Part shown: piece by piece, positions 1-64,000 of the stretch
How positions within the stretch are numbered: position 1 is the stretch's first letter
Layout of the letters: every line of letters begins with the position of its first letter
Origin: Opitutales bacterium
GTDB lineage: Bacteria > Verrucomicrobiota > Verrucomicrobiia > Opitutales > T3Sed10-336
Length of the DNA stretch: 64,000 nt
Reading direction: 5' to 3'
Assembly (NCBI GenBank): GCA_022565335.1
Contig: JAIUMY010000002.1
Span: 24,395-88,394, forward strand
Notes under the pieces: generated by a model
Told to the model about the DNA's origin: nothing
What the model saw: the letters and a program-made list of their open reading frames with translations, nothing else
The model's database searches: none
Program-made: the position numbers and the translations under genes

Positions 1-549
1 GTTAAACTCCAGAGACCGTTTCAACTCCTCTGGAAAGGTATGCAGCATAACCAACTTTCCCGAATCACTGAGCAGCCCCGTAATGTAGTATTGATCGTCA
101 TCCTTCACCCCGTTGGCCATCGTCAAAATTTCCCGTGACATAATCGCCATAGCGATACAATGACGCCAATAACCAGTTGAGGATTGCTCGATGTCCACAT
201 CCATAAAGGCATCCATCTCCTCCAGAATGCGAGTCGTCATGGCCATTTGCCGAATCTGTCGAAGACCGAGAAAAAATATAGCCTCCTCAATATTGGTAAC
301 CTGCACGGACAGACCCGAGAACACTGAATTAACCAGTCGTAACAGCCGGGCGGTCAGAGAAATGTCTCTACCGATCACCTCGGCAATCTCGCTAACCGTG
401 GTATTGTCTTGAAAGGTAAGCTTGGTCAAAGCGTCGTTCACGCTCCGCAGTGACGCCACCACCGGACAAGAGCGGACTTTCCTTTCGACAAACTCTCCCC
501 GAGACAAGTGCTGTCGACAGTATTCTCGCGCCGAAAAATTGTTAGCCAT
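1..549 (-). CDS. HDOD-domain signalling protein (first 183 codons; 3' end runs off the window)
   Basis: Absent from the ORF track because it is truncated. My minus-strand translation from ATG 549-547 reads MANNFSAREYCRQHLSRGEF...VSEIAEVIGRDISLTARLLRLVNSVFSGLSVQVTNIEEAIFFLGLRQIRQMAM, the HDOD core pattern. The frame stays open to nt 1. The start overlaps the upstream stop by 8 nt (ATGGCTAA). Confidence 0.7.
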   Translation of the reverse strand, partial: MANNFSAREYCRQHLSRGEFVERKVRSCPVVASLRSVNDALTKLTFQDNTTVSEIAEVIGRDISLTARLLRLVNSVFSGLSVQVTNIEEAIFFLGLRQIRQMAMTTRILEEMDAFMDVDIEQSSTGYWRHCIAMAIMSREILTMANGVKDDDQYYITGLLSDSGKLVMLHTFPEELKRSLEFN

Positions 550-1255
550 TGATTATCTTTTTCTTATGTTCAAAACTTCGAATCTTTCCTTCTAAGTGAT
601 CAATGCCCTGCTTCGCAACAATTATTTGCTGCAATGCGGTTGCGCGTTGTATCTTAAGCATCGGCAGCTTCGATTCGAGGTCTCGAATCTCCGCTTTCAA
701 TGCCTCCTCGCGAACACCGGGGGAGCGATTGGATGAAAGCTGCCGACTTTGCAACATAAGCCCCAACAAAAGAAGCACCAAACCAACAGGCAGAAAGGCG
801 GAGGCCCCGGCCATGGTGAAAAAGAATCCTATATACATACATCCTACGCCGATGGCCGCCAATAGCCAGAAAACCAAAGCGGAGGCATAAATGGGCTTTT
901 GGACCTTCATCATTTGGCTCATCTTTACCTTAAGCCCGGAGATTTCTCCCTTCACCCTATTCATTTCATCATCGTGCTTTTGCAGTTTCAACTGGTATTG
1001 GCTCAATTGCTGTTTCTGACGCAGAATTTCCTCCTGACTGGCACGAATTTCCTGCTCCAATTCTTCCCGATGGTCTCTCTGAACAGCAGCCACCAACTGC
1101 CGGACGCGCTCATACTCATCGGGATCAACCAACCGTGCATACTCTTCGACGAGGTGGTGAATATCTGACTTCAGAACAAAACAATCCCCCTTTCGTTCAA
1201 AAAACTCGGGATGCGAGGTAACAAATTCCTGAAGCTTCTTATTCTCCATCGCCAT
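542..1255 (-). CDS. Coiled-coil / 2-TM / coiled-coil membrane protein, function unknown
   Basis: 237-aa ORF. It has heptad-like charged stretches (EELEQEIRASQEEILRQKQQLSQYQLKLQK) on both sides of two hydrophobic spans (IYASALVFWLLAAIGVGCMYIGFFF, FLPVGLVLLLLGLML). It overlaps both neighbouring genes. Confidence 0.6.
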   Translation of the reverse strand: MAMENKKLQEFVTSHPEFFERKGDCFVLKSDIHHLVEEYARLVDPDEYERVRQLVAAVQRDHREELEQEIRASQEEILRQKQQLSQYQLKLQKHDDEMNRVKGEISGLKVKMSQMMKVQKPIYASALVFWLLAAIGVGCMYIGFFFTMAGASAFLPVGLVLLLLGLMLQSRQLSSNRSPGVREEALKAEIRDLESKLPMLKIQRATALQQIIVAKQGIDHLEGKIRSFEHKKKIING

Positions 1256-2534
1256 AGATTTTTTCGATCATCGCAAGATCGAAAGGTTCGATTGCAATGA
1301 GATGCTTCAAATACTCCCGATGCTTTAAGGAAGGAACCTTCTCCTGCAAGTGCTGTTGCACCGCAATTTTTGTCTGAAAATCCTTGTGACGATCCGGATA
1401 GCGATTGGAACTCTCGGCCAGGATTTTACGTTTTAACGCCGCACTGAGAAAAATCTGGGGAAGCTCTGAGCGATCAACCACCGTGATCCCCTCCGACTCC
1501 GCCTGCTCCCGCAGCCACTGAAAGGCCGCCTGCGCCTCCCTTTCCCCGAGCAAAATGGAAAGCCCTTCCTTATCGACATACTCCAAAACCGCGGCGGCGT
1601 GCAGCCAACGCCGTTGTCGAACCGATATGGCGAAACCGGACTCCTCTTTTGCCATCTTTTCCTCCATGGCCGAAAGCATGGTTCCGTCCTCGATCAACTC
1701 TCGGATCCGCCCTGGAACCCCTTTGGTTTGCTCCATTACCTCGTCGATTAAATCCGGGTCGATCTTTTGGTCGGTCAGCCACCTGATACAAGCACTGCGA
1801 CTAATCGGCAGTAATTCGGATTCGTCAATCCGACTCAGGGGTACTTCCCAATAATCAGTCTGTCCCGCAGACTCCATAGACTCCCTCCCCGTCAGAAGGA
1901 TTCTCGGAACGGGCAATTCTTTGGCACGAAGCAGGGCCTGAATGAGAACTGTACCCAACCACCTTTTCACCGAAGGAGAATAATCCGCAAATTCGTCAAA
2001 ACAAAAAATGAACGACAAACTCCGGGATGGGGAGCCGGTTTCCTGAACCAAACGTTCAACCATCGAATGCAGAATCTCCAGACATAATTCGCCAAGCTGG
2101 TGCCCCCGGGGATCTCCCACAACTGCCATCTCACCCGCATTTGACACTGCGATAGTGCCTTGCGGTGAATAAGCGGCGGCGACGGGAGCATCGCCCCTGC
2201 GCAAAGCGGCCAGTCTCTGCGCCAACTGCTCTCCCAACCGGGCCGCCGCCATGTTCCACGCCGATGGAGTAGCCAAGGCGGAGCGAAACATCGACTCGGC
2301 AAATAGTTCAACCCCAAACATTCCCGCAGTGGCGTCCGGCTGAAAAAAAACCGTCGGGCTCATTTGCCGTTCCAGCGAGTTTGCCACAAAGGAGCCCAGC
2401 AAAGCGGTTTTCCCTATTCCGGGAGGTCCATACAAGGAGGTCAAGGCGGGTAAGTTGCGCCCTCCGGGCAGACGTAGAACCCGATTGTGCAACCAACCAA
2501 GCTCATGTTCTCTGCCGTACAACGAAGTCTTCAT
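1239..2534 (-). CDS. P-loop NTPase, AAA_16/STAND-like ATPase with helical C-terminal region
   Basis: 431 aa. N-terminus is GREHELGWL...LYGPPGIGKTALL (Walker A). Walker B-like FIFCFDEF is followed by LLTGRE. This layout is typical of AAA_16/Orc1-like signalling NTPases. Confidence 0.7.
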   Translation of the reverse strand: MKTSLYGREHELGWLHNRVLRLPGGRNLPALTSLYGPPGIGKTALLGSFVANSLERQMSPTVFFQPDATAGMFGVELFAESMFRSALATPSAWNMAAARLGEQLAQRLAALRRGDAPVAAAYSPQGTIAVSNAGEMAVVGDPRGHQLGELCLEILHSMVERLVQETGSPSRSLSFIFCFDEFADYSPSVKRWLGTVLIQALLRAKELPVPRILLTGRESMESAGQTDYWEVPLSRIDESELLPISRSACIRWLTDQKIDPDLIDEVMEQTKGVPGRIRELIEDGTMLSAMEEKMAKEESGFAISVRQRRWLHAAAVLEYVDKEGLSILLGEREAQAAFQWLREQAESEGITVVDRSELPQIFLSAALKRKILAESSNRYPDRHKDFQTKIAVQQHLQEKVPSLKHREYLKHLIAIEPFDLAMIEKIYGDGE

Positions 2535-2911
2535 TAAAAAAGGGGAATAGTTTCGCCCGCTTCGCAGGAGCTTGCGAGGAACGGGCTTGATACATGGAGT
2601 GGATTATGAATTAAAATGCGAGCTGGATAAAGAACTCTTCTATAACTTAACGGCACCACCGGCATTTTCTTGAATAAGTTATGGGTTTTTCCTGCATTTT
2701 ACCGCAATTGCCGTGTAGGTGAATGGTCCACACCGGAAGGCTGACACAACAACCCACAAAAGAGAAACTTAGTCGAAACGCTTCATTTTGGTAAATTTTC
2801 TTGCTATTTTTGGTGAATTTTTCATTCTTTACTCTCCTGACTTTAACCTCTTAGTTCAATTCGTTATATTACTCATTTAAAGCCTCCTTGTAAAATTTAA
2901 ATCCTTAGCCC

Positions 2912-5029
2912 ATGGCACCGCGAAGAGCAATAGCATTTCCAGCCTCCCCCATACCACCTCATAGGCTTTCCCGCGATGAAACTGAATCTGGAAATAACGG
3001 GGCCGCCGAAAATCTTTCTCCGAACGAAGCCCCCCCCCCAAGTTCTCAAGCCCCCATGCATTTTTCGATGGAGACCCTTCAGTTTGCCATCCATGAGGAT
3101 TGGTCCATCTGTTCGTTTTCCCCCGAAGCCCGCAAACAATTTTATGCGGACTTGAATAGGGACCCCCCTCCTTCACGGTCAAAATGGAATTTGCGCGAGT
3201 TATTAGGACGCACCGAACCCGCTTGGCTTAGCGATTTACCGAAATCAGCAGGGACCCTTCTCCAAGGGGACCGTATTTTCCTACCCTGGGATGTTTCCCG
3301 TAAAGCCCATGGAATGGGATGGTCGGTTTATGCCCTGCCATGTGGCAGAGACCTTTTTAGCATAACCCTTACCCCCACCATGTGTCCAAGCGGCGAAGCC
3401 AAACTGGCGGAAAACTCACTCTCCTTCGATGGCGCGGGCATACAGGAAGTTGTGCGCGAACTCTTCCTGCGGACCCAACAGCAGGAAGCCCGCTTTCAGT
3501 TCTTCGTCCGGCACCTGCCGGGGGCTCATTTCAAGCAGGATACTTCGTATCGTTTTACCCTGATCAACTCGGCGCTGGAAGAATTACTGGGGAACGAACC
3601 GCTGCGGGAATTAAGCGAAGAGGGACAGTGGCTGGATTGGGTACATCCAAACGACCACGAAGAGCTTCTGCGGAATCTTAAACGCTGTAAATCAGCGAAC
3701 CTCCCCTCCTCCTGTCGCTTCCGCTTACTTCTTCCGGACGGTGACCGGGTGTTGCACCTGATGGAACTGCGTATTCCAGTGCGCGGAATTGACGGCTCCT
3801 TGAATGGATACGAAGGGCTTTGGCTGGACCTGACCCGTGAGGAGCTGGCCCAACAGCATTTGCAGCATTCCGCCTGGAAAGACAGTTTGGCACAAATCTC
3901 AGGAAGTTTGTCCCATGATTTCAACAATATGCTGACCGGCTTGGTGTCCCTGTCCGAACTGATGATGATGGATCTCAAGGAAACCGATGAACACTATGAA
4001 ATCGCCAGTCTCATCAAAAGCACCACCAATCAAGCCAAGGAACTCAGCGGTCGGATTATTTCCCTAAACCGGGAAGAGCGCGGACGTCCCCAAATGTGCA
4101 ATCTGGCCGAACTGGTTTCCGCGCAGTTGGATTTGATTCGGATCGTCCTCCCTAAGGACACAACCATCAAACTGGACATCCCGGAAGAGGAGTTCCCGGT
4201 GCGCATGGATATGGTGTCGCTGCGACGGATTCTGGTAAATTTCGCGACCAACGCCCGCGATGTCCTGGAATACAAGGGAACCGTAGAGCTTAAGATTCGT
4301 AAGGTTGATTTTTCCACCTACGATTGCTCCTGCCTGGTCTCAAACCATTGCCAACGCAAGGGGGAGGCAGTTGAGTTTGTATTTGCCGACAACGGTCCTG
4401 GCATTCCCCCTGAAATCATCAGCCGGATCTTCGGGGCCTATTTCTCCACCAAAGATTGCACAACCTCTTCAGGCTCTGGTTTGGGACTCTATTGTTTAAC
4501 TCAATTTGCCCGCGACAATCATTTCGATTACGGGGTCCGCACCCAAATGGGCGAAGGGACCGAAATGGTTTTGATCTTCCCCCTGCTTTGCGAAGATGAT
4601 GAGCCAACCGGGGAAAGCGAGGAAGAATTGAATCTGAACGGCTCCTTTGCCGAACCACCGGTGGCCCTCTACGGCGTCTCAAATTCAGCAACAAATGCGG
4701 TTCTTGCCGGCTTGCGGAGGCAGGGAATCGAAATTTGCGAACTCTCCGATGAAACCGATTTGAAAGATTGGGTGGAAAAGCAAACCGAAGTGCCACGAAC
4801 TCTGCTGATGGCCTTCGCCTATCATGATCACAAGAGAGCTCGCCGCACTTGCGAGTCGCTCGAACTCGACGCTCCCGGACTACAGGCTATTCTTTCCCTG
4901 CAGGGGTTGGATCCTGAACATTTCAGTGATTTGATCGGGGAAAAATTTGATTCCCTAATGATGGCAAACGCCAAACCCTCAGCCAATGTGAAAAAGATTG
5001 TGACCCACCTGAATCCCGCGGCCTCATGA
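2912..5029 (+). CDS. Soluble PAS-domain sensor histidine kinase with receiver-like C-terminal tail
   Basis: H-box SHDFNNMLTGL, N-box NFATNARDV, G1 DNGPGI, G2 GSGLGLY. A PAS-like segment lies upstream (WVHPNDHEELL...RFRLLLPDG). No hydrophobic TM span is seen. The true start may be an internal ATG (3056 or 3068). Confidence 0.8.
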   Translation: MAPRRAIAFPASPIPPHRLSRDETESGNNGAAENLSPNEAPPPSSQAPMHFSMETLQFAIHEDWSICSFSPEARKQFYADLNRDPPPSRSKWNLRELLGRTEPAWLSDLPKSAGTLLQGDRIFLPWDVSRKAHGMGWSVYALPCGRDLFSITLTPTMCPSGEAKLAENSLSFDGAGIQEVVRELFLRTQQQEARFQFFVRHLPGAHFKQDTSYRFTLINSALEELLGNEPLRELSEEGQWLDWVHPNDHEELLRNLKRCKSANLPSSCRFRLLLPDGDRVLHLMELRIPVRGIDGSLNGYEGLWLDLTREELAQQHLQHSAWKDSLAQISGSLSHDFNNMLTGLVSLSELMMMDLKETDEHYEIASLIKSTTNQAKELSGRIISLNREERGRPQMCNLAELVSAQLDLIRIVLPKDTTIKLDIPEEEFPVRMDMVSLRRILVNFATNARDVLEYKGTVELKIRKVDFSTYDCSCLVSNHCQRKGEAVEFVFADNGPGIPPEIISRIFGAYFSTKDCTTSSGSGLGLYCLTQFARDNHFDYGVRTQMGEGTEMVLIFPLLCEDDEPTGESEEELNLNGSFAEPPVALYGVSNSATNAVLAGLRRQGIEICELSDETDLKDWVEKQTEVPRTLLMAFAYHDHKRARRTCESLELDAPGLQAILSLQGLDPEHFSDLIGEKFDSLMMANAKPSANVKKIVTHLNPAAS

Positions 5030-5256
5030 TTAGGATGAGTTAAGCACAAAAACCATGACCCAGCCGATTGAGGAGCGCATCGCCGGATGAAGTAGCCTCC
5101 CCCCAATAAAAGAACTCGGAAAACCTGATCGCCAGCTTCCAAAGGGATAGCTTTCCCTGCAAAGCAAATTTCAGGATGCCATAAAGACTTTAAGGAAAAA
5201 AATGCCTAGCGCCCTCAAGCCGTCGTTAGCCGAAATCTTAGAAATATTTTTTCGAA

Positions 5257-5266
5257 ACCTATAGGT
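5257..5266. promoter_or_regulatory. Perfect 10-bp palindrome ACCTATAGGT about 80 bp upstream of the predicted flgB +1 (candidate activator site)
   Basis: The sequence is self-complementary on direct reading. Its position relative to the sigma-54 promoter at 5315 fits an enhancer-binding-protein site. Confidence 0.3.
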
Positions 5267-5314
5267 CTTTGTTTAACAGAGGTTTATGTCTTTGAAATCC
5301 TGAAAAATCTTAAT

Positions 5315-5330
5315 TGGCACATTGTTTGCT
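5315..5330 (+). promoter_or_regulatory. Sigma-54 (RpoN) -24/-12 promoter of the flgB operon
   Basis: TGGCAC-ATTGT-TTGCT matches the consensus TGGCAC-N5-TTGCW at every fixed position. It lies directly 5' of flgB. Confidence 0.8.
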
Positions 5331-5342
5331 ATACATCTGCGC

Positions 5343-5729
5343 ATGATCGAAAGCATGTTCCAATCCGCAAATCTCCAAGCAACAAAAGCCTTAATGGATG
5401 TTGCGGCGGAGCGCCATAAGGTACTCTCGAGCAACCTGGCCAATGCGGAAACCCCCGGATATCGCCGCATGGAGTTGGATCCTTCCTTTATCAAAACCCT
5501 CCGCACCAGCGTCGCAAACGGTGACATCGGCAGCATCCAAAAGGGAGATATTCGCTTTAGTGAAGACCGCGATCCCAAGCTCCGTGCTGACCACAACGGA
5601 AACAATGTCAGCGTGGATAAGGAATTGATGTTGATCAACGAAAATGCCCTGCGGTACGAGGCGCTGGGACAATTTGCCAGCAGCTCCCTACGCCAATTGA
5701 GTACCGCTATAACCGGAAGACAAACCTAG
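5343..5729 (+). CDS. flgB: Flagellar basal-body rod protein FlgB
   Basis: The N-terminus ends in NLANAETPGYRR (rod-family motif), and the size is about 128 aa. ORF-track start 5322 is rejected because it lies inside the sigma-54 promoter. ATG 5355 is an alternative start. Confidence 0.9.
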   Translation: MIESMFQSANLQATKALMDVAAERHKVLSSNLANAETPGYRRMELDPSFIKTLRTSVANGDIGSIQKGDIRFSEDRDPKLRADHNGNNVSVDKELMLINENALRYEALGQFASSSLRQLSTAITGRQT

Positions 5730-5745
5730 ACAACCCTTACTTCTT

Positions 5746-6147
5746 ATGGACCTCATCCCAGGACTATCTCAAACCGCCAGCGCGTTGGACGCCAACAAGC
5801 TCCGCCTGGAGGTAATCGCCCAGAACATTGCCAATGCCCAAACCACCCGCGGCCCGGATGGAGGCCCTTACCAACGACAGGGCGTTTCCTTCGAGACGGT
5901 TATGCAAGGGGTCAACAAAACCGGCGTATCAGTGGATCGGGTATTTACTGACGAAAGACCGGGTCCCGCAGTCTTTAATCCCACCCACCCCCACGCCAAC
6001 ACTGAAGGGATGGTGCAAATGCCCAATGTTCAGATGGCCGTTGAAATGGTCGACATGATTGCCGCCTCGCGTGCTTACCAGGCAAACTTAAGTGCTTCAC
6101 AAATTTCCCGCGAAATGGCACAGAACGCTCTCCGTATTGGCCAATAA
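5746..6147 (+). CDS. flgC: Flagellar basal-body rod protein FlgC
   Basis: QNIANAQTTRGPDGGPYQRQ near the N-terminus and AASRAYQANL near the C-terminus; 133 aa. Confidence 0.92.
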   Translation: MDLIPGLSQTASALDANKLRLEVIAQNIANAQTTRGPDGGPYQRQGVSFETVMQGVNKTGVSVDRVFTDERPGPAVFNPTHPHANTEGMVQMPNVQMAVEMVDMIAASRAYQANLSASQISREMAQNALRIGQ

Positions 6148-6186
6148 TAGAATAAACTAAATCTCAAACTGGAGAAACTCACTAAA

Positions 6187-6576
6187 ATGAATATTGGAAT
6201 GGAACATAGCGCGCTCGGCAACTTGCCGGAACGACTCTTGAACCCCAATGGTAAACTTCCCGGAGCCAGAGCCGCCAGTCCTCTGGGCAAGGCCCAGCAT
6301 CCGGAAAGTAATTTCGGTACTTCATTGATCAACCAGGTACTGAAGGGTGGTTCCACCACACCATCCAAGGGAATGGTTGAAAACTTTATTAGCAGCGTTG
6401 ACGGTAAACAAAAAGCGGCCGAGGAAAGTCGTCGGGCCTTTCTGGCGGGCGAATCCGACAATCTGCACCAGACCATGATCGCCAGCCAGGAGGCTAACGT
6501 AGCATTCACCCTTATGGTCGAAATGAGGAATAAGGTTATGGAGGCCTACCAAGAACTCATGAGGATGCAAATTTAG
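6187..6576 (+). CDS. fliE: Flagellar hook-basal body complex protein FliE
   Basis: The C-terminus QEANVAFTLMVEMRNKVMEAYQELMRMQI is FliE-typical. The gene sits between flgC and fliF. Confidence 0.85.
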   Translation: MNIGMEHSALGNLPERLLNPNGKLPGARAASPLGKAQHPESNFGTSLINQVLKGGSTTPSKGMVENFISSVDGKQKAAEESRRAFLAGESDNLHQTMIASQEANVAFTLMVEMRNKVMEAYQELMRMQI

Positions 6577-6620
6577 AATAACCATAACCCCTGCGGTCTT
6601 AATTTCCCCGACCTAAGCAC

Positions 6621-8180
6621 ATGAAAACGATATTTACAGATTTTTCGACTTTTTGGAACAGCCTCGAAGCGAACCAAAAGGTTTCCTTTTTTCTCGCTAC
6701 CACCATGCTGGTGATAGGCGTTGCCGCAGTAGCAATCTGGGCACAAAGGCCAGATATGCGCCTCCTCTACGGAGGTCTCGACGAGAAGCAGGCTGCTTCC
6801 ATTATTCAACACCTTGAATCAGAATCGATCCGCTATGAGCTTCGCCATGGTGGCTCCGCCATCTTTGTCCCCCAGAGGGAAGTTTATAAGGCTCGGATGG
6901 ATATCGTGTCCACCGGTACCGTAGGACACGATGCCGTAGGGTTCGAGATTTTCGACCAAAGTTCTTTTGGGGCCAGCGATTTCATCCAGCGGACCAACTT
7001 CATTCGGGCGATACAAGGAGAATTGTCGCGGACCATTTCACAACTAAGTGGCGTTCGTTCGGCTCGGGTAATGGTAGTCATGCCGGAAAACCGTCTGCTG
7101 GTCTCCCAAAACAGCTCCAAAACTACTGCTTCGGTTTTTGTTGAAGTGGCCGGAGGAGGCCTAGACCATTCAGCGGTTCGCTCCATTCAGGCCCTGGTAG
7201 CCAACTCCGTCGAAGGTCTTGAACGCTCAAAGGTCTCTGTCGTCGACAACCATGGCAACGTTCTTTCCACGGATGAAAGCGATGATTCAATGGCGGCCGC
7301 CTCTTCCTCAATTCTCAAATACCGAAAGTCGGTCGAATCTTATTTCTCCAATAAAGTGGAAACCATGCTGGAAAGAGTTCTGGGCCCGGAGAATGTTACC
7401 GTTCGAGTCCACGCGGAGATCGATTCGGAGGAATTCTCCAGAATCGAAGAAGTTTTTGGTGACGGAGATGGGGCCCTCCTCTCCTCAGTTACCGAGGAGC
7501 AGTCCTCCTCCTCTACCAAACCCTCCACCGGAGGTCCGGTCGGAGCCGGCGATGCCACTGCAGAAAGCGCGGGAACAGGAGGAACATCCGATGAGGAACG
7601 CCGGATGCGGGATCAGCAATTTGCGGTTGACCGCATGGTCACCAACACCTCCCGAAGGGCGGGTTCTATTAGCCGTTTGACGGCCTCCGTTTTTATCGCC
7701 GCCAAAACGGAAACCGCCGAAGGGGAAACAGAACCACAAATCGTACCCCGCTCCCAGGAGGAAATAGATAATTTGCGTCAGATTGTGGCCAAATCTCTGG
7801 GGATTGACCTGGACGATAGCGAAACCGGTCAGATCGAGGTTCAGGAGATGCCCTTTGCGATAGGAAGCCAAACCCTCCCCCCCTTTCCCGGGGAGAGACC
7901 CGAGGGATTCGACCTTTCAACGCTGATGGAATACAGCAGTGAAATCATCGGTTCCGTCGTCGCTTTAATCCTTTTTATCACCTTTCTGATCATTTATCGG
8001 AAGCTAAAAGACCAACCTTCACCTTTCGACCAAATGGAACAAGCCGCCGCATCCTTCCGGCCGGGGGGGCATGGCAGCTCCGATATCACGCCGGATCTTT
8101 TAAATAATTTGATCAGTCAGCGCCCGGAAAATACCGCGGCATCGATCAAGAATTGGTTGCGGCAAAAGGATGAAAGCTAG
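6621..8180 (+). CDS. fliF: Flagellar MS-ring protein FliF
   Basis: 519 aa. N-terminal TM, then YELRHGGSAIFVPQREVYKARMD and FIRAIQGELSRTI, plus a C-terminal TM. Synteny supports the call. Confidence 0.92.
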   Translation: MKTIFTDFSTFWNSLEANQKVSFFLATTMLVIGVAAVAIWAQRPDMRLLYGGLDEKQAASIIQHLESESIRYELRHGGSAIFVPQREVYKARMDIVSTGTVGHDAVGFEIFDQSSFGASDFIQRTNFIRAIQGELSRTISQLSGVRSARVMVVMPENRLLVSQNSSKTTASVFVEVAGGGLDHSAVRSIQALVANSVEGLERSKVSVVDNHGNVLSTDESDDSMAAASSSILKYRKSVESYFSNKVETMLERVLGPENVTVRVHAEIDSEEFSRIEEVFGDGDGALLSSVTEEQSSSSTKPSTGGPVGAGDATAESAGTGGTSDEERRMRDQQFAVDRMVTNTSRRAGSISRLTASVFIAAKTETAEGETEPQIVPRSQEEIDNLRQIVAKSLGIDLDDSETGQIEVQEMPFAIGSQTLPPFPGERPEGFDLSTLMEYSSEIIGSVVALILFITFLIIYRKLKDQPSPFDQMEQAAASFRPGGHGSSDITPDLLNNLISQRPENTAASIKNWLRQKDES

Positions 8181-8190
8181 GTAATACGAA

Positions 8191-9204
8191 ATGGATCAAC
8201 AAACATACAAGGAAATGCCGAAGATTCGGCGCTTGGCGATTTTTTTTCTCGTCATCGGAGCCGAAAGGGCCGCCCCAGTGATAAGAGCCCTGACCGAGGC
8301 CCAAAAGAAGGCCGTTGTTCGCGAAATGTCGGAAGTGGACGCGGTGGATGAGTCCCTTCAGGGGATGGTCTTGCAGGAATTCTCTGAGTATTTAGCCGAA
8401 AGTCTCAGCTCTTTGCGCGGCGGTAAAGACTCCGCTATCACCTTTTTTGAAAATGCCTTGGGCGAGGAAGAAGCCGAACAGGTGACTTCCCACATCGGAC
8501 CGCCAAAGGTGCTACAGGAAATCCAGGATCGCTTCGCCCGAATGAAGGCCTCCCAAATCTGGACCGCCCTTTCGGACGAAGAACCGCAAACCCTGGCCTT
8601 CGTTTTATCAGCCTTGGACCCCAGGAAAGCCGCCGAGGTTTTATCCTTGATCGACCGGGAACAAGCGAGTACAGTTTTTTTACGAATGAGTCAGCTTGAA
8701 GCTATCCCCGTTAGGCTCTTGCCCCAAGTGACCGACAATGTTTTCCGTTCGACACCCCCAACCACCAGACAAAATCAGCTTTCTCTCGGCGGAGCCTCTT
8801 TTAGCGCCAGCGTGCTCAAGGCTTTTGATCGTGAACGGGGTAAAGAACTGCTCGCCAAAGTCGATGAAGCCGATGAAAAACTCGGGAAGACGATTTCGCG
8901 GGAAATGTTTTCCTTCAAGGACCTGGTCAAGGTATCCAAGGAAGCCATGCAAAGGATCATGCGTGAAGTGGATAGCTCTTTGCTAATTGTGGCGGCAAAA
9001 TCGGCGACGCCCGAACTGATGGACAAGATCTACGGAAGCCTCTCCAAGCGTGGTGCCGAAGCACTTAAGGAAGAAATTGAACTACAGGGTTCGGTTCGTC
9101 CCGCCGAAATAGAGGCGGCTCAGGATGCCGTGATTGATATTGTCCGGAAGCTCGAGGGCGAAGGTGAGATTGAGATAAACGATGAGGAGGAGGAAAATGT
9201 CTAA
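8191..9204 (+). CDS. fliG: Flagellar motor switch protein FliG
   Basis: 337 aa. MFSF (the MFXF motif) and the C-terminal charged helix AEALKEEIE are present. Synteny supports the call. Confidence 0.93.
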   Translation: MDQQTYKEMPKIRRLAIFFLVIGAERAAPVIRALTEAQKKAVVREMSEVDAVDESLQGMVLQEFSEYLAESLSSLRGGKDSAITFFENALGEEEAEQVTSHIGPPKVLQEIQDRFARMKASQIWTALSDEEPQTLAFVLSALDPRKAAEVLSLIDREQASTVFLRMSQLEAIPVRLLPQVTDNVFRSTPPTTRQNQLSLGGASFSASVLKAFDRERGKELLAKVDEADEKLGKTISREMFSFKDLVKVSKEAMQRIMREVDSSLLIVAAKSATPELMDKIYGSLSKRGAEALKEEIELQGSVRPAEIEAAQDAVIDIVRKLEGEGEIEINDEEEENV

Positions 9205-9763
9205 TCTAATAAAATTCCATCAGCACGTACGCCATGCCCACCTCGCGGGACAGCCCGCGGCCGAACCGCCGCCAAAGCCCGAGGTAGATTTGGCGGCGGT
9301 CGAGAAAAAAGCCTATGAGCGCGGACGCACCGAGGCTGAGAACAAATTCAAGGAAATGATTGCGGCGGCACAAACCCTTCAAGGAGAGCTTCTTGCCAAC
9401 TTACAAAAGGCGGAAAAGGAACTTGTCGAAACGGTTGAAACCGCCCTCCCTGATCTGATTATCGAGGGTATTCGCCGAATCATTCCCCAATGGTCTCCGG
9501 AAGTCAGGGAAGTGCAGAAGATCGTCCGTGATATGCTGTCCGGCTTGGAGGGGGAAAGCGGCCCTCTGGAAATCCGCTTGAACGAGCAGGACAAGGCCCA
9601 ATTGGAACAACTACAAAATGCACTGGAAGGCGACTTCGGCCAAACGAATCTGGTGGTGGACCGTAATCTCCGTCGCGGCGAATGCGTGGTGGTCGGTCGC
9701 TTTGGAATGGTCGATGGCCGGTTCCAATCAAAATTAAACGGATTACGAAAGGATCTTCTCTAA
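9197..9763 (+). CDS. fliH: Flagellar export apparatus protein FliH
   Basis: Sits between fliG and fliI. Coiled-coil N-terminus and C-terminus ...GECVVVGRFGMVDGRFQSKL. GGAGGAGGA lies just 5' of ATG 9197. ATG 9182 is an alternative start. Confidence 0.75.
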   Translation: MSNLIKFHQHVRHAHLAGQPAAEPPPKPEVDLAAVEKKAYERGRTEAENKFKEMIAAAQTLQGELLANLQKAEKELVETVETALPDLIIEGIRRIIPQWSPEVREVQKIVRDMLSGLEGESGPLEIRLNEQDKAQLEQLQNALEGDFGQTNLVVDRNLRRGECVVVGRFGMVDGRFQSKLNGLRKDLL

Positions 9764-11082
9764 TGGACCGGGGACTACAAAATCGAATCGCGCAAATCAA
9801 ACAGCGCTTGGTGGAGGCCGAAGTGACTAAAAACTATGGTCATGTTCACCAGGTCTGCGGCTTGGTCATTGAAGCTATCGGCCCTAATCTCGCCATAGGA
9901 GACCTTTGCGAGATCGAAACCCGGAATGAGGAAATGGTCCTGGCAGAGGTCGTGGGTTTCCGCGACAACAAGATGTTGATGATGCCTTTGGGCGATCTCA
10001 ACCGGATTGCCCCCGGGTCACGGGTGATGCCAGCAAATCATCAACTCGCCCTACCTGACCCCGAAAAAGCAGTTGGCCGCATTATCGACGCCCTGGGCAA
10101 CCCCATTGACGGCAAAGGGCCGATTGAGTCGACCCCCGGCACCGGGGTGAACCGCAGCACCCCACCACCGCTTTCACGGCAACCAATTAAGGACCATTTT
10201 GAAACGGGAATCCGCGCCATTGATCTTTTTGTTCCTTTAGGGCGGGGACAACGTATGGGAATCTTTGCGGGCAGTGGGGTCGGGAAATCGACCCTTTTGG
10301 GTATGCTGATACGCGGTGGCGAGTCCGATATCAATGTGGTTGCCTTAATCGGGGAACGGGGCCGGGAAGTTCGCGAATTTGTCGAGAACTCACTTGGCGA
10401 AGAGGCCCTCCAAAGAAGCGTAGTTATTGTATCGACTTCAGATCAACCGGCCATGCAGCGTCTGCGAGCCGCGTTTCTGGCAACTTCTCTAGCCGAATGC
10501 TACCGGGACCGAGGTCACAATGTACTTTTCCTTATGGACTCGGTGACCCGCTTTGCCATGGCCCAAAGGGAAATCGGTCTCTCGGTCATGGAACCGCCGG
10601 CCAGCCGAGGTTATCCACCTTCGGTATTTTCTTTGCTTCCGCGTTTGCTGGAGCGAACAGGAAACTCGGAGACCGGTTCAATAACGGCTCTTTACACTGT
10701 CCTGGTGGAAGGGGACGACATGAATGAGCCCATTACCGATGCCGTTCGAGGCATCCTCGACGGGCACATCATGCTTTCCCGAAAAATTGCTACCTCAAAC
10801 ATTTTCCCGGCAATTGATGTACTGGAAAGCATTAGCCGTCTCAATACGGTAATTTGCACCAAAGAAGAATTGGATTTGGTCGCACGTGCCCGACACCTTT
10901 TGGCCCTTTATCGGGAGAACGAGGATTTGATCAACATCGGCGCCTACGCCAAACAGGGAAATGCGGAAATCGATGAAGCTATCCGCAAGCGGGGGTATTT
11001 GATCGAGTTAATACGCCAGGATCAATCCGAAAAATGTCATCGGAACGAGAGTTTCAAGAAGCTAACGGAGGTGCTCGAATGA
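9763..11082 (+). CDS. fliI: Flagellum-specific ATPase FliI
   Basis: Walker A GSGVGKST, Walker B LFLMDSVTR, F1/T3SS ATPase family. Start chosen at the TAATG overlap with the fliH stop (M28 of the ORF-track frame). Confidence 0.93.
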   Translation: MDRGLQNRIAQIKQRLVEAEVTKNYGHVHQVCGLVIEAIGPNLAIGDLCEIETRNEEMVLAEVVGFRDNKMLMMPLGDLNRIAPGSRVMPANHQLALPDPEKAVGRIIDALGNPIDGKGPIESTPGTGVNRSTPPPLSRQPIKDHFETGIRAIDLFVPLGRGQRMGIFAGSGVGKSTLLGMLIRGGESDINVVALIGERGREVREFVENSLGEEALQRSVVIVSTSDQPAMQRLRAAFLATSLAECYRDRGHNVLFLMDSVTRFAMAQREIGLSVMEPPASRGYPPSVFSLLPRLLERTGNSETGSITALYTVLVEGDDMNEPITDAVRGILDGHIMLSRKIATSNIFPAIDVLESISRLNTVICTKEELDLVARARHLLALYRENEDLINIGAYAKQGNAEIDEAIRKRGYLIELIRQDQSEKCHRNESFKKLTEVLE

Positions 11083-11525
11083 AAGCGTTTAAGTTTAAAC
11101 TGGAAACCGCCCTCAATTTAAGAAGTTTCGCCAAACGTAAGGCTGCGGTCGCCATGGCCGCCGCCACGGCGAGAAGAATCGAGGCGATCGAACACCTTGA
11201 TTTTTGCAAAAACCAGTTAACCAAAGCGGAAGAATTCCTTAAACCCGAGAGAGGCACCGCTCTGACCGCCAATGAAATGGTCCGCCGCCAAGGGGCTGTT
11301 TCTTTTTGCCGGGAAAGAATCTGCAAAGCCAGTGCCGAAAGCGACAAGGCATATGAAGAGGAGGATCAATGCTACCATGCCCTTATGCAAGCCCGACAGG
11401 AAGAGCAAGCTTTACTCAAACTTAAAGAAAAAGCGAGGGAAACCCATCGGGTTGAAATGATCCGGCAAGACGAACTCGCCATGGAAGAATTCATCACCGC
11501 ACGAAAAAGAAATGTCCTCGCTTAA
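11079..11525 (+). CDS. fliJ: Flagellar export chaperone-like protein FliJ
   Basis: 148-aa all-helical protein (MKAFKFKLETALNLR...) directly after fliI. ATGA overlap with the fliI stop. Confidence 0.7.
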   Translation: MKAFKFKLETALNLRSFAKRKAAVAMAAATARRIEAIEHLDFCKNQLTKAEEFLKPERGTALTANEMVRRQGAVSFCRERICKASAESDKAYEEEDQCYHALMQARQEEQALLKLKEKARETHRVEMIRQDELAMEEFITARKRNVLA

Positions 11526-11531
11526 ATAGCT

Positions 11532-12128
11532 ATGAATACATTGATCAAATACTGGTATATTCTGGCCATGGCCTTTGTTCTGAGTCTTCTCACGGGCGTG
11601 GGGTTGGTTTTAATACGACAAGATACCTGGATGCCGGAGGAAACCGAACCGGAAGAGCACATCGCTTTGGAAGAGGGCGATTCCAGCTCTTTTCGCGAGT
11701 GGAATTTCGAGGCTAACAAACTGGAGGATCTCCAACTCAAATTGGATGCCCGCCAAGCTGATCTTGACGCTCGTGAAGAATCCCTGGAGCTCCTCCGGGC
11801 GCAGATTCAAACCGAACACAATGAATTGATCTCCCTACGGGAGTCACTGGATGACATGCGCCGAAGCATGGAGCAGGATTTTATCACCATCGAAGAAGAT
11901 GAACGAACAAATCTCCGACGCTTGGCTTCGATCTACTCAGAAGTCAGCCCGGCGGCCGCGGTCAAAGTCTTTAATGGCCTGGATGACGAAACGATAGTAA
12001 AAATTCTCTCCTTAATGCCCACCGAGTCCTCCGCACGGGTTCTCGGGGTGATGGGCGATTCAAATGACCAACAAATCCTGGAAAGAGCGGCCAGATTAAC
12101 CAGCGACCTTAGAAAGGTAAGAGAATAA
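11532..12128 (+). CDS. MgtE_N-like flagellar protein (YlxF/MotE-like)
   Basis: N-terminal TM, coiled coil, then ASIYSEVSPAAAVKVFNGLDDETIVKILSLMPTESSARVLGVM (MgtE-N/FliG-like repeat). Same slot as ylxF between fliJ and fliK in Bacillus-type fla operons. Confidence 0.6.
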   Translation: MNTLIKYWYILAMAFVLSLLTGVGLVLIRQDTWMPEETEPEEHIALEEGDSSSFREWNFEANKLEDLQLKLDARQADLDAREESLELLRAQIQTEHNELISLRESLDDMRRSMEQDFITIEEDERTNLRRLASIYSEVSPAAAVKVFNGLDDETIVKILSLMPTESSARVLGVMGDSNDQQILERAARLTSDLRKVRE

Positions 12129-12129
12129 G

Positions 12130-13707
12130 ATGAATATGATTTTTCCAACGGAATTCGACCGATCTCCTGCCCGCTTCGCCCCTCGCGAACCAAAAGCATC
12201 AGAACCCTCGGGCTCGAAGAAACCTCAAAAAGCCTTTGCCGACCAACTGTCAAGCTGTTGCAAGGACCAAAAAGGCGTTGCCAAGTCGAAGACCGACGCT
12301 AAAGGAGAAACAAAACAGAAGTCCAAAGCGGAGAATTCCCAGACTTCCGAAAAACCCTCTGCGGAGGACTGTCCCGACAAAGAAATTAAAACGGACGAAG
12401 AGTCTGAAAAGGAAAATGGCACGAAAAAAGCTGTGCATAAAGAAATGGCCTTAACCCACATAGTTTTAAATTTTCCCCGGCATAGCCTGGCTTCGGCGGG
12501 CTCAAGCGAATCGCCCCCTAATTTAAGCCCTGTAAGCGGAGATAAAGGGAAAGAGAAAGGGGCCTCAACACAAGTGGAACAGAAGGATCAAAAGACCTCC
12601 ACAGGAAGAACACCACAAAAGAACAAAGGCGAATCGGCAAATATTGCCCACTCTAAAAGTGAAGGCAAAGAGAAAGAGGCCCTGAGATCAAGAACTCAGA
12701 ACGAACCCAGGGTATCTGCGGGAGAAACAACGCCGAAGAGTAAAGGCCAACGGTCAAATTCTGCCCCCTCTAATGGATCCTTCTCTCCGAACGCCCCGAC
12801 AACAAGGGAGGCGGCCTCCGAAAGCACTGCTACCACAGTCAGGAGAATTGTCGTTCCCCCGTCCGGAGACAAACCTACCGCAAGCTCCCAAATCCGCTTG
12901 AACAGAAGCGCTACTTCCGAAGCGGAAACTGCCAATACCAGGCACCCCAAGGATTTTAACCGGCAGCCTAAAATGCCCCGGGCGACCCCTGCCTCCTCCC
13001 CAGGCCCTTCAAATGAAGCCCGTTCGGCCACCGCCAACTCTGCCGTCGTACCTTCAGTGCATGTTGCTGCTCCCACGGCGACCCCCAACCTCGCCCCATT
13101 GAATTTGAGCTCCGCCGAGGCCGAAGCTCCCCGAAATACCACCCAAACAACAATGCAAAGCTCGGGAAGCTTTGGCCAATCCTCCGGCGAGGGTGATCGC
13201 CATCGCGGGGATAGCCACCAATCCTCCACCTTGCTCGGAAACATTTCCGGCCGAATGGATGGGGCAGCTTCTCAAAAAGCCGAAAACATACGGGTCTTCA
13301 TAAGCCAATTGGATTCCGCTCTGCAAACCATGAACCAGGAAAAGAGTAGCAACATCAAACTGCGGATCAGCCTGGAGCGGGGTGAAGTTATAAGGATTCA
13401 ACTTAGCCTGCGTGGTTCAAAACTCAAGACCTCCATCCACACCGAAAGCGATAATGTCCGCCAACTTCTCCGTTCTTCCTGGTCGGAAGTAAGCCGGGCC
13501 CTATCCGCCAAGGGAGTGGAGGCCGAAATGCCGGAGTTTGATGGCGGATCGGAGAATTCCTCCCACAGGGAAAAGAGTTTTGCCGAGCGGACCGAAGCTG
13601 AATTGGCCCAGCTACAAAGAAACGGGAGAACTTCGGATTCGGCTCAGGATTCCCCCAACAAACCCAATGAACTCCGGGATTCCCGGATTTTTTCACGCAT
13701 TGCCTAG
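12130..13707 (+). CDS. fliK: Flagellar hook-length control protein FliK
   Basis: 525 aa. Long S/P/T/K-rich low-complexity region followed by a C-terminal Flg_hook-like block (IKLRISLERGEVIRIQLSLRGSKLKTSIHTES...). Position before flgD supports the call. Confidence 0.75.
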   Translation: MNMIFPTEFDRSPARFAPREPKASEPSGSKKPQKAFADQLSSCCKDQKGVAKSKTDAKGETKQKSKAENSQTSEKPSAEDCPDKEIKTDEESEKENGTKKAVHKEMALTHIVLNFPRHSLASAGSSESPPNLSPVSGDKGKEKGASTQVEQKDQKTSTGRTPQKNKGESANIAHSKSEGKEKEALRSRTQNEPRVSAGETTPKSKGQRSNSAPSNGSFSPNAPTTREAASESTATTVRRIVVPPSGDKPTASSQIRLNRSATSEAETANTRHPKDFNRQPKMPRATPASSPGPSNEARSATANSAVVPSVHVAAPTATPNLAPLNLSSAEAEAPRNTTQTTMQSSGSFGQSSGEGDRHRGDSHQSSTLLGNISGRMDGAASQKAENIRVFISQLDSALQTMNQEKSSNIKLRISLERGEVIRIQLSLRGSKLKTSIHTESDNVRQLLRSSWSEVSRALSAKGVEAEMPEFDGGSENSSHREKSFAERTEAELAQLQRNGRTSDSAQDSPNKPNELRDSRIFSRIA

Positions 13708-13717
13708 GAGAAACATT

Positions 13718-14167
13718 ATGGAAACAAATATCGCCACAATTCAACAACCCACTCCAACCAATACCCTCAGTACGGAGAAATTCCCCAGTCCCAACCAGGA
13801 TCTTAATATGGAGGACTTCTTCAAACTGCTGACCGTCCAATTAACCTCTCAGGATCCTCTCAAACCGATGGACGATACCGAGTTTATCTCTCAGATGACC
13901 GCCTTCAGTAGTCTGGCCGAGTTGGAAAGCATGGGCAAGGACATGAAGGCGCTGCGTCAGGAGCAAAACATGTTTAACGCTCAAATGCTGATCGGCAAGG
14001 AAGTTACCGCAACGACCCGGGACGGTCAAACAATTACCGGTGCAGTGACGCGGGTCGCCCGCGAAAACGGGGAGATGATTCCTTACATTGGTGACACCAG
14101 AGTGGATATGGCAAATATCAAGGAAGTCGCAAAGGCAGAAAAAACATTCTCCCAGGATCAACAATAA
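13718..14167 (+). CDS. flgD: Flagellar hook assembly (cap) protein FlgD
   Basis: MEDFFKLLTVQLTSQDPLKPMDDTEFISQMTAFSSLAE is the FlgD N-terminal signature. Start taken at ATG 13718 (AGGAG 8 nt upstream); the ORF-track extension overlaps fliK. Confidence 0.9.
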   Translation: METNIATIQQPTPTNTLSTEKFPSPNQDLNMEDFFKLLTVQLTSQDPLKPMDDTEFISQMTAFSSLAELESMGKDMKALRQEQNMFNAQMLIGKEVTATTRDGQTITGAVTRVARENGEMIPYIGDTRVDMANIKEVAKAEKTFSQDQQ

Positions 14168-14212
14168 ATTTTAATTCCCAACACAACTAACCTCAAAAAA
14201 AAAGGAAATATC

Positions 14213-15523
14213 ATGGCACTCATAGGATCATTAACCAGCGGCGTTAGCGCCATGCAGGGCTTCGTCAGAGGGATGGAGGTCATTGGCAACAATATCGCCA
14301 ACTCAAAAACCACAGCCTTTAAACGGCAGCGCTTGGGATTCAGCGATAGTTTTTCGAATACCCTTCGCGATGCCTCCCCAGGGGGCGCCAATGTCTCCAG
14401 CCAAGCACCTATCCAGATCGGTTCAGGGACAAACCTGAGCTCCACCACCAAAATCTTTGATCAGGGCTCGGTTGGAGCTACCGGAGTCTCCTCCGATCTG
14501 GCGATTGTCGGGGAAGGTTTCTTCCGCGTTATCGACCCCGCCAATGATAACCAGTTTCTAACCCGCAACGGCTCCTTTCGGGTCGATAGTGAAGGGTTTC
14601 TCGCAGACCAAACCGGCAAGCGCGTGTTAGGCCTGACGGGGGGCTCTTCAAACCAAGCCCCGGACACCATCGCCCCGATCCGCATCGATCTGGCAGAAAG
14701 CGTAAAAACCAATCCCGACGGAGATCCGGTGGATGAACAAAACCGGGTTATTCTTGATGATGGCACCCGCCTTGAAGAGAATGCAACCGGCGATTTATTC
14801 CGCGTTAACGAGGAAGGCGACCTGCTTGACTCCACGGCTGCGGCGGCTGCGGACAGTTTTGTCTTGCAAGACATTGGCGGCACGCCCGCACGGGCAGTCT
14901 TCGACACCACGGACGAAGTCCGCTACTTGCAGGACGACCAGGGCAATTTCATTGATGGCAATGGGGCCGTAAGTGCAACCCCGGTGCCATGGGACCCCGG
15001 TTCTCAACCCCAAGCCGTTATTGGTGATACCGAAGCTTCGGCCGCTCTTTGGGAGGCAACCAATGCCTTTCAACCAAATATTGCCGAAGCAGACCCCAGT
15101 GACCCAAACCAGTTCCAACTGGCAATTCAGTCCTGGGCGGTAGGTCCTACCGGAGACTTGACCCTCTCCCTGAATGATGGTTCGTCCTACACCCGGGCCA
15201 AGGTGCTCACCCAGTCAGTGAGTGATCCTGACGCCCTTACCTCTGACGGCAGCGGATTATTCACCGGAATCCAGAACGCTGGTCCAAGGGGCATGGAGAC
15301 CTGGGATATTGGCAACACCATTTCCTCCGCAAACCTGGAACAACACTCTCCCGGCAGCCAGGGTTTGGGTTTCATCCAAGGAGGATCGCTCGAAGGCTCG
15401 AACACCGACCTGACCTTTGAGTTCTCGGAAATGATTACGACGCAGCGTGCCTTCCAAGCCGGTTCAAGAGTAATCACGGTATCCGATGAGATGTTGCAGG
15501 AAATTATTAACCTGAAACGATAA
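14213..15523 (+). CDS. flgE: Flagellar hook protein FlgE
   Basis: N-terminus GMEVIGNNIANSKTTAFKRQ and C-terminus MITTQRAFQAGSRVITVSDEMLQEIINLKR; 436 aa. Confidence 0.93.
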   Translation: MALIGSLTSGVSAMQGFVRGMEVIGNNIANSKTTAFKRQRLGFSDSFSNTLRDASPGGANVSSQAPIQIGSGTNLSSTTKIFDQGSVGATGVSSDLAIVGEGFFRVIDPANDNQFLTRNGSFRVDSEGFLADQTGKRVLGLTGGSSNQAPDTIAPIRIDLAESVKTNPDGDPVDEQNRVILDDGTRLEENATGDLFRVNEEGDLLDSTAAAAADSFVLQDIGGTPARAVFDTTDEVRYLQDDQGNFIDGNGAVSATPVPWDPGSQPQAVIGDTEASAALWEATNAFQPNIAEADPSDPNQFQLAIQSWAVGPTGDLTLSLNDGSSYTRAKVLTQSVSDPDALTSDGSGLFTGIQNAGPRGMETWDIGNTISSANLEQHSPGSQGLGFIQGGSLEGSNTDLTFEFSEMITTQRAFQAGSRVITVSDEMLQEIINLKR

Positions 15524-15542
15524 TCCCAACCCCCCACGACTA

Positions 15543-16049
15543 ATGGCTGAGGACAATTCAAACGACTCCGGGAAAGCAGAGCCCAAGCAAGGAAAACCTT
15601 GGTTGGTGCTCGCGCTCATGCTGCTAATCGTTCCGGTGGTGACCCTGGCGATCACCGAGTTCGTGGTAATTCCGCGACTTCAGAGCAGTATGGCCTCAGA
15701 AAACGAAAACCGGAACTCTTCCCCCTCCCGTGAGGAAGGCACCGAGGCCATAAGCTCCTATCGTTTTGAGGATGTTGTGGCCAATTTGGCTGGCACGATG
15801 GGCACACGCTTTGTTAATGTCAGCTTTGAGGTGCGGGGCAGGAATCCCGATATGAGACAGAAAATTCAAGCCAATCAGCCAGTAGTCAAGGATGCAATTA
15901 TTACCGCCCTCTCCTCCGAGAGCATTCAGTCGCTCGAAATTCCCGGTGGCCGAAACCGCCTTCGGGCCTCCCTTATTCAGGCGATAAACGAATCCCTCTC
16001 CATGGATCTTGTGGAAGAGCTTTACTTTACTGAGTTCATTATTCAGTAA
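15543..16049 (+). CDS. fliL: Flagellar basal body-associated protein FliL
   Basis: Single N-terminal TM. FliL-type core (VANLAG...RFVNVSFEVR...VKDAIITALSS...LYFTEFIIQ). Confidence 0.85.
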   Translation: MAEDNSNDSGKAEPKQGKPWLVLALMLLIVPVVTLAITEFVVIPRLQSSMASENENRNSSPSREEGTEAISSYRFEDVVANLAGTMGTRFVNVSFEVRGRNPDMRQKIQANQPVVKDAIITALSSESIQSLEIPGGRNRLRASLIQAINESLSMDLVEELYFTEFIIQ

Positions 16050-16063
16050 TACTTTAGAACCCG

Positions 16064-17023
16064 ATGCCCAAACAGTCGCCCCAACCTACCTTTCCCAAAC
16101 GTCGCTCGCGAATCACTCCAGTGATTAAGGCGGACGGTACCCGCTTGGGGGGAAGCGAGAAGGTCGAAGTCCAACCCTACACCTTGGGCGATCGCCGGGA
16201 GGTAAGCCTGGCGGTTTTGGAGGTCCTCAAGGAAAAGCATGAAGATGTGCTCGCCTCATTGGGGCCGCGGCTGGCCCTTTTTCTGCGCGCGGATGTCGAA
16301 TTTAAACTGGAGGACCTAACGGCGGCAAAATATTCCCGAGCCGTAAAGGAAATCAACCCCGAACTACATTTCAATGTTTTTCGGGCGGACCGCGCCACAG
16401 GTTCGGGGTTTCTCGGCCTTAACCCTCTGCTGGCCCTTACGGCGGTAAATTTACTGCTGGGAGGAAAAGGGGAAACCCCCAAGCAGCCTCGCTTGCTGAC
16501 CAAGATAGAGTCGGACCTCTCCGTTGATGTGGCGAATGAATTTCTGGACGGCTGGAAAAGCTTTACCGGGAAATCGATGGAATTCAAGCCGCAGGCGGTA
16601 GCGGAGGAAGCTGCCAGAGTGGAGTCACTCATTGACGCCCACACTGGCGTCTTTTTGGCCAAACTAAAAATCAAGATTAAGGAATGCGAAGGCGATGGGT
16701 TTTTGGTTTGGCCGGTACATATGATCGAACCGGTGATCCACCAACTGGAACAAACAAGTACTACCAACAAGAAGAAGGCCCAAAGTATCAGTTCCCAATG
16801 GTCGCCAGTTTATGACCGCGTTCCGGTTCGTTCCGACATTTTGGTCCCTGCCGGGCGCATGTCGGTGGAGGATTTTTTGGCCCTTCAACCGGGATCGGTT
16901 ATTCCACTTCCCGCGGAGGTCATGGAACAGGCCAAAATGACCCTTAACGGGCGCCCGCTTTTCGAGGGGAGTTTTGGCATGACCCCGGACCACCTCGCTT
17001 TATCATTGAAACAAAAACTATAA
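16064..17023 (+). CDS. fliM: Flagellar motor switch protein FliM (no N-terminal CheY-binding peptide)
   Basis: 319 aa. The middle domain contains LLLGGKG (GGXG-like) and there is a C-terminal SpoA-like domain. An in-frame stop at 16055-16057 prevents any N-terminal extension. Confidence 0.88.
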   Translation: MPKQSPQPTFPKRRSRITPVIKADGTRLGGSEKVEVQPYTLGDRREVSLAVLEVLKEKHEDVLASLGPRLALFLRADVEFKLEDLTAAKYSRAVKEINPELHFNVFRADRATGSGFLGLNPLLALTAVNLLLGGKGETPKQPRLLTKIESDLSVDVANEFLDGWKSFTGKSMEFKPQAVAEEAARVESLIDAHTGVFLAKLKIKIKECEGDGFLVWPVHMIEPVIHQLEQTSTTNKKKAQSISSQWSPVYDRVPVRSDILVPAGRMSVEDFLALQPGSVIPLPAEVMEQAKMTLNGRPLFEGSFGMTPDHLALSLKQKL

Positions 17024-17033
17024 GCTATTTGTC

Positions 17034-17327
17034 ATGGAAAAATCCGAGGAAAACGAGGGTACACCCGCCCCCCAAAAAAACGGAAACGATACGGAGAACC
17101 TCAATCTGCTGAAAGATGTCTCGGTTGAGATGAGCTTACGGCTGGGCACCTGCACAATGACCATGGGCGAAGTGCTTCAACTGGAAGCTGGTGATATTGT
17201 GCAAATGAATGAGTCCATCGACGATCCGGTTTTGCTATATTTAAATGATAAAGTGGTGGCGACGGGAGAAGTTGTTTTAACCGACGATCGCCTTGCCCTC
17301 AAAATTGTGGAAATTCTGAAAGAATGA
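17034..17327 (+). CDS. fliN: Flagellar motor switch protein FliN
   Basis: 97 aa. SpoA/FliN core (VSVEMSLRLGTCTMTMGEVLQLEAGDIVQM...VATGEVV). Confidence 0.9.
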   Translation: MEKSEENEGTPAPQKNGNDTENLNLLKDVSVEMSLRLGTCTMTMGEVLQLEAGDIVQMNESIDDPVLLYLNDKVVATGEVVLTDDRLALKIVEILKE

Positions 17328-17740
17328 TGGAATTTTTTATTATTGCCCAGGTAACGAACGAGAGTTTGGTGGGAACTGACCGATGGTCGGGAGGTGGCAG
17401 CTTCGGCCTAATAATGGTCACCCTTGTGCTTTTCATTGCGCTGGGACTAGCCACGTGGTCTTTAAACCGACGGGGAACGGCCATCCGTCGTTCCGCTGGC
17501 CAGAACCTGAGCATTCTGGAAACACGATCTCTCGGTGGTCGGCAATTCCTCATGGTGGTCGCCTATGGTGAAGAACGCTTTCTCCTCTCCGTTTGCCCCG
17601 GCAGGGTAGAGTTTCTTTGCCCTCTGCCAGTTATTGACGAAGAAGACAACCCCCCGGCCGAATCGGCTTCCGGCAATGGAACCTTCGGGAAGATTTTCCG
17701 CAGAGTTTCCGCAGGTTCACCGCCTGAGCAAAAGTCATGA
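17324..17740 (+). CDS. fliO: Flagellar biosynthesis protein FliO
   Basis: 138 aa, single TM (FGLIMVTLVLFIALGLATW), followed by ILETRSLGGRQFLMVVAYGEERFLL. ATGA overlaps on both sides. Confidence 0.75.
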   Translation: MMEFFIIAQVTNESLVGTDRWSGGGSFGLIMVTLVLFIALGLATWSLNRRGTAIRRSAGQNLSILETRSLGGRQFLMVVAYGEERFLLSVCPGRVEFLCPLPVIDEEDNPPAESASGNGTFGKIFRRVSAGSPPEQKS

Positions 17741-18522
17741 AAGCAATAAAGCCAGTTCTCCTCGTTTTTCTGGTTTTCCTGACAACCGATCCCTCGTTAA
17801 TGGGACAGGAAACTGGTGGAACCGAGCCGGGGCCTGCGGTAGAGACCTCCGGCCCCGGGTTTGAAGTGTCCCTGAACCTCGGTTCGGAAGGTGGCGCGGA
17901 AGATATTTCCACGGCGATTCAATTATTGATCCTGATAACGCTACTTTCCCTGGCCCCGGCCATCGTTCTTTTGATGACCTGCTTTTTACGGATCGTTATC
18001 GTCCTGGGTTTTCTCCGCAACGCCATGGGGGTGCAATCCATTCCCCCGAACCAAGTGATCGTGGGCATCGCGATTTTCCTGACTTTTTTCATCATGATGC
18101 CGGTAGGAGAGGAAATCTACAACGAGGCCTTCCTACCCATGCAAGAGGAAGAAATCACCAGCCGGGAAGCCCTTGAGAGAGCCTCCGTCCCCCTAAAGGA
18201 ATTTATGCTGCGACAGACCCGCCCAGCGGATGTTGATTTCTTTTTGGATATTGCCCGTATGCCGGAAACAGAGGTCGAGGATCTGCCCATGCGCGTAGTC
18301 GTCCCCTCCTTTGTTCTGAGCGAGCTCAGAACCGCTTTTATTATGGGCTTTATGATTTTCCTCCCCTTTCTGGCGATCGATTTCATCGTGGCGACCGTCC
18401 TGATGTCGATGGGGATGATGATGATGCCACCGGTCATTGTCTCGCTTCCTTTTAAAATCTTGCTCTTTGTACTGGTCGACGGATGGTTTCTTATCACCAG
18501 ATCCATCGTTATGAGTTTTTGA
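17737..18522 (+). CDS. fliP: Flagellar export gate protein FliP
   Basis: 261 aa. Signal-like N-terminus and conserved blocks (PNQVIVGIAIFLTFFIMMPV, FVLSELRTAFIMGFMIFLPFLAIDFIVATVLMSMGMMMMPP). Confidence 0.93.
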   Translation: MKAIKPVLLVFLVFLTTDPSLMGQETGGTEPGPAVETSGPGFEVSLNLGSEGGAEDISTAIQLLILITLLSLAPAIVLLMTCFLRIVIVLGFLRNAMGVQSIPPNQVIVGIAIFLTFFIMMPVGEEIYNEAFLPMQEEEITSREALERASVPLKEFMLRQTRPADVDFFLDIARMPETEVEDLPMRVVVPSFVLSELRTAFIMGFMIFLPFLAIDFIVATVLMSMGMMMMPPVIVSLPFKILLFVLVDGWFLITRSIVMSF

Positions 18523-18525
18523 CCT

Positions 18526-18798
18526 ATGAGCGCTGAATTTGCAGTCGAGCTTTTCCGTGAGTTGTTAAAAACCTCTCTGGTTATGGTGCTGCCAATGCTT
18601 CTAGTCGCGATGTTCGTCGGTATTATGATCAGCTTGTTGCAAGCGATAACCAGTATCCAGGAACAAACCCTGGCCTTCGTCCCGAAGTTGGTGGCGGTGG
18701 TCGTCCTGATGATTTTCATTGCCTATTGGCTGATTGAGGTGATTACCCGTTTCACCATAGAGATCTTCGGAAGGCTGTCCTCGGTAGCAGGAGGCTAA
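18526..18798 (+). CDS. fliQ: Flagellar export gate protein FliQ
   Basis: 90 aa, 2 TM. LLQAITSIQEQTLAFVPKL is FliQ-typical. Confidence 0.9.
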   Translation: MSAEFAVELFRELLKTSLVMVLPMLLVAMFVGIMISLLQAITSIQEQTLAFVPKLVAVVVLMIFIAYWLIEVITRFTIEIFGRLSSVAGG

Positions 18799-18824
18799 AG
18801 GTTTGAACCTGAAATAGCCCTGCT

Positions 18825-19592
18825 ATGGTGTTTCCCGACTCAGTCACAATACTTTACGCCACCGGGGTGTTTTTCCGTGCCGGAACATTCCTCTTTCTTC
18901 TTCCCCTCCTGGGTAGACCGGTTCCGATACAGATCCGTATAGCCATGGCCGTATTCCTAAGCTACAGCGCCGTCCTGCTAATCCCCCCGCCAGAAGGGCT
19001 GGCCATGTTCACCCATTGGTCCAGCTTGCTGGCCTTTGCCTTGGTAGAGAGTTTTTTAGGCTTTTGTATGGCCTTGGGCGTCCTGCTCCTCTTTCACCTT
19101 GTGCAAACCGCTGGAGAGCTCATTTCTTCACAAATGGGATTGATGCAAAGCAATATCCTAAACCCGATGAGCGGCTCACAGGAATCCGTGTTGGGAACCG
19201 GATTAATGATGCTGACCCTGGCCATGATCTTCATCCTGGATGTGCACCACGAAATTCTTTACGGATTTTTACAGAGCTTGCATATTGCCCCGGTGGGAAC
19301 AGTTCCCATGGATGGCCGAAATGTAGAGTTTGTCCTTTATGAAACCGGCAAAATATTCCTCATCTCCATTCAAATGGCCGCCCCGATCATTGCCGTCAAC
19401 TATATCGTCACACTTTCCTTTGCCTTTTTAGGAAAAATTATTCCTACGATGAATGTCTTAATTCTTAGCTTTAGCGTGAGGCTAATGCTAGGGTTCCTTG
19501 TTTTAACGCTTGTCTTCTATATGCTGGCACAATTGTTGCTGCGCTTCATTTCGTCAACCCCTGAGCGAATGTTGCAATTTCTGCCTTTTTAA
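18825..19592 (+). CDS. fliR: Flagellar export gate protein FliR
   Basis: 255-aa polytopic protein between fliQ and flhB. Confidence 0.88.
   Translation: MVFPDSVTILYATGVFFRAGTFLFLLPLLGRPVPIQIRIAMAVFLSYSAVLLIPPPEGLAMFTHWSSLLAFALVESFLGFCMALGVLLLFHLVQTAGELISSQMGLMQSNILNPMSGSQESVLGTGLMMLTLAMIFILDVHHEILYGFLQSLHIAPVGTVPMDGRNVEFVLYETGKIFLISIQMAAPIIAVNYIVTLSFAFLGKIIPTMNVLILSFSVRLMLGFLVLTLVFYMLAQLLLRFISSTPERMLQFLPF
19525..19540 (+). promoter_or_regulatory. Sigma-54 -24/-12 promoter inside the 3' end of fliR, upstream of flhB
   Basis: TGGCAC-AATTG-TTGCT is a perfect match to TGGCAC-N5-TTGCW. The predicted +1 (about 19551) lies 72 nt before the flhB ATG. Confidence 0.65.
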
Positions 19593-19622
19593 AACAACTC
19601 CCTAGCCAACCACCTCAGCTTT

Positions 19623-20723
19623 ATGCCCGAAGAACAGGATCGCGAGTCAAAGACCGAGCAACCAACCGAGAAACGCTTAAAAAAAGCTCGAGAGGAGGGG
19701 AATTTCCCGAAAGCACAAGAGATCCAGGTGGTCTTTGGGCTAATTGCTTCGTTTATTGCGATTCTCTTTTTAGCGGGCACCATAGGAGAAAGGTTTTACT
19801 TGTTTGGCAAGGGCATCTTCGCCAATTTGAGTGAATTCGAGGTGACCACCTCAACGGTGGGCGACTCTGCCAGAGAAAGCGCCAGCAGTTTCCTTTTATT
19901 GCTAATGCCTCTATTGAGTCTTGCGGTCCTCTCCAGCATTCTCGCCGGAGGCCTCCAAAGCGGCTTTCGCCTGGCCCCCAAAGCACTTAAACCAAAAGGG
20001 CAAAAACTGAACCCCATCAAGAATGCCAAACAGAAATTCGGGAAACAGGCCTATGTCAAGTTTGGTGTGGACCTGCTCAAACTGCTCGCAGTGGCCGGGG
20101 TCATCGCCTTTGCGATACGCCGACTAACCTTGCACCCAATTTTCCACACCCCCATCGAAGCCTTTCAAATCCTTGTCTTCATAAGGGAATCAACGCTCTA
20201 CATGCTTTCCCTATTGATCGTGGGAGTTGGCCTCGTGGCACTGGTAAATTACCTCTACCAACGTCATAAGGTGATGGGAGACCTGCGAATGACCAGGCAG
20301 GAAGTCAAGGATGAGCACAAACAGGCCGAAGGCGACCAACAGGTAAAAAGTGCCCGAAAACAGATGGCGCTTAAATTGATGGAAAGGCAGTCTTTCAAGG
20401 CGATCCCGCAAGCCGATGTAGTGGTAACCAATCCCACCCACTTTGCCGTAGCCCTCCGCTACGATCGCAGCCGCAACAACTCCCCAATGATCATCGCCAA
20501 GGGCAAAAATCTGGTTGCTCAGCGCATTAAAGAAATTGCCCGGAAGCATGGTGTGCCAATGGTGGAAAACCGACCCGCGGCACAGGCTCTTTATAAAATC
20601 GGGCAGCCGGGCAAGGAAATCCCCGCTCAACTTTTCCAAGTCGTGGCCGAGATTCTGGCCTACGTTTATCGCCATAACCGTAGTTTTTTTCATCGCCGTA
20701 AAGTTTCTCTTCCGAGAACCTAA
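19623..20723 (+). CDS. flhB: Flagellar export switch protein FlhB
   Basis: N-terminus KTEQPTEKRLKKAREEGNFPKAQE; autocleavage motif NPTHFAVAL; 366 aa. Confidence 0.93.
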   Translation: MPEEQDRESKTEQPTEKRLKKAREEGNFPKAQEIQVVFGLIASFIAILFLAGTIGERFYLFGKGIFANLSEFEVTTSTVGDSARESASSFLLLLMPLLSLAVLSSILAGGLQSGFRLAPKALKPKGQKLNPIKNAKQKFGKQAYVKFGVDLLKLLAVAGVIAFAIRRLTLHPIFHTPIEAFQILVFIRESTLYMLSLLIVGVGLVALVNYLYQRHKVMGDLRMTRQEVKDEHKQAEGDQQVKSARKQMALKLMERQSFKAIPQADVVVTNPTHFAVALRYDRSRNNSPMIIAKGKNLVAQRIKEIARKHGVPMVENRPAAQALYKIGQPGKEIPAQLFQVVAEILAYVYRHNRSFFHRRKVSLPRT

Positions 20724-20726
20724 CTT

Positions 20727-22931
20727 ATGGAAAGTAAAACCGAGAACAAGGGTTGGTTCCTGGGCCTGGTAAAAAATGGCGACTACATCCTCGCCGCAGC
20801 CATGTTTGCGGTGGTTATTGTCCTGATTTTACCAGTCCCAAAGGCAATTCTTGACTCCTTGCTCGTCATCAGTGTTGGGACTTCGATTCTGATCCTGCTG
20901 GTTATCATCTATGTCCGGGAGCCCATTCAGCTGACCGTATTTCCGTCTATATTGCTGATAATGACGCTCTACCGACTGGCCCTGAATGTCGCATCGACTC
21001 GTTTAATTCTACTGGATGCCGATGCCGGGCGGGTGATTGAGTCTTTTGGCCAATTTGTTGTCGGCGGCAATTATGTCGTAGGGGCCGTTGTTTTTCTTAT
21101 TCTGGTGTTAGTCAATTTCCTCGTGATCACCAAGGGTGCCGGGCGGATTGCCGAGGTCGCGGCACGCTTCACCCTGGACGCGATGCCAGGCAAGCAAATG
21201 GCTATCGATGCGGAGCTCAATGCGGGCGCGATTGACGAAAAAGAAGCGCAAACAAGACGGGCAAAAGTCCAACAGGAAGCTGATTTTTACGGCAAGATGG
21301 ACGGTGCCAGCAAGTTTGTCCGGGGGGATGCGGTGGCCGGCATTCTGATCACCCTGATCAACATCATTGGCGGCTTGAGCATTGGCATGATGCAGCGGGA
21401 CATGAACCTGGATGAGAGTCTCCGGGTCTATACCCTGCTTTCCATTGGTGATGGACTGGTTTCCCAAATCCCCGCCTTGGTTCTCTCCTTTGCCGCTGGC
21501 CTCCTCATCACCCGGACCTCCGGACGGCAGAATCTGGGGAGCACAATGGCCCGGCAACTCGGGTTCTACCCAAGGGCGCTGGGCATTCTCGGCGGAGTCA
21601 TGTGCTTCATGGCGATACTTCCGGGCATGCCTAAAATACCTTTCCTTTCTTTTGCCGCCATCGCTTTCATTCTTTCGATTTTGATGAAAAAGCGTAAGCT
21701 CGATGCCACCCGTTTTGCCGAAGTTCTGGATGAGGTCGAGGAGAAAGCTGATTCCACCCAGGGAAGTTCGGCAATATCACCTGATCGCCAAGCCTCTTCG
21801 GATAACAGTGGTCAGACGGAACATCCGGGGGAGTCTGGAGACTTGGAAAAAATGTTGGATATTGATACCCTTTCGGTTGAGTTAGGCTACTCCCTCCTGC
21901 GCTTGGCAGATGAGAAGAAAGGCGGCGATTTGGTTGAACGGGTAACGGGCTTGCGCAAAACCTTTGCCAAAGAGGTCGGACTACTTTTGCCCACAGTATC
22001 GCTGCGAGATAATTTCGAACTGGAAGCCAATGATTATTGCTTCCTCCTTCGGGGCAAACCAGTCGCCCGGGGAAGAATCCTACCCAACCGCTCCCTGGCC
22101 ATGAACGTTTCCGGCAGCAAAGCCAAAATTCCCGGAGAAAAAACGAAAGAGCCGGTTTTCGGGCTGGATGCTATATGGGTCGACGAGAACGGTCGCAAAA
22201 TCGCCGAAATGAATGGCTTCACCGTTGTCGATGCGGCCTCGGTCCTATGTACCCATCTATCCGAAACTTTTCGCAGGTACGCGCATGAGATACTGGACCG
22301 GCAAACCGTTCAGCGAATGGTGGATCATACCCGGGCAAAACATCCCGCCCTCATTGAGGAACTCTTCCCGGAAGTCATCTCGACTGGTCTGTTACAAGGT
22401 GTTTTAGCAAACCTTCTACGGGAAAATGTCTCAATCCGCAATTTGAACCTTATTCTGGAAAGCATGGGAGATATGGCGCTTCACTCCAAAAATGTGAACG
22501 ACCTGTCCGAACATGCCCGACGCCGTCTCGCACCCTATATTATCAACCAATATGAGTCCGAGCCCGGAAAGATAAAGGCCATCACCCTCGACCCTCGACT
22601 CGAACAGTATTTGTTGGCCCGAGTACAGCGTACGCAATTCGAAGTAAGCATTAGCCTGGATCCGGGGACCGCGCATGATGTCCTGGGACAATTAACCCGG
22701 TTAATGACGGAAATGAATAATGAAGGGCAAACTCCTTTGATTGTCGTCATGCAAGAGCTTCGCCTGGGATTCAAACGCTTCTTTGAATCGACATTGTCAC
22801 GTTTAGTGGTTATTTCCTATCAAGAGATCCCCCCCAACACTGAAATTGAAAATTATGGCATTGTTCAGGCCCCCGCTTCCATGGAACAGGAAAGGGCCAA
22901 AAACAAGGCAGAAGTTGGAGCTAACGCATGA
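20727..22931 (+). CDS. flhA: Flagellar export gate protein FlhA
   Basis: 734 aa. Conserved FHIPEP-type N-terminal membrane domain (ITKGAGRIAEVAARFTLDAMPGKQMAIDAE) plus a cytoplasmic C-terminal domain. Confidence 0.94.
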   Translation: MESKTENKGWFLGLVKNGDYILAAAMFAVVIVLILPVPKAILDSLLVISVGTSILILLVIIYVREPIQLTVFPSILLIMTLYRLALNVASTRLILLDADAGRVIESFGQFVVGGNYVVGAVVFLILVLVNFLVITKGAGRIAEVAARFTLDAMPGKQMAIDAELNAGAIDEKEAQTRRAKVQQEADFYGKMDGASKFVRGDAVAGILITLINIIGGLSIGMMQRDMNLDESLRVYTLLSIGDGLVSQIPALVLSFAAGLLITRTSGRQNLGSTMARQLGFYPRALGILGGVMCFMAILPGMPKIPFLSFAAIAFILSILMKKRKLDATRFAEVLDEVEEKADSTQGSSAISPDRQASSDNSGQTEHPGESGDLEKMLDIDTLSVELGYSLLRLADEKKGGDLVERVTGLRKTFAKEVGLLLPTVSLRDNFELEANDYCFLLRGKPVARGRILPNRSLAMNVSGSKAKIPGEKTKEPVFGLDAIWVDENGRKIAEMNGFTVVDAASVLCTHLSETFRRYAHEILDRQTVQRMVDHTRAKHPALIEELFPEVISTGLLQGVLANLLRENVSIRNLNLILESMGDMALHSKNVNDLSEHARRRLAPYIINQYESEPGKIKAITLDPRLEQYLLARVQRTQFEVSISLDPGTAHDVLGQLTRLMTEMNNEGQTPLIVVMQELRLGFKRFFESTLSRLVVISYQEIPPNTEIENYGIVQAPASMEQERAKNKAEVGANA

Positions 22932-23947
22932 ACCACGCCGATGACAGTACAATTCGATTTATAGCCAAGTCCGCGCAGGAAGCGGCGGCGATAGTCCGTG
23001 AACGCCTGGGCCCGGAAGGCCGGGTAATTTCTGTCGAACAAATCATGGGCAGTGGACTAAAACGCTTCGTCTCGGCTCCCCGCCTACAGATTGTTGCCAA
23101 GAAAGTCCCGCCGCCGGAGTTTTCATCAAAGACGAAAACCAGCGCCTCCGAACAAGCCGGGCCCGAAGCCCCCGCCCCCTTACCCAACCCCACGACAACT
23201 CGAGCAGGTCATCGGCGCACCCTTTCCTGCCGCTCGCTGCTGCTAAAAGCGGGGTTTTCCTCCAGGCTGATGGCCCGCCTCGAGGGCGCCGAACGCTGGC
23301 GTGAAATTGGTGAGATGGAAGCGGGGGAAGGCCTACCACAGGCCATTGCCTGGCTCCGGCAATATCGCGCTAAGCCAGAGCCTTTGGACGAGAATTCAAC
23401 AATAGCCTTTATCGGCTTCGCCGGGGCCGGCAAGACATCGGCATTACTTAAGTATTTGGCCCGCGAGCTTTTCTTATACAATCGCACCCCAAAAGTTTTG
23501 CAAATGGAGGTTGATAAGCCCCACATGGATAGCGGTCTTTCCCTTTATTGTGATGTTCTGGGGGTACCTTGCTTCGAAGACCCGAGCCAAATTAAAGGAA
23601 CGGGAGCATTGCTAATTGATGTGCCCGGTGTCCCACCTTCAGCAAAAAAGGAGCAGGCCAATTTAGCCGCCGCCCTCAAAGCGATCGGGACAGAGCATCG
23701 CGTCCTGGTGATGAATGCCGCCTACGAAAACCCGGTGTTGGAAAGACACTCCGAACTCGGTCTTGCCTTGGGAGCTACGCACCGGGTATACACCCATCTT
23801 GATGAGCTTGACAATGTCAGCAAGCTCTGGGTCGGCGTGCTCGACCCGAAGTGCCCCACCCTCTTTTTCTCCAATGGTCAAAATATGGTTGGCAATTTGG
23901 TCGAGGACAGCTTCGGCTTTCTAATAGAAAGGACCTTCCCAAGATGA
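22928..23947 (+). CDS. flhF: Flagellar SRP-type GTPase FlhF
   Basis: G1 FIGFAGAGKTS, G3 LLIDVPG, G4-like THLDE. Position after flhA and ATGA overlap with the flhA stop support the call. Confidence 0.85.
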   Translation: MNHADDSTIRFIAKSAQEAAAIVRERLGPEGRVISVEQIMGSGLKRFVSAPRLQIVAKKVPPPEFSSKTKTSASEQAGPEAPAPLPNPTTTRAGHRRTLSCRSLLLKAGFSSRLMARLEGAERWREIGEMEAGEGLPQAIAWLRQYRAKPEPLDENSTIAFIGFAGAGKTSALLKYLARELFLYNRTPKVLQMEVDKPHMDSGLSLYCDVLGVPCFEDPSQIKGTGALLIDVPGVPPSAKKEQANLAAALKAIGTEHRVLVMNAAYENPVLERHSELGLALGATHRVYTHLDELDNVSKLWVGVLDPKCPTLFFSNGQNMVGNLVEDSFGFLIERTFPR

Positions 23948-24189
23948 ACCGTTACTTTTTTATCGGAGGATTCCTCGGGTTTACACTGTTGTTCGCGATC
24001 TCCATTTACTCGGGAGCAAGCATCCATGTGGTCTTAAGAAACGCGATGGTCGGATGCCTCCTTTTCGCATTTTTTTTCCATTATTATATCAACCGTGTGG
24101 CGCAAATTTATCTGGAATCCCGCTTGCGCCTAATGGAAGAAGCACGGCAGCAAGAACGCGAAAGACAAAAGGAGGAACCAAAGTCATGA
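23944..24189 (+). CDS. 81-aa two-TM protein with charged C-terminal helix, uncharacterised (occupies the usual flhG slot)
   Basis: MNRYFFIGGFLGFTLLFAISIY...MVGCLLFAFFFHYYI...ESRLRLMEEARQQERERQKEEPKS. ATGA overlaps with the flhF stop and with the fliA start. The ORF-track upstream extension overlaps flhF. Confidence 0.6.
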   Translation: MNRYFFIGGFLGFTLLFAISIYSGASIHVVLRNAMVGCLLFAFFFHYYINRVAQIYLESRLRLMEEARQQERERQKEEPKS

Positions 24190-24977
24190 GCGGCGAAGCA
24201 ACAGCCAAACAGATCAGCGATGCCTATTCCAATGCCAAGCGTTCAGAACCAAAAGTGCAGGAGCGCATGAAGGCTTATGCCCTTAAATATTTACCGATCG
24301 TTAAAAGCGAAGTGCTGCGATTCAAAATGCGAGTTCCCAAACATATCGAATTCGAGGAATTACACGGGGTTGCCATATGCGGATTGATGCGCGCCTTCGA
24401 GCGCTACCAGGAAGGAGACGAACGCTTTGGGATCTATGTCCGGCAACGGGTTCGGGGCGCCATCCTCGACGAACTTCGCAGCCTCGACACCATGTCGCGG
24501 ACGATCCGCAAAAAAGCGCGGCGCTACGACGAAGCAATCCAAAAGGTCGAGCAGCGGGAGGGACGAATCGCCACGGAAGACGAGATTCGCAATGAACTGG
24601 GCCTCGGCCCCAAAGACTTCGATAACCTTCTGGACCAACTTCGGCCGGTCACTTTTTTCTCCTTGGACGATGTCAATAGCGAATCGGATTCCGCAGCCCT
24701 GGCCGAGCGAGTCGAGGATCAAAAAACCCCCTCTGCAGTGGAGTCTTTGGAATCACAGGAATTGTTTACCCTCATTCGAGAACGACTCGAACTCCTGCCG
24801 GAAAAACAAAAAAAGATTTTACATATGTATTATTTCAAAGACTTTAGACTTGCGGAAATCGCACAAGTCTTTAACATTTCGGAAAGTCGAGCTTGTCAAT
24901 TACATGTACAAGGGGTACGATTTTTAAAAGCTGCGCTCAGCAAACAAATGCGATCTGAAAACCCTACTCCTAGATAG
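24186..24977 (+). CDS. fliA: Flagellar sigma factor FliA (sigma-28 family)
   Basis: Sigma-70 regions 2-4 (YLPIVKSEVLRF..., RLAEIAQVFNISESRACQLHVQGVRFLK). Start chosen at the ATGA overlap (M45 of the ORF-track frame). Confidence 0.88.
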   Translation: MSGEATAKQISDAYSNAKRSEPKVQERMKAYALKYLPIVKSEVLRFKMRVPKHIEFEELHGVAICGLMRAFERYQEGDERFGIYVRQRVRGAILDELRSLDTMSRTIRKKARRYDEAIQKVEQREGRIATEDEIRNELGLGPKDFDNLLDQLRPVTFFSLDDVNSESDSAALAERVEDQKTPSAVESLESQELFTLIRERLELLPEKQKKILHMYYFKDFRLAEIAQVFNISESRACQLHVQGVRFLKAALSKQMRSENPTPR

Positions 24978-24979
24978 TT

Positions 24980-25846
24980 ATGATATTACTGATTGGATAT
25001 ATTATCGTAATTGGCTCCGTTGTGCTCGGTTTACATATTGGTGGCTCGAACATAATGGTCCTGGCTCACTTAAATGAGTTTGTTGTGGTTTTGGGAATTT
25101 GTTTTGGGGTCATGGTGATTGCCAGTCCATTCGCTGTACTGAAGGCCATTTTTGTTAAAACAATCGATGCTTTTAAGGGCGGTTCAATCAAAAAAGATGC
25201 CCATATGGAAGCACTGCAAATGCTTTATCAATTCTTCATGCTTGCGAGGAAAGATGGTTTACTTGCGTTGGAAGAGCATATTTCCGACATCAAACAAAGC
25301 TCCATTGCGAGTCAATACCCCACCTTCGTAAATAATGAGAACGCCGTAAACTTTCTGGTGGACTCACTCCGGCCCATTGTTGACGGCCGGATAAAACCTG
25401 AGGATATGCAGGAGTTGGTTGATGCCGAGATTCGCTCCCTTAGCGGAGAAAATGCCGAACCAATCCATGTCATGAGATTGGTCGGAGATTCATTTCCCGG
25501 CATCGGAATTTGCGCGGCGGTCCTCGGAATCATTCTAACCATGGGCAATATTGCCGAAGGCGCCGAAACCGTCGGCTACAAGGTCGCGGCCGCACTAACC
25601 GGAACCTTCCTGGGAGTGTACGGTGCCTATGGTTTCGTAAATCCACTGACCATAGTCATGGAGACCAACAATGGTTCCGAGGAACGCTACTATAAACTCC
25701 TCGGGCAGTCGATTGTTAGCTTTACCAACGGCATGGCACCGCTGATGGCCGTGGAAATCGGACGAAGAACCCTTCTACCCGGAGAACGCCCCGGCTCAGA
25801 CGAAATGGAAGAAACTCTGAAAAAAATAGGAAAGGGGGATAGTTAA
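24980..25846 (+). CDS. motA: Flagellar stator protein MotA
   Basis: 288 aa, MotA/TolQ/ExbB channel family (GDSFPGIGICAAVLGIILTMG..., TGTFLGVYGAYGFVNPL). Directly precedes motB. Confidence 0.9.
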   Translation: MILLIGYIIVIGSVVLGLHIGGSNIMVLAHLNEFVVVLGICFGVMVIASPFAVLKAIFVKTIDAFKGGSIKKDAHMEALQMLYQFFMLARKDGLLALEEHISDIKQSSIASQYPTFVNNENAVNFLVDSLRPIVDGRIKPEDMQELVDAEIRSLSGENAEPIHVMRLVGDSFPGIGICAAVLGIILTMGNIAEGAETVGYKVAAALTGTFLGVYGAYGFVNPLTIVMETNNGSEERYYKLLGQSIVSFTNGMAPLMAVEIGRRTLLPGERPGSDEMEETLKKIGKGDS

Positions 25847-25848
25847 TC

Positions 25849-26661
25849 ATGGCAGCTGGTGGTGGTGGCGCATGGAAGGTCGCGGCAGCCGACTTTTTTA
25901 CTGCTATGATGGCACTCTTCATGGTTTTGTGGATTTTAGGCTCCGAACAAGAGATGCTAGAACAATTACAGGAGTATTTCCGCAATCCTCCCAGCCCCTT
26001 CACCGAGCGGTCCGGCAAGTTCCCAGTGGAAATGGGGGATTTTTCCGGACGCAGCGCTACGGATGCGGAAGAGGCTTTTTTTGACCGGATTGACCCTATC
26101 ATTCTGAAAGGTATCGTTAATGAATTTAATCGAATTCTGCAAATGGAGGCAACACAGGATGAGGTTCCCCCAGTCGATATCACCATTACCTCCGATGGTC
26201 TTCGGGTCTCCCTTTTTGATCGCAAGGACACTGCCCTGTTTCAAGCCAACCATACCGAGCTAACCCCTTGGGCAAATTTCGTGACCCAAAATCTGGCTTG
26301 GTTGATATCCCGCTATCCTTTTGAAATAATTGTTGAAAGCTACACCTCGGAAACCCCTGCCGAAGAAAGTGACCTTATGCAGCCCGGCGATACCGCTTGG
26401 GAACTTTCCACCCGACGCGGCAACATTTTCCGCCAACGGTTGCAATTCTACGCCAATGAACAGTTGAATTTTCGTTCGGTCGTTGGCTACGGACCCGATT
26501 CTTCTTTTTCCGAACAAGAAATTGCCCGAGGAAAAAGCAACCAGCGGATCGTTTTGTCTCTTTCTCTCGCCAATCCCCAACAACTACCAGACTTTTCCGA
26601 GGTAGGCGATGACTTGCGGGGGCCCGAGATTACCCCGCCAGAGGAGCTAAACGAACAATGA
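25849..26661 (+). CDS. motB: Flagellar stator protein MotB
   Basis: N-terminus AWKVAAADFFTAMMALFMVLW carries the conserved Asp in the TM segment. C-terminal OmpA-like region (AWELSTRRGNIFRQ). Confidence 0.88.
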   Translation: MAAGGGGAWKVAAADFFTAMMALFMVLWILGSEQEMLEQLQEYFRNPPSPFTERSGKFPVEMGDFSGRSATDAEEAFFDRIDPIILKGIVNEFNRILQMEATQDEVPPVDITITSDGLRVSLFDRKDTALFQANHTELTPWANFVTQNLAWLISRYPFEIIVESYTSETPAEESDLMQPGDTAWELSTRRGNIFRQRLQFYANEQLNFRSVVGYGPDSSFSEQEIARGKSNQRIVLSLSLANPQQLPDFSEVGDDLRGPEITPPEELNEQ

Positions 26662-26909
26662 GCCAATCGACCGGTAAAAATTTCCCGAAGGAACAGAGTA
26701 ACCTTGCCAAACCCTCTGAGTTCCAACCATACGCCACCGCGCTAAAGATTCAGCAAGGTAAAAATTCAGCCAAATCCGGGGGCCCTGAAGAGGACTCAGG
26801 AAAGAAAAAACCTAAGGTTCAAGTCGTTGATGAAGATGGTATTGTGAAAAAAATACGGGTCACATGTTCGTGCGGAGAACTCATAGAAATCGATTGTTCA
26901 TATGATTAA
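26658..26909 (+). CDS. 83-aa hydrophilic protein with C-terminal CxC-x8-C motif, uncharacterised
   Basis: ATGA overlap with the motB stop. Disordered K/E/S/G-rich N-terminal part, then VVDEDGIVKKIRVTCSCGELIEIDCSYD. No family is recognised from memory. Confidence 0.5.
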   Translation: MSQSTGKNFPKEQSNLAKPSEFQPYATALKIQQGKNSAKSGGPEEDSGKKKPKVQVVDEDGIVKKIRVTCSCGELIEIDCSYD

Positions 26910-26918
26910 TTTTGTTTT

Positions 26919-26934
26919 TGGCACACTTTAGGCT
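26919..26934 (+). promoter_or_regulatory. Sigma-54 -24/-12 promoter of the flgF operon
   Basis: TGGCAC-ACTTT-AGGCT: the -24 hexamer is perfect and GG-N10-GC is kept. It fills the 36-nt gap between stop 26909 and the flgF ATG 26946. Confidence 0.6.
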
Positions 26935-26945
26935 GTGCTAAAAGC

Positions 26946-27686
26946 ATGGAAACTGGACTTGTAACGGGAAGCCGCCAAATGATGATGCTGGAAGCCTGGC
27001 AATCGTCAATCGCCGATAATTTAGCGAACGCATCCACCCCGGGCTTTCAGAAAACTTTATTTGCCGCCAGCGGAGCCCCTCAAGGCCCGCAATCCACTGT
27101 ATCCATTGGTACCGACGAACAAAAACAATTGATTTTGCCGGAAGGACGGGTCTCCCAATCTTTCAGCAACGGGCCCATACGTAACACCGGAAACCCCCAC
27201 GACTTCGCCATAAAAGACGGCGGCTTTTTCGCGCTCACCACTCCCACCGGCGAGCGCCTTTTCTCAAAAGACGGGGAATTTCGCGTCAACACGGATGGGG
27301 TTTTGGTAAACAAGATGGGCTATTCTGTCGATGTCGATGGGGCGGAGCTGAATATTGACTTACAGCAAGGGCCGGTCACCGTGACCCGTGATGGCAGTGT
27401 AAACCAAGAAGGTCAAAGCCTCGGTCGCATCTCCGCCTTTTCGTTCTCGCAACCAAACCAGTTGATTCGGGTGAGCGGCAGCTATTTTTCCGATCCGGGA
27501 AATGCCGGGCAAACGCAAATAGAAGAACCCACTATCCTCCAAGGTCATTTGATGGGCAGTTCAACCGAAGCGATCAAGGAAATGGTCAACATGATTCAAG
27601 TCTCACGAGCCTACGAAATGAGTCAGAAAGTCATCCAGGAAAATGACGAACGACTCAACCAGGCAATCCAAGCTTTCAGTGTATAG
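26946..27686 (+). CDS. flgF: Flagellar proximal rod protein FlgF
   Basis: IADNLANASTPGFQK near the N-terminus and MVNMIQVSRAYEMSQKVIQ near the C-terminus. Confidence 0.9.
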   Translation: METGLVTGSRQMMMLEAWQSSIADNLANASTPGFQKTLFAASGAPQGPQSTVSIGTDEQKQLILPEGRVSQSFSNGPIRNTGNPHDFAIKDGGFFALTTPTGERLFSKDGEFRVNTDGVLVNKMGYSVDVDGAELNIDLQQGPVTVTRDGSVNQEGQSLGRISAFSFSQPNQLIRVSGSYFSDPGNAGQTQIEEPTILQGHLMGSSTEAIKEMVNMIQVSRAYEMSQKVIQENDERLNQAIQAFSV

Positions 27687-27715
27687 TCTTCAATAAACGA
27701 ACCAAAGGAAACTTC

Positions 27716-28498
27716 ATGAACTTATCACTATTCTCCTCTGCCACCGGGATGGAAGCGCAGCAGAAACAGCTCAACACCATCTCGAACAATCTTGCCAATG
27801 CCAACACCACCGGCTTCAAGCGCGCAAAAATCGAATTCCAGGATATGCTCTACCAACAGAGCAGAGATGCCGGCGCCGCCTCTGGCGACGGTAATGTTTT
27901 ACCAACCCAGGTTGAGATGGGGAATGGCACCCAAGTGGTTTCCACCTCGCGAGTATTCACCCAAGGCACCCTGCGAGAAACAGGGAGTCAACTTGATTTG
28001 GCCATCGACGGCCAAGGTTTTATCGAGGTTGAACTACCGAATGGCGAAACCGGCTATACACGGGATGGAGCCCTAAAGGTCGCTGCTGACGGGAGAATCA
28101 CCACCAGCAATGGATATCCGGTCTTGAGCAACTTTAATACGATTCCCAGTGGTGCCCAGACAATTACCATGACCCCCACCGGTGATCTAACCGTACGCAC
28201 GGCTAACGGAACCCAAACTTTTCGTATCGAACTGGCCCGCTTCAACAATCCCGCCGGGTTACGCAGTACCGGCGGAAACATCTATGTGGAGACCGATGCC
28301 AGCGGCGCTCCGGAAACCGGAAATCCCACCGAAAATGGCTTCGGCCGGATCATGCAAGGATTTCTCGAAAGCTCAAATGTCAATGTGGTTGAGGAAATGG
28401 TCAACATGATCACCGCACAACGCGCTTATGAAACTAATTCCAAGGCTATCCAAGCGTCCGACGAGATGCTTCAAACCGTAGCTCAACTCCGTCGTTAA
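27716..28498 (+). CDS. flgG: Flagellar distal rod protein FlgG
   Basis: 260 aa. ISNNLANANTTGFKR at the N-terminus and MVNMITAQRAYETNSKAIQASDEMLQ at the C-terminus. Confidence 0.94.
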   Translation: MNLSLFSSATGMEAQQKQLNTISNNLANANTTGFKRAKIEFQDMLYQQSRDAGAASGDGNVLPTQVEMGNGTQVVSTSRVFTQGTLRETGSQLDLAIDGQGFIEVELPNGETGYTRDGALKVAADGRITTSNGYPVLSNFNTIPSGAQTITMTPTGDLTVRTANGTQTFRIELARFNNPAGLRSTGGNIYVETDASGAPETGNPTENGFGRIMQGFLESSNVNVVEEMVNMITAQRAYETNSKAIQASDEMLQTVAQLRR

Positions 28499-28499
28499 A

Positions 28500-29318
28500 A
28501 TGAATCGACTCATTAAAATTTGCCTTCTCCTATTCTTTCCCCTCTCGGTTACCCTGGGAAACACCCAGCTGAGTTTGGAGAGTTTGTTGAAACCCTTTGA
28601 AGCCAGGCCCAAGGGAGTCACGGAGCCCCCCCCGGCTAAAGAAGCCGAACCCGTCGCAGAAATTTCAAAATCGGAAGATATAAAAATTACCCAGGATGAT
28701 GCGGTCAAGGCTCTATTGGAAACCAGCCAAGCTGCACTTCATGAAGATGATAGCATAGAAATAACCATCCGATCCGGGTTCCAATCGACTACGCTTTCCC
28801 ATGGTACGGAGTGGCGCTTATTCACCTCCGACCAATTTGCTCCCAATAGCCGTGGCCGCTGGATGCCCTCACTGCTTCTTGAAGTCGATGGTGAAATTAA
28901 ACAGCGCTGGCGATTGACCTGCGATATTGACCTGTACCGAACCGTATTTATGACCACCCAACGACTGGCCCGTGGCGAAACACCTATGAAGCCTGGCCTA
29001 AAGCCGGTGATAGCAAACATCTATAATGAATCATCCCGGCCGGTACCGGCTTACGAAGATTTAAATGATTACGAAATGGTTAGAAATTTAGGCGAGGGCC
29101 GGTTTCTTACCTGGGATGATATAAGCCCCAGACGCGCTATCCGCAAAGGCGAAACAGTCGATGTAATCCTAGATAACGGCCAACTCCAGATCACCATGCG
29201 TGCAATGTCCCTGGAGGATGGCTTGGTGGATGAAGAGATCCGCCTGCGAAACCCCCGAACCCGTGCTGAATTTACCGGCGTGATCACCAAACCTGGCCTG
29301 GTTACCGTCACCAACTGA
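28500..29318 (+). CDS. flgA: Flagellar P-ring assembly chaperone FlgA
   Basis: Signal peptide. C-terminal SAF/FlgA block (RRAIRKGETVDVILDNGQLQITMRAMSLEDGLVDEEIRLRN). Precedes flgH and flgI. Confidence 0.8.
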   Translation: MNRLIKICLLLFFPLSVTLGNTQLSLESLLKPFEARPKGVTEPPPAKEAEPVAEISKSEDIKITQDDAVKALLETSQAALHEDDSIEITIRSGFQSTTLSHGTEWRLFTSDQFAPNSRGRWMPSLLLEVDGEIKQRWRLTCDIDLYRTVFMTTQRLARGETPMKPGLKPVIANIYNESSRPVPAYEDLNDYEMVRNLGEGRFLTWDDISPRRAIRKGETVDVILDNGQLQITMRAMSLEDGLVDEEIRLRNPRTRAEFTGVITKPGLVTVTN

Positions 29319-29319
29319 A

Positions 29320-29961
29320 ATGCCTAAAACCGAAGCTATGAAACTTAAATTTTTTAATTTTTTAATTTTTGCCCTGTCCACCACCGGTCTGGGAGGAATC
29401 CTTTTCGCTGAATCTCTTTGGCATGACAACGGCCCCGGAGCCCGAATGTTCTCAGATCAGAAGGCCAGACAAATAGGGGATATTGTCACCGTTGTCATTC
29501 AAGAAAACTCAAGCGTCTCGGCCTCCAAGTCGACAGATACCGACAAGACTTCATCGGTTGACTCTGAACTTGCCAGGATACTTTACGATTCCTCAAGTTT
29601 TCTCCGGGACGGAGAAGGCCAACTCCCCGGCATGGGATGGTCCTCGAACGACAACTTCTCGGGTGGCGGCTCGGTTTCTGGCGAACAATCAGCCAGTGCT
29701 CAGCTATCCGCCATCGTTGTCGATCGTCAACCAAACGGCAACCTCATCATAGAAGGGGTACGCCGGGTAGTATTCAACAACGAAACAAATTATGTTGTTC
29801 TTCGAGGAGCCATACGCCCAACCGATGTAGGCTCCGACAATACTATCCTCTCATCCCGAATTGCCGATGCGGAAATTCAACTCATAGACGAAGGCTCCCT
29901 TACCGAAGCGCAACGCAAGGGCTGGCTGAACCGCGCCTATGACTGGATAAACCCATTCTAA
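29320..29961 (+). CDS. flgH: Flagellar L-ring protein FlgH (cysteine-free)
   Basis: ARQIGDIVTVVIQENSS...NGNLIIEGVRRVVFNNETNYVVLRGAIRPTDV matches the FlgH family. The whole ORF has no Cys. ATG 29338 is an alternative start. Confidence 0.88.
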   Translation: MPKTEAMKLKFFNFLIFALSTTGLGGILFAESLWHDNGPGARMFSDQKARQIGDIVTVVIQENSSVSASKSTDTDKTSSVDSELARILYDSSSFLRDGEGQLPGMGWSSNDNFSGGGSVSGEQSASAQLSAIVVDRQPNGNLIIEGVRRVVFNNETNYVVLRGAIRPTDVGSDNTILSSRIADAEIQLIDEGSLTEAQRKGWLNRAYDWINPF

Positions 29962-29969
29962 GACCCATC

Positions 29970-31076
29970 ATGATCCGCCCCTATACACAGTTTATCTTGG
30001 CCCTCTGCGGCCTTCTTCTTGCTGCCTCAGTGGATGCCTCACGGATTAAGGACATTACAACCATAGCAGGGCAGCGGGACAACCAACTGGTTGGTTATGG
30101 CCTCGTAGTGGGGCTTGCGGGAGACGGCGACAGCCAACAAGCTGAATACACCGTACAGACAATTGCCAATATGTTGGAACGTTTCGGTATTTCGGTGGAC
30201 CCCAATGACCTGCGCTCCAGAAATGTGGCGGCAGTGATGGTCACCACAGACATAAACTCATTTGTCCAACCGGGCTCCCGCATTGATGTTACCGTCTCCT
30301 CTATCGGCGATGCCGATAGCCTTTCCGGAGGCATTCTGCTACAAACACCTTTACTTGGAGCTGACAATAATGTGTATGCGGTAGCTCAGGGCTCATTACT
30401 CATTGGCGGCTTTGCCGTAAGCGGTGGAGACGGAGGAACCGGGATACAAAGAAATCACCCCACCGTAGCCCGTATGCCCAGAGGAGCTATCGTGGAACGT
30501 GGCATAAACTCACAAACCATAAAAGAAGGAACCATCACTTTCCTCCTGGATAACCCTGACTACGCTACCGCGACGCTGATGGAAGAGGCGGTGAACAGAT
30601 TTTTCCCCGGAGCCGCCAAAGCCAAATCTGCGCAGAATCTCGTTGTCTCTATCCCGGAGGCTTTCCGCGGCGGGTCCGAAACAAGCTTCATCGCCTCAGT
30701 GGAAGCAATTCAAGTGGAGACAGACCAAACCGCGCGAGTGGTCATTGACGAACGAACCGGCACCATCGTGGCGACGGCCGATGTTCGACTTTCACCGGTG
30801 GCCGTTAGCCATGGGAACATTACCGTTTCGGTGGCCACTACTCCCGTCATAAGCCAACCTGGTGCCTTTTCGCCAGGAGAGACAGTGGAAGCGGAGCTTA
30901 CCGAAATCGAAGTCGTTGAAGTCGAGGGAGGATTCTCCGAAATCATCGGTGGGCCAACCCTTTCAGACCTTACGACGGCCTTGAACTCTCTCGGGGTAAG
31001 TTCCCGCGACATGATGGTTATCCTACAATCAATCAAAAGTGCGGGCGCCCTTCACGCAGAACTCATAATCGAATAA
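29970..31076 (+). CDS. flgI: Flagellar P-ring protein FlgI
   Basis: Signal peptide, then SRIKDITTIAGQRDNQLVGYGLVVGL...; C-terminus LQSIKSAGALHAELIIE. Confidence 0.94.
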   Translation: MIRPYTQFILALCGLLLAASVDASRIKDITTIAGQRDNQLVGYGLVVGLAGDGDSQQAEYTVQTIANMLERFGISVDPNDLRSRNVAAVMVTTDINSFVQPGSRIDVTVSSIGDADSLSGGILLQTPLLGADNNVYAVAQGSLLIGGFAVSGGDGGTGIQRNHPTVARMPRGAIVERGINSQTIKEGTITFLLDNPDYATATLMEEAVNRFFPGAAKAKSAQNLVVSIPEAFRGGSETSFIASVEAIQVETDQTARVVIDERTGTIVATADVRLSPVAVSHGNITVSVATTPVISQPGAFSPGETVEAELTEIEVVEVEGGFSEIIGGPTLSDLTTALNSLGVSSRDMMVILQSIKSAGALHAELIIE

Positions 31077-31080
31077 ACCA

Positions 31081-31434
31081 ATGGACATCGGAAATATATC
31101 TTTGCTCCATGCAGCTGAAGCAGATGCTTCCCTATTCTCAAAGACGGGAACCAAGGCCAAGGATGCCCGCGAACTCAAGGCTACTACAGAACAATTTGAA
31201 GCCATTCTTATTCGCCAGTACCTCAGTGAAGCCATGAAGCCACTTTTCACCGATTCCATGATGGGCCAAACCTCCGGCGCCCATGCCTACCAGTACATGA
31301 TAACCGATGCCCTGGCCTCCGAACTTTCAAAGAGCAGCACCTTTGGGATCGCCTCCCTGCTTCAAATGGAACTGACACAGGGAGAGAACTCCAGCACCAC
31401 AAACACGGTAAACCCTAAGACTAATGACCAATAA
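31081..31434 (+). CDS. flgJ: FlgJ-type rod-binding protein (N-terminal domain only, no hydrolase domain)
   Basis: 117 aa. TEQFEAILIRQYLSEAMKPLF is the Rod-binding motif. Position after flgI supports the call. Confidence 0.75.
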   Translation: MDIGNISLLHAAEADASLFSKTGTKAKDARELKATTEQFEAILIRQYLSEAMKPLFTDSMMGQTSGAHAYQYMITDALASELSKSSTFGIASLLQMELTQGENSSTTNTVNPKTNDQ

Positions 31435-31921
31435 AAAGCATGAACCTCTAGTCGATTTGCTACGGGACGAAATCGAAGCTTATGGCAAATTGTTTCATCT
31501 TCTCGAAGAGCAACGATCGGCCCTCATAAACCAGGATGTCGATGCCATCTTACTCCTTAACAAGGAAATTGATGAACACTCCGTTCAAATCAACCGATTT
31601 AATAACGAACGAAAGAAAATGGTTTCGGAGCTTCATCCGACTGGTAGTACGCGGATTATTCCATTTATCAATGAAATTGACGATGCCTCCAAAGGTTTGT
31701 TCGAGGAGCTGGTACAGGAAATCAACCGTTTGATTCGCGAAAGCCAGCGTCAACTTTCCTGCAACCAAATGCTCTACCGACGCGCCCTTGATGTTAGTCG
31801 GGACACCTTGCGGATTCTTCGTCCTGACAATTCCAATGTTCCCGGAATCTATAGGCGGGATGGCAACACCAACAATCTTCGACGTAATATAGCCGCAGCC
31901 TATGTCGCCCGTACCGCCTAA
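31424..31921 (+). CDS. flgN: FlgN-like export chaperone
   Basis: 165-aa helical protein (LVDLLRDEIEAYGKLFHLLEEQRSALINQDVDAILLLNKEI) immediately before flgK and flgL. 11-nt overlap with flgJ. Confidence 0.6.
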   Translation: MTNKKHEPLVDLLRDEIEAYGKLFHLLEEQRSALINQDVDAILLLNKEIDEHSVQINRFNNERKKMVSELHPTGSTRIIPFINEIDDASKGLFEELVQEINRLIRESQRQLSCNQMLYRRALDVSRDTLRILRPDNSNVPGIYRRDGNTNNLRRNIAAAYVARTA

Positions 31922-31947
31922 GAGCCACAACCCTGAAACCTTTTGCC

Positions 31948-33450
31948 ATGTCTGGATTACTCGGAAACCTTTCCTCCACTTCGTCAGCCATCCAAGGGCA
32001 CACTAGGTCCATTGAACTGGCGGGCAAAAATATCGCGAACATCAATAATCCTGACTATGCGCGACAACGACTAAACACTTCATCAATCACCACCGCGCTG
32101 GGGAAGGATACGGTTACCATCACGACGAGGGAGATTCAACAACTCCGTGATTCCTTTCTGGACCGACAAATTGTGCAGGAAAGCTCTTTCCTTTCTTCAT
32201 TTAGGGCCAGGGACGATCGCCTGCAAGAACTACTCGGAGTAATGGGTGAGACCATCGACCGCGTCAACGACCCTTCCTTCATTCGGGACAATCCCTCTGA
32301 CGACGGCAGTTTGCGCTCCGGGATAAATAAATTCTTTAATTCTTTTGAAAATTTTGCCGCTCGCCCCACTGACCAAGCCAGTCGGTCCGAACTCATGCGG
32401 GCCGCTGAGGATTTGGTGAATTCTTTTAACCGGGCTAGCAGCCGCCTTGACTCTCTGGAGAGAAGTATGAAAACCGAAATAAGCACGGAGGTCAATTCTC
32501 TGAACAATCGACTTGATGAACTTTCAGACTTGAACCGGAAAATTGCCAAAGTCGAATTGTCGACGGGCGCAAATACGGCCGCCGACTTACGTGACGAGCG
32601 ACAAAAACTCCTTGAGGAAATTGCCGAGTTTACCCAGATAGAAATACAGGAAGTTCCCGGCTCTAATGGGCAAATCTCCGCCAGTCTGCGGGATGTCAAC
32701 GGCGACCAAACCGAAATTCTCCGCCCGGGCTTTGCCCCCCAAAAGATTTTCTATAACTCTGATAACAACTCTTTTAGAACCTCTACATCGTCAGCTGACA
32801 TCGATCTAGGCGCAGGCAAGCTACCCGCCCTTCAGCAGGTTTTAGGTGAAGATTTGGACAATTTGCGGGGACAAATTGATACCCTAGCCAACACCATAGC
32901 TACTGAGGTCAACGAAGTTTATTATCAAGCCTACGTACCAGCCGGAACCGATCCAGCGGTCCCCGAAATAAGCTTTTTCGACCAGCCTACCCCTCCGCCG
33001 TCAATTTCCGGCCAACCCTCCTCCGTCAACGCCAGTAATATTGCGCTGTATACCGGTTCGCAAGATCCTCTGATAACCGAATCAATCCCGTTGACACAAG
33101 ATTCGCTAAGAGCCTCGGATTCCTCTTTCGCCGGTTCGAATGACATTGCTTTGGCAATTGCCGGTTTGAGTGAGCAGGACTTTTCTGCCTTGGGAGGCAT
33201 TAAGCTATCGGAGTTTACCACCCAGACATCCGTCACCCTGGGACAGGAAATTCAGAGCAACGCCAATCAAATGCGTGTTCAGCAGGATGTGGATACTTTA
33301 ATCAAAGACCGTCGGGCTCAAATAAGCGGTGTCTCGCTCGACGAGGAAATGGCTAACCTCGTACAATTTCAACGCGCCTTCCAAGCTTCTTCCAGAGTGT
33401 TCAATGTCATGTCTGAAATGCTGGAAACAGTTGTCACCCAGCTCCGTTAA
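31948..33450 (+). CDS. flgK: Hook-filament junction protein FlgK
   Basis: N-terminus IELAGKNIANINNPDYARQR; C-terminus MANLVQFQRAFQASSRVFNVMSEMLETVV. Confidence 0.92.
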   Translation: MSGLLGNLSSTSSAIQGHTRSIELAGKNIANINNPDYARQRLNTSSITTALGKDTVTITTREIQQLRDSFLDRQIVQESSFLSSFRARDDRLQELLGVMGETIDRVNDPSFIRDNPSDDGSLRSGINKFFNSFENFAARPTDQASRSELMRAAEDLVNSFNRASSRLDSLERSMKTEISTEVNSLNNRLDELSDLNRKIAKVELSTGANTAADLRDERQKLLEEIAEFTQIEIQEVPGSNGQISASLRDVNGDQTEILRPGFAPQKIFYNSDNNSFRTSTSSADIDLGAGKLPALQQVLGEDLDNLRGQIDTLANTIATEVNEVYYQAYVPAGTDPAVPEISFFDQPTPPPSISGQPSSVNASNIALYTGSQDPLITESIPLTQDSLRASDSSFAGSNDIALAIAGLSEQDFSALGGIKLSEFTTQTSVTLGQEIQSNANQMRVQQDVDTLIKDRRAQISGVSLDEEMANLVQFQRAFQASSRVFNVMSEMLETVVTQLR

Positions 33451-33472
33451 CCCATCAAGGAAATCAACAATC

Positions 33473-34771
33473 ATGCGTGTACCCTTCAACAGTAGCCAAA
33501 ATCAATTCATGCGCGATGTGTCTGCGTTGAAACTGCAGCAGAACCAGCTCAACCGTCAAATCAGCACCGGACAAAAAGTGACAAAGACCAGCGACAATGC
33601 CGTTGCGGCTGCCCGGGCCGCTGAAGCAACAAACGAGAAAAGCCGTATTCAGGCTTTTGCCAACAATATAGATAGAGCAAACACGATTGGCAATTTCAGT
33701 GTTGAGACGCTTCAATCATTTAAAACCATAAGTGATTCCGCTCGCAAACTGTCCTCCATCAATGATGGTCTCTCTTCAGAAGCAGATCTTCGATCCAGGG
33801 AAGCAGACTTACGACAACTAGTTGAAGGAGGACTCAATACTTTAAACACAAAACTTGGCAACGACTACCTCTTTGCTGGCGCGAACATTGGCGAAAAACC
33901 CTTCGAAGCCCTTCGCTATACGGAATTCCTGGAAGATTCCAATGGAGATTTTGTTGATCTAAGTGGCAATCCGCTTGCTCCTGGAGAACCTCCGGTACCC
34001 GCAGTTATGCGGGACATTAATGGAGATATTATTTTCGACGAGATTCTATCGCCAACGGACAACCCTATTCCTGAAGGAACATACGTCGATCCGGTGACGG
34101 GAAACCAGACCGACAGCACGGGAACTCCCCTACCCGGACCAGTCTCGCTGGATGCCGGCATTGATTTTAATACCGGTGAGTTGATTGCCCTCGATGCTGA
34201 CAGCGGAATTTGGGAACCCATTCTTGACAGCCAGGAGAATCCTATCTCACCTACTGATCCAGACCCCTCTGGAACCGGCTTTATCACGACAACCCGAGCT
34301 TTACCTAGCGATTACGTTGGTGAAGTCTACCAAGTCGTTTACACTGGCAGCACCGACCGTTCCGACGATATCCGCTTCCGCGTTGCGGAAAATAGCCAGG
34401 TGGACCCCTTTTCCCGGGGAGCGCAAAATGAGGGATATGGAGAGATCCTGAATAACATGATATCCTTGCGCGACGCCTTCAAAACAGAAGACTTGGATCA
34501 AGTTACCACCCGAGCGGAAAATCTCAATGACTCACAGGATAATGTAATCGGAGGAATCGTTGAGCTGGCCGCTAAAACGAATGGTTTAAAAACACTGGAT
34601 AAAATCAATACCGCGCGTTTCAATGAGATGGAAAATACGATATCCAAAGCGGTTGATGCCGATTTAGCTGAAACTATTGCGGAATTAAGTAGAGTACAAA
34701 CCGCATACGAGGCGGCTCTCGCTAGCGGAGCTCGCATTCAATCTCTTTCTATCCTCGACTTCCTTCGCTAA
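33473..34771 (+). CDS. flgL: Hook-filament junction protein FlgL
   Basis: Flagellin-like N-terminus (MRVPFNSSQNQFMRDVSALKLQQNQLNRQISTGQKV) and C-terminus (LSRVQTAYEAALASGARIQSLSILDFL). Start at ATG 33473; the ORF-track extension overlaps flgK. Confidence 0.88.
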   Translation: MRVPFNSSQNQFMRDVSALKLQQNQLNRQISTGQKVTKTSDNAVAAARAAEATNEKSRIQAFANNIDRANTIGNFSVETLQSFKTISDSARKLSSINDGLSSEADLRSREADLRQLVEGGLNTLNTKLGNDYLFAGANIGEKPFEALRYTEFLEDSNGDFVDLSGNPLAPGEPPVPAVMRDINGDIIFDEILSPTDNPIPEGTYVDPVTGNQTDSTGTPLPGPVSLDAGIDFNTGELIALDADSGIWEPILDSQENPISPTDPDPSGTGFITTTRALPSDYVGEVYQVVYTGSTDRSDDIRFRVAENSQVDPFSRGAQNEGYGEILNNMISLRDAFKTEDLDQVTTRAENLNDSQDNVIGGIVELAAKTNGLKTLDKINTARFNEMENTISKAVDADLAETIAELSRVQTAYEAALASGARIQSLSILDFLR

Positions 34772-34811
34772 CAAAGGCCATTTACGACAAGCTTTGCCCC
34801 CGATCCAAAAC

Positions 34812-35681
34812 TCAGTGGGGTTTTCCCTTTTGTCTCCGCAGGGCTAAATACATAATGACTCCACCAAGAAGAAGCAGAAAGATACTGTAAAAGGCTCCGC
34901 GATTGAGCCCGAGCACGGTGGTCACCCCGGCATCGCCCTCACGGAAAAACTCACCGATGATACGGGCCACCGCATAAAGACAAAGAAATTCGCCCGCCAA
35001 TTGCCCGGGACGCACCTCGGTTACCCGGCTTCTCCAAAAACGAAGCTGTAGGTAAACCAGGGGGATAAGCCCTTCCAAACCGGCTTGATAGAGTTGGGAA
35101 GGATGACGTGGGGAAATCTCTTCCACCGGTGTTCCGGGAGGCGCACTTTGCGGGAAGATCACCGCCCACGGAACATCCGCCACCCGACCCCACAATTCGC
35201 CATTGATGAAATTCGCGATCCGTCCAAGCACAATCCCGGGTGGGGCCACCGTGACAAAGAGGTCGGCCAAGCGCCAGAAAAGTTGCAACCCGCCCTTCCG
35301 GGACAGCCAGAGCAAGGCCCCGATGACGCCCAGAAAACCCCCATGAGAAGACATCCCGCCATCGGTCACCCGAAGCAAAACGAAGGGGTTTTCCAGCATG
35401 GATCCGGGTTGATAAAAAAGAAAATACCCCAGGCGTCCGCCCACCATCACGCCAATGACGATGGCGAATAGCGCATTGCCAATGGCCTCACCCTGCAAGG
35501 GGGATTTTCCCTTGCGGGCATACCATACCAACAGGCCCCAGGCAATCAGGAACCCCAAAACGTAGGCGAGACCGTAATAACGGATGCCCAGGGTTTCGGA
35601 AAATTGAATCAAAAAAGGCGAAAGATCATGGACGTAATAGTCCGCCCCTTCGGTGGCAGGAGTTGGTGTATCTGGATTCAT
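34812..35681 (-). CDS. lgt: Prolipoprotein diacylglyceryl transferase
   Basis: 289-aa polytopic protein. IRYYGLAYVLGFLIAW..., GGMSSHGGFLG and GRIANFINGELWGR are Lgt signatures. Confidence 0.9.
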   Translation of the reverse strand: MNPDTPTPATEGADYYVHDLSPFLIQFSETLGIRYYGLAYVLGFLIAWGLLVWYARKGKSPLQGEAIGNALFAIVIGVMVGGRLGYFLFYQPGSMLENPFVLLRVTDGGMSSHGGFLGVIGALLWLSRKGGLQLFWRLADLFVTVAPPGIVLGRIANFINGELWGRVADVPWAVIFPQSAPPGTPVEEISPRHPSQLYQAGLEGLIPLVYLQLRFWRSRVTEVRPGQLAGEFLCLYAVARIIGEFFREGDAGVTTVLGLNRGAFYSIFLLLLGGVIMYLALRRQKGKPH

Positions 35682-35840
35682 CTTACATTATAGCGGGGCC
35701 ATTCATCTGGAGTGAAGGTGTACTCCGCGAATTGCGCGAGGTAAGAGCGGGCGGTTTCGCGGCGTAAAACCCCTCCGACGGGCGCGGGGTTGCCTACTTC
35801 CGGTGGCTGACTCGCGAGATTCGATATCATCGAAATTCCC

Positions 35841-37610
35841 TCACAGACGGGACAGAACCAGTTGGCGTTGATACACCAACTCCTTGGGTATCCGGTCATG
35901 CAGTAACAAAAACAGTTCTTCCTGGGCCAGGAGTTCCTTGATCCAACCTTCGGTATCAATGTGCTGAACCTCGTGGAATTTCTTTTCATCAAACCCCGGC
36001 AAACCTTCAATATCCATATCCTGCACCCGGGGCATCCAGCCCAATGCCGTTTCTATGCCCCCGGTTCCGTGGCAACGATCGATGATCCAGCGTAAAACCC
36101 GCATATTCTCCCCAAACCCGGGCCAAAGAAACTTTCCCTTGGAATCCCGACGGAACCAGTTCACATGAAAAATACGCGGCGGATTGGTCAGCTTTTTGCC
36201 GATCTGCAACCAATGGTGGAAGTAATCGCCCATATTGTATCCACAAAACGGTTTCATGGCCATCGGGTCGCGCCGGACATTTCCTTGAACGCCTTCGGCC
36301 GCGGCAGTCGTCTCCGAACCCATAGTAGCTCCCAAATAAACCCCGTGAATCCATTCAAACGCCTGAAAGACCAACGGCACCACGGTTTTTCTCCGACCGC
36401 CGAAAATGACCGCCGAAATCGGCACCCCCTCGGGATTATCGACCTCGTGCGAGATCGCCGGATTGTTCTTCATCGGTGCGGTGAAGCGACTATTCGGATG
36501 GGCGGCGGGTTCGGACGATTCGGGTGTCCATTCCCGCCCTTTCCAGTCGATACATTTCTCCGGTGGCGGCCCGTCCATGCCTTCCCACCAAACGTCCCCA
36601 TCCTCGGTGAGCGCAACGTTGGTAAAAATCGTATCCTTCTGAATGGCGCTCATCGCATTGGGATTGGAGGACTCGCTGGTTCCGGGGGCCACCCCGAAAT
36701 ACCCCGCTTCCGGATTGATCGCCCAAAGGCGTCCGTCTTCCTTCGGCCACATCCAGGCGATATCATCGCCCACCGTCCAGATCTTCCAGCCCTTGTATTT
36801 TTTTGGTGGTATGAGCATGGAAAAGTTCGTTTTCCCACAGGCACTGGGAAAGGCTCCGGCCACATAGGTCCTTTTTCCCTCTGGCGATTCAACCCCTAAA
36901 ATCAACATGTGCTCCGCCATCCAATCCTGTTGACGCCCGAGATAAGAACCAATGCGCAGAGCATGGCATTTTTTTCCCAACAAGGCATTACCGCCATAAG
37001 CCGAGCCTACCGAAATGATCATATTGTCCTGCGGAAAATGCGCGATGTAGCGTTTTTTCGGATCCATCTCCAGCATACAATGCAGGCCCCGGTTAAACTT
37101 TCGACTGTTGCCCAACTCATCCCAGGCCACCTGCCCCATGCGGGTCATAATGCGCATATTCAGCACGACATACAGGGAGTCGGTAATTTCCACTCCCACC
37201 TTGCTCAAGGGGCAACCCGGAGGTCCCATCAGGTAAGGCACCACGTAGAGCGTTCGCCCTTGCATACTCTTTTGCGCCAAATTGTAAAGCTTCTCATACA
37301 TCTTGTCCGGGGCTTCCCAGTTATTGGTGGGCCCCGCCTCCAGGCGGCTTTCGGTGCAGATATAGGTACACCCTTCCACCCGGGCCACATCGTTGGGATT
37401 CGACCGGTGCAGATAACAGCCGGGCCGCTTTTCCTGGTTTAGCGGGATCAATAGCCCCTCGTCTACGGCCTGCGCATACATTCGGTCCTTTTCCTCCTCC
37501 GAGCCATCACACCAATGAACCTTGGCTGGCTCACAAAGTTTGATTACTTTATCCACCCAGGCCAAGACTGACCGATTGTGGGGGAGTACTCCGGAGAATT
37601 TGTTGCTCAT
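35841..37610 (-). CDS. pckG: Phosphoenolpyruvate carboxykinase (GTP)
   Basis: 589 aa. [11 protein letters not shown] kinase-1a motif and [10 protein letters not shown]; GTP-PEPCK family. Confidence 0.93.
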
Positions 37611-37796
37611 GAGGGAAAGTTAGTGGGTGCGACATAGAGGGTCAACCCGCAAGAACCCTTTCTGCCCATAGCCTATCCCCCTCTTTGCGCCGAAAAGAAA
37701 GGCGTTGTCCTCCCGCGGCGATAGGGAGCGCTTTCTTATTGAGCTCATCCCGAACTCTCACCAAACTATCCATTTCTTCCCCATCCCTACCCTCCC

Positions 37797-38267
37797 ATGA
37801 TATTCGGCTATCAGAACGATCCTCACCGCAACATTCTTCTGCCTGGTCCCGTTTGGGCCGAAGTTTGGGCATGGATCGACCGCGAGGCCGCCCAAATCCC
37901 CGACGGCATCTACCCCCTGCGCGGCGACGATCTCTTCGTCAACGTGCACGGCTACACCACTATCCCCCCCACCGAAGCCCGCTTCGAAAGCCACCGCCGT
38001 TACGTCGATCTGCAATATATGATCGAAGGCCGGGAATACATTGACTACCATCCCACCGCAGCCCTCTCCAACGATGGGGCCTACGATGAAGAAAAGGATC
38101 TTCTCTTCCATCTTCCCGCAAAACCCCAACTCCACCTCCCCATGACCCCGGGCGCTTTTGCCGTGTTCTACCCCGAAGATGCCCACCGCCCCAAAGTCCA
38201 GATAGACACCGCTGCCCCCCTGCGAAAATTAGTCGTCAAAATCGCCCTCCCCCTTCTCCGGGAGTGA
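37797..38267 (+). CDS. YhcH/YjgK/YiaL (DUF386) family protein
   Basis: 156 aa. FESHRRYVDLQYMIEGREYI and FAVFYPEDAHRPK are typical of the family. Confidence 0.8.
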   Translation: MIFGYQNDPHRNILLPGPVWAEVWAWIDREAAQIPDGIYPLRGDDLFVNVHGYTTIPPTEARFESHRRYVDLQYMIEGREYIDYHPTAALSNDGAYDEEKDLLFHLPAKPQLHLPMTPGAFAVFYPEDAHRPKVQIDTAAPLRKLVVKIALPLLRE

Positions 38268-38330
38268 AGGCAGAATGACCTCCGAAACTCCTGCCGCAGG
38301 AGTAGGAACCGATCGGGACGTAAAGTCCCA

Positions 38331-38370
38331 ACAAAAAGCCGTGCGGCTTCCGGAGAGGAAACCGCACGGC
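38331..38370 (-). terminator. Rho-independent terminator downstream of rpoC (hairpin shared with the convergent YhcH-family gene)
   Basis: GCCGTGCGG...CCGCACGGC perfect 9-bp stem (38338-38370), extendable by TTCC/GGAA. On the minus strand it is followed by TTTTTGTTGGG. Confidence 0.7.
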
Positions 38371-38393
38371 GGGTAAAGGGTTTGTTTTTTGAA

Positions 38394-41300
38394 TTAGCTG
38401 GCTTCGTTCGCCACCGTTTCGGAATTCTCGGAAGAAGAATCCTCCGGCAACTCCTGCTCTTCCGCGTCCACCCGGGCGGTGATCTGGAGGTTACGGTAAC
38501 GGGGAAGTCCGGTTCCTGCGGGAATCAGATTGCCCATGATGACATTCTCCTTGAAGCCACGCAAATCATCTACCTTACCCAGCGTTGCTGCGTCGGTAAG
38601 TACCCGTGTCGTTTCCTGGAAGGATGCCGCCGAAATGAAACTTTCGGTTTCAATGGAAGCCTTGGTAATCCCCAGCAAGACCGGCTCGGCCTCGGCAGGT
38701 TTACCTCCGGCTTCGGTCAGCCGTTGGTTTTCCTCAAGGAAGGTCGAACGGTCAACTTGCTCACCCCAGAACCAATCCGCGTCACCAGGATCAGTGACCC
38801 GAACCTTACGGAGCATTTGGCTAACAATGACCTCAATGTGCTTGTCATTAATACCAACGCCTTGGAGACGATATACTTCCTGTACCTCGGAGATGAGGAA
38901 ATCATGCAAAGCGGAAGCTCCGAGAACCTCGAGAATCTCATGGGGATCGGCCGAACCCTCGGTAAGATGCTGGCCTTTGGATACCATATCACCAGGTTGA
39001 ACGATCAGATGCTTGCCATGGGGAATCAAGTGTTCTTCTTCCTGTTCGGAATCGGGATTGCTGACCACTAATCGTTTCTTTCCACGAAGCGTTCCGTTGA
39101 GAGATACGATTCCATCGATTTTCGCCATTTCCGCGGCATCCTTCGGACGGCGGGCTTCGAAAAGCTCGGCCACCCGGGGAAGACCACCGGTAATGTCCTT
39201 GGTCTTGGTCGCCTGACGGGGAGTCTTGGCAAGAATGGTACCGGGAGTGATGGTATCCCCTTCACTGACCGAAACCTGCGCGCCGGTCGGAATCGGGTAG
39301 GCTCCGACCAGTTTGCCGTCGTCGTTGACGATCTCGACCTGCGGATGAAGATCGTCCTTGTGTTCGATCACGGTGGTGGCGATACGACCGGTACTTTGGT
39401 CAATCTCACGTTTGACTGTTACGCCGGGGATCATGTCGTGGAACTTGATGGTTCCACCCTTTTCCGCCAAAATAGGAATGCTATAGGGATCCCATTGCGC
39501 CAGCATCGCACCCTTCTCAATCTTTTCGTCATGGCCGGCAAAGAGAGCGGAACCAACGACCACCGGATGGCTTTCCAGCTCACGGTCCTCGTTTTCGTCC
39601 ATAATCATGACCGTTCCGGTCTTATTGATGGCGACCTGAGCCCCTTCCTTGGTCGTAACAAAACGAATACCCTTGTATTTGACAATACCACTGCTACGCA
39701 CGCGGATTTCCGGATTTTTGTATTGCCCGGAAGCAACCCCGCCGATGTGGAAGGTCCGCATGGTTAGCTGCGTACCCGGCTCACCGATGGATTGGGCGGC
39801 GATAATCCCCACCGAAGCACCGGGCTCAACCATGCGATTGGTCGCCGGATTGATCCCGTAGACCTGAATCGGCATCTCGCGGGGAGAATTGCAAGCCAGC
39901 GGGGACATCACTTTGACCCGCTCGATTCCGGCGAACTGGATTTTATCCGCGATCTCTTCGGTGATCAATTGTCCATGACTGGCCAGGACATCATCCGGGT
40001 TGGCAGGATCAATGACCTCTTCACTGGAACAGCGTCCAATGATACGTTCCTTGAGACTCACACTCTCCTTGTCACCTTCGTAAATGGCTTGTTTATAAAT
40101 GCCATCACGGCTGGTGACCGGGATTTCGTTAACGATGACATCCATCGCCACATCACAAAGCTTACGGGTCAGATAACCAGCATCCGCAGTTTTGAGGGCG
40201 GTATCCGCCAAGCCCTTACGGGCACCGTGGGTCGAAATAAAGTATTCCAACACCGACAGGCCTTCACGGAAGGAGGAGAGAATCGGCCGCTCGATAATTT
40301 CACCGGAAGGCTTGGCCATCAAACCACGGGCTCCACAAAGCTGCCGAACCTGTTGGCGATTACCACGGGCCCCGGAATCCATCATAACGAAAACCGGATT
40401 CACTTCCTTGCGCCCGACATTGGTCTCGATACGCTCGAAAACCGCCGCCGCGATCTCGTCGGAGGTCACGGTCCAGATATCCTGGACCTTGTTACCCCGT
40501 TCGCCTTGGGTGATAATTCCCTGGCGGTACTGTTTCTCGACGACATCGATTTCCTTGCGGGCCTTCTTGATAATATCCGGTTTGTTTTCCGGAATAATCA
40601 TATCGTCGATACCAATCGAAATGCCGGCCCGGGTCGCGAATTCGAAGCCCAGCGCTTTCAGATCGTCAAGCACCTTGATGGTTCGTTCCCGGCCCGCGAC
40701 TTTAAAGGAGTCGAGAATGAATTGGGACAACTTCCCTTTGGACACGCTGAAGTTGACAAAACCAATCTCGGATGGCCAAATTTGGTTGAAAATAATCCGT
40801 CCCACCGTGGTCCGAAGCACCTTCTTGGTCGAATTTCCGTAAATGGTTTCCTTGCCATAGTTGGGGTTTTTAAAATCAACCCAACTGTGGATTCCCAGGG
40901 CGCCGTCATTCCAGGCGGTAACGATTTCCTGTGGGTCATCGCTGACCGGAATGCGAACTTCCGCCGCTTTGGGATCCCGTGGTGGCAAGGTGAGGAAGTA
41001 CGATCCCAAAACGATGTCCTGGGAAGGGGTGAGGATGGCATTTCCGCTGGAAGGCGAGAAAATGTTATGCGTAGCCATCATGAGGAGCTTACACTCCATA
41101 ATGGCTTCCAGCGACAAGGGTACGTGCACCGCCATTTGGTCACCGTCGAAGTCGGCGTTGTAAGCGGTACAGACCAGCGGGTGAACGCGAATCGCTTCGC
41201 CCTCAATGAGCACTGGCTCAAAGGCCTGAATGGACAAACGGTGAAGCGTTGGCGCCCGGTTCAGCAGAACCGGATGGCCTTTGGTCACTTCGTCGAGAAT

Positions 41301-42536
41301 GTCCCACACTTCCGGGGACTTCTTCTCAATCATCTTCCGGGCCCCGCGAACGGTATGAACAAAGCCCAGTTCCTTGAGTCGTCGGATGATGAAAGGTTCG
41401 AACAGCACCAAGGCCATTTTCTTGGGCAAACCACACTGGTTGAGCTTCAGCTCCGGACCAATGACGATAACCGAACGACCGGAATAGTCGACGCGTTTCC
41501 CGAGAAGATTTTGCCGGAAACGGCCCTGTTTCCCTTTGAGCATATCGCTGAGGGATTTGAGGGGGCGGTTGCCCGGACCAGTTACGGCACGACCATGGCG
41601 GCCGTTGTCGAATAGAGCGTCCACCGCTTCCTGCAACATCCGCTTTTCGTTATGAATAATAACATCGGGCGTTTTAAGTTGCAGCAGATTGCGCAGACGA
41701 TTGTTCCGGTTAATCACCCGGCGATACAAATCGTTGAGATCGGAGGTGGCAAAACGTCCGCCTTCCAAAGGAACGAGCGGGCGAAGGTCGGGAGGAATCA
41801 CCGGAAGAGCATCCAGAATCATCCACTCGGGCTTACTTTCCGACTTCATAAAACCCTGGATCACTTTGATCCGCTTGGAGACCTTTTTCTTGATTTGCTT
41901 GGACTTGGTGTTGCGGAGTTGGTCCTGTAATTCATAAACCAGATTTTCGAGATCCAGACGGCCCAGAACATCACGGACCGCCTCAGCGCCCATTTTGGCC
42001 ACAAAGGCGTCGTCACCGTACTCATCGAGCGCTTGGAAATACTCGTTTTCGGTGAGCAACTGGCGCTCTTCCAAAGGAGTTTTCCCGGGGTCGACCACAA
42101 GATAGTTCTCGTAATAGATCACCCTTTCCAAGCTCCGGGCAGTCATATCAAGGAGGAGCCCGAGGCGACTGGGCATACTTTTCAGGAACCAGATATGGGA
42201 AACCGGAACGGCCAGTTCGATGTGCCCCATGCGTTCACGGCGTACCCGGGCCAAGGTCACCTCGACACCACAACGGTCACACACAATGCCTTTGAATTTG
42301 ATGCGCTTGTATTTTCCACAGGCGCATTCGTAATCCCGCACCGGTCCGAAAATCCGCTGGCAAAAAAGCCCGCCGGGTTCCGGCTTGAAGGTTCGGTAAT
42401 TGATCGTTTCGGGGTTTTTTACCTCCCCGCGTGACCAGGAACGAATGGTTTCCGGGGAAGATACGGTTACGGTAACTTCTTCCGCCTGTTTCTCCTCCTC
42501 GAACGAAAGTACTTTAAACATTTCTTTGGTACTCAT
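38394..42536 (-). CDS. rpoC: DNA-directed RNA polymerase subunit beta'
   Basis: 1380 aa. Catalytic NADFDGDQM and zinc-binding CxCGK motifs near the N-terminus. Confidence 0.98.
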
Positions 42537-42554
42537 AGTCAGTTTTCCTCCTTG

Positions 42555-45500
42555 TTAGGCTCCGTTGCCATTGGTGTTTTTGCGAGATTTGCCCACTTTA
42601 ATGTCGAGTCCGAGGCTTTGGATTTCCTTGACCAAAACATTAAAGGATTGCGGGGTTCCGGCGGAAAGGGAGTTATCCCCTTTGACCAGAGATTCGTAGA
42701 TCTTGGTGCGACCTTGTACGTCATCGGATTTCACAGTGAGAAGTTCCTGCAGGGTATAGGCCGAACCATACGCTTCAAGAGCCCAGACTTCCATCTCCCC
42801 GAAACGCTGACCACCGTATTGCGCTTTACCGCCCAAAGGTTGTTGCGTAATGAGGGAGTACGGTCCAACCGCCCGGGCGTGGATCTTGTGCGCGACCAAG
42901 TGGTTCAGCTTGAGCATATACTTGTAGCCGACCACGACTTCCTGCTCCAGTTTTTCACCGGTGCGGCCGTCGAAAAGGGCACTCTTACCGTGCGTTGGGA
43001 GGCCCGCCTCTTCCAGATATTCGCGAACCTTGGATTCCGGAATACCATCGAAGACCGGAGTTGCGATATGAATCCCCAGTTTGCTACAGGCCCAACCCAT
43101 GTGAGTTTCCAGAACCTGTCCGACGTTCATCCGCGAAGGAACCCCCAGGGGATTCAAGCAGATTTGCACCGGAGTGCCGTCGGGAAGGAAAGGCATATCC
43201 TGCTCGGGAACAATTTTGGCCACAACGCCCTTATTCCCGTGGCGGCCCGCCATTTTATCGCCGACCTGCAATTTCTTCTTGGTGGCAATGTACACCTTAA
43301 CATGTTTGATTGCCCCCTGCTCGATATCGTTTCCGGCTTCAATACTGGCGGTCTTGCGCTCTTTATCCGCTTCGAGTTCATCGAATTTGCTCTGGAAGGA
43401 ACCGATGATTTCCATGATCTTCACCCGGACCGGGGAAGGATCAATCTCCACGTATTTGGCGACCGCAGACAATTTCCGCAGCAGTGTCTTGGTGATTTTC
43501 CGGTTGGCGGGAATGATCTTCTCCCCGGTATCGGAATTGACCACATCGAGAGGGATTTTCTCGCCAAGGAGGATATTGGACAGGGACTCCGTCAGAGCCT
43601 CCCGTTGCTTATCCATTTGGGTCCGGTATTCCTCGTTGATTTGTTTGATTTGGCGGCGGCGGTCAGAGGGAGAAAGTTTTTCCTTTTCGCCTTCCAGACG
43701 ATTGGAAACTTTCACATCCATAACGATGCCGGTCACCCCGGAGGGAACGATCAGAGAAGTGTCCTTTACGTCCGCGGCCTTTTCTCCGAAAATGGCCCGC
43801 AGGAGTTTTTCCTCGGGTGCCAACTCGGTCTCACTTTTCGGGGTGATCTTGCCAACCAGGATATCGCCGGGGTTGACCTCGGCACCGATGCGGATAACCC
43901 CATCGTGGTTGAGATTCCGAAGTGCTTCCTCACCAACATTGGGAATATCACGGGTAATCTCCTCGGGGCCCAACTTGGTATCACGGGCGTTCACCTCGAA
44001 CTCCTCAACGTGAATGGAAGTCAAAAGGTCATCCTTAAGCACGCGGTCACTGATTAAGATAGCGTCCTCGAAGTTGTAACCACTCCAAGGCATGAAAGCC
44101 ACCAGCAGATTGCGTCCGATGGACAACTCCCCCTGATTGGTGGAAGGCCCGTCGGCAATGACTTGGCCGGCCTTGATCTGGTCGCCCTTGGAAACGATCG
44201 GTTTCTGATTAAAGCAGGTTCCGGCATTGGAGCGCATGAATTTGCGCAGCTGATACACTTCGATCCCCTTTTTGGGATCTGATTGCATCTTTTTCTCAAA
44301 GCGGGAGGGCAATTCGCCGTCCGGAGATACTACGACATGGCGGGCATCCGCATAGGCGACAATTCCGTCACTCACCGCAACCGCCACCGCACGACCGTCG
44401 CGGGCGACCTGGCTTTCAATACCCGTGCCGACAAAAGGACGTTCAGTTTGCAGCAGCGGAACGGCTTGCCGTTGCATGTTCGCGCCCATCAAGGCACGGT
44501 TGGCGTCATCGTGCTCAAGGAAAGGAATCATGCCTGCCGCCACCGAAACGACTTGCTTCGGCGAGACATCCATATAGTCCACTTTCTCTGGCTCGACTTC
44601 AAGGAATTCACCTTGGTAACGAACCGTTACCCGTCCGTTGAAAGAGCCGTCTTTCTTGACGTCGGAATTGGCCTGCGCCACCACCTTGGACTCTTCCTCA
44701 TCGGCGGTCAAATACTGGACTTCATCGGTTACTTTACCACCGGCGCATTTCCGGTAAGGCGTTTCGATGAAGCCGAATTCATTGATCCGGGAGTAAATAC
44801 TCAAAGTATTGATCAGACCGATATTGGGACCTTCGGGAGTTTCAATGGGACAAATGCGTCCGTAATGGGAAGGATGAACGTCGCGAACTTCAAAGCCAGC
44901 CCGCTCACGGTTCAAACCGCCTGGCCCCAGAGCGCTGAGACGGCGTTTGTGGGTCAACTCCGCCAAGGGGTTGATTTGGTCCATAAACTGGGACAGCTGG
45001 CTACGGGCAAAAAAGTCCCGCACCACCGTGCTCAAAGCCTTTGGATTGATCAGCTTGCCGGGGGTGATGGAATCGGCACTTTGGTCGTATAAGGTCATAC
45101 GCTCGCGAACCAAACGCTCGGTACGGGCTAGACCAATGCGACATTGGTTGGCCAACAGTTCGCCAACGGTACGAACCCGGCGGCTACCGAGATGATCAAT
45201 ATCATCGAATGTACCCTCGCCGCCTTTAAGACGAATCAGGTATTTGGTGGCTGCTACGATATCTTCGGCGGACAGAATACGTTGTTCGATATCGGCGTTG
45301 AGACCCAATTTTTGATTGATCTTATAACGACCGACCCGACCGAGGTCGTAACGCTTCGGATCAAAAAAGAGCCTTTTCAGCAGCGCCTTGGCGTTGGTCG
45401 TGGTAGGCGGTTCGCCGGGGCGAAGGCGCTTGTAAATTTCTTTGAGAGCTTCCTCTTCATTTCTGGTTGGGTCCTTTTTAAGGGCCCGGATGATCGCTCC

Positions 45501-46337
45501 ATCGTCCGCACTGGTGTCAATGACCCGCAATTGCGGAATACCACTTTTCTGCAACTGGCGGAGGATCGATTTGGTCAACGGCTCAAATGCCCGGGCGATT
45601 ACGGCGCCTTTGTTGGCATCAATCGCGTCTTCAACCAGGACCAGAGTGGAAACATTTTCCATCTCCAGCGTCTCTTCTACTGAAAGGTCACTCAGGTCAT
45701 AGAAGAGTTTTAAAATTTCCAGATCGGAGGTGTATCCCATTGCCCGCAGAAGAGTGGTGATGAGAAATTTCCGACGACGGCGACGACGATCCAGGTAGAC
45801 ATAGAGCAGATCGTTATTATCGAATTGGGTCTCCAACCAAGTCCCGCGGTCGGGATTGATACGGAAGGAGTGAAGCATTTTTCCGGTGGTATGGGCGGTT
45901 TGCTCGTAGGCAATCCCCGGAGACCGGTGAAGCTGGCTCACGATAACGCGCTCGGCTCCATTGATGATAAAGGAACCTCGCTCGCTTACCATGGGCAGCT
46001 CACCCATGTAAATTTCCTCGTCCTTGAGAAGGTCATCCTCACGCAAACGAAGCTTCACATAGAGAGAAACCGCATAGGTCATCCCCTCGCGGATGCATTC
46101 AAGCTCGGTGCTTTTGGGACCGACGATGTTGTAGGAGACGTATTCCAGCACACATTTGCCGTCATAGCTCTCGATCGGGAAAATCTCCCGAAACACCGCT
46201 TCCAAACCAACATTCTGGCGCTGGCCGGGGGCAGTTTCCTTTTGGAGAAACTCCAGATAGGAATCCAGTTGATTCTGGATCAGATTAGGAGGTGGAATGA
46301 CCTCTTTGAGTTGTCCGTAATTGATGCGATCCGACAT
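42555..46337 (-). CDS. rpoB: DNA-directed RNA polymerase subunit beta
   Basis: 1260 aa. Conserved blocks such as GRHGNKGVV and FGEMEVWALEAYGA-like. Confidence 0.98.
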   Translation of the reverse strand: MSDRINYGQLKEVIPPPNLIQNQLDSYLEFLQKETAPGQRQNVGLEAVFREIFPIESYDGKCVLEYVSYNIVGPKSTELECIREGMTYAVSLYVKLRLREDDLLKDEEIYMGELPMVSERGSFIINGAERVIVSQLHRSPGIAYEQTAHTTGKMLHSFRINPDRGTWLETQFDNNDLLYVYLDRRRRRRKFLITTLLRAMGYTSDLEILKLFYDLSDLSVEETLEMENVSTLVLVEDAIDANKGAVIARAFEPLTKSILRQLQKSGIPQLRVIDTSADDGAIIRALKKDPTRNEEEALKEIYKRLRPGEPPTTTNAKALLKRLFFDPKRYDLGRVGRYKINQKLGLNADIEQRILSAEDIVAATKYLIRLKGGEGTFDDIDHLGSRRVRTVGELLANQCRIGLARTERLVRERMTLYDQSADSITPGKLINPKALSTVVRDFFARSQLSQFMDQINPLAELTHKRRLSALGPGGLNRERAGFEVRDVHPSHYGRICPIETPEGPNIGLINTLSIYSRINEFGFIETPYRKCAGGKVTDEVQYLTADEEESKVVAQANSDVKKDGSFNGRVTVRYQGEFLEVEPEKVDYMDVSPKQVVSVAAGMIPFLEHDDANRALMGANMQRQAVPLLQTERPFVGTGIESQVARDGRAVAVAVSDGIVAYADARHVVVSPDGELPSRFEKKMQSDPKKGIEVYQLRKFMRSNAGTCFNQKPIVSKGDQIKAGQVIADGPSTNQGELSIGRNLLVAFMPWSGYNFEDAILISDRVLKDDLLTSIHVEEFEVNARDTKLGPEEITRDIPNVGEEALRNLNHDGVIRIGAEVNPGDILVGKITPKSETELAPEEKLLRAIFGEKAADVKDTSLIVPSGVTGIVMDVKVSNRLEGEKEKLSPSDRRRQIKQINEEYRTQMDKQREALTESLSNILLGEKIPLDVVNSDTGEKIIPANRKITKTLLRKLSAVAKYVEIDPSPVRVKIMEIIGSFQSKFDELEADKERKTASIEAGNDIEQGAIKHVKVYIATKKKLQVGDKMAGRHGNKGVVAKIVPEQDMPFLPDGTPVQICLNPLGVPSRMNVGQVLETHMGWACSKLGIHIATPVFDGIPESKVREYLEEAGLPTHGKSALFDGRTGEKLEQEVVVGYKYMLKLNHLVAHKIHARAVGPYSLITQQPLGGKAQYGGQRFGEMEVWALEAYGSAYTLQELLTVKSDDVQGRTKIYESLVKGDNSLSAGTPQSFNVLVKEIQSLGLDIKVGKSRKNTNGNGA

Positions 46338-46439
46338 GAGATAAGCTACGCTTGGGAGAATTGTTATAGAGGCGGAAAAGCGACCGGCGCCACAAAGGTG
46401 CCCCGGCCGCTGATCTGAAATGGAAAAAAGAGATCAGAT

Positions 46440-46826
46440 TTATTTGACCTCGACTTTGGCACCAGCGGCTTCAAGTTTTTCCTTAACTTGGTTGGCTTCG
46501 TCTTTCTCGACGCCTTCCTTAACTGGCTTGGGAGCCCCTTCAACCAAATCCTTGGCTTCCTTGAGTCCCAATCCGGTGATCGCCCGAACTTCCTTAATGA
46601 CGTTGATTTTCTTGTCGCCGGCAGCGACCAGAACGACGTCGAATTCGGTTTGTTCCTCGGCGGCTGCACCAGCATCACCAGCAGGAGCTCCACCAGCCGC
46701 AACGGCGACCGGGGCAGCAGCGCTGACGCCCCATTTTTCTTCGAGGTCCTTGACCAGACCAGCGATTTCCAGAACGGACTGATTGCTCAGCCATTCGATG
46801 ACTTGTTCTTTAGTAATATCAGACAT
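46440..46826 (-). CDS. rplL: 50S ribosomal protein L7/L12
   Basis: 128 aa. C-terminus [22 protein letters not shown]...[12 protein letters not shown]. Confidence 0.97.
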
Positions 46827-46992
46827 GATGTTTTGTGGTTCCTTGAGTTGGTTAGTGTTCCAAAAGGAACGTTTAAGAGGTGACTCCTAACGCAATTCCT
46901 CGGATGGTTTGTTTTCTCAACCCCTCGCGACGGACGGGCTGTGAAAGTTTTTTGGTTACGGTTAATGTGATAATAAACAGGGATAAAAAGAA

Positions 46993-47508
46993 TCAGGCGC
47001 TTTCCTGTTCGGATTTGGCCTTGAGGACGTTGAGCAATCCAGTGGGTACGGCGGCGAAAATAGTGACCGTCTGTTGGGCCGGAGTCGAGAGGAGGGAGAG
47101 CAGTTTTGCCCGCAGCACTTCCATCGAAGGCAACTCGGCCAGTGCGCTGATGGCGCTCGCGTCAAGCTCTTCACCGGACAGGACTCCTGCTTTCATTTCC
47201 ACTTTCTCCTTGTCCTTGAAGAACTTCTTCAGGACCTTCGCCACTCCGGAAGGATTGTTGCCTCCGACCACAATGGCCACCGGACCGCTCAAGTGAGCGC
47301 GCAAATCAGGCAACCCCTTGTCTTGGGCAGCAACATTGAAGATGGTGTTTTTGACGACGTGAAACTCCGCACCTTCGCCGGCGAGATTGCCACGCAATTC
47401 CGCCACTTCTTCGACGGTTACCCGATCATAATTGGTCAGGTAAACGTAATCAGATTTGTCGAGGTGCCGGGAGACCTCCTCGACCATGTATTTTTTTTCG
47501 GGTCTCAT
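46993..47508 (-). CDS. rplJ: 50S ribosomal protein L10
   Basis: 171 aa, between rplA and rplL; L10-like sequence. Confidence 0.93.
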   Translation of the reverse strand: MRPEKKYMVEEVSRHLDKSDYVYLTNYDRVTVEEVAELRGNLAGEGAEFHVVKNTIFNVAAQDKGLPDLRAHLSGPVAIVVGGNNPSGVAKVLKKFFKDKEKVEMKAGVLSGEELDASAISALAELPSMEVLRAKLLSLLSTPAQQTVTIFAAVPTGLLNVLKAKSEQESA

Positions 47509-47514
47509 AACGGC

Positions 47515-48207
47515 TTATAGTTTGGAAAATTCAGCTGGATCGAGCCGTACAGAGGGGCTCATGGTGGAAGAAATGGCCGCGTTAACAATATAACGGCCTT
47601 TGATTTCGTCAGGACGGGCCTTGGCCAGAGTCTCCAATATGGCATTGGCGTTCTCGGTCAATTGTTCCGCACTGAAGGAGCGTTTGCCGACGAGAACGGC
47701 AACGTTTCCGGTTTTGTCCATTTTGAACTCCACCCGACCGGCCTTGACGGCTTTAATCGCGGCGGGAATATCGTCGGTGACGGTTCCGGATTTGGGATTG
47801 GGCATCAGCCCTTTCGGTCCCAGGGTCCGGGCGATCGTCCGAACTTCTTTCATCGCCTCGGGAGTGGCGACGGCAACATCAAAGTCGAGCCAGCCATCTT
47901 TAACCTTGGCAATCAAATCTTCCAGACCGGCCTCATCGGCCCCGGCTGCTTTGGCTTCGTCGGCATTGGCCGTAAAGACAATCACTTTCACTTCCTTACC
48001 ACTGCCGTGGGGGAGCGCCACCGTGCCACGCACCATCTGGTTGCTTTGGCGGGGATCGACGCCCAAATGGAAGGACAGTTCGACACTCTCGTCGAATTTG
48101 GCCGCGGGCATGGACTGAAGCACTTTAACCGCCTCAACCAGCGGAAAGCGCTCCGGATGCTTAGCCGCCTCAAAGGCGGATCGGTATCGTTTACTTGGTT
48201 TTTTCAT
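47515..48207 (-). CDS. rplA: 50S ribosomal protein L1
   Basis: 230 aa. FDESVELSFHLGVDPRQSNQMVRG... is an L1 signature. Confidence 0.96.
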   Translation of the reverse strand: MKKPSKRYRSAFEAAKHPERFPLVEAVKVLQSMPAAKFDESVELSFHLGVDPRQSNQMVRGTVALPHGSGKEVKVIVFTANADEAKAAGADEAGLEDLIAKVKDGWLDFDVAVATPEAMKEVRTIARTLGPKGLMPNPKSGTVTDDIPAAIKAVKAGRVEFKMDKTGNVAVLVGKRSFSAEQLTENANAILETLAKARPDEIKGRYIVNAAISSTMSPSVRLDPAEFSKL

Positions 48208-48259
48208 TGTTTAGGGGGCAGTACAAACGCTTTATAAGCTCCTGCAGTTTAGGTGGAAA

Positions 48260-48685
48260 TTAATCTTCGACTTCAATGCCCATGCTACGGGCGGTTCCGG
48301 CGATAATCCGGGACGCGGCTTCGGGGTCACTGGCGTTCAAGTCGTTTTTCTTGGTTTCAACGATCTCCAGGATTTGTTTCTTGGTGACCTTGCCAACCTT
48401 ATCGCGATTGGGCACTGCCGATCCCTTGGCCAATCCCGCCGCTTTTTTCAAAAGAATCGGTGCCGGAGGAGACTTGAGGATGAAGTCGAAGGACTTGTCC
48501 GCATAGACGGTGATGACCACTGGCAGAATCATGCCCGCTTGGTCTTTGGTCTTGGCATTGAATTCCTTACAGAATCCCATAATGTTAACTCCCTTCGCAC
48601 CGAGGGCGGGGCCGACGGGAGGAGCAGGGTTGGCAGCTCCAGCGGGAAGTTGGAGGCGAATAGTTCCGGTGATTTTTTTGGCCAT
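48260..48685 (-). CDS. rplK: 50S ribosomal protein L11
   Basis: 141 aa. N-terminus [34 protein letters not shown]. Confidence 0.97.
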
Positions 48686-48713
48686 GATTAGAAAATGGTT
48701 GCAGAATTAAAAA

Positions 48714-49295
48714 TTAGGAATCGGTGTCCCGTTCAACTTGCCAGTACTCCAATTCAACAGGGGCGAAACGCCCGAAAATAGAAACAGAAATTTTGAGTTT
48801 GCCCTTCTCCGGGTCGATTTCGTCAATTCTGCCGGTAAGGTTGAGGAAAGGCCCATCGGTGACTTTGACTTCCTCTCCGACTTCAAACTGAATTTTCGGT
48901 ACTTCCTTCCCTTCCGCTTCGGAAACCTGACTTAGAATCCGGTCAATTTCAGACTTCCGCAGAGGCGTGGGACGATCCCCACCGACGAAATTGATAACCC
49001 CGACCGCGTCTTTGACAAAATACCAGGGGCGGTGCAGAAGCTTTCCGTCTTCATCGAAAAGTTTCATTTTGACGAACACATACCCCGGATAAAACTTGCG
49101 GGTCTTTTGGGATTTCTTGCCTTGCTTGACTTCCGAAACCGTCTCGGTTGGTACCAGAACTTCAAAAACGTAGTCGTCCATCTCCTCAATGGGGATGAAT
49201 TTATCCAAATAGGTTTTCACCTGTTCCTCTTTACCCGAGAGAACATGGAGAACATACCAATCGGCACCTTTTTCCTGGGTTTGGGCCTCACTCAT
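48714..49295 (-). CDS. nusG: Transcription termination/antitermination factor NusG
   Basis: 193 aa. WYVLHVLSGKEEQV NGN start and KOW region (GEEVKVTDGPF). Confidence 0.95.
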   Translation of the reverse strand: MSEAQTQEKGADWYVLHVLSGKEEQVKTYLDKFIPIEEMDDYVFEVLVPTETVSEVKQGKKSQKTRKFYPGYVFVKMKLFDEDGKLLHRPWYFVKDAVGVINFVGGDRPTPLRKSEIDRILSQVSEAEGKEVPKIQFEVGEEVKVTDGPFLNLTGRIDEIDPEKGKLKISVSIFGRFAPVELEYWQVERDTDS

Positions 49296-49296
49296 A

Positions 49297-49503
49297 TCAA
49301 TCGGTGACGAAGCTGGTAAACAAACTTACCACCTCGAAAAGGGAAAAATCCACGATACTCACAAACGTGCCAAGAATGACCACGGCAACCAAAACCACCA
49401 TTGTCGAATCTTTAAGCTCGGCAAAATTGGGCCAGGAAGCCTTTTTTAGCTCCTGGGAAGTTTCCGTGAAGAAAATACGGGCACTGCGAAAGGGATTTTT
49501 CAT
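49297..49503 (-). CDS. secE: Preprotein translocase subunit SecE
   Basis: 68 aa with a single C-terminal TM, between tRNA-Trp and nusG. Start moved to M13 because the ORF-track extension overlaps tRNA-Trp. Confidence 0.85.
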   Translation of the reverse strand: MKNPFRSARIFFTETSQELKKASWPNFAELKDSTMVVLVAVVILGTFVSIVDFSLFEVVSLFTSFVTD

Positions 49504-49509
49504 GTAAAA

Positions 49510-49585
49510 TGGCAGGACAGGAGGGACTCGAACCCCCAACCAATGGTTTTGGAGACCACTACTCTACCAATTGAGCTACTGTCCT
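49510..49585 (-). tRNA. tRNA-Trp (anticodon CCA)
   Basis: The minus-strand read AGGACAGTAGCTCAATTGGTAGAGTAGTGGTCTCCAAAACCATTGGTTGGGGGTTCGAGTCCCTCCTGTCCTGCCA folds as a cloverleaf. Anticodon loop is CTCCAAA and the 3' CCA is encoded. This is the classical tuf/tRNA-Trp/secE position. Confidence 0.93.
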
Positions 49586-49662
49586 ATATTTTGAGAAATT
49601 TTGTAAATGAAGGAACCGGAGCCCGATTTTACCGGGCTCCGGTTGTAGATAATTCAAATCGA

Positions 49663-50853
49663 TTACTCGATAATATCGGTAATCCGACCAGCACCGATGG
49701 TACGGCCGCCTTCGCGGATCGCGAAACGTTGTCCTTTTTCCATCGCGATAGGAACGATCAATTCCATTTCCACGTTGACGTTATCGCCGGGCATAATCAT
49801 TTCCACGCCTTCGGGAAGATTAACCACACCGGTAACATCGGTCGTACGGAAGTAGAACTGAGGACGGTATCCATTGAAGAAAGGAGTGTGACGTCCGCCT
49901 TCTTCCTTGCTCAAAACATAAACCTCGGCTTTAGCCTTCTTATGAGGAGTGATGGATTTCGGTGCCGCCAGTACCTGACCGCGCTCAATGGCATCTTTTT
50001 CAACACCACGGAGCAAAACCCCGACATTGTCACCAGCCTGACCTTGGTCAAGCATCTTGCGGAACATTTCCACACCGGTAACAACGGTGGTCTTGGTGTC
50101 CGTGATACCAACGATTTCAATGTTGTCGCCAACTTTGACAATCCCGCGCTCGATACGTCCGGTAGCAACCGTTCCACGACCAGTGATCGAGAAAACGTCT
50201 TCGACGGACATGAGGAAAGGTTTGTCAATTTCACGCTCCGGCTCCGGAATGTCTTTGTCGATCGCGTCGAGAAGCTCCTGAATGGCGGCTTTCCCTTCGT
50301 CCTTGTCTTCAAGGGCGGCAAGGGCGGAACCACGGACGATGCTGATATTGTCACCATCGAATTCATACTTGGAAAGCAATTCACGGATTTCCATGTCGAC
50401 CAGGTCGAGCAATTCTTCGTCGTCAATAAGGTCAACCTTGTTCAGGAAGACAACAATATTGGGCACCCCAACCTGACGAGCCAGGAGGATGTGCTCCCGG
50501 GTCTGCGGCATTGGGCCATCGGCGGCGCTAACGACCAAGATCGCACCATCCATCTGGGCGGCTCCGGTAATCATGTTTTTGACGAAATCGGCGTGACCCG
50601 GGCAATCGACGTGAGCATAGTGACGGTTGTCACTTTCATACTCCACGTGGGAGACGGCAATCGTCACAATCTTGGAGGCGTCACGAACGGTTCCTCCCTT
50701 GGCGATGTCCGAGTAGCTTTTCACTTCAGCCAGCCCTTTGCCCGATTGTACGGAAAGCAAAGCGGCAGTCAAAGTGGTCTTGCCGTGGTCAACGTGACCG
50801 ATAGTGCCCACATTAACGTGTGGTTTGGTTCTTTCGAAGGTTCCTTTAGCCAT
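49663..50853 (-). CDS. tuf: Elongation factor Tu
   Basis: 396 aa. [18 protein letters not shown] and NKVD GTPase motifs. Confidence 0.98.
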
Positions 50854-50909
50854 GGATTTTTAGTTTGTTTGGTGTGATGAGAAATTCGGCGTTTCAATTT
50901 AATCGGCGG

Positions 50910-50985
<76 letters not shown>

Positions 50986-51073
50986 GCGGAGGCCAAATCA
51001 AATTGATCCCGAAGGAGGAAAAAGGTCTAAAATGAAGATTCTTCGTTTAGGCGTCAACGATTTTCTGATAAAT

Positions 51074-51817
51074 TTATAGACCTATTTCCACGAAATAATA
51101 TCCGGGTTCCAAATAGACCTCATGGAGGATTTCCTGCTCGAGTAGGTTTCTGCGCCAGGCATCGAGATCTTCGTCGCCACTTCCTCTCTCCAGGACCAGC
51201 AGTCCCACTGGCCCAACCTCGCTATGCTGATACCTGAACACTGTTGCCGGGCGGGGGCTTCCGTTCGGCCGGGAATCCGGATCGGCAGGGCGAAAATCAG
51301 TCAGCTCAAGACTGCTCCCGGCTCCCATTGCCTGAAAGTCAACTTTTCTTGAGGCACTTACCGATTGAACCTGCGGCTGTTTTTCTTGCCATAGATGCCG
51401 AAAAGGCGTTCGGGGCAACTGGAGAACGTCGCCGAGGTCCGGAGCGGGTGGAACCACCTCCCCTACCCCCTCGCGCAGAGCAGCGACCTCCAGATCGAAA
51501 TTCGGGCCGTGAAGGGGAAAGGGTTCTTCCGGACGACGTTGTAGAAGTCGCGATTCCCCCGGCAGAGGAGCATTCCAGGGCCCCGGAAGAAAAAGCGGAC
51601 CGGTCTCTTGTAAAAGCACCTTTAACCCCTCTTCCTGGGTATGCAGAGAATCCGGCCACCATAGAATTCTGAAATGCTCTTTTTCTTGACGGGTAAATTC
51701 CTCGTCCCTCGGGACAAACACCAAAAGCCCCGAAAAATGTATAATCATTGTAAGCAAAATGGCGGTTACCCAGATTCCTTTACCCGACATACCCTTGCTT
51801 GGGGAACGTAATTTCAT
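51074..51817 (-). CDS. TonB-like energy-transducer candidate (N-terminal TM, Pro-rich linker, TonB_C-like end)
   Basis: 247 aa. TM WVTAILLTMIIHFSGLLVFV, P-rich middle, and a C-terminus (VFRYQHSEVGPVGLLVLERGSGDEDLDAWRRNLL...) resembling the TonB C-terminal fold pattern. Directly downstream of exbB and exbD. Confidence 0.45.
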   Translation of the reverse strand: MKLRSPSKGMSGKGIWVTAILLTMIIHFSGLLVFVPRDEEFTRQEKEHFRILWWPDSLHTQEEGLKVLLQETGPLFLPGPWNAPLPGESRLLQRRPEEPFPLHGPNFDLEVAALREGVGEVVPPAPDLGDVLQLPRTPFRHLWQEKQPQVQSVSASRKVDFQAMGAGSSLELTDFRPADPDSRPNGSPRPATVFRYQHSEVGPVGLLVLERGSGDEDLDAWRRNLLEQEILHEVYLEPGYYFVEIGL

Positions 51818-51829
51818 CGCTTCGCGCTT

Positions 51830-52309
51830 TTAGGGGCCTGGGGTAAAACTCCCCGGACTTCGCCCGACTTCTTCGGACCGGACGGCTAAACGGACTTCCT
51901 CCACCCCCGCCCGGCGAATCTTTTCCAGAACCATTAACTGCTGCTCGAGATTCATCCTTCCGTCCATCCGGACTAGCAAAACCACCCCTTCCCGGGTCCG
52001 AAAGTGCTCCCGCAGCCGCCTCTCCAAATCTCCCGCACCAAAGGACTCTCCGGCAAAAAAGACCCTTTCGTTGGCGGTCACCGAGAGGATTTCCGAATGC
52101 TGGGTCCCCGACCACGGCGCACCGACATTCTCTTGTATTTCAAGTTCCGGCACCTGCAGGTTGATGCCCGGAGAGGGAGAACTGACAAAGGAACTGTGAA
52201 ACAGGGAAAATGCCATAAAAAGCGCGACAACATCTGCCAGCGCAAGAAACGGAAAGGAGGTCGAAGGCCTCTGCAAAACACTTTCCAAATTCAATGGACG
52301 GGTAATCAT
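51830..52309 (-). CDS. exbD: Biopolymer transport protein ExbD/TolR family
   Basis: 159 aa. Single TM, then ExbD-like core (ILSVTANERVFFAGESF...VVLLVRMDGRMNLEQQLMVLEKIRRAG). Confidence 0.8.
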   Translation of the reverse strand: MITRPLNLESVLQRPSTSFPFLALADVVALFMAFSLFHSSFVSSPSPGINLQVPELEIQENVGAPWSGTQHSEILSVTANERVFFAGESFGAGDLERRLREHFRTREGVVLLVRMDGRMNLEQQLMVLEKIRRAGVEEVRLAVRSEEVGRSPGSFTPGP

Positions 52310-53016
52310 GGAGAACCTCCCTCGCTATGCTCCGGTTTTTCAGTGGAGGGCTCTTCCGTGGCCTTTTCCAGCCGTAATTCCTTTTGTAGGAATTGCATCA
52401 TCTCATTTCCCACCCATTCCATATCCCGTACCAGCACCCGAACCCGGCCACGCAGAAAATGATGTCCCAAAAAAGCGGGCACGGCTATGCTCAGACCGGC
52501 TGCCGTAGTCAACAAAGCTTCCCAAAATCCTCCACTCAGCAAGGTCGGGGCAATGTACCCGGCTTCCGCTTCCATTCGTTGGAAAATTTGCATGATTCCC
52601 AAAACCGTCCCCAATAACCCCAACACCGGGGCACACTGCGCGATCGCCGCGAGAGTCCCAATCCTTCGTTCCAGCGTGGGGATTTCCGCCAAAGCCGCCT
52701 CCTGGACCGCAAAGCGCAATTGCTCAGCGTCTTCCTCATGATGCAGCAGCGCCGCCTTTACCATTCCCGCCGCCGGCCCGGGAGTTTCCTCGCATACCGT
52801 TAAAGCCTCTAAAAGCCGACGACGACGAACGATGTTTTTGATTCCATCAACAAACTCCGTGGAACGGATTTGGTTACGATGAAAAAACAACATCCTCTCA
52901 ATGAAGATCAATAACCCAAACAAACTTAATCCAAGCAGGACCCACATCACCGGTCCTCCCCGCTCCAATAAAGACAAATCTACCATAAGAAAAAACGTAT
53001 TCATTTTCATTAACAA
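52306..53016 (-). CDS. exbB: MotA/TolQ/ExbB proton-channel family protein
   Basis: 236 aa. Conserved C-terminal half (LAAIAQCAPVLGLLGTVLGIMQIF...ALLTTAAGLSIAVPA). Confidence 0.85.
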   Translation of the reverse strand: MLMKMNTFFLMVDLSLLERGGPVMWVLLGLSLFGLLIFIERMLFFHRNQIRSTEFVDGIKNIVRRRRLLEALTVCEETPGPAAGMVKAALLHHEEDAEQLRFAVQEAALAEIPTLERRIGTLAAIAQCAPVLGLLGTVLGIMQIFQRMEAEAGYIAPTLLSGGFWEALLTTAAGLSIAVPAFLGHHFLRGRVRVLVRDMEWVGNEMMQFLQKELRLEKATEEPSTEKPEHSEGGSP

Positions 53017-53019
53017 ACC

Positions 53020-55701
53020 TCAAAGCTCCTCCCGTTGCTCCCGCAGCAATTCTACTCCGGGCAAATTCTGTTCCGTGAAAAGTCGGTGAACCTCCAATGC
53101 CCTCTCGGTCTCCTCCGAGGACTCCAATAAGCGACTCAGGGCCAATAACGCTCTGGCTACCCAAAATCTTCCGGTGGTTCCGTAAACCACCGGTTCCTCC
53201 CCTTGAAGGGTTTGCGCCAATTGGTAATAAATCGTCCTCGCCCGCCCCTTTTCCCCAAATCTTTCGAGCGCCTGCCCCAACTTGTACGAGGCTTCACTGC
53301 GCACATCAGGCGTCAATTCCGGCAGATCCAACAACCGTTCCAGAATACCCAAGGCCGCCACCGCATGACGGTCTCCGACTTCCTCGGCTTGGGCCAGATG
53401 ACTATCGGCAATGGCCAGACGCACCTGCGAAATTTCGGGATGATCGGAATGACTCGACAAAACGGTTTCGTACACTTGCCGGGCGGCGCTGAAACGGTTC
53501 ATCTGGCGCAAAATGTCTCCTTGCCGAACCCTCGCATAGAACCCCATCGGATGCCCCGGAAAATCGCGCACCAGACTTTCCAGCCGAGCAATCGCCTTCT
53601 CCTGAAAATTCGTATCATGACCACTGCGCAAATGATACAGGGCAGCCTCATAATACGCAATGACCAGAAAATCCGCCGCCCTCTCCCGGCGCTCCAGTGC
53701 TTCCTCATCCTCATCCTCCTCGCGCCTTACCGATTGAATGAGATTCTCCAAAACATTGGCCGCCGTAACCGTTTGCCCCTGTTCCGCTAAATAACGGGCC
53801 TGGGACAATACTGCATATACCGCCGCATCGGTTTCCGGAAAATTTTGGTACACCTCCTCGAAAATTTCCACCCCTTCCTCAATATCCCCCAGACGAAGAA
53901 GAACATTGGCTTGCAGGAGCAAGGTGTGGCTGACCAACCGTTGCCACCACCCGGCTTCGGTTTCGTTAAGCGCGGTCAAATCTTCCTTCAATTCAATCGC
54001 CATTGCCAAAGCCTCCTCCCAGCGCCCCACCTCATAACTCATTTGGGCACTAAGCCAACGAAGGCGAAGACGAAGCGTCTGGACCTCCCGAACATCAGCC
54101 GGAAATTCATTTCCCAGAAGCCGCTCGATACGCGCCATTCCTTCCCTCCGACGGTTTTCCCGCTGCAGGGTTCGCGCTAAATTCCACTCCGCTTTCCAGA
54201 GCAAATCCCCGGAAGAACCGTCCTCGCCCAACTCATCCCACCACTGGTCCATCGCCCTTTTGGCACTCTCGGTCTCCCCCCGCCGGATTTCCGCCAGGAC
54301 CCGCTGGTGAAAAGTCCGTCCCCGATGTATTCTGGAACCATCTCCCACCAAGGCCTCACCATACGCTTCAGCGGCATTGGAATAATCTCCCGCACGAAAA
54401 TAACTATCCCCCAGAAGTAAGCTCCACTCGGCCCGACGGGCAGGATTCTCCGTGCGCTCTCGCAAATTGGCCAGACGATTGGACGCCGTTCGAAACTGGC
54501 GCTGGTCCCACGCCAAAAGGGCTTGGGTTTGTAGAACCAGAGGAACCACCTGGGACGCCGGAAATTCTTCCAAAATACGTTGGGCATCCTCTCCGGCCCC
54601 GTCATAGTCTCCCAGGGCAAGGCGCAACTGGGACCGGTGAAAGAGAATTTCATCCAGGAGCAAATGAGGAGGTTCCAATTCAACCAAACCATCCAATAGC
54701 TCGCCCAAAGCCTCTTCCCCTCCTTCTTGACGGAATTCCTCCCGCAACAACATTGCCAAGGCGGACCGGAGGTAAGAACGCCGCTCCCCTATTTCCAGAA
54801 GCCGCCGTAAGGATTCGCGCCCGCGGGAACTTCCCTGACCGGCCACCAAACCTTCGAGCAAAAGATACTGCTCCCGCAATTCCCGCGCCTCTTCGGGTAA
54901 ACGCGGGTAGTGGGTGCGCAGAAGATTTAACGCCTCTTCCCGCCGGTCAAGCCAATGCAACAAAGCCGCTTGCTGCAAAATAAAACGAAACCCAATGACC
55001 CGCCCGGAAAACTCTTCCACCTGGGCTGCCAATTCACTTAGCAAATCCTCCGAAGGGGCATCCCCCAACAATTGCAAACGAAACTGAGCTAACCGGGTGC
55101 GGGCGATCAACGCGGGCCCCACCTCCATCTCCAGTATCCTCTCGTACCAGTTGCGGGCATCCTCCACGCGACCCCTTCGCTCCATATGAAGCCCCCTGAG
55201 AAAAAAAAAGATCCCCCGTTCCGTTTCCGGCAACAAATCGGCCGGAAACCCCGCAATCAAACGGTCCAGCTCCCGGCGATCTTCTTTTTCAAAGGTAATG
55301 ATGGCTCTCCGTAAATCCCAGCGGGGTCCCTCAAAATCGGGGTTTGCCTGCAATACTTCCTCTGCTTCCCGCAAGCGCCCCACCGCCAAATAGGATGCCG
55401 TGAGGTTGAGTAAGGCCTCCTCCCTCCGATGGTCCTCAGACGGCAAAGCGGCCAAGGCTTCCTGAAAAAAGTAAATCGCCAGCGACGGGAAGCCTTCCTT
55501 TTGGGCCTGCTCTCCCAACGAAAGAGCCCGCAGAAAACCGGATTCCCGCTCAATCTCCAACCATCCCTCATCCTCGACCAAAGGCACCCGCGGCATCGCC
55601 TTCGCCGGACTTTCGGCGGACAAAGGCGTAAGAAGCGGCAAACATGCCGCCAAAACGCCAAGGACCAAACGTCGGCGAAAGGCTTTTACTGAGAAATTCA
55701 C
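53020..55701 (-). CDS. Large secreted TPR-repeat protein
   Basis: 893 aa. Signal peptide (LVLGVLAACLPLLTPLSAES) and many A/L/Y/E-rich 34-residue-type repeats. First gene of the exbBD operon. Confidence 0.75.
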   Translation of the reverse strand: MNFSVKAFRRRLVLGVLAACLPLLTPLSAESPAKAMPRVPLVEDEGWLEIERESGFLRALSLGEQAQKEGFPSLAIYFFQEALAALPSEDHRREEALLNLTASYLAVGRLREAEEVLQANPDFEGPRWDLRRAIITFEKEDRRELDRLIAGFPADLLPETERGIFFFLRGLHMERRGRVEDARNWYERILEMEVGPALIARTRLAQFRLQLLGDAPSEDLLSELAAQVEEFSGRVIGFRFILQQAALLHWLDRREEALNLLRTHYPRLPEEARELREQYLLLEGLVAGQGSSRGRESLRRLLEIGERRSYLRSALAMLLREEFRQEGGEEALGELLDGLVELEPPHLLLDEILFHRSQLRLALGDYDGAGEDAQRILEEFPASQVVPLVLQTQALLAWDQRQFRTASNRLANLRERTENPARRAEWSLLLGDSYFRAGDYSNAAEAYGEALVGDGSRIHRGRTFHQRVLAEIRRGETESAKRAMDQWWDELGEDGSSGDLLWKAEWNLARTLQRENRRREGMARIERLLGNEFPADVREVQTLRLRLRWLSAQMSYEVGRWEEALAMAIELKEDLTALNETEAGWWQRLVSHTLLLQANVLLRLGDIEEGVEIFEEVYQNFPETDAAVYAVLSQARYLAEQGQTVTAANVLENLIQSVRREEDEDEEALERRERAADFLVIAYYEAALYHLRSGHDTNFQEKAIARLESLVRDFPGHPMGFYARVRQGDILRQMNRFSAARQVYETVLSSHSDHPEISQVRLAIADSHLAQAEEVGDRHAVAALGILERLLDLPELTPDVRSEASYKLGQALERFGEKGRARTIYYQLAQTLQGEEPVVYGTTGRFWVARALLALSRLLESSEETERALEVHRLFTEQNLPGVELLREQREEL

Positions 55702-55838
55702 GGAAAAATTAGAATCTTGCAGGATGAGGTTTCATTCGACAACAACCAAACCAAAAAGTTGTCATCTTGCCAACTTTAAGCATTGGCATTTTTTTAATAT
55801 AACACATTATTGAGTTTTTCCCTATACTCTATACTGCC

Positions 55839-56441
55839 ATGGACCCAATTCTTATTGTTATTCTCCTTCTCGTCCTGTTTTTCGGCTTTTTGGTCATTTT
55901 CGCGGTCAGCATCTACAATGCGCTGGTCACCTTGCGGAATCGCTACAAAAATGCCTTCAGCCAGATCGATGTTCAACTCAAACGCCGCTACGACCTTATT
56001 CCAAATCTGGTGGAAACCGCGAAGGGCTACATGAAACACGAGCGCGAGACCCTCGAAGCGGTCATCCAAGCGCGAAACATGGCTTCCCAAGCGAATCAAA
56101 AAGCGGCCCAAAATCCGGGCGATCCTTCCGCAATGAAAGGCCTGATGGGCGCCGAGGCCGCCTTGACGGGCTCTTTGGGCAAACTGTTTGCCCTCTCCGA
56201 AGCCTATCCCGACCTCAAGGCCAACCAGAATATGATGCAGCTCACCGAGGAACTGACCTCTACCGAGAACAAAATCGCCTTTGCCCGGCAGGCCTACAAC
56301 GACTCCGTCATGCGCTACAACACCAAACGGGAAGTTTTTCCGAACAATCTCTTCGCCGGAGTTTTCAATTTCCAGGAAGCGCAGTTGTTTGAAATTGAGG
56401 ACCCTGCCGCCCGCGAAGCGGTTAAGGTGGACTTCTCCTAA
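55839..56441 (+). CDS. lemA: LemA family protein
   Basis: 200 aa. N-terminal TM, then YNALVTLRNRYKNAFSQIDVQLKRRYDLIPNLVETAKGYMKHERETL, the LemA signature. Confidence 0.9.
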   Translation: MDPILIVILLLVLFFGFLVIFAVSIYNALVTLRNRYKNAFSQIDVQLKRRYDLIPNLVETAKGYMKHERETLEAVIQARNMASQANQKAAQNPGDPSAMKGLMGAEAALTGSLGKLFALSEAYPDLKANQNMMQLTEELTSTENKIAFARQAYNDSVMRYNTKREVFPNNLFAGVFNFQEAQLFEIEDPAAREAVKVDFS

Positions 56442-56447
56442 GCGGGT

Positions 56448-58493
56448 TTGCGCCCTCCCATTGCCCACGAGATGGACTTTTTCGAGGCCCAGGAACAGGC
56501 TAAAAAAAGGACCGTGCTCCTCGCGGGTCTCTTTGCTACGGTGGTGGTCATCATCACCGCCGCCGTCTATGCGGCCGTCTTTTTCACCCTCGATCTGACC
56601 GGCCTCACCACCGACTATATGGAGGCTCGGCAAAGCCGGTGGTTCGACCCATCACTCACTCCGCTGGTGATCCTTTCCTCGCTGGGCATTATGGCGATCG
56701 GAAGCCTTGTCCGCACTTACCAATTGCGCGAAGGGGGTTCCTCGGTAGCCCTCATGCTGGGCGGTGAATTGGTCGCCGACCGTCCGGACGACCCCAAAAT
56801 GCAACGTCTCCTCAATGTCGTCGAGGAAATGGCCATCGCCTCCGGGGTTCCCGTACCCGCCACCTATATCCTGCCGGAAGAAACCTCAATCAATGCCTTT
56901 GCCGCCGGACACTCCCTCGACGATGCCGCCATCGGCGTCACCCGCGGGGCCGTGGATCAGCTCTCCCGCGACGAATTGCAGGGAGTGGTCGCCCACGAAT
57001 TCAGCCATATCCTCAATGGCGACATGAAGCTCAACATCCGCCTACTCGGTTTACTCAACGGGATCCTCATGTTCTATGTTTTGGGATCCATCTTCTGGCG
57101 GTTCTTCTTTTACTTCATGTTTCCCTCCCAAGCCGATCGTCGCTACGGCGGCTCCTCCCGCGGAGGAGGGGTTTATTTTGGCGGCAGCTCCGGCGGCCGA
57201 AGCCGCAACCGTGGCGGCGGCGGGGGCAAAGGCGGCGGCGGGGGAGGCATTATCATTGCGATTGTCGTCCTAAGCACCCTCCTGGTGGTCATCGGCCTTA
57301 TCGGACTCTTTTTTGCCCGCCTCATCCAAAGCGCCATTTCCCGGCAACGCGAATACCTCGCCGATTCCGCCGCCGTCCAATTTACCCGCAACCCCGAAGG
57401 CATCGGCGGAGCCCTTAAAAAAATCGGGGGCCTCCACCGTAAAAGCTACCTGCGCAACGACCACGCCGAAGAAGCCGGACACCTCTTTTTTGGCCGCGTC
57501 GCCGCCCTGAGTATGGGCGGCTTGACCAACACCCATCCGCCCCTCAAAAAACGGATTCGGGCCATTGACCCCTCCTTCGATGGCCAATACCCGAAGGTCA
57601 AAACCATCCCCGCCACCCGTCCGAAAGTTTCGGATACCGCCTACGAACCCAAACGCAAAAGTCCCAAAACGCAAAACCCTCCCATTATTCGCCCGGAAGT
57701 CCTCATGGCGGGCATGGGCATTCTCGAACAAAGTCAACTTGAGCGAGCCCAAAACCTGCTCGAAAAAATCCCCCGGCTGGTGCGCCAGGCCGCGCACGAA
57801 CTTACCGGAGCCCGTGCCATCGTTTATTTTACCTTATTTCAATCGGAAGGCGATACACGGGCCCGGCAGATGGACCTTCTAAAGGAAAAAGCCGATCCCT
57901 TGGTCTTCCGTGAATTGACCAAACTGCTCCCCCACCTTTCCCAACTCTCTGCCGGGCAAAGGTTGCCCGTTATCGATCTTTGCCTCCCCGTCCTTCGCCA
58001 ACTCTCTCCCGACCAATGGATTCGTTTCCGCGATAACATCAACCTCCTTGTTGCCGCCGACGAACAAGTAAACCTTTTCGAGTTCTGCGTTAAAAAAATC
58101 GTCTTCCGCCAACTCGGCCAGCATTTCGAGGGTGAAAAAGGCGGCCCTCCCCGCTACTTCAGCATCAACGCCCTTTCGGAGGAAATCTCCATACTCCTCT
58201 CGGCCCTCAGTTACGAGGGCGAGAAAGACACCCGCAAGGCCTTCGGCGCCGCCTTGGGCCGGGCCGGAGGCTTACGCAATGAACTGCACCTCCTCCCCCG
58301 GGAACATTGCACCATGGATAAACTCACCGATGCCGTCGATAAAATCGCCGACTCCCTCCTCCCCATTCGCCGAAGAGTCCTGGAATGCTGCGTGTATTGT
58401 GCCGTCGCCAATCACGACATCGCCCCCGGAGAACGACAGCTTCTCCGGGCTATCGCCGAGGCCTTCGCCCTTCCCGCCCCTTCGGTTCTCTGA
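56448..58493 (+). CDS. M48-family (HtpX-like) zinc metallopeptidase with Gly-rich insert and long helical C-terminal extension
   Basis: HEFSH (HEXXH) at VVAHEFSHILNGD, downstream REYLADSAAV, several TM spans, and a G-rich run GGSSRGGGVYFGGSSGGRSRNRGGGGGKGGGGGG. About 290 extra C-terminal residues. ATG 56472 is an alternative start. Confidence 0.8.
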   Translation: MRPPIAHEMDFFEAQEQAKKRTVLLAGLFATVVVIITAAVYAAVFFTLDLTGLTTDYMEARQSRWFDPSLTPLVILSSLGIMAIGSLVRTYQLREGGSSVALMLGGELVADRPDDPKMQRLLNVVEEMAIASGVPVPATYILPEETSINAFAAGHSLDDAAIGVTRGAVDQLSRDELQGVVAHEFSHILNGDMKLNIRLLGLLNGILMFYVLGSIFWRFFFYFMFPSQADRRYGGSSRGGGVYFGGSSGGRSRNRGGGGGKGGGGGGIIIAIVVLSTLLVVIGLIGLFFARLIQSAISRQREYLADSAAVQFTRNPEGIGGALKKIGGLHRKSYLRNDHAEEAGHLFFGRVAALSMGGLTNTHPPLKKRIRAIDPSFDGQYPKVKTIPATRPKVSDTAYEPKRKSPKTQNPPIIRPEVLMAGMGILEQSQLERAQNLLEKIPRLVRQAAHELTGARAIVYFTLFQSEGDTRARQMDLLKEKADPLVFRELTKLLPHLSQLSAGQRLPVIDLCLPVLRQLSPDQWIRFRDNINLLVAADEQVNLFEFCVKKIVFRQLGQHFEGEKGGPPRYFSINALSEEISILLSALSYEGEKDTRKAFGAALGRAGGLRNELHLLPREHCTMDKLTDAVDKIADSLLPIRRRVLECCVYCAVANHDIAPGERQLLRAIAEAFALPAPSVL

Positions 58494-59227
58494 TGACTTC
58501 CGCAAACCAATCCTCTCCGCCGGAATACATCCTCCTTTGGGATATTGATGGCACTTTGATTTCCGGCGGTGGCGCGGGGGAACGGGCCCTCGAAAAAACC
58601 GGACAGGAATGGCTCAACCAGCACATTCCCCTCCACACGATCGACTATCATGGCCGCACCGACCGCCGGATCAGCCGCATGCTCTTTGAGCATACCGGCC
58701 ACCAACCCGCCGAAAACGAAGTCGCGGCCTTCACCAAAAGGTATTTGGAAATCCTGCGCCGGGAAATCACGAACAGCCCGGAAGCTCACGTCAAGCCGGG
58801 GATTCTCGAAATTCTCCCCCTCATCGACCAACACCCCAAACTCGCCCAAGGGCTCCTCACCGGCAACCTGCCCGAAGGGGCCCGGATCAAACTGGGACAC
58901 TTCGACCTGTGGTCCTTTTTCCCCTTCGGGGCCTTTGCCGACCATGCCGAAGAACGAAACGAACTCGCCCCCCACGCCCTTCGCCTCGTCCGGCAACATT
59001 TCTCCTCCAACTTCTCTCCGGATCACCTGATCGTCATCGGCGACACCCCTCACGATATCACCTGCGGGAAACATATCGGAGCCCTGACCGTGGCCGTCGC
59101 CACCGGCCACTACTCCCTCCGCCAGTTACAGGAAGCCAGCCCCGACGCCGCCTTCTCAACTCTCGAACCAATCTCCACCTTCTCCGCCTGGCTCGCCCAA
59201 CATACCGGCACCAGCATTGTTTTTTAA
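58493..59227 (+). CDS. HAD-superfamily hydrolase (phosphoglycolate phosphatase-like)
   Basis: Motif I WDIDGTL and motif IV VIGDTPHDITCG. Start chosen at the TGATG overlap with the M48 stop. Confidence 0.8.
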   Translation: MTSANQSSPPEYILLWDIDGTLISGGGAGERALEKTGQEWLNQHIPLHTIDYHGRTDRRISRMLFEHTGHQPAENEVAAFTKRYLEILRREITNSPEAHVKPGILEILPLIDQHPKLAQGLLTGNLPEGARIKLGHFDLWSFFPFGAFADHAEERNELAPHALRLVRQHFSSNFSPDHLIVIGDTPHDITCGKHIGALTVAVATGHYSLRQLQEASPDAAFSTLEPISTFSAWLAQHTGTSIVF

Positions 59228-59256
59228 TTCACCTTCCAGATAGGGTTAACAATTTA

Positions 59257-60033
59257 CTAGCCCTGCCCCTCCGACTCCCGACCACTGCCCCCTGATCCCT
59301 GACCTCCGACCCGGGGCCTCCCTCGATGAATTTGCCCGGACCAACGCGCAAATTCCGAGAACCGCAGCAGCGCGGGCTCGGCATTCTCCCGCGTTCCGGT
59401 CAAAGGGTTTTGCCACAATAAGCCCAAATCCCACCGCCCCAAAAGGCCCTCCAGGATTTCCGTCCCCCGGGGTATCGGCTGGGAACAAAACCCTTGCGGC
59501 AAAAGATACCGCCGTCCCGGCAAGGCCACCCACTCCTCCGGGGAAAGCAATTTCCAAAAACATTCTCCCGCCGGGTTCACCTCCAGAACGTTCCAACTTT
59601 TACGCCGGGCATCCGACCCAAGGGAAAAAGCCTCCCCGGGCAGGCTTGGTCGTAACGCCGCGGCGACGCCCTCCGCATGATGATAAAAGCGAAGTTTTGC
59701 CGGTTTCCGGCCCTCCAAGCGTTGCAGGGCCCGCCAGCTTTCTATCAACATGGCAGCTATCCGCAAACCCAACAAAGACCCCGGCCCCGCCTGATACAAA
59801 AAGGTCTCCACCTCCACTGGCGAAAACTCCCCCAGACACGTGGTCGCCAAGCTGGCCAATCCCTCTTCCGCCGAAGCCTCCTCTTCTGCCACCGCCAGAA
59901 CCTGCCCCTCCCTCATCAATCCTACGCGCAAACCGGGGTTCCCACCATCAAGCAAAAGGGTCAATCCATCCGAACCCTCAAGAGGACGGCGGTCGGACGC
60001 GATAAAATAGGATTCTTCGGTGCCTGCCGTCAT
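59257..60033 (-). CDS. TsaB/YeaZ-like (peptidase M22 family) protein
   Basis: 258 aa. LLLDGGNPGLRVGL...FLYQAGPGSLLGLRIAAML resembles the TsaB N-terminal pattern (GPGSFTGLRIG). Confidence 0.5.
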   Translation of the reverse strand: MTAGTEESYFIASDRRPLEGSDGLTLLLDGGNPGLRVGLMREGQVLAVAEEEASAEEGLASLATTCLGEFSPVEVETFLYQAGPGSLLGLRIAAMLIESWRALQRLEGRKPAKLRFYHHAEGVAAALRPSLPGEAFSLGSDARRKSWNVLEVNPAGECFWKLLSPEEWVALPGRRYLLPQGFCSQPIPRGTEILEGLLGRWDLGLLWQNPLTGTRENAEPALLRFSEFARWSGQIHRGRPRVGGQGSGGSGRESEGQG

Positions 60034-60080
60034 TTCAAATTCTCCCTTTCATGCCCCGTCAGTAACCCAGCGGAGGACGC

Positions 60081-61808
60081 TCAGTCCTCACCCAGTTCCT
60101 CCCGCAAGGGTTTCCACCGCAGCAAATGTTCCCGTTTGTAAAGCGAGCGGGCCATCGCAATCGCGTTCTCCAAAATCTCTTTCCTGAGAGCCGGCGACAA
60201 ATCCGTTCGTCCCACCAATTTCTCATACAACGTAAAGGCTTCATTGGAGTGGCCCTTTTCATAAAATTGATCAGCAATTTCCATTACCAAGCCCAAATCC
60301 CGGTCTCGGATAAAGGTCAGATATTGCAAGAACCGCAAATTGTCCGGCCAATCAGCGGTATCCCCCTTCCTGGCCAGACGCCATGCCAAGGCGATGCCCG
60401 GACGATCAAAAAAAGCCTGCTCCCCCCAACCCAGCACCGCATCAGGATCCTCTCCCTCCGCCAGTCTCCGGTTCATTTCCCGCAGCACCACATACTGATC
60501 ATAGTGATCGTAGGCGGAAGAATCGGCTTCCCCCAGATTTTCCACCTGTTCCTCCAACGAAACCCGCATCGGTCGATACAAGGGGTCACCCAAAACCACC
60601 CCCTGCCACCCCAGGGCAGGCATGGCATACCACGCCGCTTCGCCAAAACTCATCCCCTTCTCCAAAAGCCCGTCCACCAGAAGATCGGGACGATGACTTA
60701 TCTCCAAAAAGGGTTCCCAAACATTGCCCACCGTAGCGGCAATCCCTTTCCCAATGAGTGGCCCAACCCATTCCCGGTCCCGCGAACGTACCGTGGTCGC
60801 CGAAAAACTGTGGATATGGAACCCAATCGCCCCCGGCGCAAAATCGAACCCCGCCAAGACAAAAGGTCCACTCACCTGCCGGGTATACCAGCCAAAATAC
60901 CAAACCGGCGCATCAAAACGGGCCAGCGGCGAAAAAACTTCCCGTTCCTCATCCATGGTCAGATCAAAGTGCTGAGCCTCAATCGCCGCCGCCGCCGCGC
61001 CCAGCCACTGGTCCCCCTTTGAATGAGGTCGTCCATCCGCCAAATCAATATAGGCCCGACCGCGCAACCCCTTTTCCTCCGCCTCCAACGCCGAGGTCAA
61101 CATCCCCTGCACCGAACGCAAACTCGGCCCGTCCAGACGGGCCACCCGTATAATCTGCGACAGCGCCCGGGGCGGAGGTTCGGCTTGTTGAAAATAAGGA
61201 TTGGGGAGCGGGCCATTCAACGGAAACCGCCCCGCCGCCAGCATCGAGAGTACCTGATCCACCGCCGCCCGGTTGGTTTGCTGCGCTTCCGGCAAGCGCT
61301 GGCGATCCTCCCCGGTCAGTAGATCGTCCTCATGCCGAATCCGCAGAGGCACCCCCCGGGTGGTCACCAGGAACGCCATCCGATGCCCCCGCACCTGATG
61401 TCGTACCTGTCCCGTTTCCACTTCCCCCGAAACTTTTCGACCGGAGATCCAACCACGGTCAATCAACTCCCCCTGCAAAGGATGGAAAATTTCCTCCCAA
61501 AAAGTGTCCCAACCCACCGTCTCCGCCGTCGACATCGGCAGCGCAATCAGATTTTCCTCCGGAATCCCCCGTCGCTCCCGATAATACTCCGCCACCTGCC
61601 GCGAATCCCGGTCCTCACTGTTTACCAATACCACCACCCGGGACGGATCCACGGCGCGGGAAACCGACTGCCCCCAAAGCAACGAACCGGAAAACCCAAT
61701 CGCCCAAACCATCAACCAACAAGCCCGGCGCCCACCATCTGCGGAACGCGCGAAACCAAGCCCCCACGAGGACCTGCCGGAAAAAAGAACTGCCAGACAA
61801 CGAATCAC
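60081..61808 (-). CDS. Secreted conserved hypothetical protein (possibly TIGR03790-like; identified from memory only)
   Basis: 575 aa. Signal/TM at the N-terminus, then VVVLVNSEDRDSRQVAEYYRERRGIPEENLIALPM. No catalytic motif recognised. Confidence 0.55.
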   Translation of the reverse strand: MIRCLAVLFSGRSSWGLGFARSADGGRRACWLMVWAIGFSGSLLWGQSVSRAVDPSRVVVLVNSEDRDSRQVAEYYRERRGIPEENLIALPMSTAETVGWDTFWEEIFHPLQGELIDRGWISGRKVSGEVETGQVRHQVRGHRMAFLVTTRGVPLRIRHEDDLLTGEDRQRLPEAQQTNRAAVDQVLSMLAAGRFPLNGPLPNPYFQQAEPPPRALSQIIRVARLDGPSLRSVQGMLTSALEAEEKGLRGRAYIDLADGRPHSKGDQWLGAAAAAIEAQHFDLTMDEEREVFSPLARFDAPVWYFGWYTRQVSGPFVLAGFDFAPGAIGFHIHSFSATTVRSRDREWVGPLIGKGIAATVGNVWEPFLEISHRPDLLVDGLLEKGMSFGEAAWYAMPALGWQGVVLGDPLYRPMRVSLEEQVENLGEADSSAYDHYDQYVVLREMNRRLAEGEDPDAVLGWGEQAFFDRPGIALAWRLARKGDTADWPDNLRFLQYLTFIRDRDLGLVMEIADQFYEKGHSNEAFTLYEKLVGRTDLSPALRKEILENAIAMARSLYKREHLLRWKPLREELGED

Positions 61809-62029
61809 GGTAAGATATAGAAACCCTCACTAAGACACCATTCCCCCAATGCTTCAATCTCAAAGCCACCCCAACCTTCAATCGCCTGCCCGCCAGCTAA
61901 ACAATATATTCGTCGTACCAAAACCAAAACTCTTGAACGACCTCTGAGGCAGTTTGGAAATACCCGAAGAAAAAATCACCCTGGGAATTCACTCACTACG
62001 ACCCAGCATTGCTCCGAAAAAAAGATTAA

Positions 62030-62050
62030 ATTTGCGAAACTTTCGCAAAT
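62030..62050. promoter_or_regulatory. Perfect 21-bp palindrome ATTTGCGAAA-C-TTTCGCAAAT (candidate operator)
   Basis: 10-bp arms are exactly complementary around a single central C. The centre lies 29 nt upstream of ATG 62069. Confidence 0.45.
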
Positions 62051-62068
62051 AGTATTTTCTACCGGAAT

Positions 62069-62284
62069 ATGAAACCCTTTTATTTCCAAACCTACGGTGA
62101 GTGGCACAAAGCCATCACCCTCCGCTGCCGCCTCAAACTGACCAAGGCCTATACCAAGGAACGACTGCAAGCTCTGCAAAACGATGCCGAGCCGACTACC
62201 AAAGAATTTCTCCAAACCTACGGGGAAGACTATCGCAAACAAGTCATCCATTGGTTTGAGCGAGCCCACCGGGAAGCTTCCTAA
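62069..62284 (+). CDS. 71-aa hypothetical protein
   Basis: Isolated ORF with non-repetitive, helical-looking sequence (MKPFYFQTYGEWHKAITLRCRLKLTKAYTKERLQALQ...). No family recognised. Confidence 0.4.
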   Translation: MKPFYFQTYGEWHKAITLRCRLKLTKAYTKERLQALQNDAEPTTKEFLQTYGEDYRKQVIHWFERAHREAS

Positions 62285-62307
62285 TCGCCCCCAGTGCGGC
62301 CAACCGC

Positions 62308-63096
62308 TCATTCTCCTTGTTTTTCCCACCACCCGGGCAGATCAGCAATGGAGTCAAGCAGAGCGTCGGGTTGAACCTCGGAATCCTCGAGGAGATCTTG
62401 CCGGAATTTGCCCGTCCGCACCAAACAAGCTTGCAGGCCCTGAGCCTTGGCCCCGCCAATATCCGATTGAATATCGTCGCCGACCATGACCGCATCAGCC
62501 GCTTCACAATCCAACTGCGGCAAGGCCAACTGAAAAAAATCACGGGAGGGCTTGCCGATAATCACCGCCTCCTGACCGGTCACATATTCCAACCCCGCCA
62601 CAAAGGCCCCGATGTCCATCCGCAATCCATCCTCATCTTCCCAAAAACGGTTCCGGTGCATGGCGATCAGTTGGGCACCGTTCATCAGCAGCCGGAACAC
62701 CCGGTTCATCAGCTCATAACTCCAGGCCGCCCCAATATCGCCAATCACCACAAAATCCGCTTCGCCCTTCTCGGTCGGCGGGAATTCGGCAAACTCCTCG
62801 CGGGCGGACTCCCGCGTCAAAAGCTCGACCCGCGGACGGGGACGGCCCTGATTTTCCAAATAGGCTTTGGTCGCCGAAACAGCACTGAGAATCTCCTCCG
62901 TCTCTACCTTCAAACCAAGATTCCCCAGTTTGGCCACCAACTCCTGCGAGTTCTTGGTCGAAGTGTTGGTCAAAAACCGACAGGGCACATTCTGCCCCCG
63001 AATCCACTCCAGGGTTTCCCTCGCCCCCGGCAACAGGCGGTTGCCGATGTAAAAAACACCGTCCAAATCGAGCAGCAATCCCTTGGGCCGAGGCAT
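62308..63096 (-). CDS. HAD-superfamily subfamily IIA hydrolase (NagD-like)
   Basis: LLLDLDGVFYIGNRLLPGARETLEWIRGQNVPCRFLTNTS and MVGDDIQSDIGGAKAQG. Start set at M160 of the ORF-track frame, because the upstream 159 codons read through repeat DNA. Confidence 0.82.
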   Translation of the reverse strand: MPRPKGLLLDLDGVFYIGNRLLPGARETLEWIRGQNVPCRFLTNTSTKNSQELVAKLGNLGLKVETEEILSAVSATKAYLENQGRPRPRVELLTRESAREEFAEFPPTEKGEADFVVIGDIGAAWSYELMNRVFRLLMNGAQLIAMHRNRFWEDEDGLRMDIGAFVAGLEYVTGQEAVIIGKPSRDFFQLALPQLDCEAADAVMVGDDIQSDIGGAKAQGLQACLVRTGKFRQDLLEDSEVQPDALLDSIADLPGWWEKQGE

Positions 63097-63202
63097 ACCT
63101 ACCACAAGCAAAAACCACGCCAGCAATGTAGGCAAACCTTTCCCATGCCGGAGCCCAATGGGCGAAGAGCCTGGTTGAAATGGTTTGTTGTTCTTGGAAT
63201 CC

Positions 63203-63294
63203 CGTGCCGCAGGCACCTTGGACTGCCTTTCGACAAGCTCAAGGCCCTGAGCCTGTCGAAGGGCGGCAAGCCGCTTGCCGCTTTCTCCAGCCGC
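63203..63294. repeat. Dispersed-repeat copy A (two conserved blocks flanking a hairpin insert)
   Basis: CGTGCCGCAGGCACCTTGGACTG (63203-63225) and TGCCGCTTTCTCCAGCCGC (63276-63294) recur perfectly at 63791-63813 and 63826-63844. Between them lies the imperfect hairpin CGACAAGCTCA-AGGCCC-TGAGCCTGTCG. Confidence 0.8.
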
Positions 63295-63333
63295 AGGCAT
63301 TTTATTAGTCCCAAAGGGACGGCAAGAGGATAG

Positions 63334-63523
63334 CCGTGGATGGCAATCCACGGAATGGGCATCACCCTCAATAGTATGCCTCGCAGAGCGAGAGCAGGAG
63401 AAGAGTCGCTCAAATGGTACTAGGTTTTTGGCTAATGAAAGCACCTCAAACACACCCCTCTCAGGTCTCGCTCTGCGAGACATTTGGATTTTTGCTTGGA
63501 GATTACGTGGATTGCCATCCATG
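63334..63523. repeat. Long imperfect inverted repeat (about 190 nt) built from two conserved blocks
   Basis: TGGATGGCAATCCACG (63337-63352) is the exact reverse complement of 63506-63521. CTCGCAGAGCGAGA (63380-63393) is the exact reverse complement of 63466-63479. Spacers are 27 and 26 nt, and each block is itself a small hairpin. Confidence 0.8.
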
Positions 63524-63680
63524 CCTACCATCGGCCCGTACCTCCGGGACTTAGGTTTCATTTGCCGTTTCACACGATTTATAAGAGTAGACCTATCGTC
63601 ATGCGCTTAAGTCTTTATTCAAAAACAACTTGAAATTTTCGATGGGGGTTTCCTGGAAATGTGGGGTCAGGAGTCCTGAG

Positions 63681-63861
63681 CCTGCTGCGGCGTTACTCGA
63701 ACTGAACGGTTCGCCAGCAGGGCTGGCGAACTCCAAAGACCGCTTCGCTGTCGGACTGGCCGATCCGGCAAAGTATAACCGGTCACCCCTCGTGCCGCAG
63801 GCACCTTGGACTGGGGCAGGCCTCCTGCCGCTTTCTCCAGCCGCTGCCTGCTGCGGCGTTA
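63681..63861. repeat. Repeat copy B region with 15-nt direct repeat CCTGCTGCGGCGTTA
   Basis: CCTGCTGCGGCGTTA occurs at 63681-63695 and 63847-63861. Copy-B blocks at 63791-63813 and 63826-63844 lack the hairpin insert of copy A. Confidence 0.75.
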
Positions 63862-64000
63862 TCCTACGACGTTGTCCTGCGACCTTGTCCTGCGAAGCCC
63901 GCAGGGCGAAGAAGGATCTGTGCACTCCGTGTTCTTCATGGTTACAAAAGCCTGTTTGACCCGCAATCTCTAGAAATGAAATTGGTTCAATTAAGGACTT

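Follow-up and report, generated by a model that had tools for sequence, protein, structure and literature searches.

The stretch of DNA considered here, referred to below as the window, comprises 64,000 nucleotides of a MAG from a marine member of the Opitutales (Verrucomicrobiota). The homologues of its FlgB and FlhB proteins carry the annotations Opitutales, Puniceicoccaceae, or Verrucomicrobiota, and the related loci were recovered from metagenomes, those of TARA among them. A scan of GTDB representatives gave a best match of 46% identity. From 5343 to about 34771, all genes lie on the plus strand and all of them are flagellar. The genes of this cluster, which spans roughly 29 kb from flgB to flgL, were assigned by Pfam and NCBIfam scans of the window ORFs. 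The cluster is arranged in the order flgB, flgC, fliE, fliF, fliG, fliH, fliI, fliJ, a FlbB-like gene, fliK, flgD, flgE, fliL, fliM, fliO, fliP, and fliR; then follow flhB, flhA, an flhF-like gene, fliA (sigma-28), motA, motB, a small Cys-rich ORF, flgF, flgG, flgA, flgH, flgI, a flgJ-like gene, flgN, flgK, and flgL.

The gene directly upstream of flgB encodes a histidine kinase which is possibly associated with the flagellum and is at most a possible member of the flgB circuit. An orthologous kinase gene also precedes flgB in L082-L084, and the upstream neighbours of flgB are unrelated in other Opitutales. Depending on the lineage, they are the kinase, a sulfatase plus a ferritin, CheR/CheB, or a T2SS ATPase. 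In the window, the kinase gene ends at 5029 and is separated from flgB by 314 nt, which contain the flgB promoter. The main features of the locus are the following:

2912-5029, plus strand: gene of a PAS/HisKA/HATPase histidine kinase (Pfam and NCBIfam matches), directly upstream of flgB
5315-5330, plus strand: sigma-54-type promoter of flgB, with the -24 element TGGCAC (5315-5320), a 5-nt spacer, and the -12 element TTGCT (5326-5330), recognized by exact consensus and conservation
5343-5729, plus strand: flgB CDS, 128 aa from ATG 5343, Pfam Flg_bb_rod
24054-24977: fliA (sigma-28 gene), within the cluster

A sequence scan of the gap between the kinase gene and flgB revealed no sigma-70-like promoter and no terminator-like site, and an Rfam search of 4950-5450 gave no match at E <= 1. 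A flgB leader controlled by a c-di-GMP riboswitch is the case of Clostridioides difficile. A riboswitch or structured leader was rejected for the present flgB, as no Rfam family was matched and the fold was no better than that of shuffled sequences (z = -0.56).

The sigma-54-type promoter of flgB

The segment 5310-5345 reads ttaatTGGCACattgtTTGCTatacatctgcgcATG, in which TTGC occupies 5326-5329 and is followed by T at 5330. The original prediction had recognized an exact RpoN consensus at this point, and this was borne out. Indeed, 5315-5330 agrees with TGGCAC-N5-TTGCW at 10 of 10 fixed positions, the GG and GC doublets being exactly 10 nt apart, and the element lies on the plus strand at the head of the co-directional flagellar cluster. 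Exactly three matches to TGGCAC-N5-TTGCW occur in the window, at 5315 and 19525 on the plus strand and at 14974-14989 on the minus strand. This number had been predicted correctly, with the start of the minus-strand match misplaced by one position (14975 instead of 14974). Dinucleotide-preserving shuffling gives a mean expectation of 0.10 matches per window, and three matches were reached in 0 of 100 shuffles.

The regions upstream of flgB were compared in about 15 Opitutales lineages, which were obtained by three routes: exact-protein look-ups (L082-L084, L099), a GTDB genome scan (L002-L007, L050, L056), and a metagenome scan (L085-L090). The motif GGCAY-N5-NTGCT is present directly before the flgB ATG in the window, L082-L090, L002-L007, L056, and L099, with varying spacer and flanks. 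The exception is L050, whose -24 element is GTGCAC. When six lineages of the window's clade were aligned with MAFFT, TTGGCA, TGCT, and ATG proved to be the sole invariant blocks in that part of the intergenic region which covers promoter and start codon. The flgB promoter regions of seven of these loci are given below:

L082: TGGCATgcctaGTGCT
L084: TGGCACatatgATGCT
L085: TGGCATagctgGTGCT
L088: TGGCATaggcgGTGCT
L090: TGGCACagaggATGCT
L002: cGGCACatgccCTGCT
L007: TGGCACatcccCTGCT

The element is kept with flgB although the genes upstream of it differ. It therefore travels with flgB, as would be expected of a functional sigma-54 promoter, and such a pattern cannot be produced by chance. Judged by consensus and conservation, 5315-5330 is a genuine, evolutionarily conserved sigma-54-type promoter of flgB, in agreement with what had been proposed for it, and we infer that flgB depends on sigma-54 in vivo.

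Spacing of promoter and start codon

The gap between promoter and gene was counted in nucleotides, from the base after the -12 C to the base before the A of the flgB ATG:

13 nt: window, L082/83, L084, L085/86, L088/89, L090, L002 (7 lineages)
12 nt: L005, L050, L056, L099 (4 lineages)
20-21 nt: L003, L004, L006
29 nt: L007

The leaderless design described below is thus not universal in Opitutales, the gap being 20-29 nt in L003, L004, L006, and L007. The start codon of flgB is always ATG, and the base before it (-1) is always a pyrimidine. Numbering C 5329 as -12 places the canonical +1 at 5341, two positions before the A of the ATG. As only 13 nt separate C 5329 from ATG 5343, transcription is expected to start at 5341-5343:

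5341-5343, plus strand: predicted transcription start, 12-14 nt downstream of the -12 C (5329), at the A of the ATG or up to 2 nt before it, derived from geometry

In Campylobacter jejuni, dRNA-seq has placed the end of the sigma-54 motif GGaa-N6-tTGCTt 8-13 nt upstream of the mapped TSS (PMC3847290), and the A of ATG 5343 falls inside this range. The flgB mRNA is probably leaderless or has a leader of no more than 2 nt. This prediction agrees with three observations. First, all instances of the design (flgB, flgF, the fliK-internal site, and a flagellin-like gene) have ATG as their start codon. Second, none of these is preceded by a Shine-Dalgarno-like motif, which is also lacking in most genes of the cluster. 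Third, the predicted 5′ region of the flgB mRNA is not notably structured, its folding being that compared with shuffles above.

The position of the flgB start codon was derived from homologous proteins. A homology search yielded 141 FlgB relatives, most of them 126-128 aa long, whose N-termini (M-[IL]-[ED]-x-x-F-x-x-x-N-Y) align with the Met of 5343 and thereby define this ATG as the start. The original prediction had described the codon at 5322, the first possible start of the ORF, as an ATG inside the promoter from which flgB could not be translated. This codon is actually TTG, and its exclusion as the flgB start is confirmed by the homologue N-termini. Between the two starts that had been left open, 5343 is the one with which the homologue Met is aligned, and 5355 falls away, since this codon (Met in the window) corresponds to Leu or Ile in many homologues. 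The Met codon at 5394 likewise corresponds to Leu in many of them. On the protein alignment, flgB starts at ATG 5343 and not at 5322, 5355, or 5394.

It might be argued that the promoter is real and that translation begins at ATG 5355 or 5394, in which case the mRNA would have an ordinary leader of 14 or 53 nt and the abutment of promoter and gene would be only apparent. An automated call on an identical Logan contig does use 5394, a GAAAG is found just 5′ of 5355, and leaderless translation is the minority mode in most studied bacteria (PMC5243855). However, the protein of 111 aa predicted by this call loses the conserved N-terminus. Nearly all homologues start at the Met aligned with 5343, and the N-terminal motif that begins there is kept down to homologues of 35-40% identity, whereas the residues aligned with the downstream codons are replaced as described above. 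Moreover, a downstream start leaves the strictly fixed gap of 12-13 nt to ATG 5343 unexplained, so that this alternative is considered unlikely.

More improbable still is the view that GGCAY-N5-NTGCT is an element of a longer transcript initiated upstream, such as the site of a translational regulator or a structure near the start codon. The motif lies 13-28 nt before the ATG, which is the usual place of translational operators, and neither the sigma factor nor an activator is encoded in the DNA examined. No rpoN was found in the 64-kb window, whose ORFs were scanned with Pfam and NCBIfam, in any Verrucomicrobial locus examined, or in L098, which belongs to the same organism and reaches about 1.9 kb past the window start, on the minus strand. 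RpoN is often present in Verrucomicrobia (PMC3372290). No enhancer-binding protein was found in the window, L098, or the Verrucomicrobial loci by these ORF scans of the window and by a six-frame scan of all loci for GAFTGA/GESGTGK; in Planctomycetota loci, an enhancer-binding protein gene lies directly upstream of flgB. Against the transcript element stands the nature of the conserved positions, which are the exact sigma-54 contacts (GG and GC 10 nt apart, TGGCA, TGCT), with free variation between them. In addition, the region has no Rfam family and no sigma-70-like promoter, and the element is also found 20-35 nt from ATGs (L003, L004, L006, L007, and flgD of L097), a distance that fits a promoter better than an operator. 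As for a functionless chance match at 5315-5330, single exact matches do arise in this way, and the antisense one at 14974-14989 seems to be an example, but with 0.10 matches expected per window and the orthologous position kept in about 15 lineages with unalignable flanks, this explanation is effectively refuted.

The upstream dyad and further sites

Two short elements of different standing come into question as the site of an activator:

5194-5206: candidate activator (enhancer) site GGAAAAAAATGCC, a 2-mismatch copy of GGCAA-N3-TTGCC, with its centre 116-117 nt upstream of the -24 GG
5257-5266: perfect 10-bp palindrome ACCTATAGGT

The palindrome had been put forward as a plausible activator site. 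It is indeed present at 5257-5266, but perfect 10-bp palindromes are no rarer than chance (the window contains 50, and uniform base use would give about 62) and ACCTATAGGT is not a palindrome in the relatives. Only its central TA is kept, within an AT-rich, loosely conserved block that separates the dyad from the promoter. As an enhancer it was therefore rejected, and a repeat search in 5030-5345 found no inverted repeats at the thresholds used. More speculatively, the AT-rich block at this place might be a bending site.

The dyad has the 13-bp consensus GGCAAAATTTGCC (GGCAA-N3-TTGCC). A copy with at most 2 mismatches is centred 111-119 nt upstream of the -24 GG in all six lineages of the window's clade. 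In L002-L007 and L056 the dyad is found 94-96 nt upstream of the GG, and in L050 at the same distance from the ATG. The two distance classes are about 21-22 bp apart, which corresponds to roughly two helical turns. The dyad is perfect in L002, L005, and L050, and of all copies that in the window is the weakest. Matches of this quality (at most 2 mismatches) are common (63 in the window, 44 expected), so that only the positional conservation carries weight. In this regard, shuffling gives a chance of about 0.003 per locus for such a match within a 9-nt positional window, and the shuffle-based chance of the positional coincidence over five further lineages is about 3e-13. On this conservation, the dyad at 5194-5206 is taken as the putative activator site, and it is a better enhancer candidate than the palindrome. 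GGCAA-N3-TTGCC is as yet matched to no known activator.

These elements can be combined into a model of flgB expression. RNA polymerase with sigma-54 would form a closed complex on the -24 GG and the -12 GC. The dyad at 5194-5206 (about -140) would most likely be occupied by an ATP-dependent enhancer-binding protein, which would then loop across the AT-rich DNA in between and open the flgB promoter. Translation of flgB would then start on a 5′-terminal AUG without a Shine-Dalgarno sequence. To this explanation as a whole, namely, a sigma-54 promoter heading the cluster, a dyad as activator site, and a near-leaderless flgB mRNA, a probability of about 0.8 is assigned. Counting against it are the negative scans for rpoN and an enhancer-binding protein in the loci examined, the weakness of the window's dyad copy, the longer gaps of four lineages, and the -12 elements of flgF and the fliK-internal site described below.

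Promoter-like elements also occur elsewhere in the cluster:

12417-12447, plus strand: second promoter, built like that of flgB and lying within the fliK ORF (TGGCAC-gaaaa-aaGCT, 12 nt, in-frame ATG 12445, Met106)
26919-26948, plus strand: third promoter of the same design (TGGCAC-acttt-AGGCT, 11 nt, flgF ATG 26946)
19525-19540, plus strand: exact match to the consensus, located 83 nt before the flhB ATG 19623, in the 3′ end of fliR
14974-14989, minus strand: exact consensus match antisense to flgE

The first two are weaker, conserved sites which the original prediction did not contain; in the window, their -12 element is only NNGCT, not TTGC. At the fliK-internal site, 13 nt lie between the -12 C and ATG 12445. 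The pattern TGGCAC-N5-NTGCT-N12-ATG is also found in fliK of L083/L094 and L084/L095 (3 lineages including the window), where the FliK sequence is otherwise little conserved. No such pattern occurs in L096, and L097 has instead an intergenic TGGCAT-N5-TTGCT 35 nt before flgD. At flgF, the distance between the -12 C and the ATG is 12 nt, and TGGCAY-N5-NNGCT located 11-14 nt from the flgF ATG is kept in L093-L097 (6 lineages including the window). A fourth instance is provided by L098, where TGGCAAggtttTTGCT stands 12 nt before the ATG of a flagellin-like gene. The design in which the promoter abuts the ATG recurs in this way at four transcription units and, as far as the sequences tell, looks like a regulon-wide architecture. 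With regard to the dyad, a dyad-like GGCAAATTTTTCA lies 82 nt upstream of the GG of the flagellin-like gene promoter. At the distance seen for flgB, no dyad was found upstream of flgF or of the fliK-internal promoter; weak matches 241-249 nt upstream of flgF are confined to some of the lineages.

The two exact matches other than that of flgB, both predicted and both present, are of a different kind. The site at 19525 is kept in L093 and L094, and is replaced by TGGCTC, TGGTCC, and TGGTTC in L095, L096, and L097, respectively. It overlies the conserved FliR codons L-A-Q-x-(L/M)-L, and the constraint on this protein explains its conservation, so that a role as an internal flhB promoter is ambiguous. 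A dyad-like GGCAAAATATTCC found 173 nt upstream of 19525 is likewise coding. The antisense site at 14974-14989 has no counterpart in flgE of L083, L084, L096, and L097, where the codons differ; it was rejected as an antisense promoter, and the match is probably fortuitous. Intragenic sigma-54 binding sites have been reported by ChIP in E. coli and Salmonella. The sites at 19525 (fliR), 12417 (fliK), and 14974-14989 (flgE antisense) resemble these in lying within coding sequence. They differ in that conservation of the fliK site extends to an in-frame ATG at promoter distance, and the antisense site is unconserved.

Relation to known flagellar systems

The control of flagellar genes by sigma-54 is textbook knowledge in Proteobacteria, and a sigma-54 promoter beside a flagellar gene is an ordinary kind of element. 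This locus is of interest for its conserved spacing, from which leaderless transcripts are predicted, and for the candidate dyad defined here. In polar flagellates, it is well established that flgB and the rod and hook genes depend on sigma-54 and are accompanied by a flagellar two-component system (PMC7064773, PMC3930126). The systems compared here are those of Campylobacter jejuni and Helicobacter pylori (FlgSR), Vibrio cholerae (FlrBC), and Pseudomonas aeruginosa (FleSR). The window shares with them a -24/-12 promoter before flgB, rod, and hook genes, a nearby gene for a PAS-type cytoplasmic kinase, and a sigma-28 for late genes (fliA in the cluster). By contrast, flgB in the window heads a long Bacillus/spirochaete-like order (flgB flgC fliE fliF fliG fliH fliI fliJ ... 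fliR flhB flhA flhF fliA), and the promoter abuts the start codon. As this order is like that of the Bacillus fla/che operon, the genes of the MS-ring, the C-ring, and export come after the same promoter. A literature search found no description of sigma-54 flagellar control for Verrucomicrobiota.

In Caulobacter crescentus, flagellar promoters are served by the sigma-54 activator FlbD, which binds dyad enhancers (ftr) located about 100 bp upstream (PMC3930126). The present dyad can be likened to ftr by position and symmetry: in both cases a short dyad-symmetric element is located at a fixed position, about 100-120 bp upstream. Unlike Caulobacter, the present cluster contains no flbD-like gene.

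Leaderless mRNAs are found commonly in Actinobacteria, Deinococcus, Leptospira, and archaea, and in a few cases in C. jejuni. The flgB mRNA would share with them a predicted 5′ end at most 2 nt from the ATG, the lack of a Shine-Dalgarno sequence, and an obligatory ATG. All leaderless genes reported for C. jejuni have a sigma-70 -10 box at a fixed distance from the ATG (PMC3847290), whereas the element so placed at flgB is a sigma-54 -12 box. No description of sigma-54-driven leaderless flagellar transcripts was found in a full-text literature search.

The flagellar genes of Opitutales may as a whole constitute a sigma-54 regulon of leaderless transcripts, with the -12 box 12-13 nt from the ATG at flgB, flgF, the flagellin-like gene, and inside fliK, and a start at most 2 nt from the AUG. 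The fliK promoter could then give rise to an N-terminally truncated FliK beginning at Met106 and to an independent flgD-flgE transcript, and all of these units would be driven from the GGCAA-N3-TTGCC enhancer via the activator. This wider scheme is proposed tentatively, at slightly less than even odds. If confirmed by transcript mapping, it would mean that activator-dependent transcription is coupled to leaderless translation over several flagellar operons, an unusual pairing that would be conceptually new. In practical terms, annotation is improved, as exemplified by the flgB start at 5343; the automated starts of flgB, flgF, and fliK are inconsistent among relatives. The locus and its relatives provide a regulon model for marine Opitutales, which comprises a promoter, a candidate enhancer, corrected gene starts, and operon boundaries.

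Sigma-54-like elements in and beyond the flagellar cluster

Elements resembling the sigma-54-type promoter of flgB, placed close to an ATG, occur at three further sites, the last in locus L098, DNA of the same organism that runs past window coordinate 1:

12417-12447: sigma-54-like element within the fliK ORF, with an in-frame ATG (12445, Met106) 13 nt further on
26919-26948: sigma-54-like promoter of flgF, TGGCAC-N5-AGGCT, 12 nt from the flgF ATG
L098 3452-3568, minus strand: flagellin-like gene with upstream elements, beyond window coordinate 1

The element within fliK, together with the layout of its ATG, is also kept in two other lineages, and through it the C-terminal part of fliK could be transcribed separately, together with flgD and flgE, or FliK could be made as a shorter isoform. 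The flgF promoter is kept in five relatives. Gene callers disagree on the flgF start among relatives, the call being too early in locus L094 and too late in L095. Ahead of the flagellin-like gene, TGGCAAggtttTTGCT lies 12 nt from the gene's ATG, and 82 nt separate its GG from the dyad-like GGCAAATTTTTCA further upstream. The gene immediately before the flagellin-like one encodes an HDOD-domain protein.

The dyad and the region upstream of flgB

The dyad pattern GGCAA-N3-TTGCC of the candidate enhancer-binding-protein site occurs in perfect form only twice in the window: at 12636-12648, within fliK and downstream of its internal promoter, and at 57955-57967, distant from the flagellar genes. 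Two dyad-like 13-mers, GGCAACCAATGCC and ACCAAATATTGCC (15055-15085), lie near the non-conserved sigma-54 match that runs antisense to flgE, preceding it on the minus strand by 74 and 92 nt, a placement that is probably coincidental.

Two close relatives carry additional genes ahead of flgB:

L082 2418-3505 and L084 4934-6033: two extra genes between the kinase gene and flgB

These genes, of about 230 aa and 113-116 aa, are absent from the window and gave no family matches; the dyad-promoter-ATG module is the same with them (L082, L084) or without them (window). In eight Planctomycetota loci (L009, L023, L026, L030, L031, L033, L034, and L037), a sigma-54 enhancer-binding protein gene (GESGTGK...GAFTGA) lies ~1 kb directly upstream of flgB; no such gene was found in the Verrucomicrobial loci examined.

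Other flagellar-cluster genes and translation initiation

Two further genes lie within the flagellar cluster:

11532-12128: 198-aa protein between fliJ and fliK
26658-26909: conserved ORF of 83-89 aa between motB and flgF

The 198-aa protein matches FlbB, the collar protein of spirochaete flagella (NCBIfam NF047368, E = 1.7e-13), as well as MgtE_N, in both cases below threshold. The motB-flgF ORF, which has no match in Pfam or NCBIfam, is found in every relative examined and bears a Cys-x-Cys...Cys motif (VTCSCGELIEIDCSYD) at its C-terminus.

Most flagellar genes between 5343 and 34771 have no SD-like motif upstream, and this absence suggests that translation initiation in this organism is largely SD-independent.

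Follow-up and report, generated by a model that had tools for sequence, protein, structure and literature searches.

The last codons of the flagellar export gene fliR contain a perfect sigma-54 promoter motif, which is real and, as judged from its geometry and its conservation in related lineages, probably functions as an internal promoter. In the 64-kb stretch of DNA analysed here (the window), the motif follows the pattern TGGCAC-N5-TTGC with the flanking Y and W (cTGGCACaattgTTGCt, positions 19525-19539). It is likely that this is a functional site for the sigma-54 holoenzyme at which a transcript extending from flhB to motB would start, resulting in a nested operon.

The fliR motif and the gene block behind it

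The motif is composed of TGGCAC, the spacer AATTG and TTGC, followed by a T, and its GG and GC dinucleotides are exactly 10 bp apart, as is demanded by the sigma-54 class. The initial annotation had placed it in fliR codons for MLAQLLLRF; coordinates and frame are exact, with fliR reading ATG CTG GCA CAA TTG TTG CTG CGC TTC at this position. When C19539 is set as -12 according to standard sigma-54 geometry, transcription is predicted to begin at about 19551 (Table 1), in agreement with the previously claimed distance of 72 nt to the flhB ATG. These 72 nt would comprise 42 nt of the fliR end and the 30-nt fliR/flhB intergenic spacer. The motif itself ends 84 nt before the ATG at 19623, in sense orientation towards tightly packed genes.

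Table 1. Positions of the promoter elements and of the genes at the fliR/flhB junction, as counted in the window.
Feature	Position	Strand	Basis
-24 element TGGCAC (GG at -25/-24)	19525-19530	+	read directly; invariant in 8/8 clade lineages
-12 element TTGCT (GC at -13/-12)	19536-19540	+	read directly; TGC invariant in clade
Predicted transcription start (+/- 2 nt)	19551	+	inferred from sigma-54 geometry
Predicted 72-nt leader	19551-19622	+	coordinates
fliR, promoter host	18825-19592	+	Pfam Bac_export_1, E = 3e-42; 100% identical to FliR of an Opitutales MAG
flhB, first gene of predicted unit	19623-20723	+	Pfam Bac_export_2, E = 1e-105
flhA	20727-22931	+	Pfam FHIPEP, E = 8e-253; begins 3 nt past flhB stop
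Divergent flhF-like GTPase gene	22928-23947	+	NCBIfam FlhF 39 bits, cut-off 174; weak SRP54 match
X, 81-aa membrane ORF, two hydrophobic segments	23944-24189	+	translation
fliA (sigma-28), 263 aa	24186-24977	+	NCBIfam FliA_WhiG 195.6 bits, cut-off 189.6
motA	24980-25846	+	Pfam MotA_N/MotA_ExbB; 2-nt gap
motB	25849-26661	+	Pfam MotB_plug; 2-nt gap
Further perfect sigma-54 motif, in the intergenic region immediately before flgB	5315-5329	+	context only

The gene order flhB-flhA-flhF-X-fliA-motAB was correctly given in the initial annotation, X being the small membrane ORF. From flhB to motB, neighbouring genes overlap or are separated by at most 3 nt—the flhF-like gene and flhA share 4 nt, and X is joined to both flhF and fliA by ATGA overlaps—which places fliA in an flhB-led unit, where it is predicted to be co-transcribed from the promoter upstream of flhB. 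fliA starts at 24186, downstream of the first in-frame ATG (24054); in the longer ORF, the FliA_WhiG match extends from residue 78. Further internal promoters may serve fliA. Since no terminator was found after fliR, read-through from upstream into flhB could also take place.

Both strands of the window together contain three perfect sigma-54 matches, versus 0.11 expected from dinucleotide shuffles. Upon 1000 synonymous-codon shuffles, in which all proteins and the codon usage were kept, the probability of obtaining at least three perfect motifs was 0.007, and the motif at the fliR site was recreated in 0.4% of the trials.

Nucleotide-level conservation in related lineages

The conserved clade comprises eight lineages (the window, L084, L086, L088, L081, L083, L089 and L090) with FliR proteins that are 68-100% identical; L096 is of the same lineage as L083 (99% nucleotide identity) and, thus, contributes no independent evidence. 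Relatives stem from TARA samples. All eight retain xTG GCA CAx xTx xTG CTx, despite a pairwise identity of only 33-63% at wobble positions, which is near saturation. The degenerate positions that fall on TGGCAC or TGC are invariant throughout, while those in the spacer and the flanks all vary. The first base of the -12 box varies as well, with TTGC in three lineages, ATGC in four and CTGC in one. A comparison with synonymous-site expectation in fliR orthologues, proposed by the initial annotation as a check, hence speaks for the motif: it is invariant where neighbouring synonymous sites are not.

A background set of seven lineages and eight genes (6741 aligned nt) has invariant third positions at only 5.7%. 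In this set, codons are invariant in 4 of the 354 conserved four-fold columns (A, G, P, T, V) and in 2 of the 90 conserved Ala columns, one of the latter being the GCA of the motif, which is the rarest Ala codon in these columns (14%). The nine-position mask formed by TGGCAC and TGC is free of any variation at just two loci, the fliR site and a stretch of Met codons in fliP; among the invariant runs, TGGCACA ranks fourth in length, the longer ones consisting of Met or two-fold codons.

In lineages with 59% identity or less, the Ala codon is changed to GCT or to GTT for Val and the motif is down to 2-3 mismatches, indicating that FliR can accommodate different codons and residues there. The G of codon 1, the G of codon 5 and the C of codon 6 are also retained in distant lineages without the motif. 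As three of the four constrained degenerate positions are, thus, kept without it, the synonymous evidence rests largely on GCA, together with the joint mask. The motif was not found in L001, L010, L015, L016, L022, L091-L095 and L097, where fliR directly abuts flhB; in these lineages, the promoter would be dispensable. On this comparative evidence, selection acts on the DNA sequence of the fliR motif and preserves it more strictly than the protein would require.

The fliR/flhB junction in Opitutaceae and the search for an enhancer

Of 22 Opitutia genome loci, 17, which are from Opitutaceae (L002-L021), have a spacer of 170-600 nt at the junction between fliQ-fliR and flhB-flhA-flhF-fliA-motAB, the position of fliR upstream of flhB having been established by tblastn. 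Within the spacer lies a sigma-54 motif with 0-2 mismatches; the distance from it to the FlhB match, whose first aligned residue is approximately residue 3-4 of FlhB, is 29-51 nt. The spacer further contains, in 14 loci, the palindrome GGCAA-N3-TTGCC at -109 to -131, mostly at -119; three loci have a variant at -87. Judged from the placement of these elements, the very same junction shows the classic layout of an enhancer-dependent promoter. The window shares with it the junction, the downstream gene order and the sigma-54 motif; however, in the clade of the window the promoter lies inside fliR, the intergenic spacer is reduced to 30 nt and a palindrome is not detectable. The flgB promoter and the Opitutaceae flhB promoters are situated approximately 15-35 nt from the ATG, as opposed to the 72-nt leader predicted here.

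Usually, sigma-54 enhancers, which are the binding sites of the activators, are found about 80-150 bp upstream; some activators act from downstream sites or without a DNA-binding domain, such as FlgR of Campylobacter and Helicobacter and the chlamydial CtcC. A search of the window for CGGCAA-N3-TTGCCG with up to three mismatches revealed nothing convincing near 19525, the best matches being located in fliK (12635) and motB (26418). Inverted repeats in the regions 19150-19560 and 5000-5345 were limited to a weak palindrome at 19208-19235, and a conserved synonymous stretch was found neither in the 280 nt upstream of the fliR motif nor in the 5' end of flhB. Several enhancer candidates were discarded. 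A 12/14 AT-rich match between the two promoter upstream regions (5239 versus 19432) is attributable to chance, its synonymous sites varying in relatives; GGAAAA-A-TTTTCC, which is present in the fliR gene of some relatives, and CGGCAAAATATTCC at 19346 are both encoded by the conserved peptide GKIFL, with varying wobble positions. Within the 64-kb window, there is no rpoN and no Sigma54_activat gene.

The initial annotation had furthermore proposed a sigma-54 to sigma-28 cascade written inside the cluster. Of this, the first step would follow from the position of fliA in the predicted flhB-led unit, while the second found no counterpart: a sigma-28 promoter of the type TAAA-N14-17-CCGATA has 0 matches in the window, with the consensus being of the enterobacterial (E. 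coli) type and the flagellin gene lying outside the window.

Interpretation and relation to known systems

It is very unlikely that the motif is a by-product of coding, in the sense that the conserved peptide L-A-Q-x-L/M-L, when written in common codons, spells it and that the shared codons reflect ancestry. The peptide is indeed conserved, and xTG, xTG and CTx persist even in lineages lacking the motif; also, an antisense motif with one mismatch in flhA (21955-21969) is found again in relatives for no reason other than conserved coding, and flgE holds a perfect antisense match by chance (14975-14989). The latter, serving as an internal control, behaves unlike the fliR motif, as it lies in an indel-rich segment and is missing in relatives. 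More importantly, a coding by-product hardly accounts for an invariant GCA, the rarest Ala codon, amidst near-saturated wobble positions, nor for the scarcity of invariant Ala and four-fold codons in the background, the single other locus with an invariant mask, the rare recreation of the motif by codon shuffling and the intergenic sigma-54 promoter of Opitutaceae at the same junction. Highly improbable is another nucleic-acid role of the conserved nucleotides, either as a small mRNA hairpin or as a site for a different DNA-binding protein. RNAalifold pairs UGGCA with UGCUG over 5 bp in 8/8 sequences, a pairing potential which is inherent in the sigma-54 consensus itself; the consensus energy is only -2.6 kcal/mol, covarying pairs and an Rfam match are lacking, and the single-sequence fold has z = 0.00. 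The predicted 72-nt leader is, likewise, devoid of significant RNA structure (z = 0.00), of covariation and of Rfam matches.

The possibility that the site is bound by the sigma-54 holoenzyme and conserved for that purpose, but is silent or has another role—e.g., as a poised closed complex, a reservoir or a roadblock—appears unlikely. It would fit the lack of a detectable enhancer near the motif and a supply of flhB by read-through in the absence of a terminator, and it has a precedent in E. coli, where sigma-54 sites are predominantly located within genes and the majority of sites are bound but inactive (PMC4591121). The same study describes E. coli intragenic sites as leaving the expression of the overlapping gene unaffected, which argues against a roadblock (PMC4591121). 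A silent site is also less readily reconciled with a sense motif 84 nt before the flhB start, at a junction where the sister family has an enhancer together with a promoter.

We, thus, favour a functional promoter inside fliR. The sigma-54 RNA polymerase holoenzyme would bind the 15-bp site on the sense strand at the fliR 3' end, and an ATP-dependent enhancer-binding protein would remodel the closed complex, with transcription predicted to start near 19551. The transcript would contain the 72-nt leader, flhB, flhA, flhF, X, fliA, motA and motB, possibly continuing to flgF and beyond, and fliA expression would depend on sigma-54. Rather than replacing read-through from the flgB promoter, the fliR-internal promoter would supplement it, creating the nested operon. 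That the flhB block has its own sigma-54 start, as the initial annotation had claimed, is supported by the conservation of the motif, the Opitutaceae junction and the tight gene packing. As to its origin, we only tentatively suggest, and consider it somewhat doubtful, that an ancestral Opitutia module was absorbed into the fliR frame. The 170-600 nt spacer would have collapsed to 30 nt in the marine Opitutales clade, the palindromic enhancer would have been lost alongside, and the activator would either lack a DNA-binding domain or loop from a remote site instead of binding nearby.

To our knowledge, there is no experimental study of flagellar gene regulation in Verrucomicrobiota. For the window, the present analysis predicts that the flagellar supercluster of about 29 kb on a single strand is organised as a nested operon in which sigma-54 drives transcription from at least two points, and that the sigma-28 gene fliA stands behind sigma-54, as in Vibrio and P. 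putida. It also offers a clean and measurable example of a promoter overprinted on the codons of a membrane protein, in which a rare codon stays fixed amid saturated neighbours. The contrast to Opitutaceae, with their intergenic promoter and fixed-distance palindrome, constitutes a natural experiment on enhancer dependence; if the ancestral-module view were true, it would document an enhancer-dependent promoter that became enhancer-less and protein-coding under genome compaction. Current concepts of sigma-54 or of flagellar hierarchies are unchanged by the fliR promoter.

The arrangement of an internal sigma-54 promoter is already known from Pseudomonas and Vibrio, and conserved intragenic sigma-54 promoters are present in E. 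coli. The intragenic sites of E. coli and Salmonella (Bonocora et al. 2015, PMC4591121) are conserved, sense-oriented and drive mRNAs for downstream genes; the fliR site matches this class in lying inside an ORF, in sense direction, with conserved wobble positions. The enterobacterial sites have unusually long 5' UTRs and were mapped by ChIP-seq, whereas the fliR site has a predicted leader of 72 nt and comparative evidence only. In V. cholerae, RpoN directly controls flhFG-fliA, and the class II RpoN promoters of flhA and flhFG-fliA place sigma-28 downstream of sigma-54, as is predicted for the window; flhB and fliLMNOPQR of V. cholerae are without RpoN-recognised promoters, whereas flhB is the first gene served in the window (PMC3439928). 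A further counterpart is PflhF of P. putida, a sigma-54 promoter inside flhA which drives flhF-fleN-fliA (PMC6424431). PflhF has an imperfect motif (TGGAACAgattTTGCT) at 284-298 nt from the start codon, in contrast to the perfect fliR motif at 84-98 nt; it lies in flhA and serves flhF first, instead of fliR and flhB; and its activator is FleQ and its activity has been measured, while the fliR promoter, from Verrucomicrobiota, is predicted from sequence. Common to both is a -24/-12 motif inside the preceding flagellar export gene (PMC6424431; bioRxiv 10.1101/2021.08.29.457346), which provides in P. putida, and would provide in the window, extra transcription of distal genes including fliA within a nested operon of one large cluster.

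A sigma-54 motif within fliR and its gene context

The 3′ end of fliR, whose product has an identical counterpart annotated as FliR in an Opitutales MAG, carries a perfect sigma-54 motif, TGGCAC-N5-TTGC, embedded in the codons ...TAT ATG CTG GCA CAA TTG TTG CTG CGC TTC.... Re-reading of the sequence confirmed all coordinates that the initial annotation had assigned to this motif, as well as the encoded peptide MLAQLLLRF. With C19539 taken as position -12, transcription would start near 19551, with the flhB ATG 72 nt further downstream.

The motif belongs to a flagellar cluster that is encoded on a single strand from flgB (about 5344) to flgL (34771), and the previously proposed order flhB-flhA-flhF-X-fliA-motAB is borne out by profile matches and ORF junctions (see the table below). 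From flhB through motB, neighbouring genes overlap or are at most 3 nt apart, leaving no space for intergenic promoters; since no convincing terminator was found after fliR, read-through from upstream is also likely. The gene at the flhF position matches the SRP54 GTPase domain only marginally (E = 0.003), and no FlhG/MinD-like gene lies between flhF and fliA in the window. X, the small ORF between these two genes, is flanked by ATGA overlaps on both sides, which argues for 24186 as the true fliA start; the first in-frame ATG at 24054 (ORF 24054-24977, 307 aa) was, therefore, rejected.

Sigma-54 motif matches and genes of the flagellar cluster
Feature	Position	Strand	Remarks
Perfect sigma-54 motif, flgB	5315-5329	+	intergenic, directly upstream of flgB
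Perfect sigma-54 motif, flgE	14975-14989	-	antisense within flgE
fliR	18825-19592	+	ORF hosting the motif; Pfam Bac_export_1, E = 3e-42
Perfect sigma-54 motif, fliR	from 19525	+	site under study
-24 element TGGCAC	19525-19530	+	read from the sequence
Spacer AATTG, 5 nt	between TGGCAC and TTGC	+	read from the sequence
-12 element TTGC, then T	19536-19539	+	read from the sequence
flhB	19623-20723	+	next ORF after fliR, downstream of motif; E = 1e-105
flhA	20727-22931	+	downstream of motif
One-mismatch sigma-54-like match TGGCAAAGGTTTTGC	21955-21969 (window); about 8143-8157 (relative L081); about 5917-5931 (relative L091)	-	flhA antisense
flhF-like gene, extremely divergent	22928-23947	+	downstream of motif; NCBIfam FlhF 39 bits vs cut-off 174
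X, 81 aa	23944-24189	+	two hydrophobic segments, charged tail
fliA, 263 aa	24186-24977	+	FliA_WhiG 195.6 bits vs cut-off 189.6
motA	24980-25846	+	downstream of fliA
motB	25849-26661	+	downstream of motA
83-aa ORF	26658-26909	+	after motB

Chance expectation and conservation of the motif

On both strands of the window, three perfect matches are present, compared to 0.11 expected from dinucleotide-preserving shuffles. A stricter null of 1000 synonymous-codon shuffles within each of 61 ORFs, keeping proteins and codon usage, gave a mean of 0.93 matches, mostly because the largely intergenic flgB motif, which overlaps a TTG-start ORF at 5322, is left mostly intact; three or more matches arose with P = 0.007, and the fliR site regained its motif in 0.4% of the shuffles. 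The antisense match in flgE was rejected as a promoter. It has no gene downstream on its strand, resides in an indel-rich segment, and is missing from the relatives L081 and L083, despite FlgE identities of 67-69%; it is probably a chance match and serves as an internal negative control. Matches with one mismatch, including those at 33964 (+) in flgL and at 54744-54758 (-) in a TPR protein gene, number 10 in the whole window, with 3.9 expected and a shuffle maximum of 8.

By FlhB and FliR similarity, the window belongs to the Verrucomicrobiota, order Opitutales, with the closest species-representative genome reaching only 47% FlhB identity. A graded series of fliR loci was collected from metagenomic and assembly look-ups, with FliR identities of 87% (L084/L085), 79% (L086/L087), 77% (L088), 73% (L081/L082 and L083, the latter being the same lineage as L096), 70% (L089), 68% (L090), 59% (L091), 56% (L092, L097), 53% (L093), 50% (L094) and 47% (L095); flhB directly follows fliR in every one of them. 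The eight lineages with at least 68% identity, including the window itself, share the codon pattern xTG GCA CAx xTx xTG CTx. TGGCAC is unchanged in all eight, as are the TGC of the -12 box and the next T; three lineages have TTGC as their -12 box, four have ATGC and one has CTGC. The only motif position to vary is -15, the least constrained one in sigma-54 promoter compilations. Outside the motif, all degenerate positions vary: codon 1 begins with C, T or G, the Gln/His codon has A, G or T at its wobble, codon 4 changes at both its first and its third base, and codon 6 ends in G or A. Even with Leu replaced by Val and Gln by His, L089 keeps TGGCAC (GTG GCA CAT). At 59% identity and below, the Ala codon is GCT or replaced by Val (GTT), with two to three mismatches to the motif; the FliR protein, thus, needs neither GCA nor Ala.

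This conservation was compared with synonymous-site expectation, a check proposed in the initial annotation. Pairwise wobble-position identity of fliR among the motif lineages is 33-63%, near saturation, and codon alignments of 7 lineages from fliM through flhA, 6741 nt in length, show no variation at just 5.7% of third positions. Among conserved-residue columns, invariant codons occur in 2/90 for Ala, 0/90 for Gly, 1/56 for Pro, 0/35 for Thr and 1/83 for Val; the motif GCA, the rarest Ala codon (14% of Ala codons in conserved Ala columns), is one of the two Ala cases. Only three invariant runs are longer than TGGCACA, and these are made up of Met or two-fold codons. Since the other three constrained degenerate positions of the motif are also kept in the lineages at or below 59% identity, the evidence from single sites comes mainly from the GCA codon. 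The stronger statistic is the joint test with a nine-position mask (TGGCAC plus TGC). In the whole alignment, just two loci show no variation at any of the nine positions, namely the fliR site and four consecutive Met codons in fliP, for which no synonyms exist.

The fliR/flhB junction in Opitutaceae and regulatory elements

Of the 22 closest genome loci, 17 carry a sigma-54 motif with zero to two mismatches, located 29-51 nt ahead of the FlhB match, whose first aligned residue is about residue 3-4 of FlhB. These Opitutaceae loci (Opitutus, Rariglobus, Didemnitutus and others) mostly share the window's order, fliQ-fliR followed by flhB-flhA-flhF-fliA-motA-motB, according to tblastn and a Pfam check of L021. 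However, their motif is located in a fliR/flhB spacer of 170-600 nt, while the clade of the window has a spacer of 30 nt, with the predicted promoter inside the fliR frame. Within the long spacer, 14 of the Opitutaceae loci among L002-L021 carry the palindrome GGCAA-N3-TTGCC (e.g., L005, about 5842-5856). Counted from the first base of the -24 element, it lies at -109 to -131, in most cases at -119, and three loci (L007, L014, L017) have the variant CTGCAGAWTTTGCCG at -87/-88. The palindrome is probably the site of the Opitutaceae flagellar enhancer-binding protein. An AT-rich block separates it from the promoter, and predicted flhB leaders are only about 10-20 nt. Palindrome, AT-rich block and sigma-54 motif are arranged as in textbook examples of enhancer-dependent sigma-54 promoters, making a predicted sigma-54 start at the fliR/flhB boundary a recurrent feature of the class. 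The motif is absent from lineages with abutting fliR and flhB (L001, L010, L015, L016, L022) and from the group at or below 59% identity; in abutting lineages of this kind, the promoter is dispensable.

Near the window's fliR motif, the Opitutaceae palindrome was not found, no candidate from inverted-repeat and shared-element searches survived comparison with relatives, and neither the 280 nt upstream nor the flhB 5′ end contains a run of conserved synonymous sites. The flgB promoter is preceded by a weak candidate for an activator site, the palindrome GGaAAAAAaTGCC (5194-5206, two mismatches), at -121, matching the distance of the Opitutaceae palindrome. The predicted +1 of the flgB promoter, about 5341, lies 3 nt before ATG 5344 and 12 nt before ATG 5353, so that the flgB mRNA is predicted to have little or no leader. 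A 705-aa PAS histidine kinase (2912-5029, +), with CckA-type kinases as best NCBIfam similarities, ends 285 nt upstream of this promoter and is a possible sensor for a flagellar activator encoded outside the window. The 64-kb window contains neither an rpoN gene nor a Sigma54_activat protein. Of the sigma-54 to sigma-28 cascade put forward initially, only the sigma-54 half is visible; a sigma-28 promoter of the enterobacterial (E. coli) consensus type, TAAA-N14-17-CCGATA, occurs nowhere in the window.

Alternative explanations and known internal promoters

That recurrence of a motif is by itself no proof of a site is illustrated by TGGCAAAGGTTTTGC, which recurs antisense in flhA of relatives and was dismissed, being explained by the conserved peptide K-T-F-A in common codons. 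A pure coding coincidence of this sort is nevertheless disfavoured for fliR, given the codon tests and the promoter module of the Opitutaceae. Conservation for an RNA-level reason is a weak explanation, considering a single-sequence fold z of 0.00, a consensus fold of -2.6 kcal/mol devoid of covariation, and no Rfam match. The motif may also be a conserved but silent sigma-54 site. The fliR element carries the sequence-level features of a sigma-54 promoter, and the comparative evidence favours the initial reading of a functional internal promoter, which we consider probable. A more novel reading, in which fliR took in an ancestral enhancer-dependent promoter that then lost its enhancer, appears rather unlikely.

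Comparable sigma-54 promoters are known from other bacteria. In P. putida, the sigma-54/FleQ promoter PflhF within the flhA coding region drives flhF-fleN-fliA (PMC6424431), and further sigma-54 promoters of the nested flagellar operons lie inside preceding genes (PMC6424431; bioRxiv 10.1101/2021.08.29.457346). In V. cholerae, flhA and flhFG-fliA are under direct RpoN control (PMC3439928), and in E. coli conserved sigma-54 sites are numerous within genes, with promoter activity proven for some (PMC4591121). The element predicted in fliR would act like these and add a further case of an internal sigma-54 promoter, in a phylum with unexplored flagellar regulation.

Follow-up and report, generated by a model that had tools for sequence, protein, structure and literature searches.

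The flagellar locus studied here raises the question of what stands between flhF and fliA when flhG is missing. FlhG and the other MinD/ParA-type ATPases are proteins of about 270-300 aa with a P-loop domain that carries a deviant Walker A motif (KGGxGK[ST]), and this is the position in which FlhG (FleN/YlxH) was expected. In the window, by which we mean the whole 64-kb stretch of DNA that was analysed, the position is held by an ORF of 81 codons. An earlier note on this DNA had proposed that the ORF product replaces FlhG and could be a novel membrane partner or regulator of FlhF or FliA. Our results suggested another answer: the product is probably a FlgV (Type-1-like) in a short verrucomicrobial form, and the FlhG-less context with a degenerate FlhF is a more unusual feature of the locus than the FlgV-like gene itself. 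The genes and translation signals concerned are these:

20727..22931, + strand: flhA, the upstream anchor of a conserved block, flhA-(flhF)-X-fliA-motA-motB
22928..23947, + strand: gene for a divergent FlhF-like SRP-type GTPase (339 aa) whose G2, G3 and G4 motifs are degenerate; the stop codon of the gene overlaps the ATG of the ORF
23929..23933, + strand: Shine-Dalgarno-like AAGGA, read from the sequence, 10 nt before the ORF start and within the 3' end of flhF
23944..24189, + strand: flgV-like gene (81 aa plus stop), a probable verrucomicrobial Type-1-like FlgV, assigned from the ORF list, slot homologues, selection and the family HMM
24186..24977, + strand: fliA, encoding sigma-28 (263 aa; TIGR02479 196 bits, above the cut-off; Sigma70 r2/r3/r4 domains)
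24980-25846, + strand: motA (Pfam MotA_N/MotA_ExbB), a downstream partner in the conserved block
25849-26661, + strand: motB (Pfam MotB_plug), a downstream partner in the conserved block

The sequence and the ORF list confirmed the 81-aa ORF exactly as it had been described: its translation, MNRYFFIGGFLGFTLLFAISIYSGASIHVVLRNAMVGCLLFAFFFHYYINRVAQIYLESRLRLMEEARQQERERQKEEPKS, contains both of the hydrophobic helices that had been quoted and the charged tail. Both ATGA overlaps were also read in the sequence, the ORF ATG (23944-23946) overlapping the flhF-like stop TGA (23945-23947) and the ORF stop TGA (24187-24189) overlapping the fliA ATG (24186-24188). A second Shine-Dalgarno-like sequence, AAGGAGG, lies at 24169-24175, 10 nt before the fliA start, and between flhF, the ORF and fliA the search for promoter- and terminator-like sites gave nothing above chance.

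Since many spurious ORFs of about 81 aa occur in the window, the length of this ORF is not beyond chance, and whether it is a gene was decided by conservation. Homologues occupy the same slot in three related loci (L001, L002 and L003), with 52-83% amino acid identity and an identical overlap arrangement at both ends; they start with ATG in L003 and with GTG in L001 and L002. Most of their differences from the window ORF are third-position changes (19/12/48 for codon positions 1/2/3), with dS saturated and dN of 0.20-0.41, and dN/dS is 0.22 for L001 versus L002. The ORF is thus a real gene under purifying selection. The earlier note had raised the possibility that the ORF is not conserved in related flagellar clusters; we found it conserved there, in the same slot, and its claim that the ORF is translated is supported by this conservation, by a dN/dS well below 1 and by the kept overlaps. 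A spurious, untranslated ORF in an intergenic or overlap region, as the numerous chance ORFs of like size might suggest, has next to no probability against more than 160 distinct conserved sequences, the third-position bias, a dN/dS of about 0.2, the kept overlaps and the Shine-Dalgarno-like motif, and we rejected it.

The encoded protein has three parts:

23953..24009, + strand: transmembrane (TM) helix 1, aa 4-22 (YFFIGGFLGFTLLFAISIY), from the AF2 helix 3-22 and the column frequencies
24025..24090, + strand: TM helix 2, about aa 28-49, from the AF2 helix 27-77 and the column frequencies
24091..24186, + strand: charged cytoplasmic tail, aa 50-81, a predicted helical continuation of TM2 that is poorly conserved

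The AF2 model (pLDDT 78.7) predicts a helical hairpin plus a long helix (helices 3-22 and 27-77), and the two hydropathy segments are also present in relatives of the window protein. By the positive-inside rule, both the N- and the C-terminus would be cytoplasmic. TM1 contains the near-invariant family motif GGFxGF, which includes a GxxxG (G8 96%, G9 98%, F10 90%, G12 99% and F13 98% in the family columns); together with A34, G37, C38 and R46 it is conserved at 85-99% across the family. Near the periplasmic start of TM2 the window protein has Arg32 (VLRNAMVGC), invariant in its four closest homologues; in the wider verrucomicrobial family this position is Arg in only 39% and Phe in 47%. The polar residue near the cytoplasmic end of TM2 is His46, at a position that is Arg in 85% of the family, Lys in 7% and His in 4%. 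Finally, the tail has many Arg, Glu, Gln and Lys residues and is modelled by AF2 as helix, not disorder; it is the least conserved part of the family, both in sequence and in length.

Among genomes, an Opitutales (Verrucomicrobiota) MAG is the closest. The family comprises more than 160 distinct unannotated two-TM proteins of about 70-130 aa; 46 cluster representatives were found at E < 1e-3 among 1.84 billion proteins, and the family-profile search gave 117 matches. We examined the gene neighbourhood of the homologues, as the earlier note had suggested: in every related locus inspected, the family member is followed directly by fliA-motA-motB, the order of motA and motB being the same in all. 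When the ORF and 48 family members were scanned with Pfam and NCBIfam, only sub-threshold noise was obtained (such as Keratin_assoc, DUF3169 and DUF350), and no curated model of either collection covers the ORF. Searches of the PDB, by sequence profile and by Foldseek with the AF2 model, returned generic helical hairpins only (E >= 0.45), and a FlhA scan of viral contigs gave no match. Note that the names under which family members appear in their sources are uninformative or spurious (e.g. YjfL, PTS IIC, ClcA).

The slot between flhG and fliA is the published position of FlgV (Cj0062c / HP1033b / BB0268). Type-1 FlgV includes BB0268 of B. burgdorferi and has further members in Spirochaetota, Bacillota and the PVC clade (Zamba-Campero et al. 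2024, PMC11607428); Type-2 is that of Campylobacterota, with Cj0062c in C. jejuni and HP1033b/HPG27_395 in H. pylori (Botting et al. 2023, PMC10655999). FlgV has two TM helices, the second of which bears an Arg, and a polar tail; its gene lies between flhG and fliA, and the family has been recovered in Verrucomicrobia at e < 1e-5 (PMC11607428). At the MS/C-ring junction the protein is arranged as a ring (PMC11607428; PMC10655999), and in H. pylori it has a predicted contact there with the TM helices of FliF (PMC10655999). Borrelia keeps FlgV without sigma-28, the protein being located at the basal body (PMC11607428).

With Type-1 FlgV the ORF product shares the character of a small inner-membrane two-TM protein (a hairpin in the AF2 prediction), the Arg at the TM2 start, a polar residue near the TM2 end (His46, with Glu54 comparable in Borreliella), a polar tail (aa 50-81, in a family whose tails are unconserved) and a location at the superoperon junction of the flhF(/flhG) module and fliA, of which this locus lacks the flhG half. 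It differs in its length (81 versus 159 aa), in having no flhG upstream and in the GGFxGF motif of TM1, which is absent in Borreliella. It also lacks an acidic residue where TM2 starts (His28, Val29, Asn33); across the family, the most frequent residue at positions 28-29 is Glu or Asp, with about 35% each, and 28% of the members have Asp33. Moreover, the ORF lacks the short, hydrophobic/basic and conserved peptide that ends Type-1 FlgV (...VVADAIKTLMSKKE in Borreliella): the window protein ends in ...ERERQKEEPKS, whereas the Borreliella end is the conserved FIEDNDPKVVADAIKTLMSKKE, and no conserved C-terminal motif was present in alignments A1 and A3. Type-2 FlgV, with about 100 aa, is likewise a two-TM protein encoded directly upstream of fliA. 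Its TM1 motif, which we compared by description, is GFFxG, similar but not identical to the GGFLG of the window protein (FFIGGFLGF), itself a GxxxG conserved at 96-99%. Unlike the ORF, Type-2 FlgV has no TM2 arginine (PMC11607428) and always follows flhG. The slot, the architecture and the TM2 Arg thus match FlgV (PMC11607428, PMC10655999), and the ORF, for which novelty had been suggested, is not new in kind. What stands of the proposed novel partner or regulator of FlhF or FliA is a membrane protein tied to the flagellar system (two-TM, conserved, translated, coupled to flhF and fliA).

Compared directly, the family and Borreliella FlgV showed no significant similarity (hmmsearch 2.2 bits, hhalign probability 1.3-9.3%). 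For this comparison the B. burgdorferi CDS was reconstructed from a synthetic-gene sequence and from primers listed in Supplementary Data 1 of PMC11607428; the BB0268 profile was narrow, because its homologue search returned Borreliella only. Homology therefore rests on transitive, borderline links via metagenomic ORFs, those of L067 and L040. These belong to a distant set of 67 FlhA-anchored metagenome loci, which was searched with the family profile, A3 (Z = 7250). All five matches were a two-TM ORF directly upstream of fliA (E 2e-4 to 0.016), and none of the 174 other small two-TM ORFs was matched (Fisher p = 1e-6); the best HMM E-values against slot ORFs were 2e-4 to 5e-4 at the same Z. 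Three of the five lie in flhF-flhG-X-fliA clusters (L040, L067 and L075), in which Pfam confirmed both FlhF and FlhG for L067 and FlhG for L040 and L075, FlhF being assigned by its canonical G motifs in L040 and by position in L075. By hhalign, A3 gave probabilities of 91% with L048, 83% with L064, 82% with L040 and 44% with L075, compared to at most 10% for FliQ controls; the L040 and L075 ORFs follow flhG, and those of L048 and L064 lie directly upstream of fliA. Note that small TM hairpins can match by composition alone, which the FliQ controls argue against here.

In the other direction, jackhmmer from the L067 ORF recovered the whole family, the window ORF included, and with phmmer from L067 (7459 sequences) the matches at E < 1 were only family members and Borreliella FlgV. 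When Borreliella FlgV was aligned with L067, the probability was 25% and the identity 30% over 47 columns, and the alignment paired the Arg and the Glu of TM2. An Arg is found at the equivalent TM2 start, placed by the HMM alignments to within one residue either way, in L040 (IFRSF), L067 (LIRAS), L075 (LERSV), L064 (CKRAM) and Borreliella (LVRSL). The flhG-adjacent ORFs share 14-16% identity in a three-sequence alignment, a divergence too great for a usable profile. Of the 14 small two-TM ORFs that precede fliA in the distant loci, the family profile missed 9, so the slot holds very diverse sequences.

The earlier note was right that flhG is absent from the slot and the locus. No deviant Walker A motif was found in the whole 64-kb window, phmmer with the FlhG proteins of L067, L040 and L075 detected no FlhG-like ORF in it, and none of 24 related loci (250 kb) has a MinD-type flhG. 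The FlhF-like protein matches Pfam and NCBIfam models below their curated cut-offs, and in the motif alignment versus canonical FlhF it lacks GAP-related and catalytic residues. In L004, L005, L009 and L010 flhF is absent, and a family member is still found upstream of fliA.

The claimed replacement of FlhG did not survive the comparison across loci. A functional FlhG substitute, partnering the divergent FlhF at the membrane and controlling flagellar number and placement, would agree with the lack of flhG in the window and the related loci, with the ORF start overlapping the flhF stop and with the loss of GAP-related and catalytic residues from FlhF. However, the ORF product is a membrane hairpin of 81 aa with no P-loop, ATPase fold, activator helix or other FlhG motif (ParA, CbiA and AAA_31 gave no Pfam match), homologous ORFs stand beside canonical FlhG in L040, L067 and L075, and the family is present in the four loci that have no flhF. 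We consider such a substitute highly improbable and rejected this reading. Since the family coexists with flhF-flhG and persists without flhF, it is an independent component tied to fliA, around which flhG was lost. This tie to fliA, strictly adjacent and translationally coupled in all loci, also favours a membrane-anchored sigma-28 regulator, an anti-sigma factor or tether whose charged helix would bind FliA and compensate for the apparent lack of flgM, since no FlgM was recognised among the small ORFs of the window (the 117-aa ORF that precedes flgN matches Rod-binding weakly, and the 83-aa ORF is without family). Against it, flgM may lie beyond the 64 kb, no Pfam or NCBIfam match to FlgM or anti-sigma families was obtained, and the tail is least conserved in sequence and length, unlike a specific sigma-binding surface; moreover, FlgV forms a ring at the basal body and is kept by Borrelia without sigma-28 (PMC11607428). 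Such a role, which the earlier note had offered as a speculation, found no positive support and seems to us improbable. FlgM resembles the ORF product in its small size and its genetic link to the sigma-28 regulon, but it is soluble, secreted and intrinsically disordered; identity with FlgM was rejected, as the ORF product is membrane-embedded, with a non-conserved tail and no family match.

The remaining alternative is a lineage-specific two-TM flagellar protein that is FlgV-like by convergence and has another role, for example as an export-gate or stator accessory. The constant presence of fliA-motA-motB behind the gene, the non-significant direct similarity to Borreliella FlgV, the missing Type-1 C-terminal peptide and acidic TM2-start residue, and the slot ORFs missed by the profile are all in its favour. 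We nevertheless judge it unlikely, somewhat less so than the sigma-28 regulator: the profile matches are confined to the fliA-upstream slot of flhG-bearing clusters with negative FliQ controls, jackhmmer from L067 returns to the family, and FlgV members have been reported from Verrucomicrobia (PMC11607428).

If the product is a FlgV, as we favour, it would be a small inner-membrane hairpin, its two TM helices joined by a short loop in the periplasm and followed by a charged helix in the cytoplasm. By analogy with the published FlgV work, many copies may form an inner-membrane ring around the FliF MS ring, in contact with FliF at the C-ring junction, and this ring would tune flagellar assembly and filament formation, as homology with Borrelia and Helicobacter FlgV would suggest. 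The gene would share a transcript with flhF, which precedes it, and fliA, which follows it, and be translationally coupled to both, so that its product would be made together with sigma-28. In the Opitutales-like lineage, flhG appears to have been lost from the flagellar cluster, which would leave flgV directly abutting flhF, and the FlhF GTPase appears to have degenerated or been lost in parallel; a causal link between both events is plausible. The clade keeps FlgV and FliA, has no flhG at the locus and has an FlhF that is either degenerate (G2/G3/G4) or absent, a context that fits the co-dependence of FlhF GTPase activity on FlhG. A much bolder idea, to which we give little credence, is that the FlgV-like hairpin and the pseudo-GTPase-like FlhF set the place and number of flagella without a MinD-type ATPase or, as a variant, that the tail gates sigma-28 at the basal body; if true, the hairpin-FlhF pair would be a distinct, simplified flagellar placement system in FlhG-less Verrucomicrobiota.

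It was not until 2023-2024 that FlgV became known as a widespread component of the basal body, and it has no Pfam or NCBIfam model, so such genes stay annotated as "hypothetical". The verrucomicrobial branch would represent a stripped-down FlgV, a hairpin and a short charged helix with no C-terminal peptide. Its minimal core, GGFxGF in TM1 and Arg/Asn-Ala-x-Ile-Gly-Cys plus a basic residue in TM2, could be used to build a model of the family.

The two genes considered here are:

22928-23947, + strand: FlhF-like protein gene, 339 aa
23944-24189, + strand: the ORF, with an 81-aa product made of two hydrophobic helices and a charged tail

As read in the sequence, the ATG of the ORF (23944-23946) overlaps the TGA (23945-23947) of the FlhF-like gene, and its own TGA (24187-24189) overlaps the ATG of fliA (24186-24188), a gene identified by a TIGR02479 match of 196 bits, above the curated cut-off. 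SD-like sequences lie 10 nt 5' of both starts, AAGGA (23929-23933) for the ORF and AAGGAGG (24169-24175) for fliA, and promoter- or terminator-like signals between the three genes were not above chance. The sequence read and the ORF list thus confirmed the position, overlaps, helices and tail described in the earlier note.

The size of the ORF is unremarkable alone among the window ORFs in that list; it is conservation that identifies it as a real gene. Its product has four near relatives in public assemblies (62-100% identity), and homologues are found in this slot, with both overlaps kept, in L001 and L002, contigs of two near relatives in which the start codon is GTG, and in L003 (CALKBZ010000040.1, an Opitutales MAG). 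Most differences between the window ORF and its homologues are at third codon positions (19/12/48 for positions 1/2/3), with dN of 0.20-0.41 and saturated dS, and dN/dS between the L001 and L002 homologues is 0.22. The same-slot homologues, the third-position bias and this ratio support the earlier claim that the ORF is a translated gene. A four-protein profile matched 46 cluster representatives (E < 1e-3) among 1.84 billion proteins, and the broader family profile, A3, matched 117 clusters. The matches are short and unannotated (53-191 aa, nearly all 70-130 aa); none has an informative name, and none belongs to a Pfam family save one 191-aa match (PF02632). Across 165 distinct members the TM1 core GGFxGF is 96-99% conserved and the TM2 core (A34, G37 and C38, numbered as in the window protein) 88-93% conserved, and position 46 is basic (Arg in 85%; His in the window protein).

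In every related locus inspected, a family member lies directly 5' of fliA-motA-motB. Upstream are flhA and then a divergent FlhF-like gene in the window and in L001-L003, L006-L008, L011, L012, L014, L016-L023 and L030. In the verrucomicrobia-like sisters L004, L005, L009, L010 and the P0173 contig, from another relative, flhA is followed without an intervening FlhF-like gene by the FlgV-like gene and fliA, and neither flhF nor flhG is present. Hence, the small gene goes with fliA rather than with flhF or flhG, and these sister clusters make the FlhF/FlhG module appear dispensable or relocated in parts of Verrucomicrobiota. No MinD-type gene was found in the window or in the 250 kb of 24 related loci, whereas one adjoins flhF in 39 of 68 more distant FlhA-anchored loci; the local absence of flhG is therefore real, as the earlier note had observed for this slot.

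The FlhF-like protein falls short of the Pfam SRP54 and TIGR03499 cut-offs. Alignment with the canonical FlhF of loci that carry flhG shows altered motifs in the whole clade (the window and relatives in L001-L003, L006-L008, L011-L023 and L030): G2 reads EVDK..PH in place of DTYR, G3 DVPGV in place of DTAGR, with the Arg gone, and G4 THLDE in place of TKLDE (Lys to His); in several relatives the P-loop reads GVGRTT (Lys to Arg). The protein is possibly a pseudo-GTPase, and its lineage has no flhG at the locus. The degenerate motifs, in a locus that lacks flhG and, in the sisters, flhF as well, suggest that GTPase function was relaxed or altered after loss of the FlhG activator.

FlgV, a small protein with two TM helices, was first described in Campylobacter and Helicobacter, and its gene lies between flhG and fliA. 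The H. pylori protein makes a ring where the MS and C rings meet, and a contact with the FliF TM helices is predicted (PMC10655999). In B. burgdorferi, FlgV is BB0268, previously mis-annotated as Hfq, and cells without flgV have fewer and shorter filaments (PMC11607428). The Type-1 family covers spirochetes, Bacillota and the PVC clade, with Verrucomicrobia explicitly included, and its gene is always part of the flagellar superoperon, where the FlhF/FlhG and sigma-28 modules adjoin (PMC11607428). As occurs with Type-1 FlgV, the window protein has a two-TM hairpin, with an Arg (R32) at the start of TM2 and a polar residue (H46) close to its end, and a variable-length polar tail, and its gene lies at the sigma-28 junction. 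Unlike Type-1 FlgV, it carries neither an acidic residue at the TM2 start nor the conserved C-terminal peptide. Note that Arg at position 32 occurs in only 39% of the wider family. The TM2-start motifs are IFRSF, LIRAS, LERSV and CKRAM in distant fliA-upstream ORFs, and LVRSL in Borreliella.

Most of the bb0268 CDS was rebuilt from the synthetic-gene sequence and primers in Supplementary Data 1 of PMC11607428, and Borreliella FlgV orthologues were gathered for comparison. Direct comparison of the family with Borreliella FlgV showed no significant similarity, with 2.2 bits in hmmsearch and hhalign probabilities of 1.3%, 2.9% and 9.3%; the alignment of A3 with Borreliella FlgV (A4) is colinear across both TM helices. 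An FlhA alignment, scanned against JGI metagenome contigs, yielded 80 flagellar loci, about a dozen verrucomicrobia-like (FlhA 49-55% identical) and the rest distant (38-45%). In the distant loci A3 matched five ORFs (E-values: L048, 2e-4; L067, 3e-4; L064 and L040, 4e-4; L075, 0.016; Z = 7250 ORFs), each a small two-TM ORF directly 5' of fliA, and none of the 174 other small two-TM ORFs there, FliQ included (Fisher p = 1e-6). In L040, L067 and L075 the ORF lies in flhF-flhG-X-fliA clusters, the published FlgV slot. Both FlhF and FlhG have Pfam confirmation in L067. In L040 and L075 only FlhG does, and FlhF there rests on canonical G motifs (L040) or on position only (L075). With hhalign, A3 gave 91% for L048, 83% for L064, 82% for L040, 44% for L075, 28% for L067 and 27% for L065, against at most 10% for the FliQ negative controls.

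The L067 ORF served as a bridge: jackhmmer seeded with it recovered the whole verrucomicrobial family, window ORF included, and phmmer at E < 1 returned only family members and Borreliella FlgV among 7459 sequences. Borreliella FlgV is 30% identical to the L067 ORF product over 47 columns (hhalign probability 25%), in an alignment that pairs the TM2 Arg and, further on, a Glu. Local iteration picked up L075 and L056 with zero off-slot false positives, and never reached Borreliella FlgV. From the direct and bridging comparisons, the FlgV link is thus one of position, architecture and transitive similarity, and not a clear pairwise match. We consider it quite probable that the ORF is a short, divergent FlgV homologue. 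On this reading it is a gene of the FlgV kind, and neither founds a novel class nor stands in for FlhG; the novel membrane partner proposed earlier was not borne out, since the FlgV-slot matches, the hairpin and the Arg point to FlgV. The gene is of value for the minimal FlgV core that it helps to define, for the unannotated family that it brings to light, and for its FlhG-less, degenerate-FlhF context.

An AlphaFold2 model of the ORF product (input alignment of 48 sequences; pLDDT 78.7) shows a helical hairpin of helices 3-22 and 27-77, the second continuing beyond the membrane as a long charged helix. The protein has one N-terminal Arg, a loop without charge and a tail rich in Lys/Arg, a distribution which suggests that both termini are cytoplasmic. 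By extrapolation from what is published on FlgV, the protein would act in multiple copies, arranged in the inner membrane as a ring that encircles the FliF MS ring close to the C ring, and would modulate assembly of the flagellum. In TM1, the GxxxG-type motif is a plausible helix-packing surface, as proposed for GFFxG in H. pylori, and translational coupling would have the product made together with FlhF and sigma-28.

The earlier note was right in what it observed, including the missing flhG, and its interpretation is partly supported. Functional replacement of FlhG has little support, because elsewhere family members occur alongside FlhG, and the family is also kept in loci that lack FlhF. 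An anti-sigma or tethering factor likewise finds little support: no part of the protein is less conserved than the charged tail, and a FlgM-like match is absent. No FlgM was recognised among the window small ORFs scanned.

Other genes in the window were:

1239-2534, - strand: AAA_16 ATPase, 431 aa, divergently oriented, adjoining the histidine kinase
2912-5029, + strand: PAS/HisKA/HATPase histidine kinase, 705 aa, directly 5' of the flagellar cluster
11532-12128, + strand: 198-aa protein gene between fliJ-like and fliK-like genes, with an N-terminal TM and a weak MgtE_N match (E = 7.7e-5)
26658-26909, + strand: conserved 83-aa ORF overlapping the motB stop, C-terminus ...CSCGELIEIDCSYD
31081-31434, + strand: 117-aa ORF between flgI and flgN, with a weak, sub-cut-off Rod-binding match (FlgJ N-terminal; PF10135, E = 5.7e-4)

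The kinase and the ATPase are possible cluster regulators, and the 198-aa protein is reminiscent of FlbB/YlxF-type flagellar-operon proteins. The 83-aa ORF has no Pfam or NCBIfam match; an ORF of 76-100 aa follows motB in most verrucomicrobia-like loci extending that far.

Finally, in four of the distant FlhA-anchored loci (L033, L037, L041 and L076), and probably in L039, the slot between flhG and fliA is taken by a protein of about 210 aa that is not a two-TM FlgV; on reading the four sequences, these look like PilZ-type proteins. Accessory genes of different kinds make the flhG-fliA junction a hot spot. Downstream of fliA in L067, a two-TM protein that matches DUF6115 and AMIN (12856-13905, + strand) may correspond to the "TM + HTH" protein in the sigma-28 sub-module of PMC11607428.

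Follow-up and report, generated by a model that had tools for sequence, protein, structure and literature searches.

The anti-sigma-28 factor FlgM is a small protein (about 80–100 aa) of the flagellar regulon, largely disordered, that works through its helical C-terminal half; its gene is transcribed from a sigma-28-dependent promoter in enteric bacteria. The canonical position for an anti-sigma gene is immediately 3' of the sigma gene and translationally coupled to it, and the ZAS factors (RsrA) are small cysteine- and metal-containing proteins encoded directly downstream of their sigma factor, with an HxxxCxxC motif and a helical anti-sigma domain. Near motAB, FlgX, a tetrameric PilZ-family stator stabiliser, and FlbD/SwrD (PF06289) are small, cytoplasmic and lineage-restricted. 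Small lineage-specific accessories of this sort (FlgX, SwrD, FliL partners) have repeatedly been found to control stator recruitment or assembly checkpoints. Flagellar systems outside Proteobacteria, Firmicutes and spirochaetes have barely been studied. Soils, freshwater and termite guts all have large populations of Opitutales and of related uncultured lineages, and motile representatives are available in culture.

Here we describe an open reading frame, called X, that lies directly behind motB in a 64,000-nucleotide stretch of DNA from an Opitutales bacterium; this whole stretch is referred to as the window. X is the first protein to be described from an unannotated family of small, probably metal-binding proteins, which is confined to flagellar clusters in Opitutales (Verrucomicrobiota) and in a few lineages distantly related to them.

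Results

Position of X and its transcription unit

The features of the locus are as follows; all positions are those of the window.

24186..24977, + strand: fliA (sigma-28); TIGR02479 FliA_WhiG at 196 bits, above cutoff
24980..25846, + strand: motA, 288 aa; MotA_N and MotA_ExbB domains, TIGR03818 E=5.9e-82
25849..26661, + strand: motB, 270 aa; MotB_plug and OmpA domains, NF006548 MotB E=8.5e-30
26641..26645, + strand: AGGAG in the 3' end of motB, a possible ribosome-binding site judging by its sequence
26658..26661, + strand: ATGA, the X start and motB stop; the −4 spacing is kept in 48 of 79 motB-linked loci
26658..26909, + strand: X coding sequence (83 codons, stop included), based on the sequence, an identical deposited protein, the family and purifying selection
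26658..26807, + strand: N-terminal half of X, aa 1–50, low-complexity and predicted disordered (pLDDT 50–69)
26808..26906, + strand: C-terminal domain, aa 51–83; pLDDT >90 in two models, the most conserved part of the family
26865..26876, + strand: invariant knuckle C70-S71-C72-G73 in the beta2-beta3 turn; C, C and G in 108/108 sequences
26895..26903, + strand: C80-S81-Y82 at the end of beta3; C80 in 107/108 and Y82 in 107/108
26919..26934, + strand: sigma-54-like promoter TGGCAC-N5-AGGCT, 5' of flgF, found as a motif match
26946..27686, + strand: flgF, first gene of the next unit; TIGR02490 E=8.5e-42

The ATG of X (26658–26660) overlaps the TGA of motB (26659–26661) by 4 nt and is preceded at a distance of 12 nt by the AGGAG; the stop, TAA, is at 26907–26909. 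An earlier note, made from the sequence alone, had given these coordinates, the ATGA junction, the translation and a distance of 9 nt to the flgF promoter, all of them exactly. The product is already deposited, with identical sequence, as 'hypothetical protein LAT55_00825 [Opitutales bacterium]'. The fliA frame is open from 24054, with a likely start at ATG 24186 and a stop 2 nt before the motA start. In the ORF table, the fliA/motA, motA/motB and motB/X junctions measure 2, 2 and −4 nt, and because the four genes are packed at these distances we take them to form a single unit.

Beyond X, TGGCAC begins at 26919, 9 nt past the stop codon. A sigma-54-like sequence of the form TGGCAY-N5-xxTGCT stands 20–35 nt 5' of flgF in the window and in six related loci (TGGCAT-N5-xxTGCT, or CCGCT, at the equivalent site in L007, L008, L009, L012, L013 and L017). 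Since this conserved promoter opens the flgF unit, X closes the preceding one as the last cistron of fliA-motA-motB, in agreement with its earlier assignment to the stator transcript. A search for terminator-like sites 3' of X in the window found none, and a strict sigma-28 promoter pattern gave zero matches in the window. Three Opitutaceae loci (L007, L008, L013) carry a sigma-28-type promoter, TAAAG-N15-GCCGTTAG, 5' of motA-motB-X, which implies that these genes form a late operon in those loci.

Family extent and selection

A word-indexed homology search with X alone returned only X itself. Exhaustive phmmer against 1.8 billion representatives (E<=1e-3) retrieved 65 proteins or cluster representatives of 45–136 aa, and a profile search 202 proteins of 45–151 aa; all members are unnamed or 'hypothetical', and a Pfam domain was found in none. 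The named sources are Opitutales, Opitutaceae, Puniceicoccaceae, Nibricoccus or 'Verrucomicrobia', and no others. Scanning reference genomes for MotB led to three Opitutales/Puniceicoccaceae loci in which MotB is 36% identical to that of the window and is followed straight away by an 80–81-aa ORF with the same C-terminal motif. Another 80 loci came from scanning metagenomes with the family profile, using a pattern (CGExIE[IV][DH]C) that is biased toward the Opitutales-type clade. Homologues occur in about 90 independent loci, and X lies inside a flagellar cluster in every one of these roughly 90 contexts.

We define the family by a C-terminal [VI]-x-C-x-C-G-[ED]-x-[IVTL]-x-[ILV]-x-C-x-Y after two beta-strands, a length of 45–151 aa and a gene inside a flagellar cluster. 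The window protein carries this signature as VTCSCGELIEIDCSY and scores 83.6 bits against the family profile. Codon-level comparison gave pN 0.056 and pS 0.73 for L001 versus L002, and pN 0.115 and pS 0.60 for L007 versus L008; X is under strong purifying selection.

The failure to recognise X as any known flagellar protein, reported in the earlier note, was repeated at database scale: Pfam at E<=1 and NCBIfam gave no family for X, and Pfam, NCBIfam and PDB sequence searches gave nothing significant for X or the 108 members of the alignment. A literature search on the X protein or on Opitutales flagellar regulation found nothing. At merely 83 codons, with no database family and with a low-complexity N-terminal half, X might pass for a chance ORF or a dead remnant at the end of motB. 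However, more than 200 homologues keep the invariant residues, pN is far below pS, the position is kept in about 90 loci and the fold prediction is confident. Conservation and purifying selection thus exclude that explanation, whose probability is negligible, and it is very nearly certain that X represents a real, conserved and flagellum-specific new family.

Protein anatomy and predicted structure

In the AlphaFold2 model built from the 108-sequence alignment, the N-terminal half is mostly at pLDDT about 50–55, with one weak helix at aa 25–35, and the C-terminal domain is a three-stranded antiparallel beta-meander (strands 53–59, 62–69 and 75–79) at pLDDT >90. A second AlphaFold model, of an Opitutaceae member, has the same beta-meander at pLDDT >90. 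The disordered N-terminal half and compact C-terminus described earlier are therefore reproduced by the model confidence, which is low in the N-terminal half and >90 over the C-terminal 30 residues. Foldseek searches of the PDB with both models gave nothing significant. As read from its sequence, X is without signal peptide or membrane segment; the window protein contains one Arg and zero His.

The N-terminal half is lineage-specific across the family. Most Opitutales members begin MK[PS]FLxG[RK], and the subgroup to which the window belongs begins MSQ instead. The N-terminal half also holds an F-x-P-aromatic/aliphatic motif (EFQPY, aa 21–25), the L/F-x-P column being conserved in the family; as a hydrophobic-x-P-hydrophobic motif it is common to the window subgroup and other members, including those of the distant L011 type (GFEPF).

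In the C-terminal domain, whose knuckle reads V-T-C-S-C-G-E, T69, S71, E74, I76, E77, C80 and Y82 are each conserved in >90% of the 108 aligned sequences; the one exception at C80 is P0037, which has Leu at this position. The cysteine spacing had been given as CxC-x8-C and needs correction to CxC-x7-C, as C72 and C80 are separated by G-E-L-I-E-I-D. D79 is replaced by His in 9/108 sequences, an exchange that, on the alignment, looks typical of metal ligands. Judging from the models, three strands as short as these would probably not make a stable sheet by themselves, and the invariant CxCG turn together with the third Cys has the appearance of a structural metal site, one with three thiolates only. 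Metal binding by X through this Cys motif is moderately likely. The knuckle would then bind a metal, most simply Zn, and steady a mini-domain that is too small to fold alone, with a fourth ligand coming from Glu/Asp or His, from a second copy of X or from a partner protein. The Cys of FliA region 4.2 (ESRxCQxH) was considered as the fourth ligand and rejected: it is present in 52 of 56 loci and is Ser in the X-bearing loci L011, L014, L018 and L019.

Gene order in the Opitutales-type clade

In the gene tables of eight contigs that encode members of the family, the order is fixed: flhA-flhF-(small membrane protein)-fliA-motA-motB-X-flgF-flgG-flgA-flgH-flgI-flgJ-flgN-flgK. Neighbours were annotated by phmmer at 89 distinct loci, 81 of which extend 400 nt or more 5' of the C-terminal domain. 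The gene directly upstream of X is motB in 79 of these 81, with the exact −4 (ATGA) spacing in 48 of the 79, so that the conservation beside motB in relatives on which the earlier note had made its case depend is found. flgF follows X in 40 of the 60 loci with downstream sequence. All 79 motB-linked loci belong to one clade, the Opitutales type (fliA-motA-motB-X).

Two apparent anomalies at the motB/X junction were discarded. P0040 resembled a natural fusion of MotB to X, and such a protein would have X in the periplasm; it comes from L017, a frameshift-ridden long-read assembly in which flhA and motB are fragmented, and is an artefact. In L009 and L010, the long ORFs that run across both genes are out-of-frame overlaps, in DNA that is GC-rich.

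Distant architectures

Four further loci have X in other surroundings.

L011: flhA, flhG, small membrane protein, fliA, a 92-aa ORF, X, coiled-coil lipoprotein, second lipoprotein; then a FlgM-like gene (other strand), fliK, flgD and flgE
L015: order as in L011 minus fliA; FlgM-like gene with a weak PF04316 match
L098: small membrane protein, fliA, X, lipoprotein; X and the fliA stop overlap by 8 nt
L099: flhA, fliA, X, coiled-coil lipoprotein, second lipoprotein, fliL, fliM; fliA-X gap of 68 nt

No motAB was found within 5–6 kb of X in any of the four. The FlhA proteins of L011 and L015 share about 40% identity with that of the window, compared with 54% within Opitutales, which marks these two as distant lineages. 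In L015, X has no adjacent fliA and lies behind flhG; the sigma factors of L098 and L099 score best as FliA/WhiG. The lipoproteins beside X have lipobox signal peptides in all four loci, and a search for a family match to them found none; in L011, X overlaps the start of the downstream lipoprotein gene by 4 nt.

Across the five architectures, fliA is in the X operon in four and directly adjacent in two, the two lipoproteins, which match no known family, are present in four, and motAB is present in the Opitutales type only. The broader association of X is therefore with the fliA operon and the late flagellar module, not specifically with MotB, and the stator link is lineage-specific because four distant architectures have no motAB near X. 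Of the earlier stator proposal, the part that places X on the stator transcript holds within the Opitutales-type clade; the part that makes X a stator component is not fully supported, given that the linkage comes from one clade and that four architectures are without motAB.

FlgM-like genes

A Pfam scan of the 57 small ORFs in the 64-kb window found no FlgM (PF04316). A local profile likewise gave no FlgM-like ORF across the Opitutales-type loci examined, where the slot before flgN is empty; FlgM may be encoded elsewhere in Opitutales genomes. The FlgM-like gene of L011 is a homologue of that of L015 and has itself no Pfam match. A search with these two proteins (E<=0.01) returned three proteins, namely the two queries and one close relative. 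In L011 and L015, a FlgM-like gene lies a few genes away from X, which therefore does not simply stand in for FlgM in those lineages.

Discussion

Comparison with known families

X resembles FlgM in its small size, its large share of disorder and its membership of the flagellar regulon; it also has a sigma-28-type promoter before motA-motB-X in Opitutaceae and, in L098 and L099, an anti-sigma position behind fliA. Unlike the helical functional half of FlgM, that of X is a Cys-containing beta-meander, and PF04316 neither matches X in Pfam at E<=1 nor appears in the list of the 25 families with most matches to the 108 members. The ZAS factors embody a similar idea, that of a small protein with Cys and metal whose gene stands directly downstream of that for its sigma factor, but their HxxxCxxC and helical anti-sigma domain are absent from X, and the window protein has no His.

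FlgX of Campylobacter and FlbD/SwrD of spirochaetes and Bacillus are lineage-restricted proteins with the same kind of role that X would have as a stator partner, but are unrelated to it. FlbD and PilZ gave no match to X in Pfam at E<=1, and both are missing from the listed 25 families that the 108 members match most often, which agrees with the absence of FlbD-like and PilZ-like motifs noted earlier. With its single Arg, X cannot contain the RxxxR of PilZ proteins, and D/NxSxxG is absent. The PilZ fold is a six-stranded barrel, as against the three-stranded sheet with a Cys knuckle in the model of X, and X, unlike FlgX and FlbD, has no motAB linkage outside Opitutales.

The PDB sequence search produced a local match between X and the first zinc knuckle of ribosomal protein bL31 (k-i-x-V-T-C-S-C-G-x-x-I-x, strand-turn-strand) at E=0.17–0.5, which is not significant. 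In bL31, those two Cys are zinc ligands. The bL31 site has four Cys, CxC being followed about 19 residues on by CxxC, whereas X has three and ends 3 residues past the last; context and size are also unrelated, and X does not have a bL31-type zinc ribbon. X thus belongs to none of FlgM, FlbD/SwrD, PilZ (including FlgX), bL31-type ribbons or ZAS factors, and may work like FlgM or FlgX.

Possible functions of X

Our best guess, held with low confidence, is that X regulates the sigma-28 late module, or serves it as an adaptor, and is stabilised by a metal; a stator accessory is a close rival. X would be a small sigma-28 (FliA)-binding regulator, either anti-sigma-like or sigma-stabilising. Its C-terminal domain would dock on one partner and its flexible N-terminal half would reach another. 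Synthesis of X would go along with that of sigma-28; in Opitutaceae, with a sigma-28-type promoter driving the gene, feedback would result. We rank this reading first because the neighbour of X across lineages is fliA, because the gene has an anti-sigma-type position and because the protein is small and half-disordered like FlgM; that FlgM goes unrecognised in the 64-kb window and in the Opitutales-type loci examined also favours it. On the other hand, the conserved domain is a beta mini-domain, whereas FlgM and ZAS factors bind sigma via helices. X also has no His, no HxxxCxxC and only three conserved Cys; L015 has no fliA beside X; and in the Opitutales clade two stator genes separate fliA from X, which is coupled to motB. 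Taking both sides together, a job in sigma-28 or late-module regulation rather than in stator function is a tentative proposal that we put well short of probable.

The stator alternative holds that X is a cytoplasmic partner of the MotA5B2 complex, kept in fixed ratio with MotB by translational coupling, which would stabilise, chaperone or regulate the stator. It draws on the motB gene directly upstream in 79 of 81 loci and the exact ATGA in 48 of 79, on the apparently separate sigma-28-type unit motA-motB-X in Opitutaceae and on the conserved sigma-54-like promoter that parts X from flgF. In L099, moreover, X and two lipoprotein genes stand directly upstream of fliL-fliM, a place that motAB occupies in many spirochaete and Firmicute clusters. 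As ATGA overlaps are common in compact operons and alone do not prove physical partnership, and as all junctions in this operon of the window are equally tight, the overlap is not a specific sign of such a partnership. Small lineage-specific cytoplasmic stator partners are known, for example FlgX of Campylobacter (PMC6686046, PMC11725899). However, the 79 motB-linked loci, all from one clade, count in evolutionary terms as about one observation, the metagenome scan pattern favoured just this clade, the four distant architectures lack motAB within 5–6 kb of X, and Pfam matches to FlbD and PilZ are absent. On balance we consider a stator partner rather doubtful. X could also be a substrate of flagellar type III export, secreted to the periplasm with its disordered half as the signal, where the Cys domain (metal-bound or disulfide-bonded) would act with the periplasmic domain of MotB in Opitutales or with the two lipoproteins in other lineages. 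A small folded domain behind some 50 disordered residues is typical of flagellar export substrates, and X is built in this way; envelope proteins, MotB or lipoproteins, are its neighbours in all five architectures, and the 4-nt overlap with a lipoprotein gene in L011 fits as well. Yet no signal is recognisable from the sequence, the strongly conserved octapeptide MK[PS]FLxG[RK] differs from the signals of known substrates, which are degenerate, a candidate chaperone gene is absent, and the MotB-X fusion P0040 that would have supported periplasmic action is an assembly artefact. This makes export very unlikely. The remaining probability falls to a flagellar role for X that we have not anticipated.

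A further reading is that X controls the late flagellar programme in a metal-dependent way and perhaps senses zinc or redox state. It would be either a non-FlgM anti-sigma-28 factor that replaces FlgM in Opitutales or a thiol/metal switch by which the activity of the MotAB stator follows the metal or redox state of the cell; we consider this unlikely.

Significance

What is new here is an unannotated conserved family inside a well-known system, with a diagnostic motif, a confident model of its mini-domain and a precise genomic address. X deserves a family model to replace the 'hypothetical protein' annotation. If X controls sigma-28, it would explain how the hook-completion checkpoint is enforced in a clade whose flagellar cluster has no recognisable FlgM; an action on the stator would add a metal-binding element to motor regulation. 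Should X prove to be a metal-dependent anti-sigma-28 factor or a metal/redox switch of the motor, the mechanism would be one undescribed for any flagellar system.

Genes accompanying X and fliA

X (the 83-aa Cys-motif protein encoded after motB, and its family) occurs in five architectures: the Opitutales type (fliA-motA-motB-X) and four distant types represented by L011, L015, L098 and L099 (L numbers denote loci bearing X-family homologues). Four of these have a gene for a two-helix membrane protein of ~80–120 aa just 5' of fliA. In L015, the membrane protein gene is 5' of the small gene that precedes X. No family match was found for the protein encoded 5' of fliA, which is a further conserved, uncharacterized member of the X-bearing flagellar module.

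Two-helix membrane protein gene and equivalents
23944-24189, + strand, window
1634-1903, L007
1768-2130, L009
4679-4948, L011
4750-4995, L015
166-405, L098

The window fliA ORF is open from 24054 (24054-24977), overlapping this upstream ORF, and its FliA/WhiG profile match begins at ATG 24186 (MSGEATAKQ...), which is more likely the fliA start. In 52 of 56 related loci, the recognition helix of FliA region 4.2 contains a Cys (ESR[IAV]CQ[IL]H; window about 24880-24905). Ser replaces it in four X-bearing loci (L011, L014, L018, L019), as is also the case in enteric FliA. The Cys is thus a clade feature without a strict tie to X.

Beyond Opitutales, a conserved lipoprotein gene pair comes after X. 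The product of the first gene has a coiled coil at its C-terminal end, and that of the second gives only weak CsgG/LptE-like matches. The pair had no family match; its products may be periplasmic motor components. Directly 5' of X, L011 and L015 encode a small, basic, disordered protein whose C-terminal end, DG-x(3-5)-ID-[LI]-x-[VL], recalls strands one and two of the X domain, and which may be a degenerate, Cys-less X paralogue.

Genes flanking X outside Opitutales
Lipoprotein genes after X: L011 6408-7651; L015 5423-6549; L099 2778-4228; L098 1412-2032
Small basic protein gene 5' of X: L011 5707-5985; L015 5045-5224

The distant lineages L011 and L015 also carry flhG and an FlgM-like gene, whereas the window flagellar cluster (5300-34800) has neither flhG (MinD-like ATPase) nor a recognizable flgM. 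Its flgJ encodes 117 aa, the rod-binding domain only, with flgN and flgK coming immediately after it.

Promoters

A sigma-54-type promoter, TGGCAY-N5-xxTGCT, is conserved among Opitutales loci, lying 20–35 nt 5' of flgF, and so the rod/ring operon flgF-flgG-flgA-flgH-flgI of this order appears RpoN-dependent. In three Opitutaceae loci, motA is preceded by a sigma-28-type promoter, CTAAAG-N15-GCCGTTAG. In the window, no spacer separates fliA from motA, and no promoter of this kind was found.

Promoter positions
Sigma-54-type, before flgF: window 26919-26934; L007 6399; L008 5462; L009 5556; L012 6351; L013 6922; L017 5394
Sigma-28-type, fliA-motA intergenic: L007 about 3185-3215; L008 about 3185-3215; L013 about 4180-4210

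The X protein

P0040, an in-frame MotB-tail-X protein (L017 3725-5390), was rejected as a natural fusion. L017, L012 and L014 are long-read assemblies with many frameshifts, in which flhA, motB and flgG are split, and these frameshifts created the apparent fusion in the public protein collection.

The conserved N-terminus of the X family is Met-Lys-Pro/Ser-Phe-Leu-x-Gly-Arg-x-x-hydrophobic (e.g., L007 5001-5033). ClpX recognizes an 'N-motif 2' consisting of Met-basic-three hydrophobics-X5-hydrophobic, which we take the X N-terminus to resemble. If this resemblance is real, ClpXP proteolysis could set X levels.
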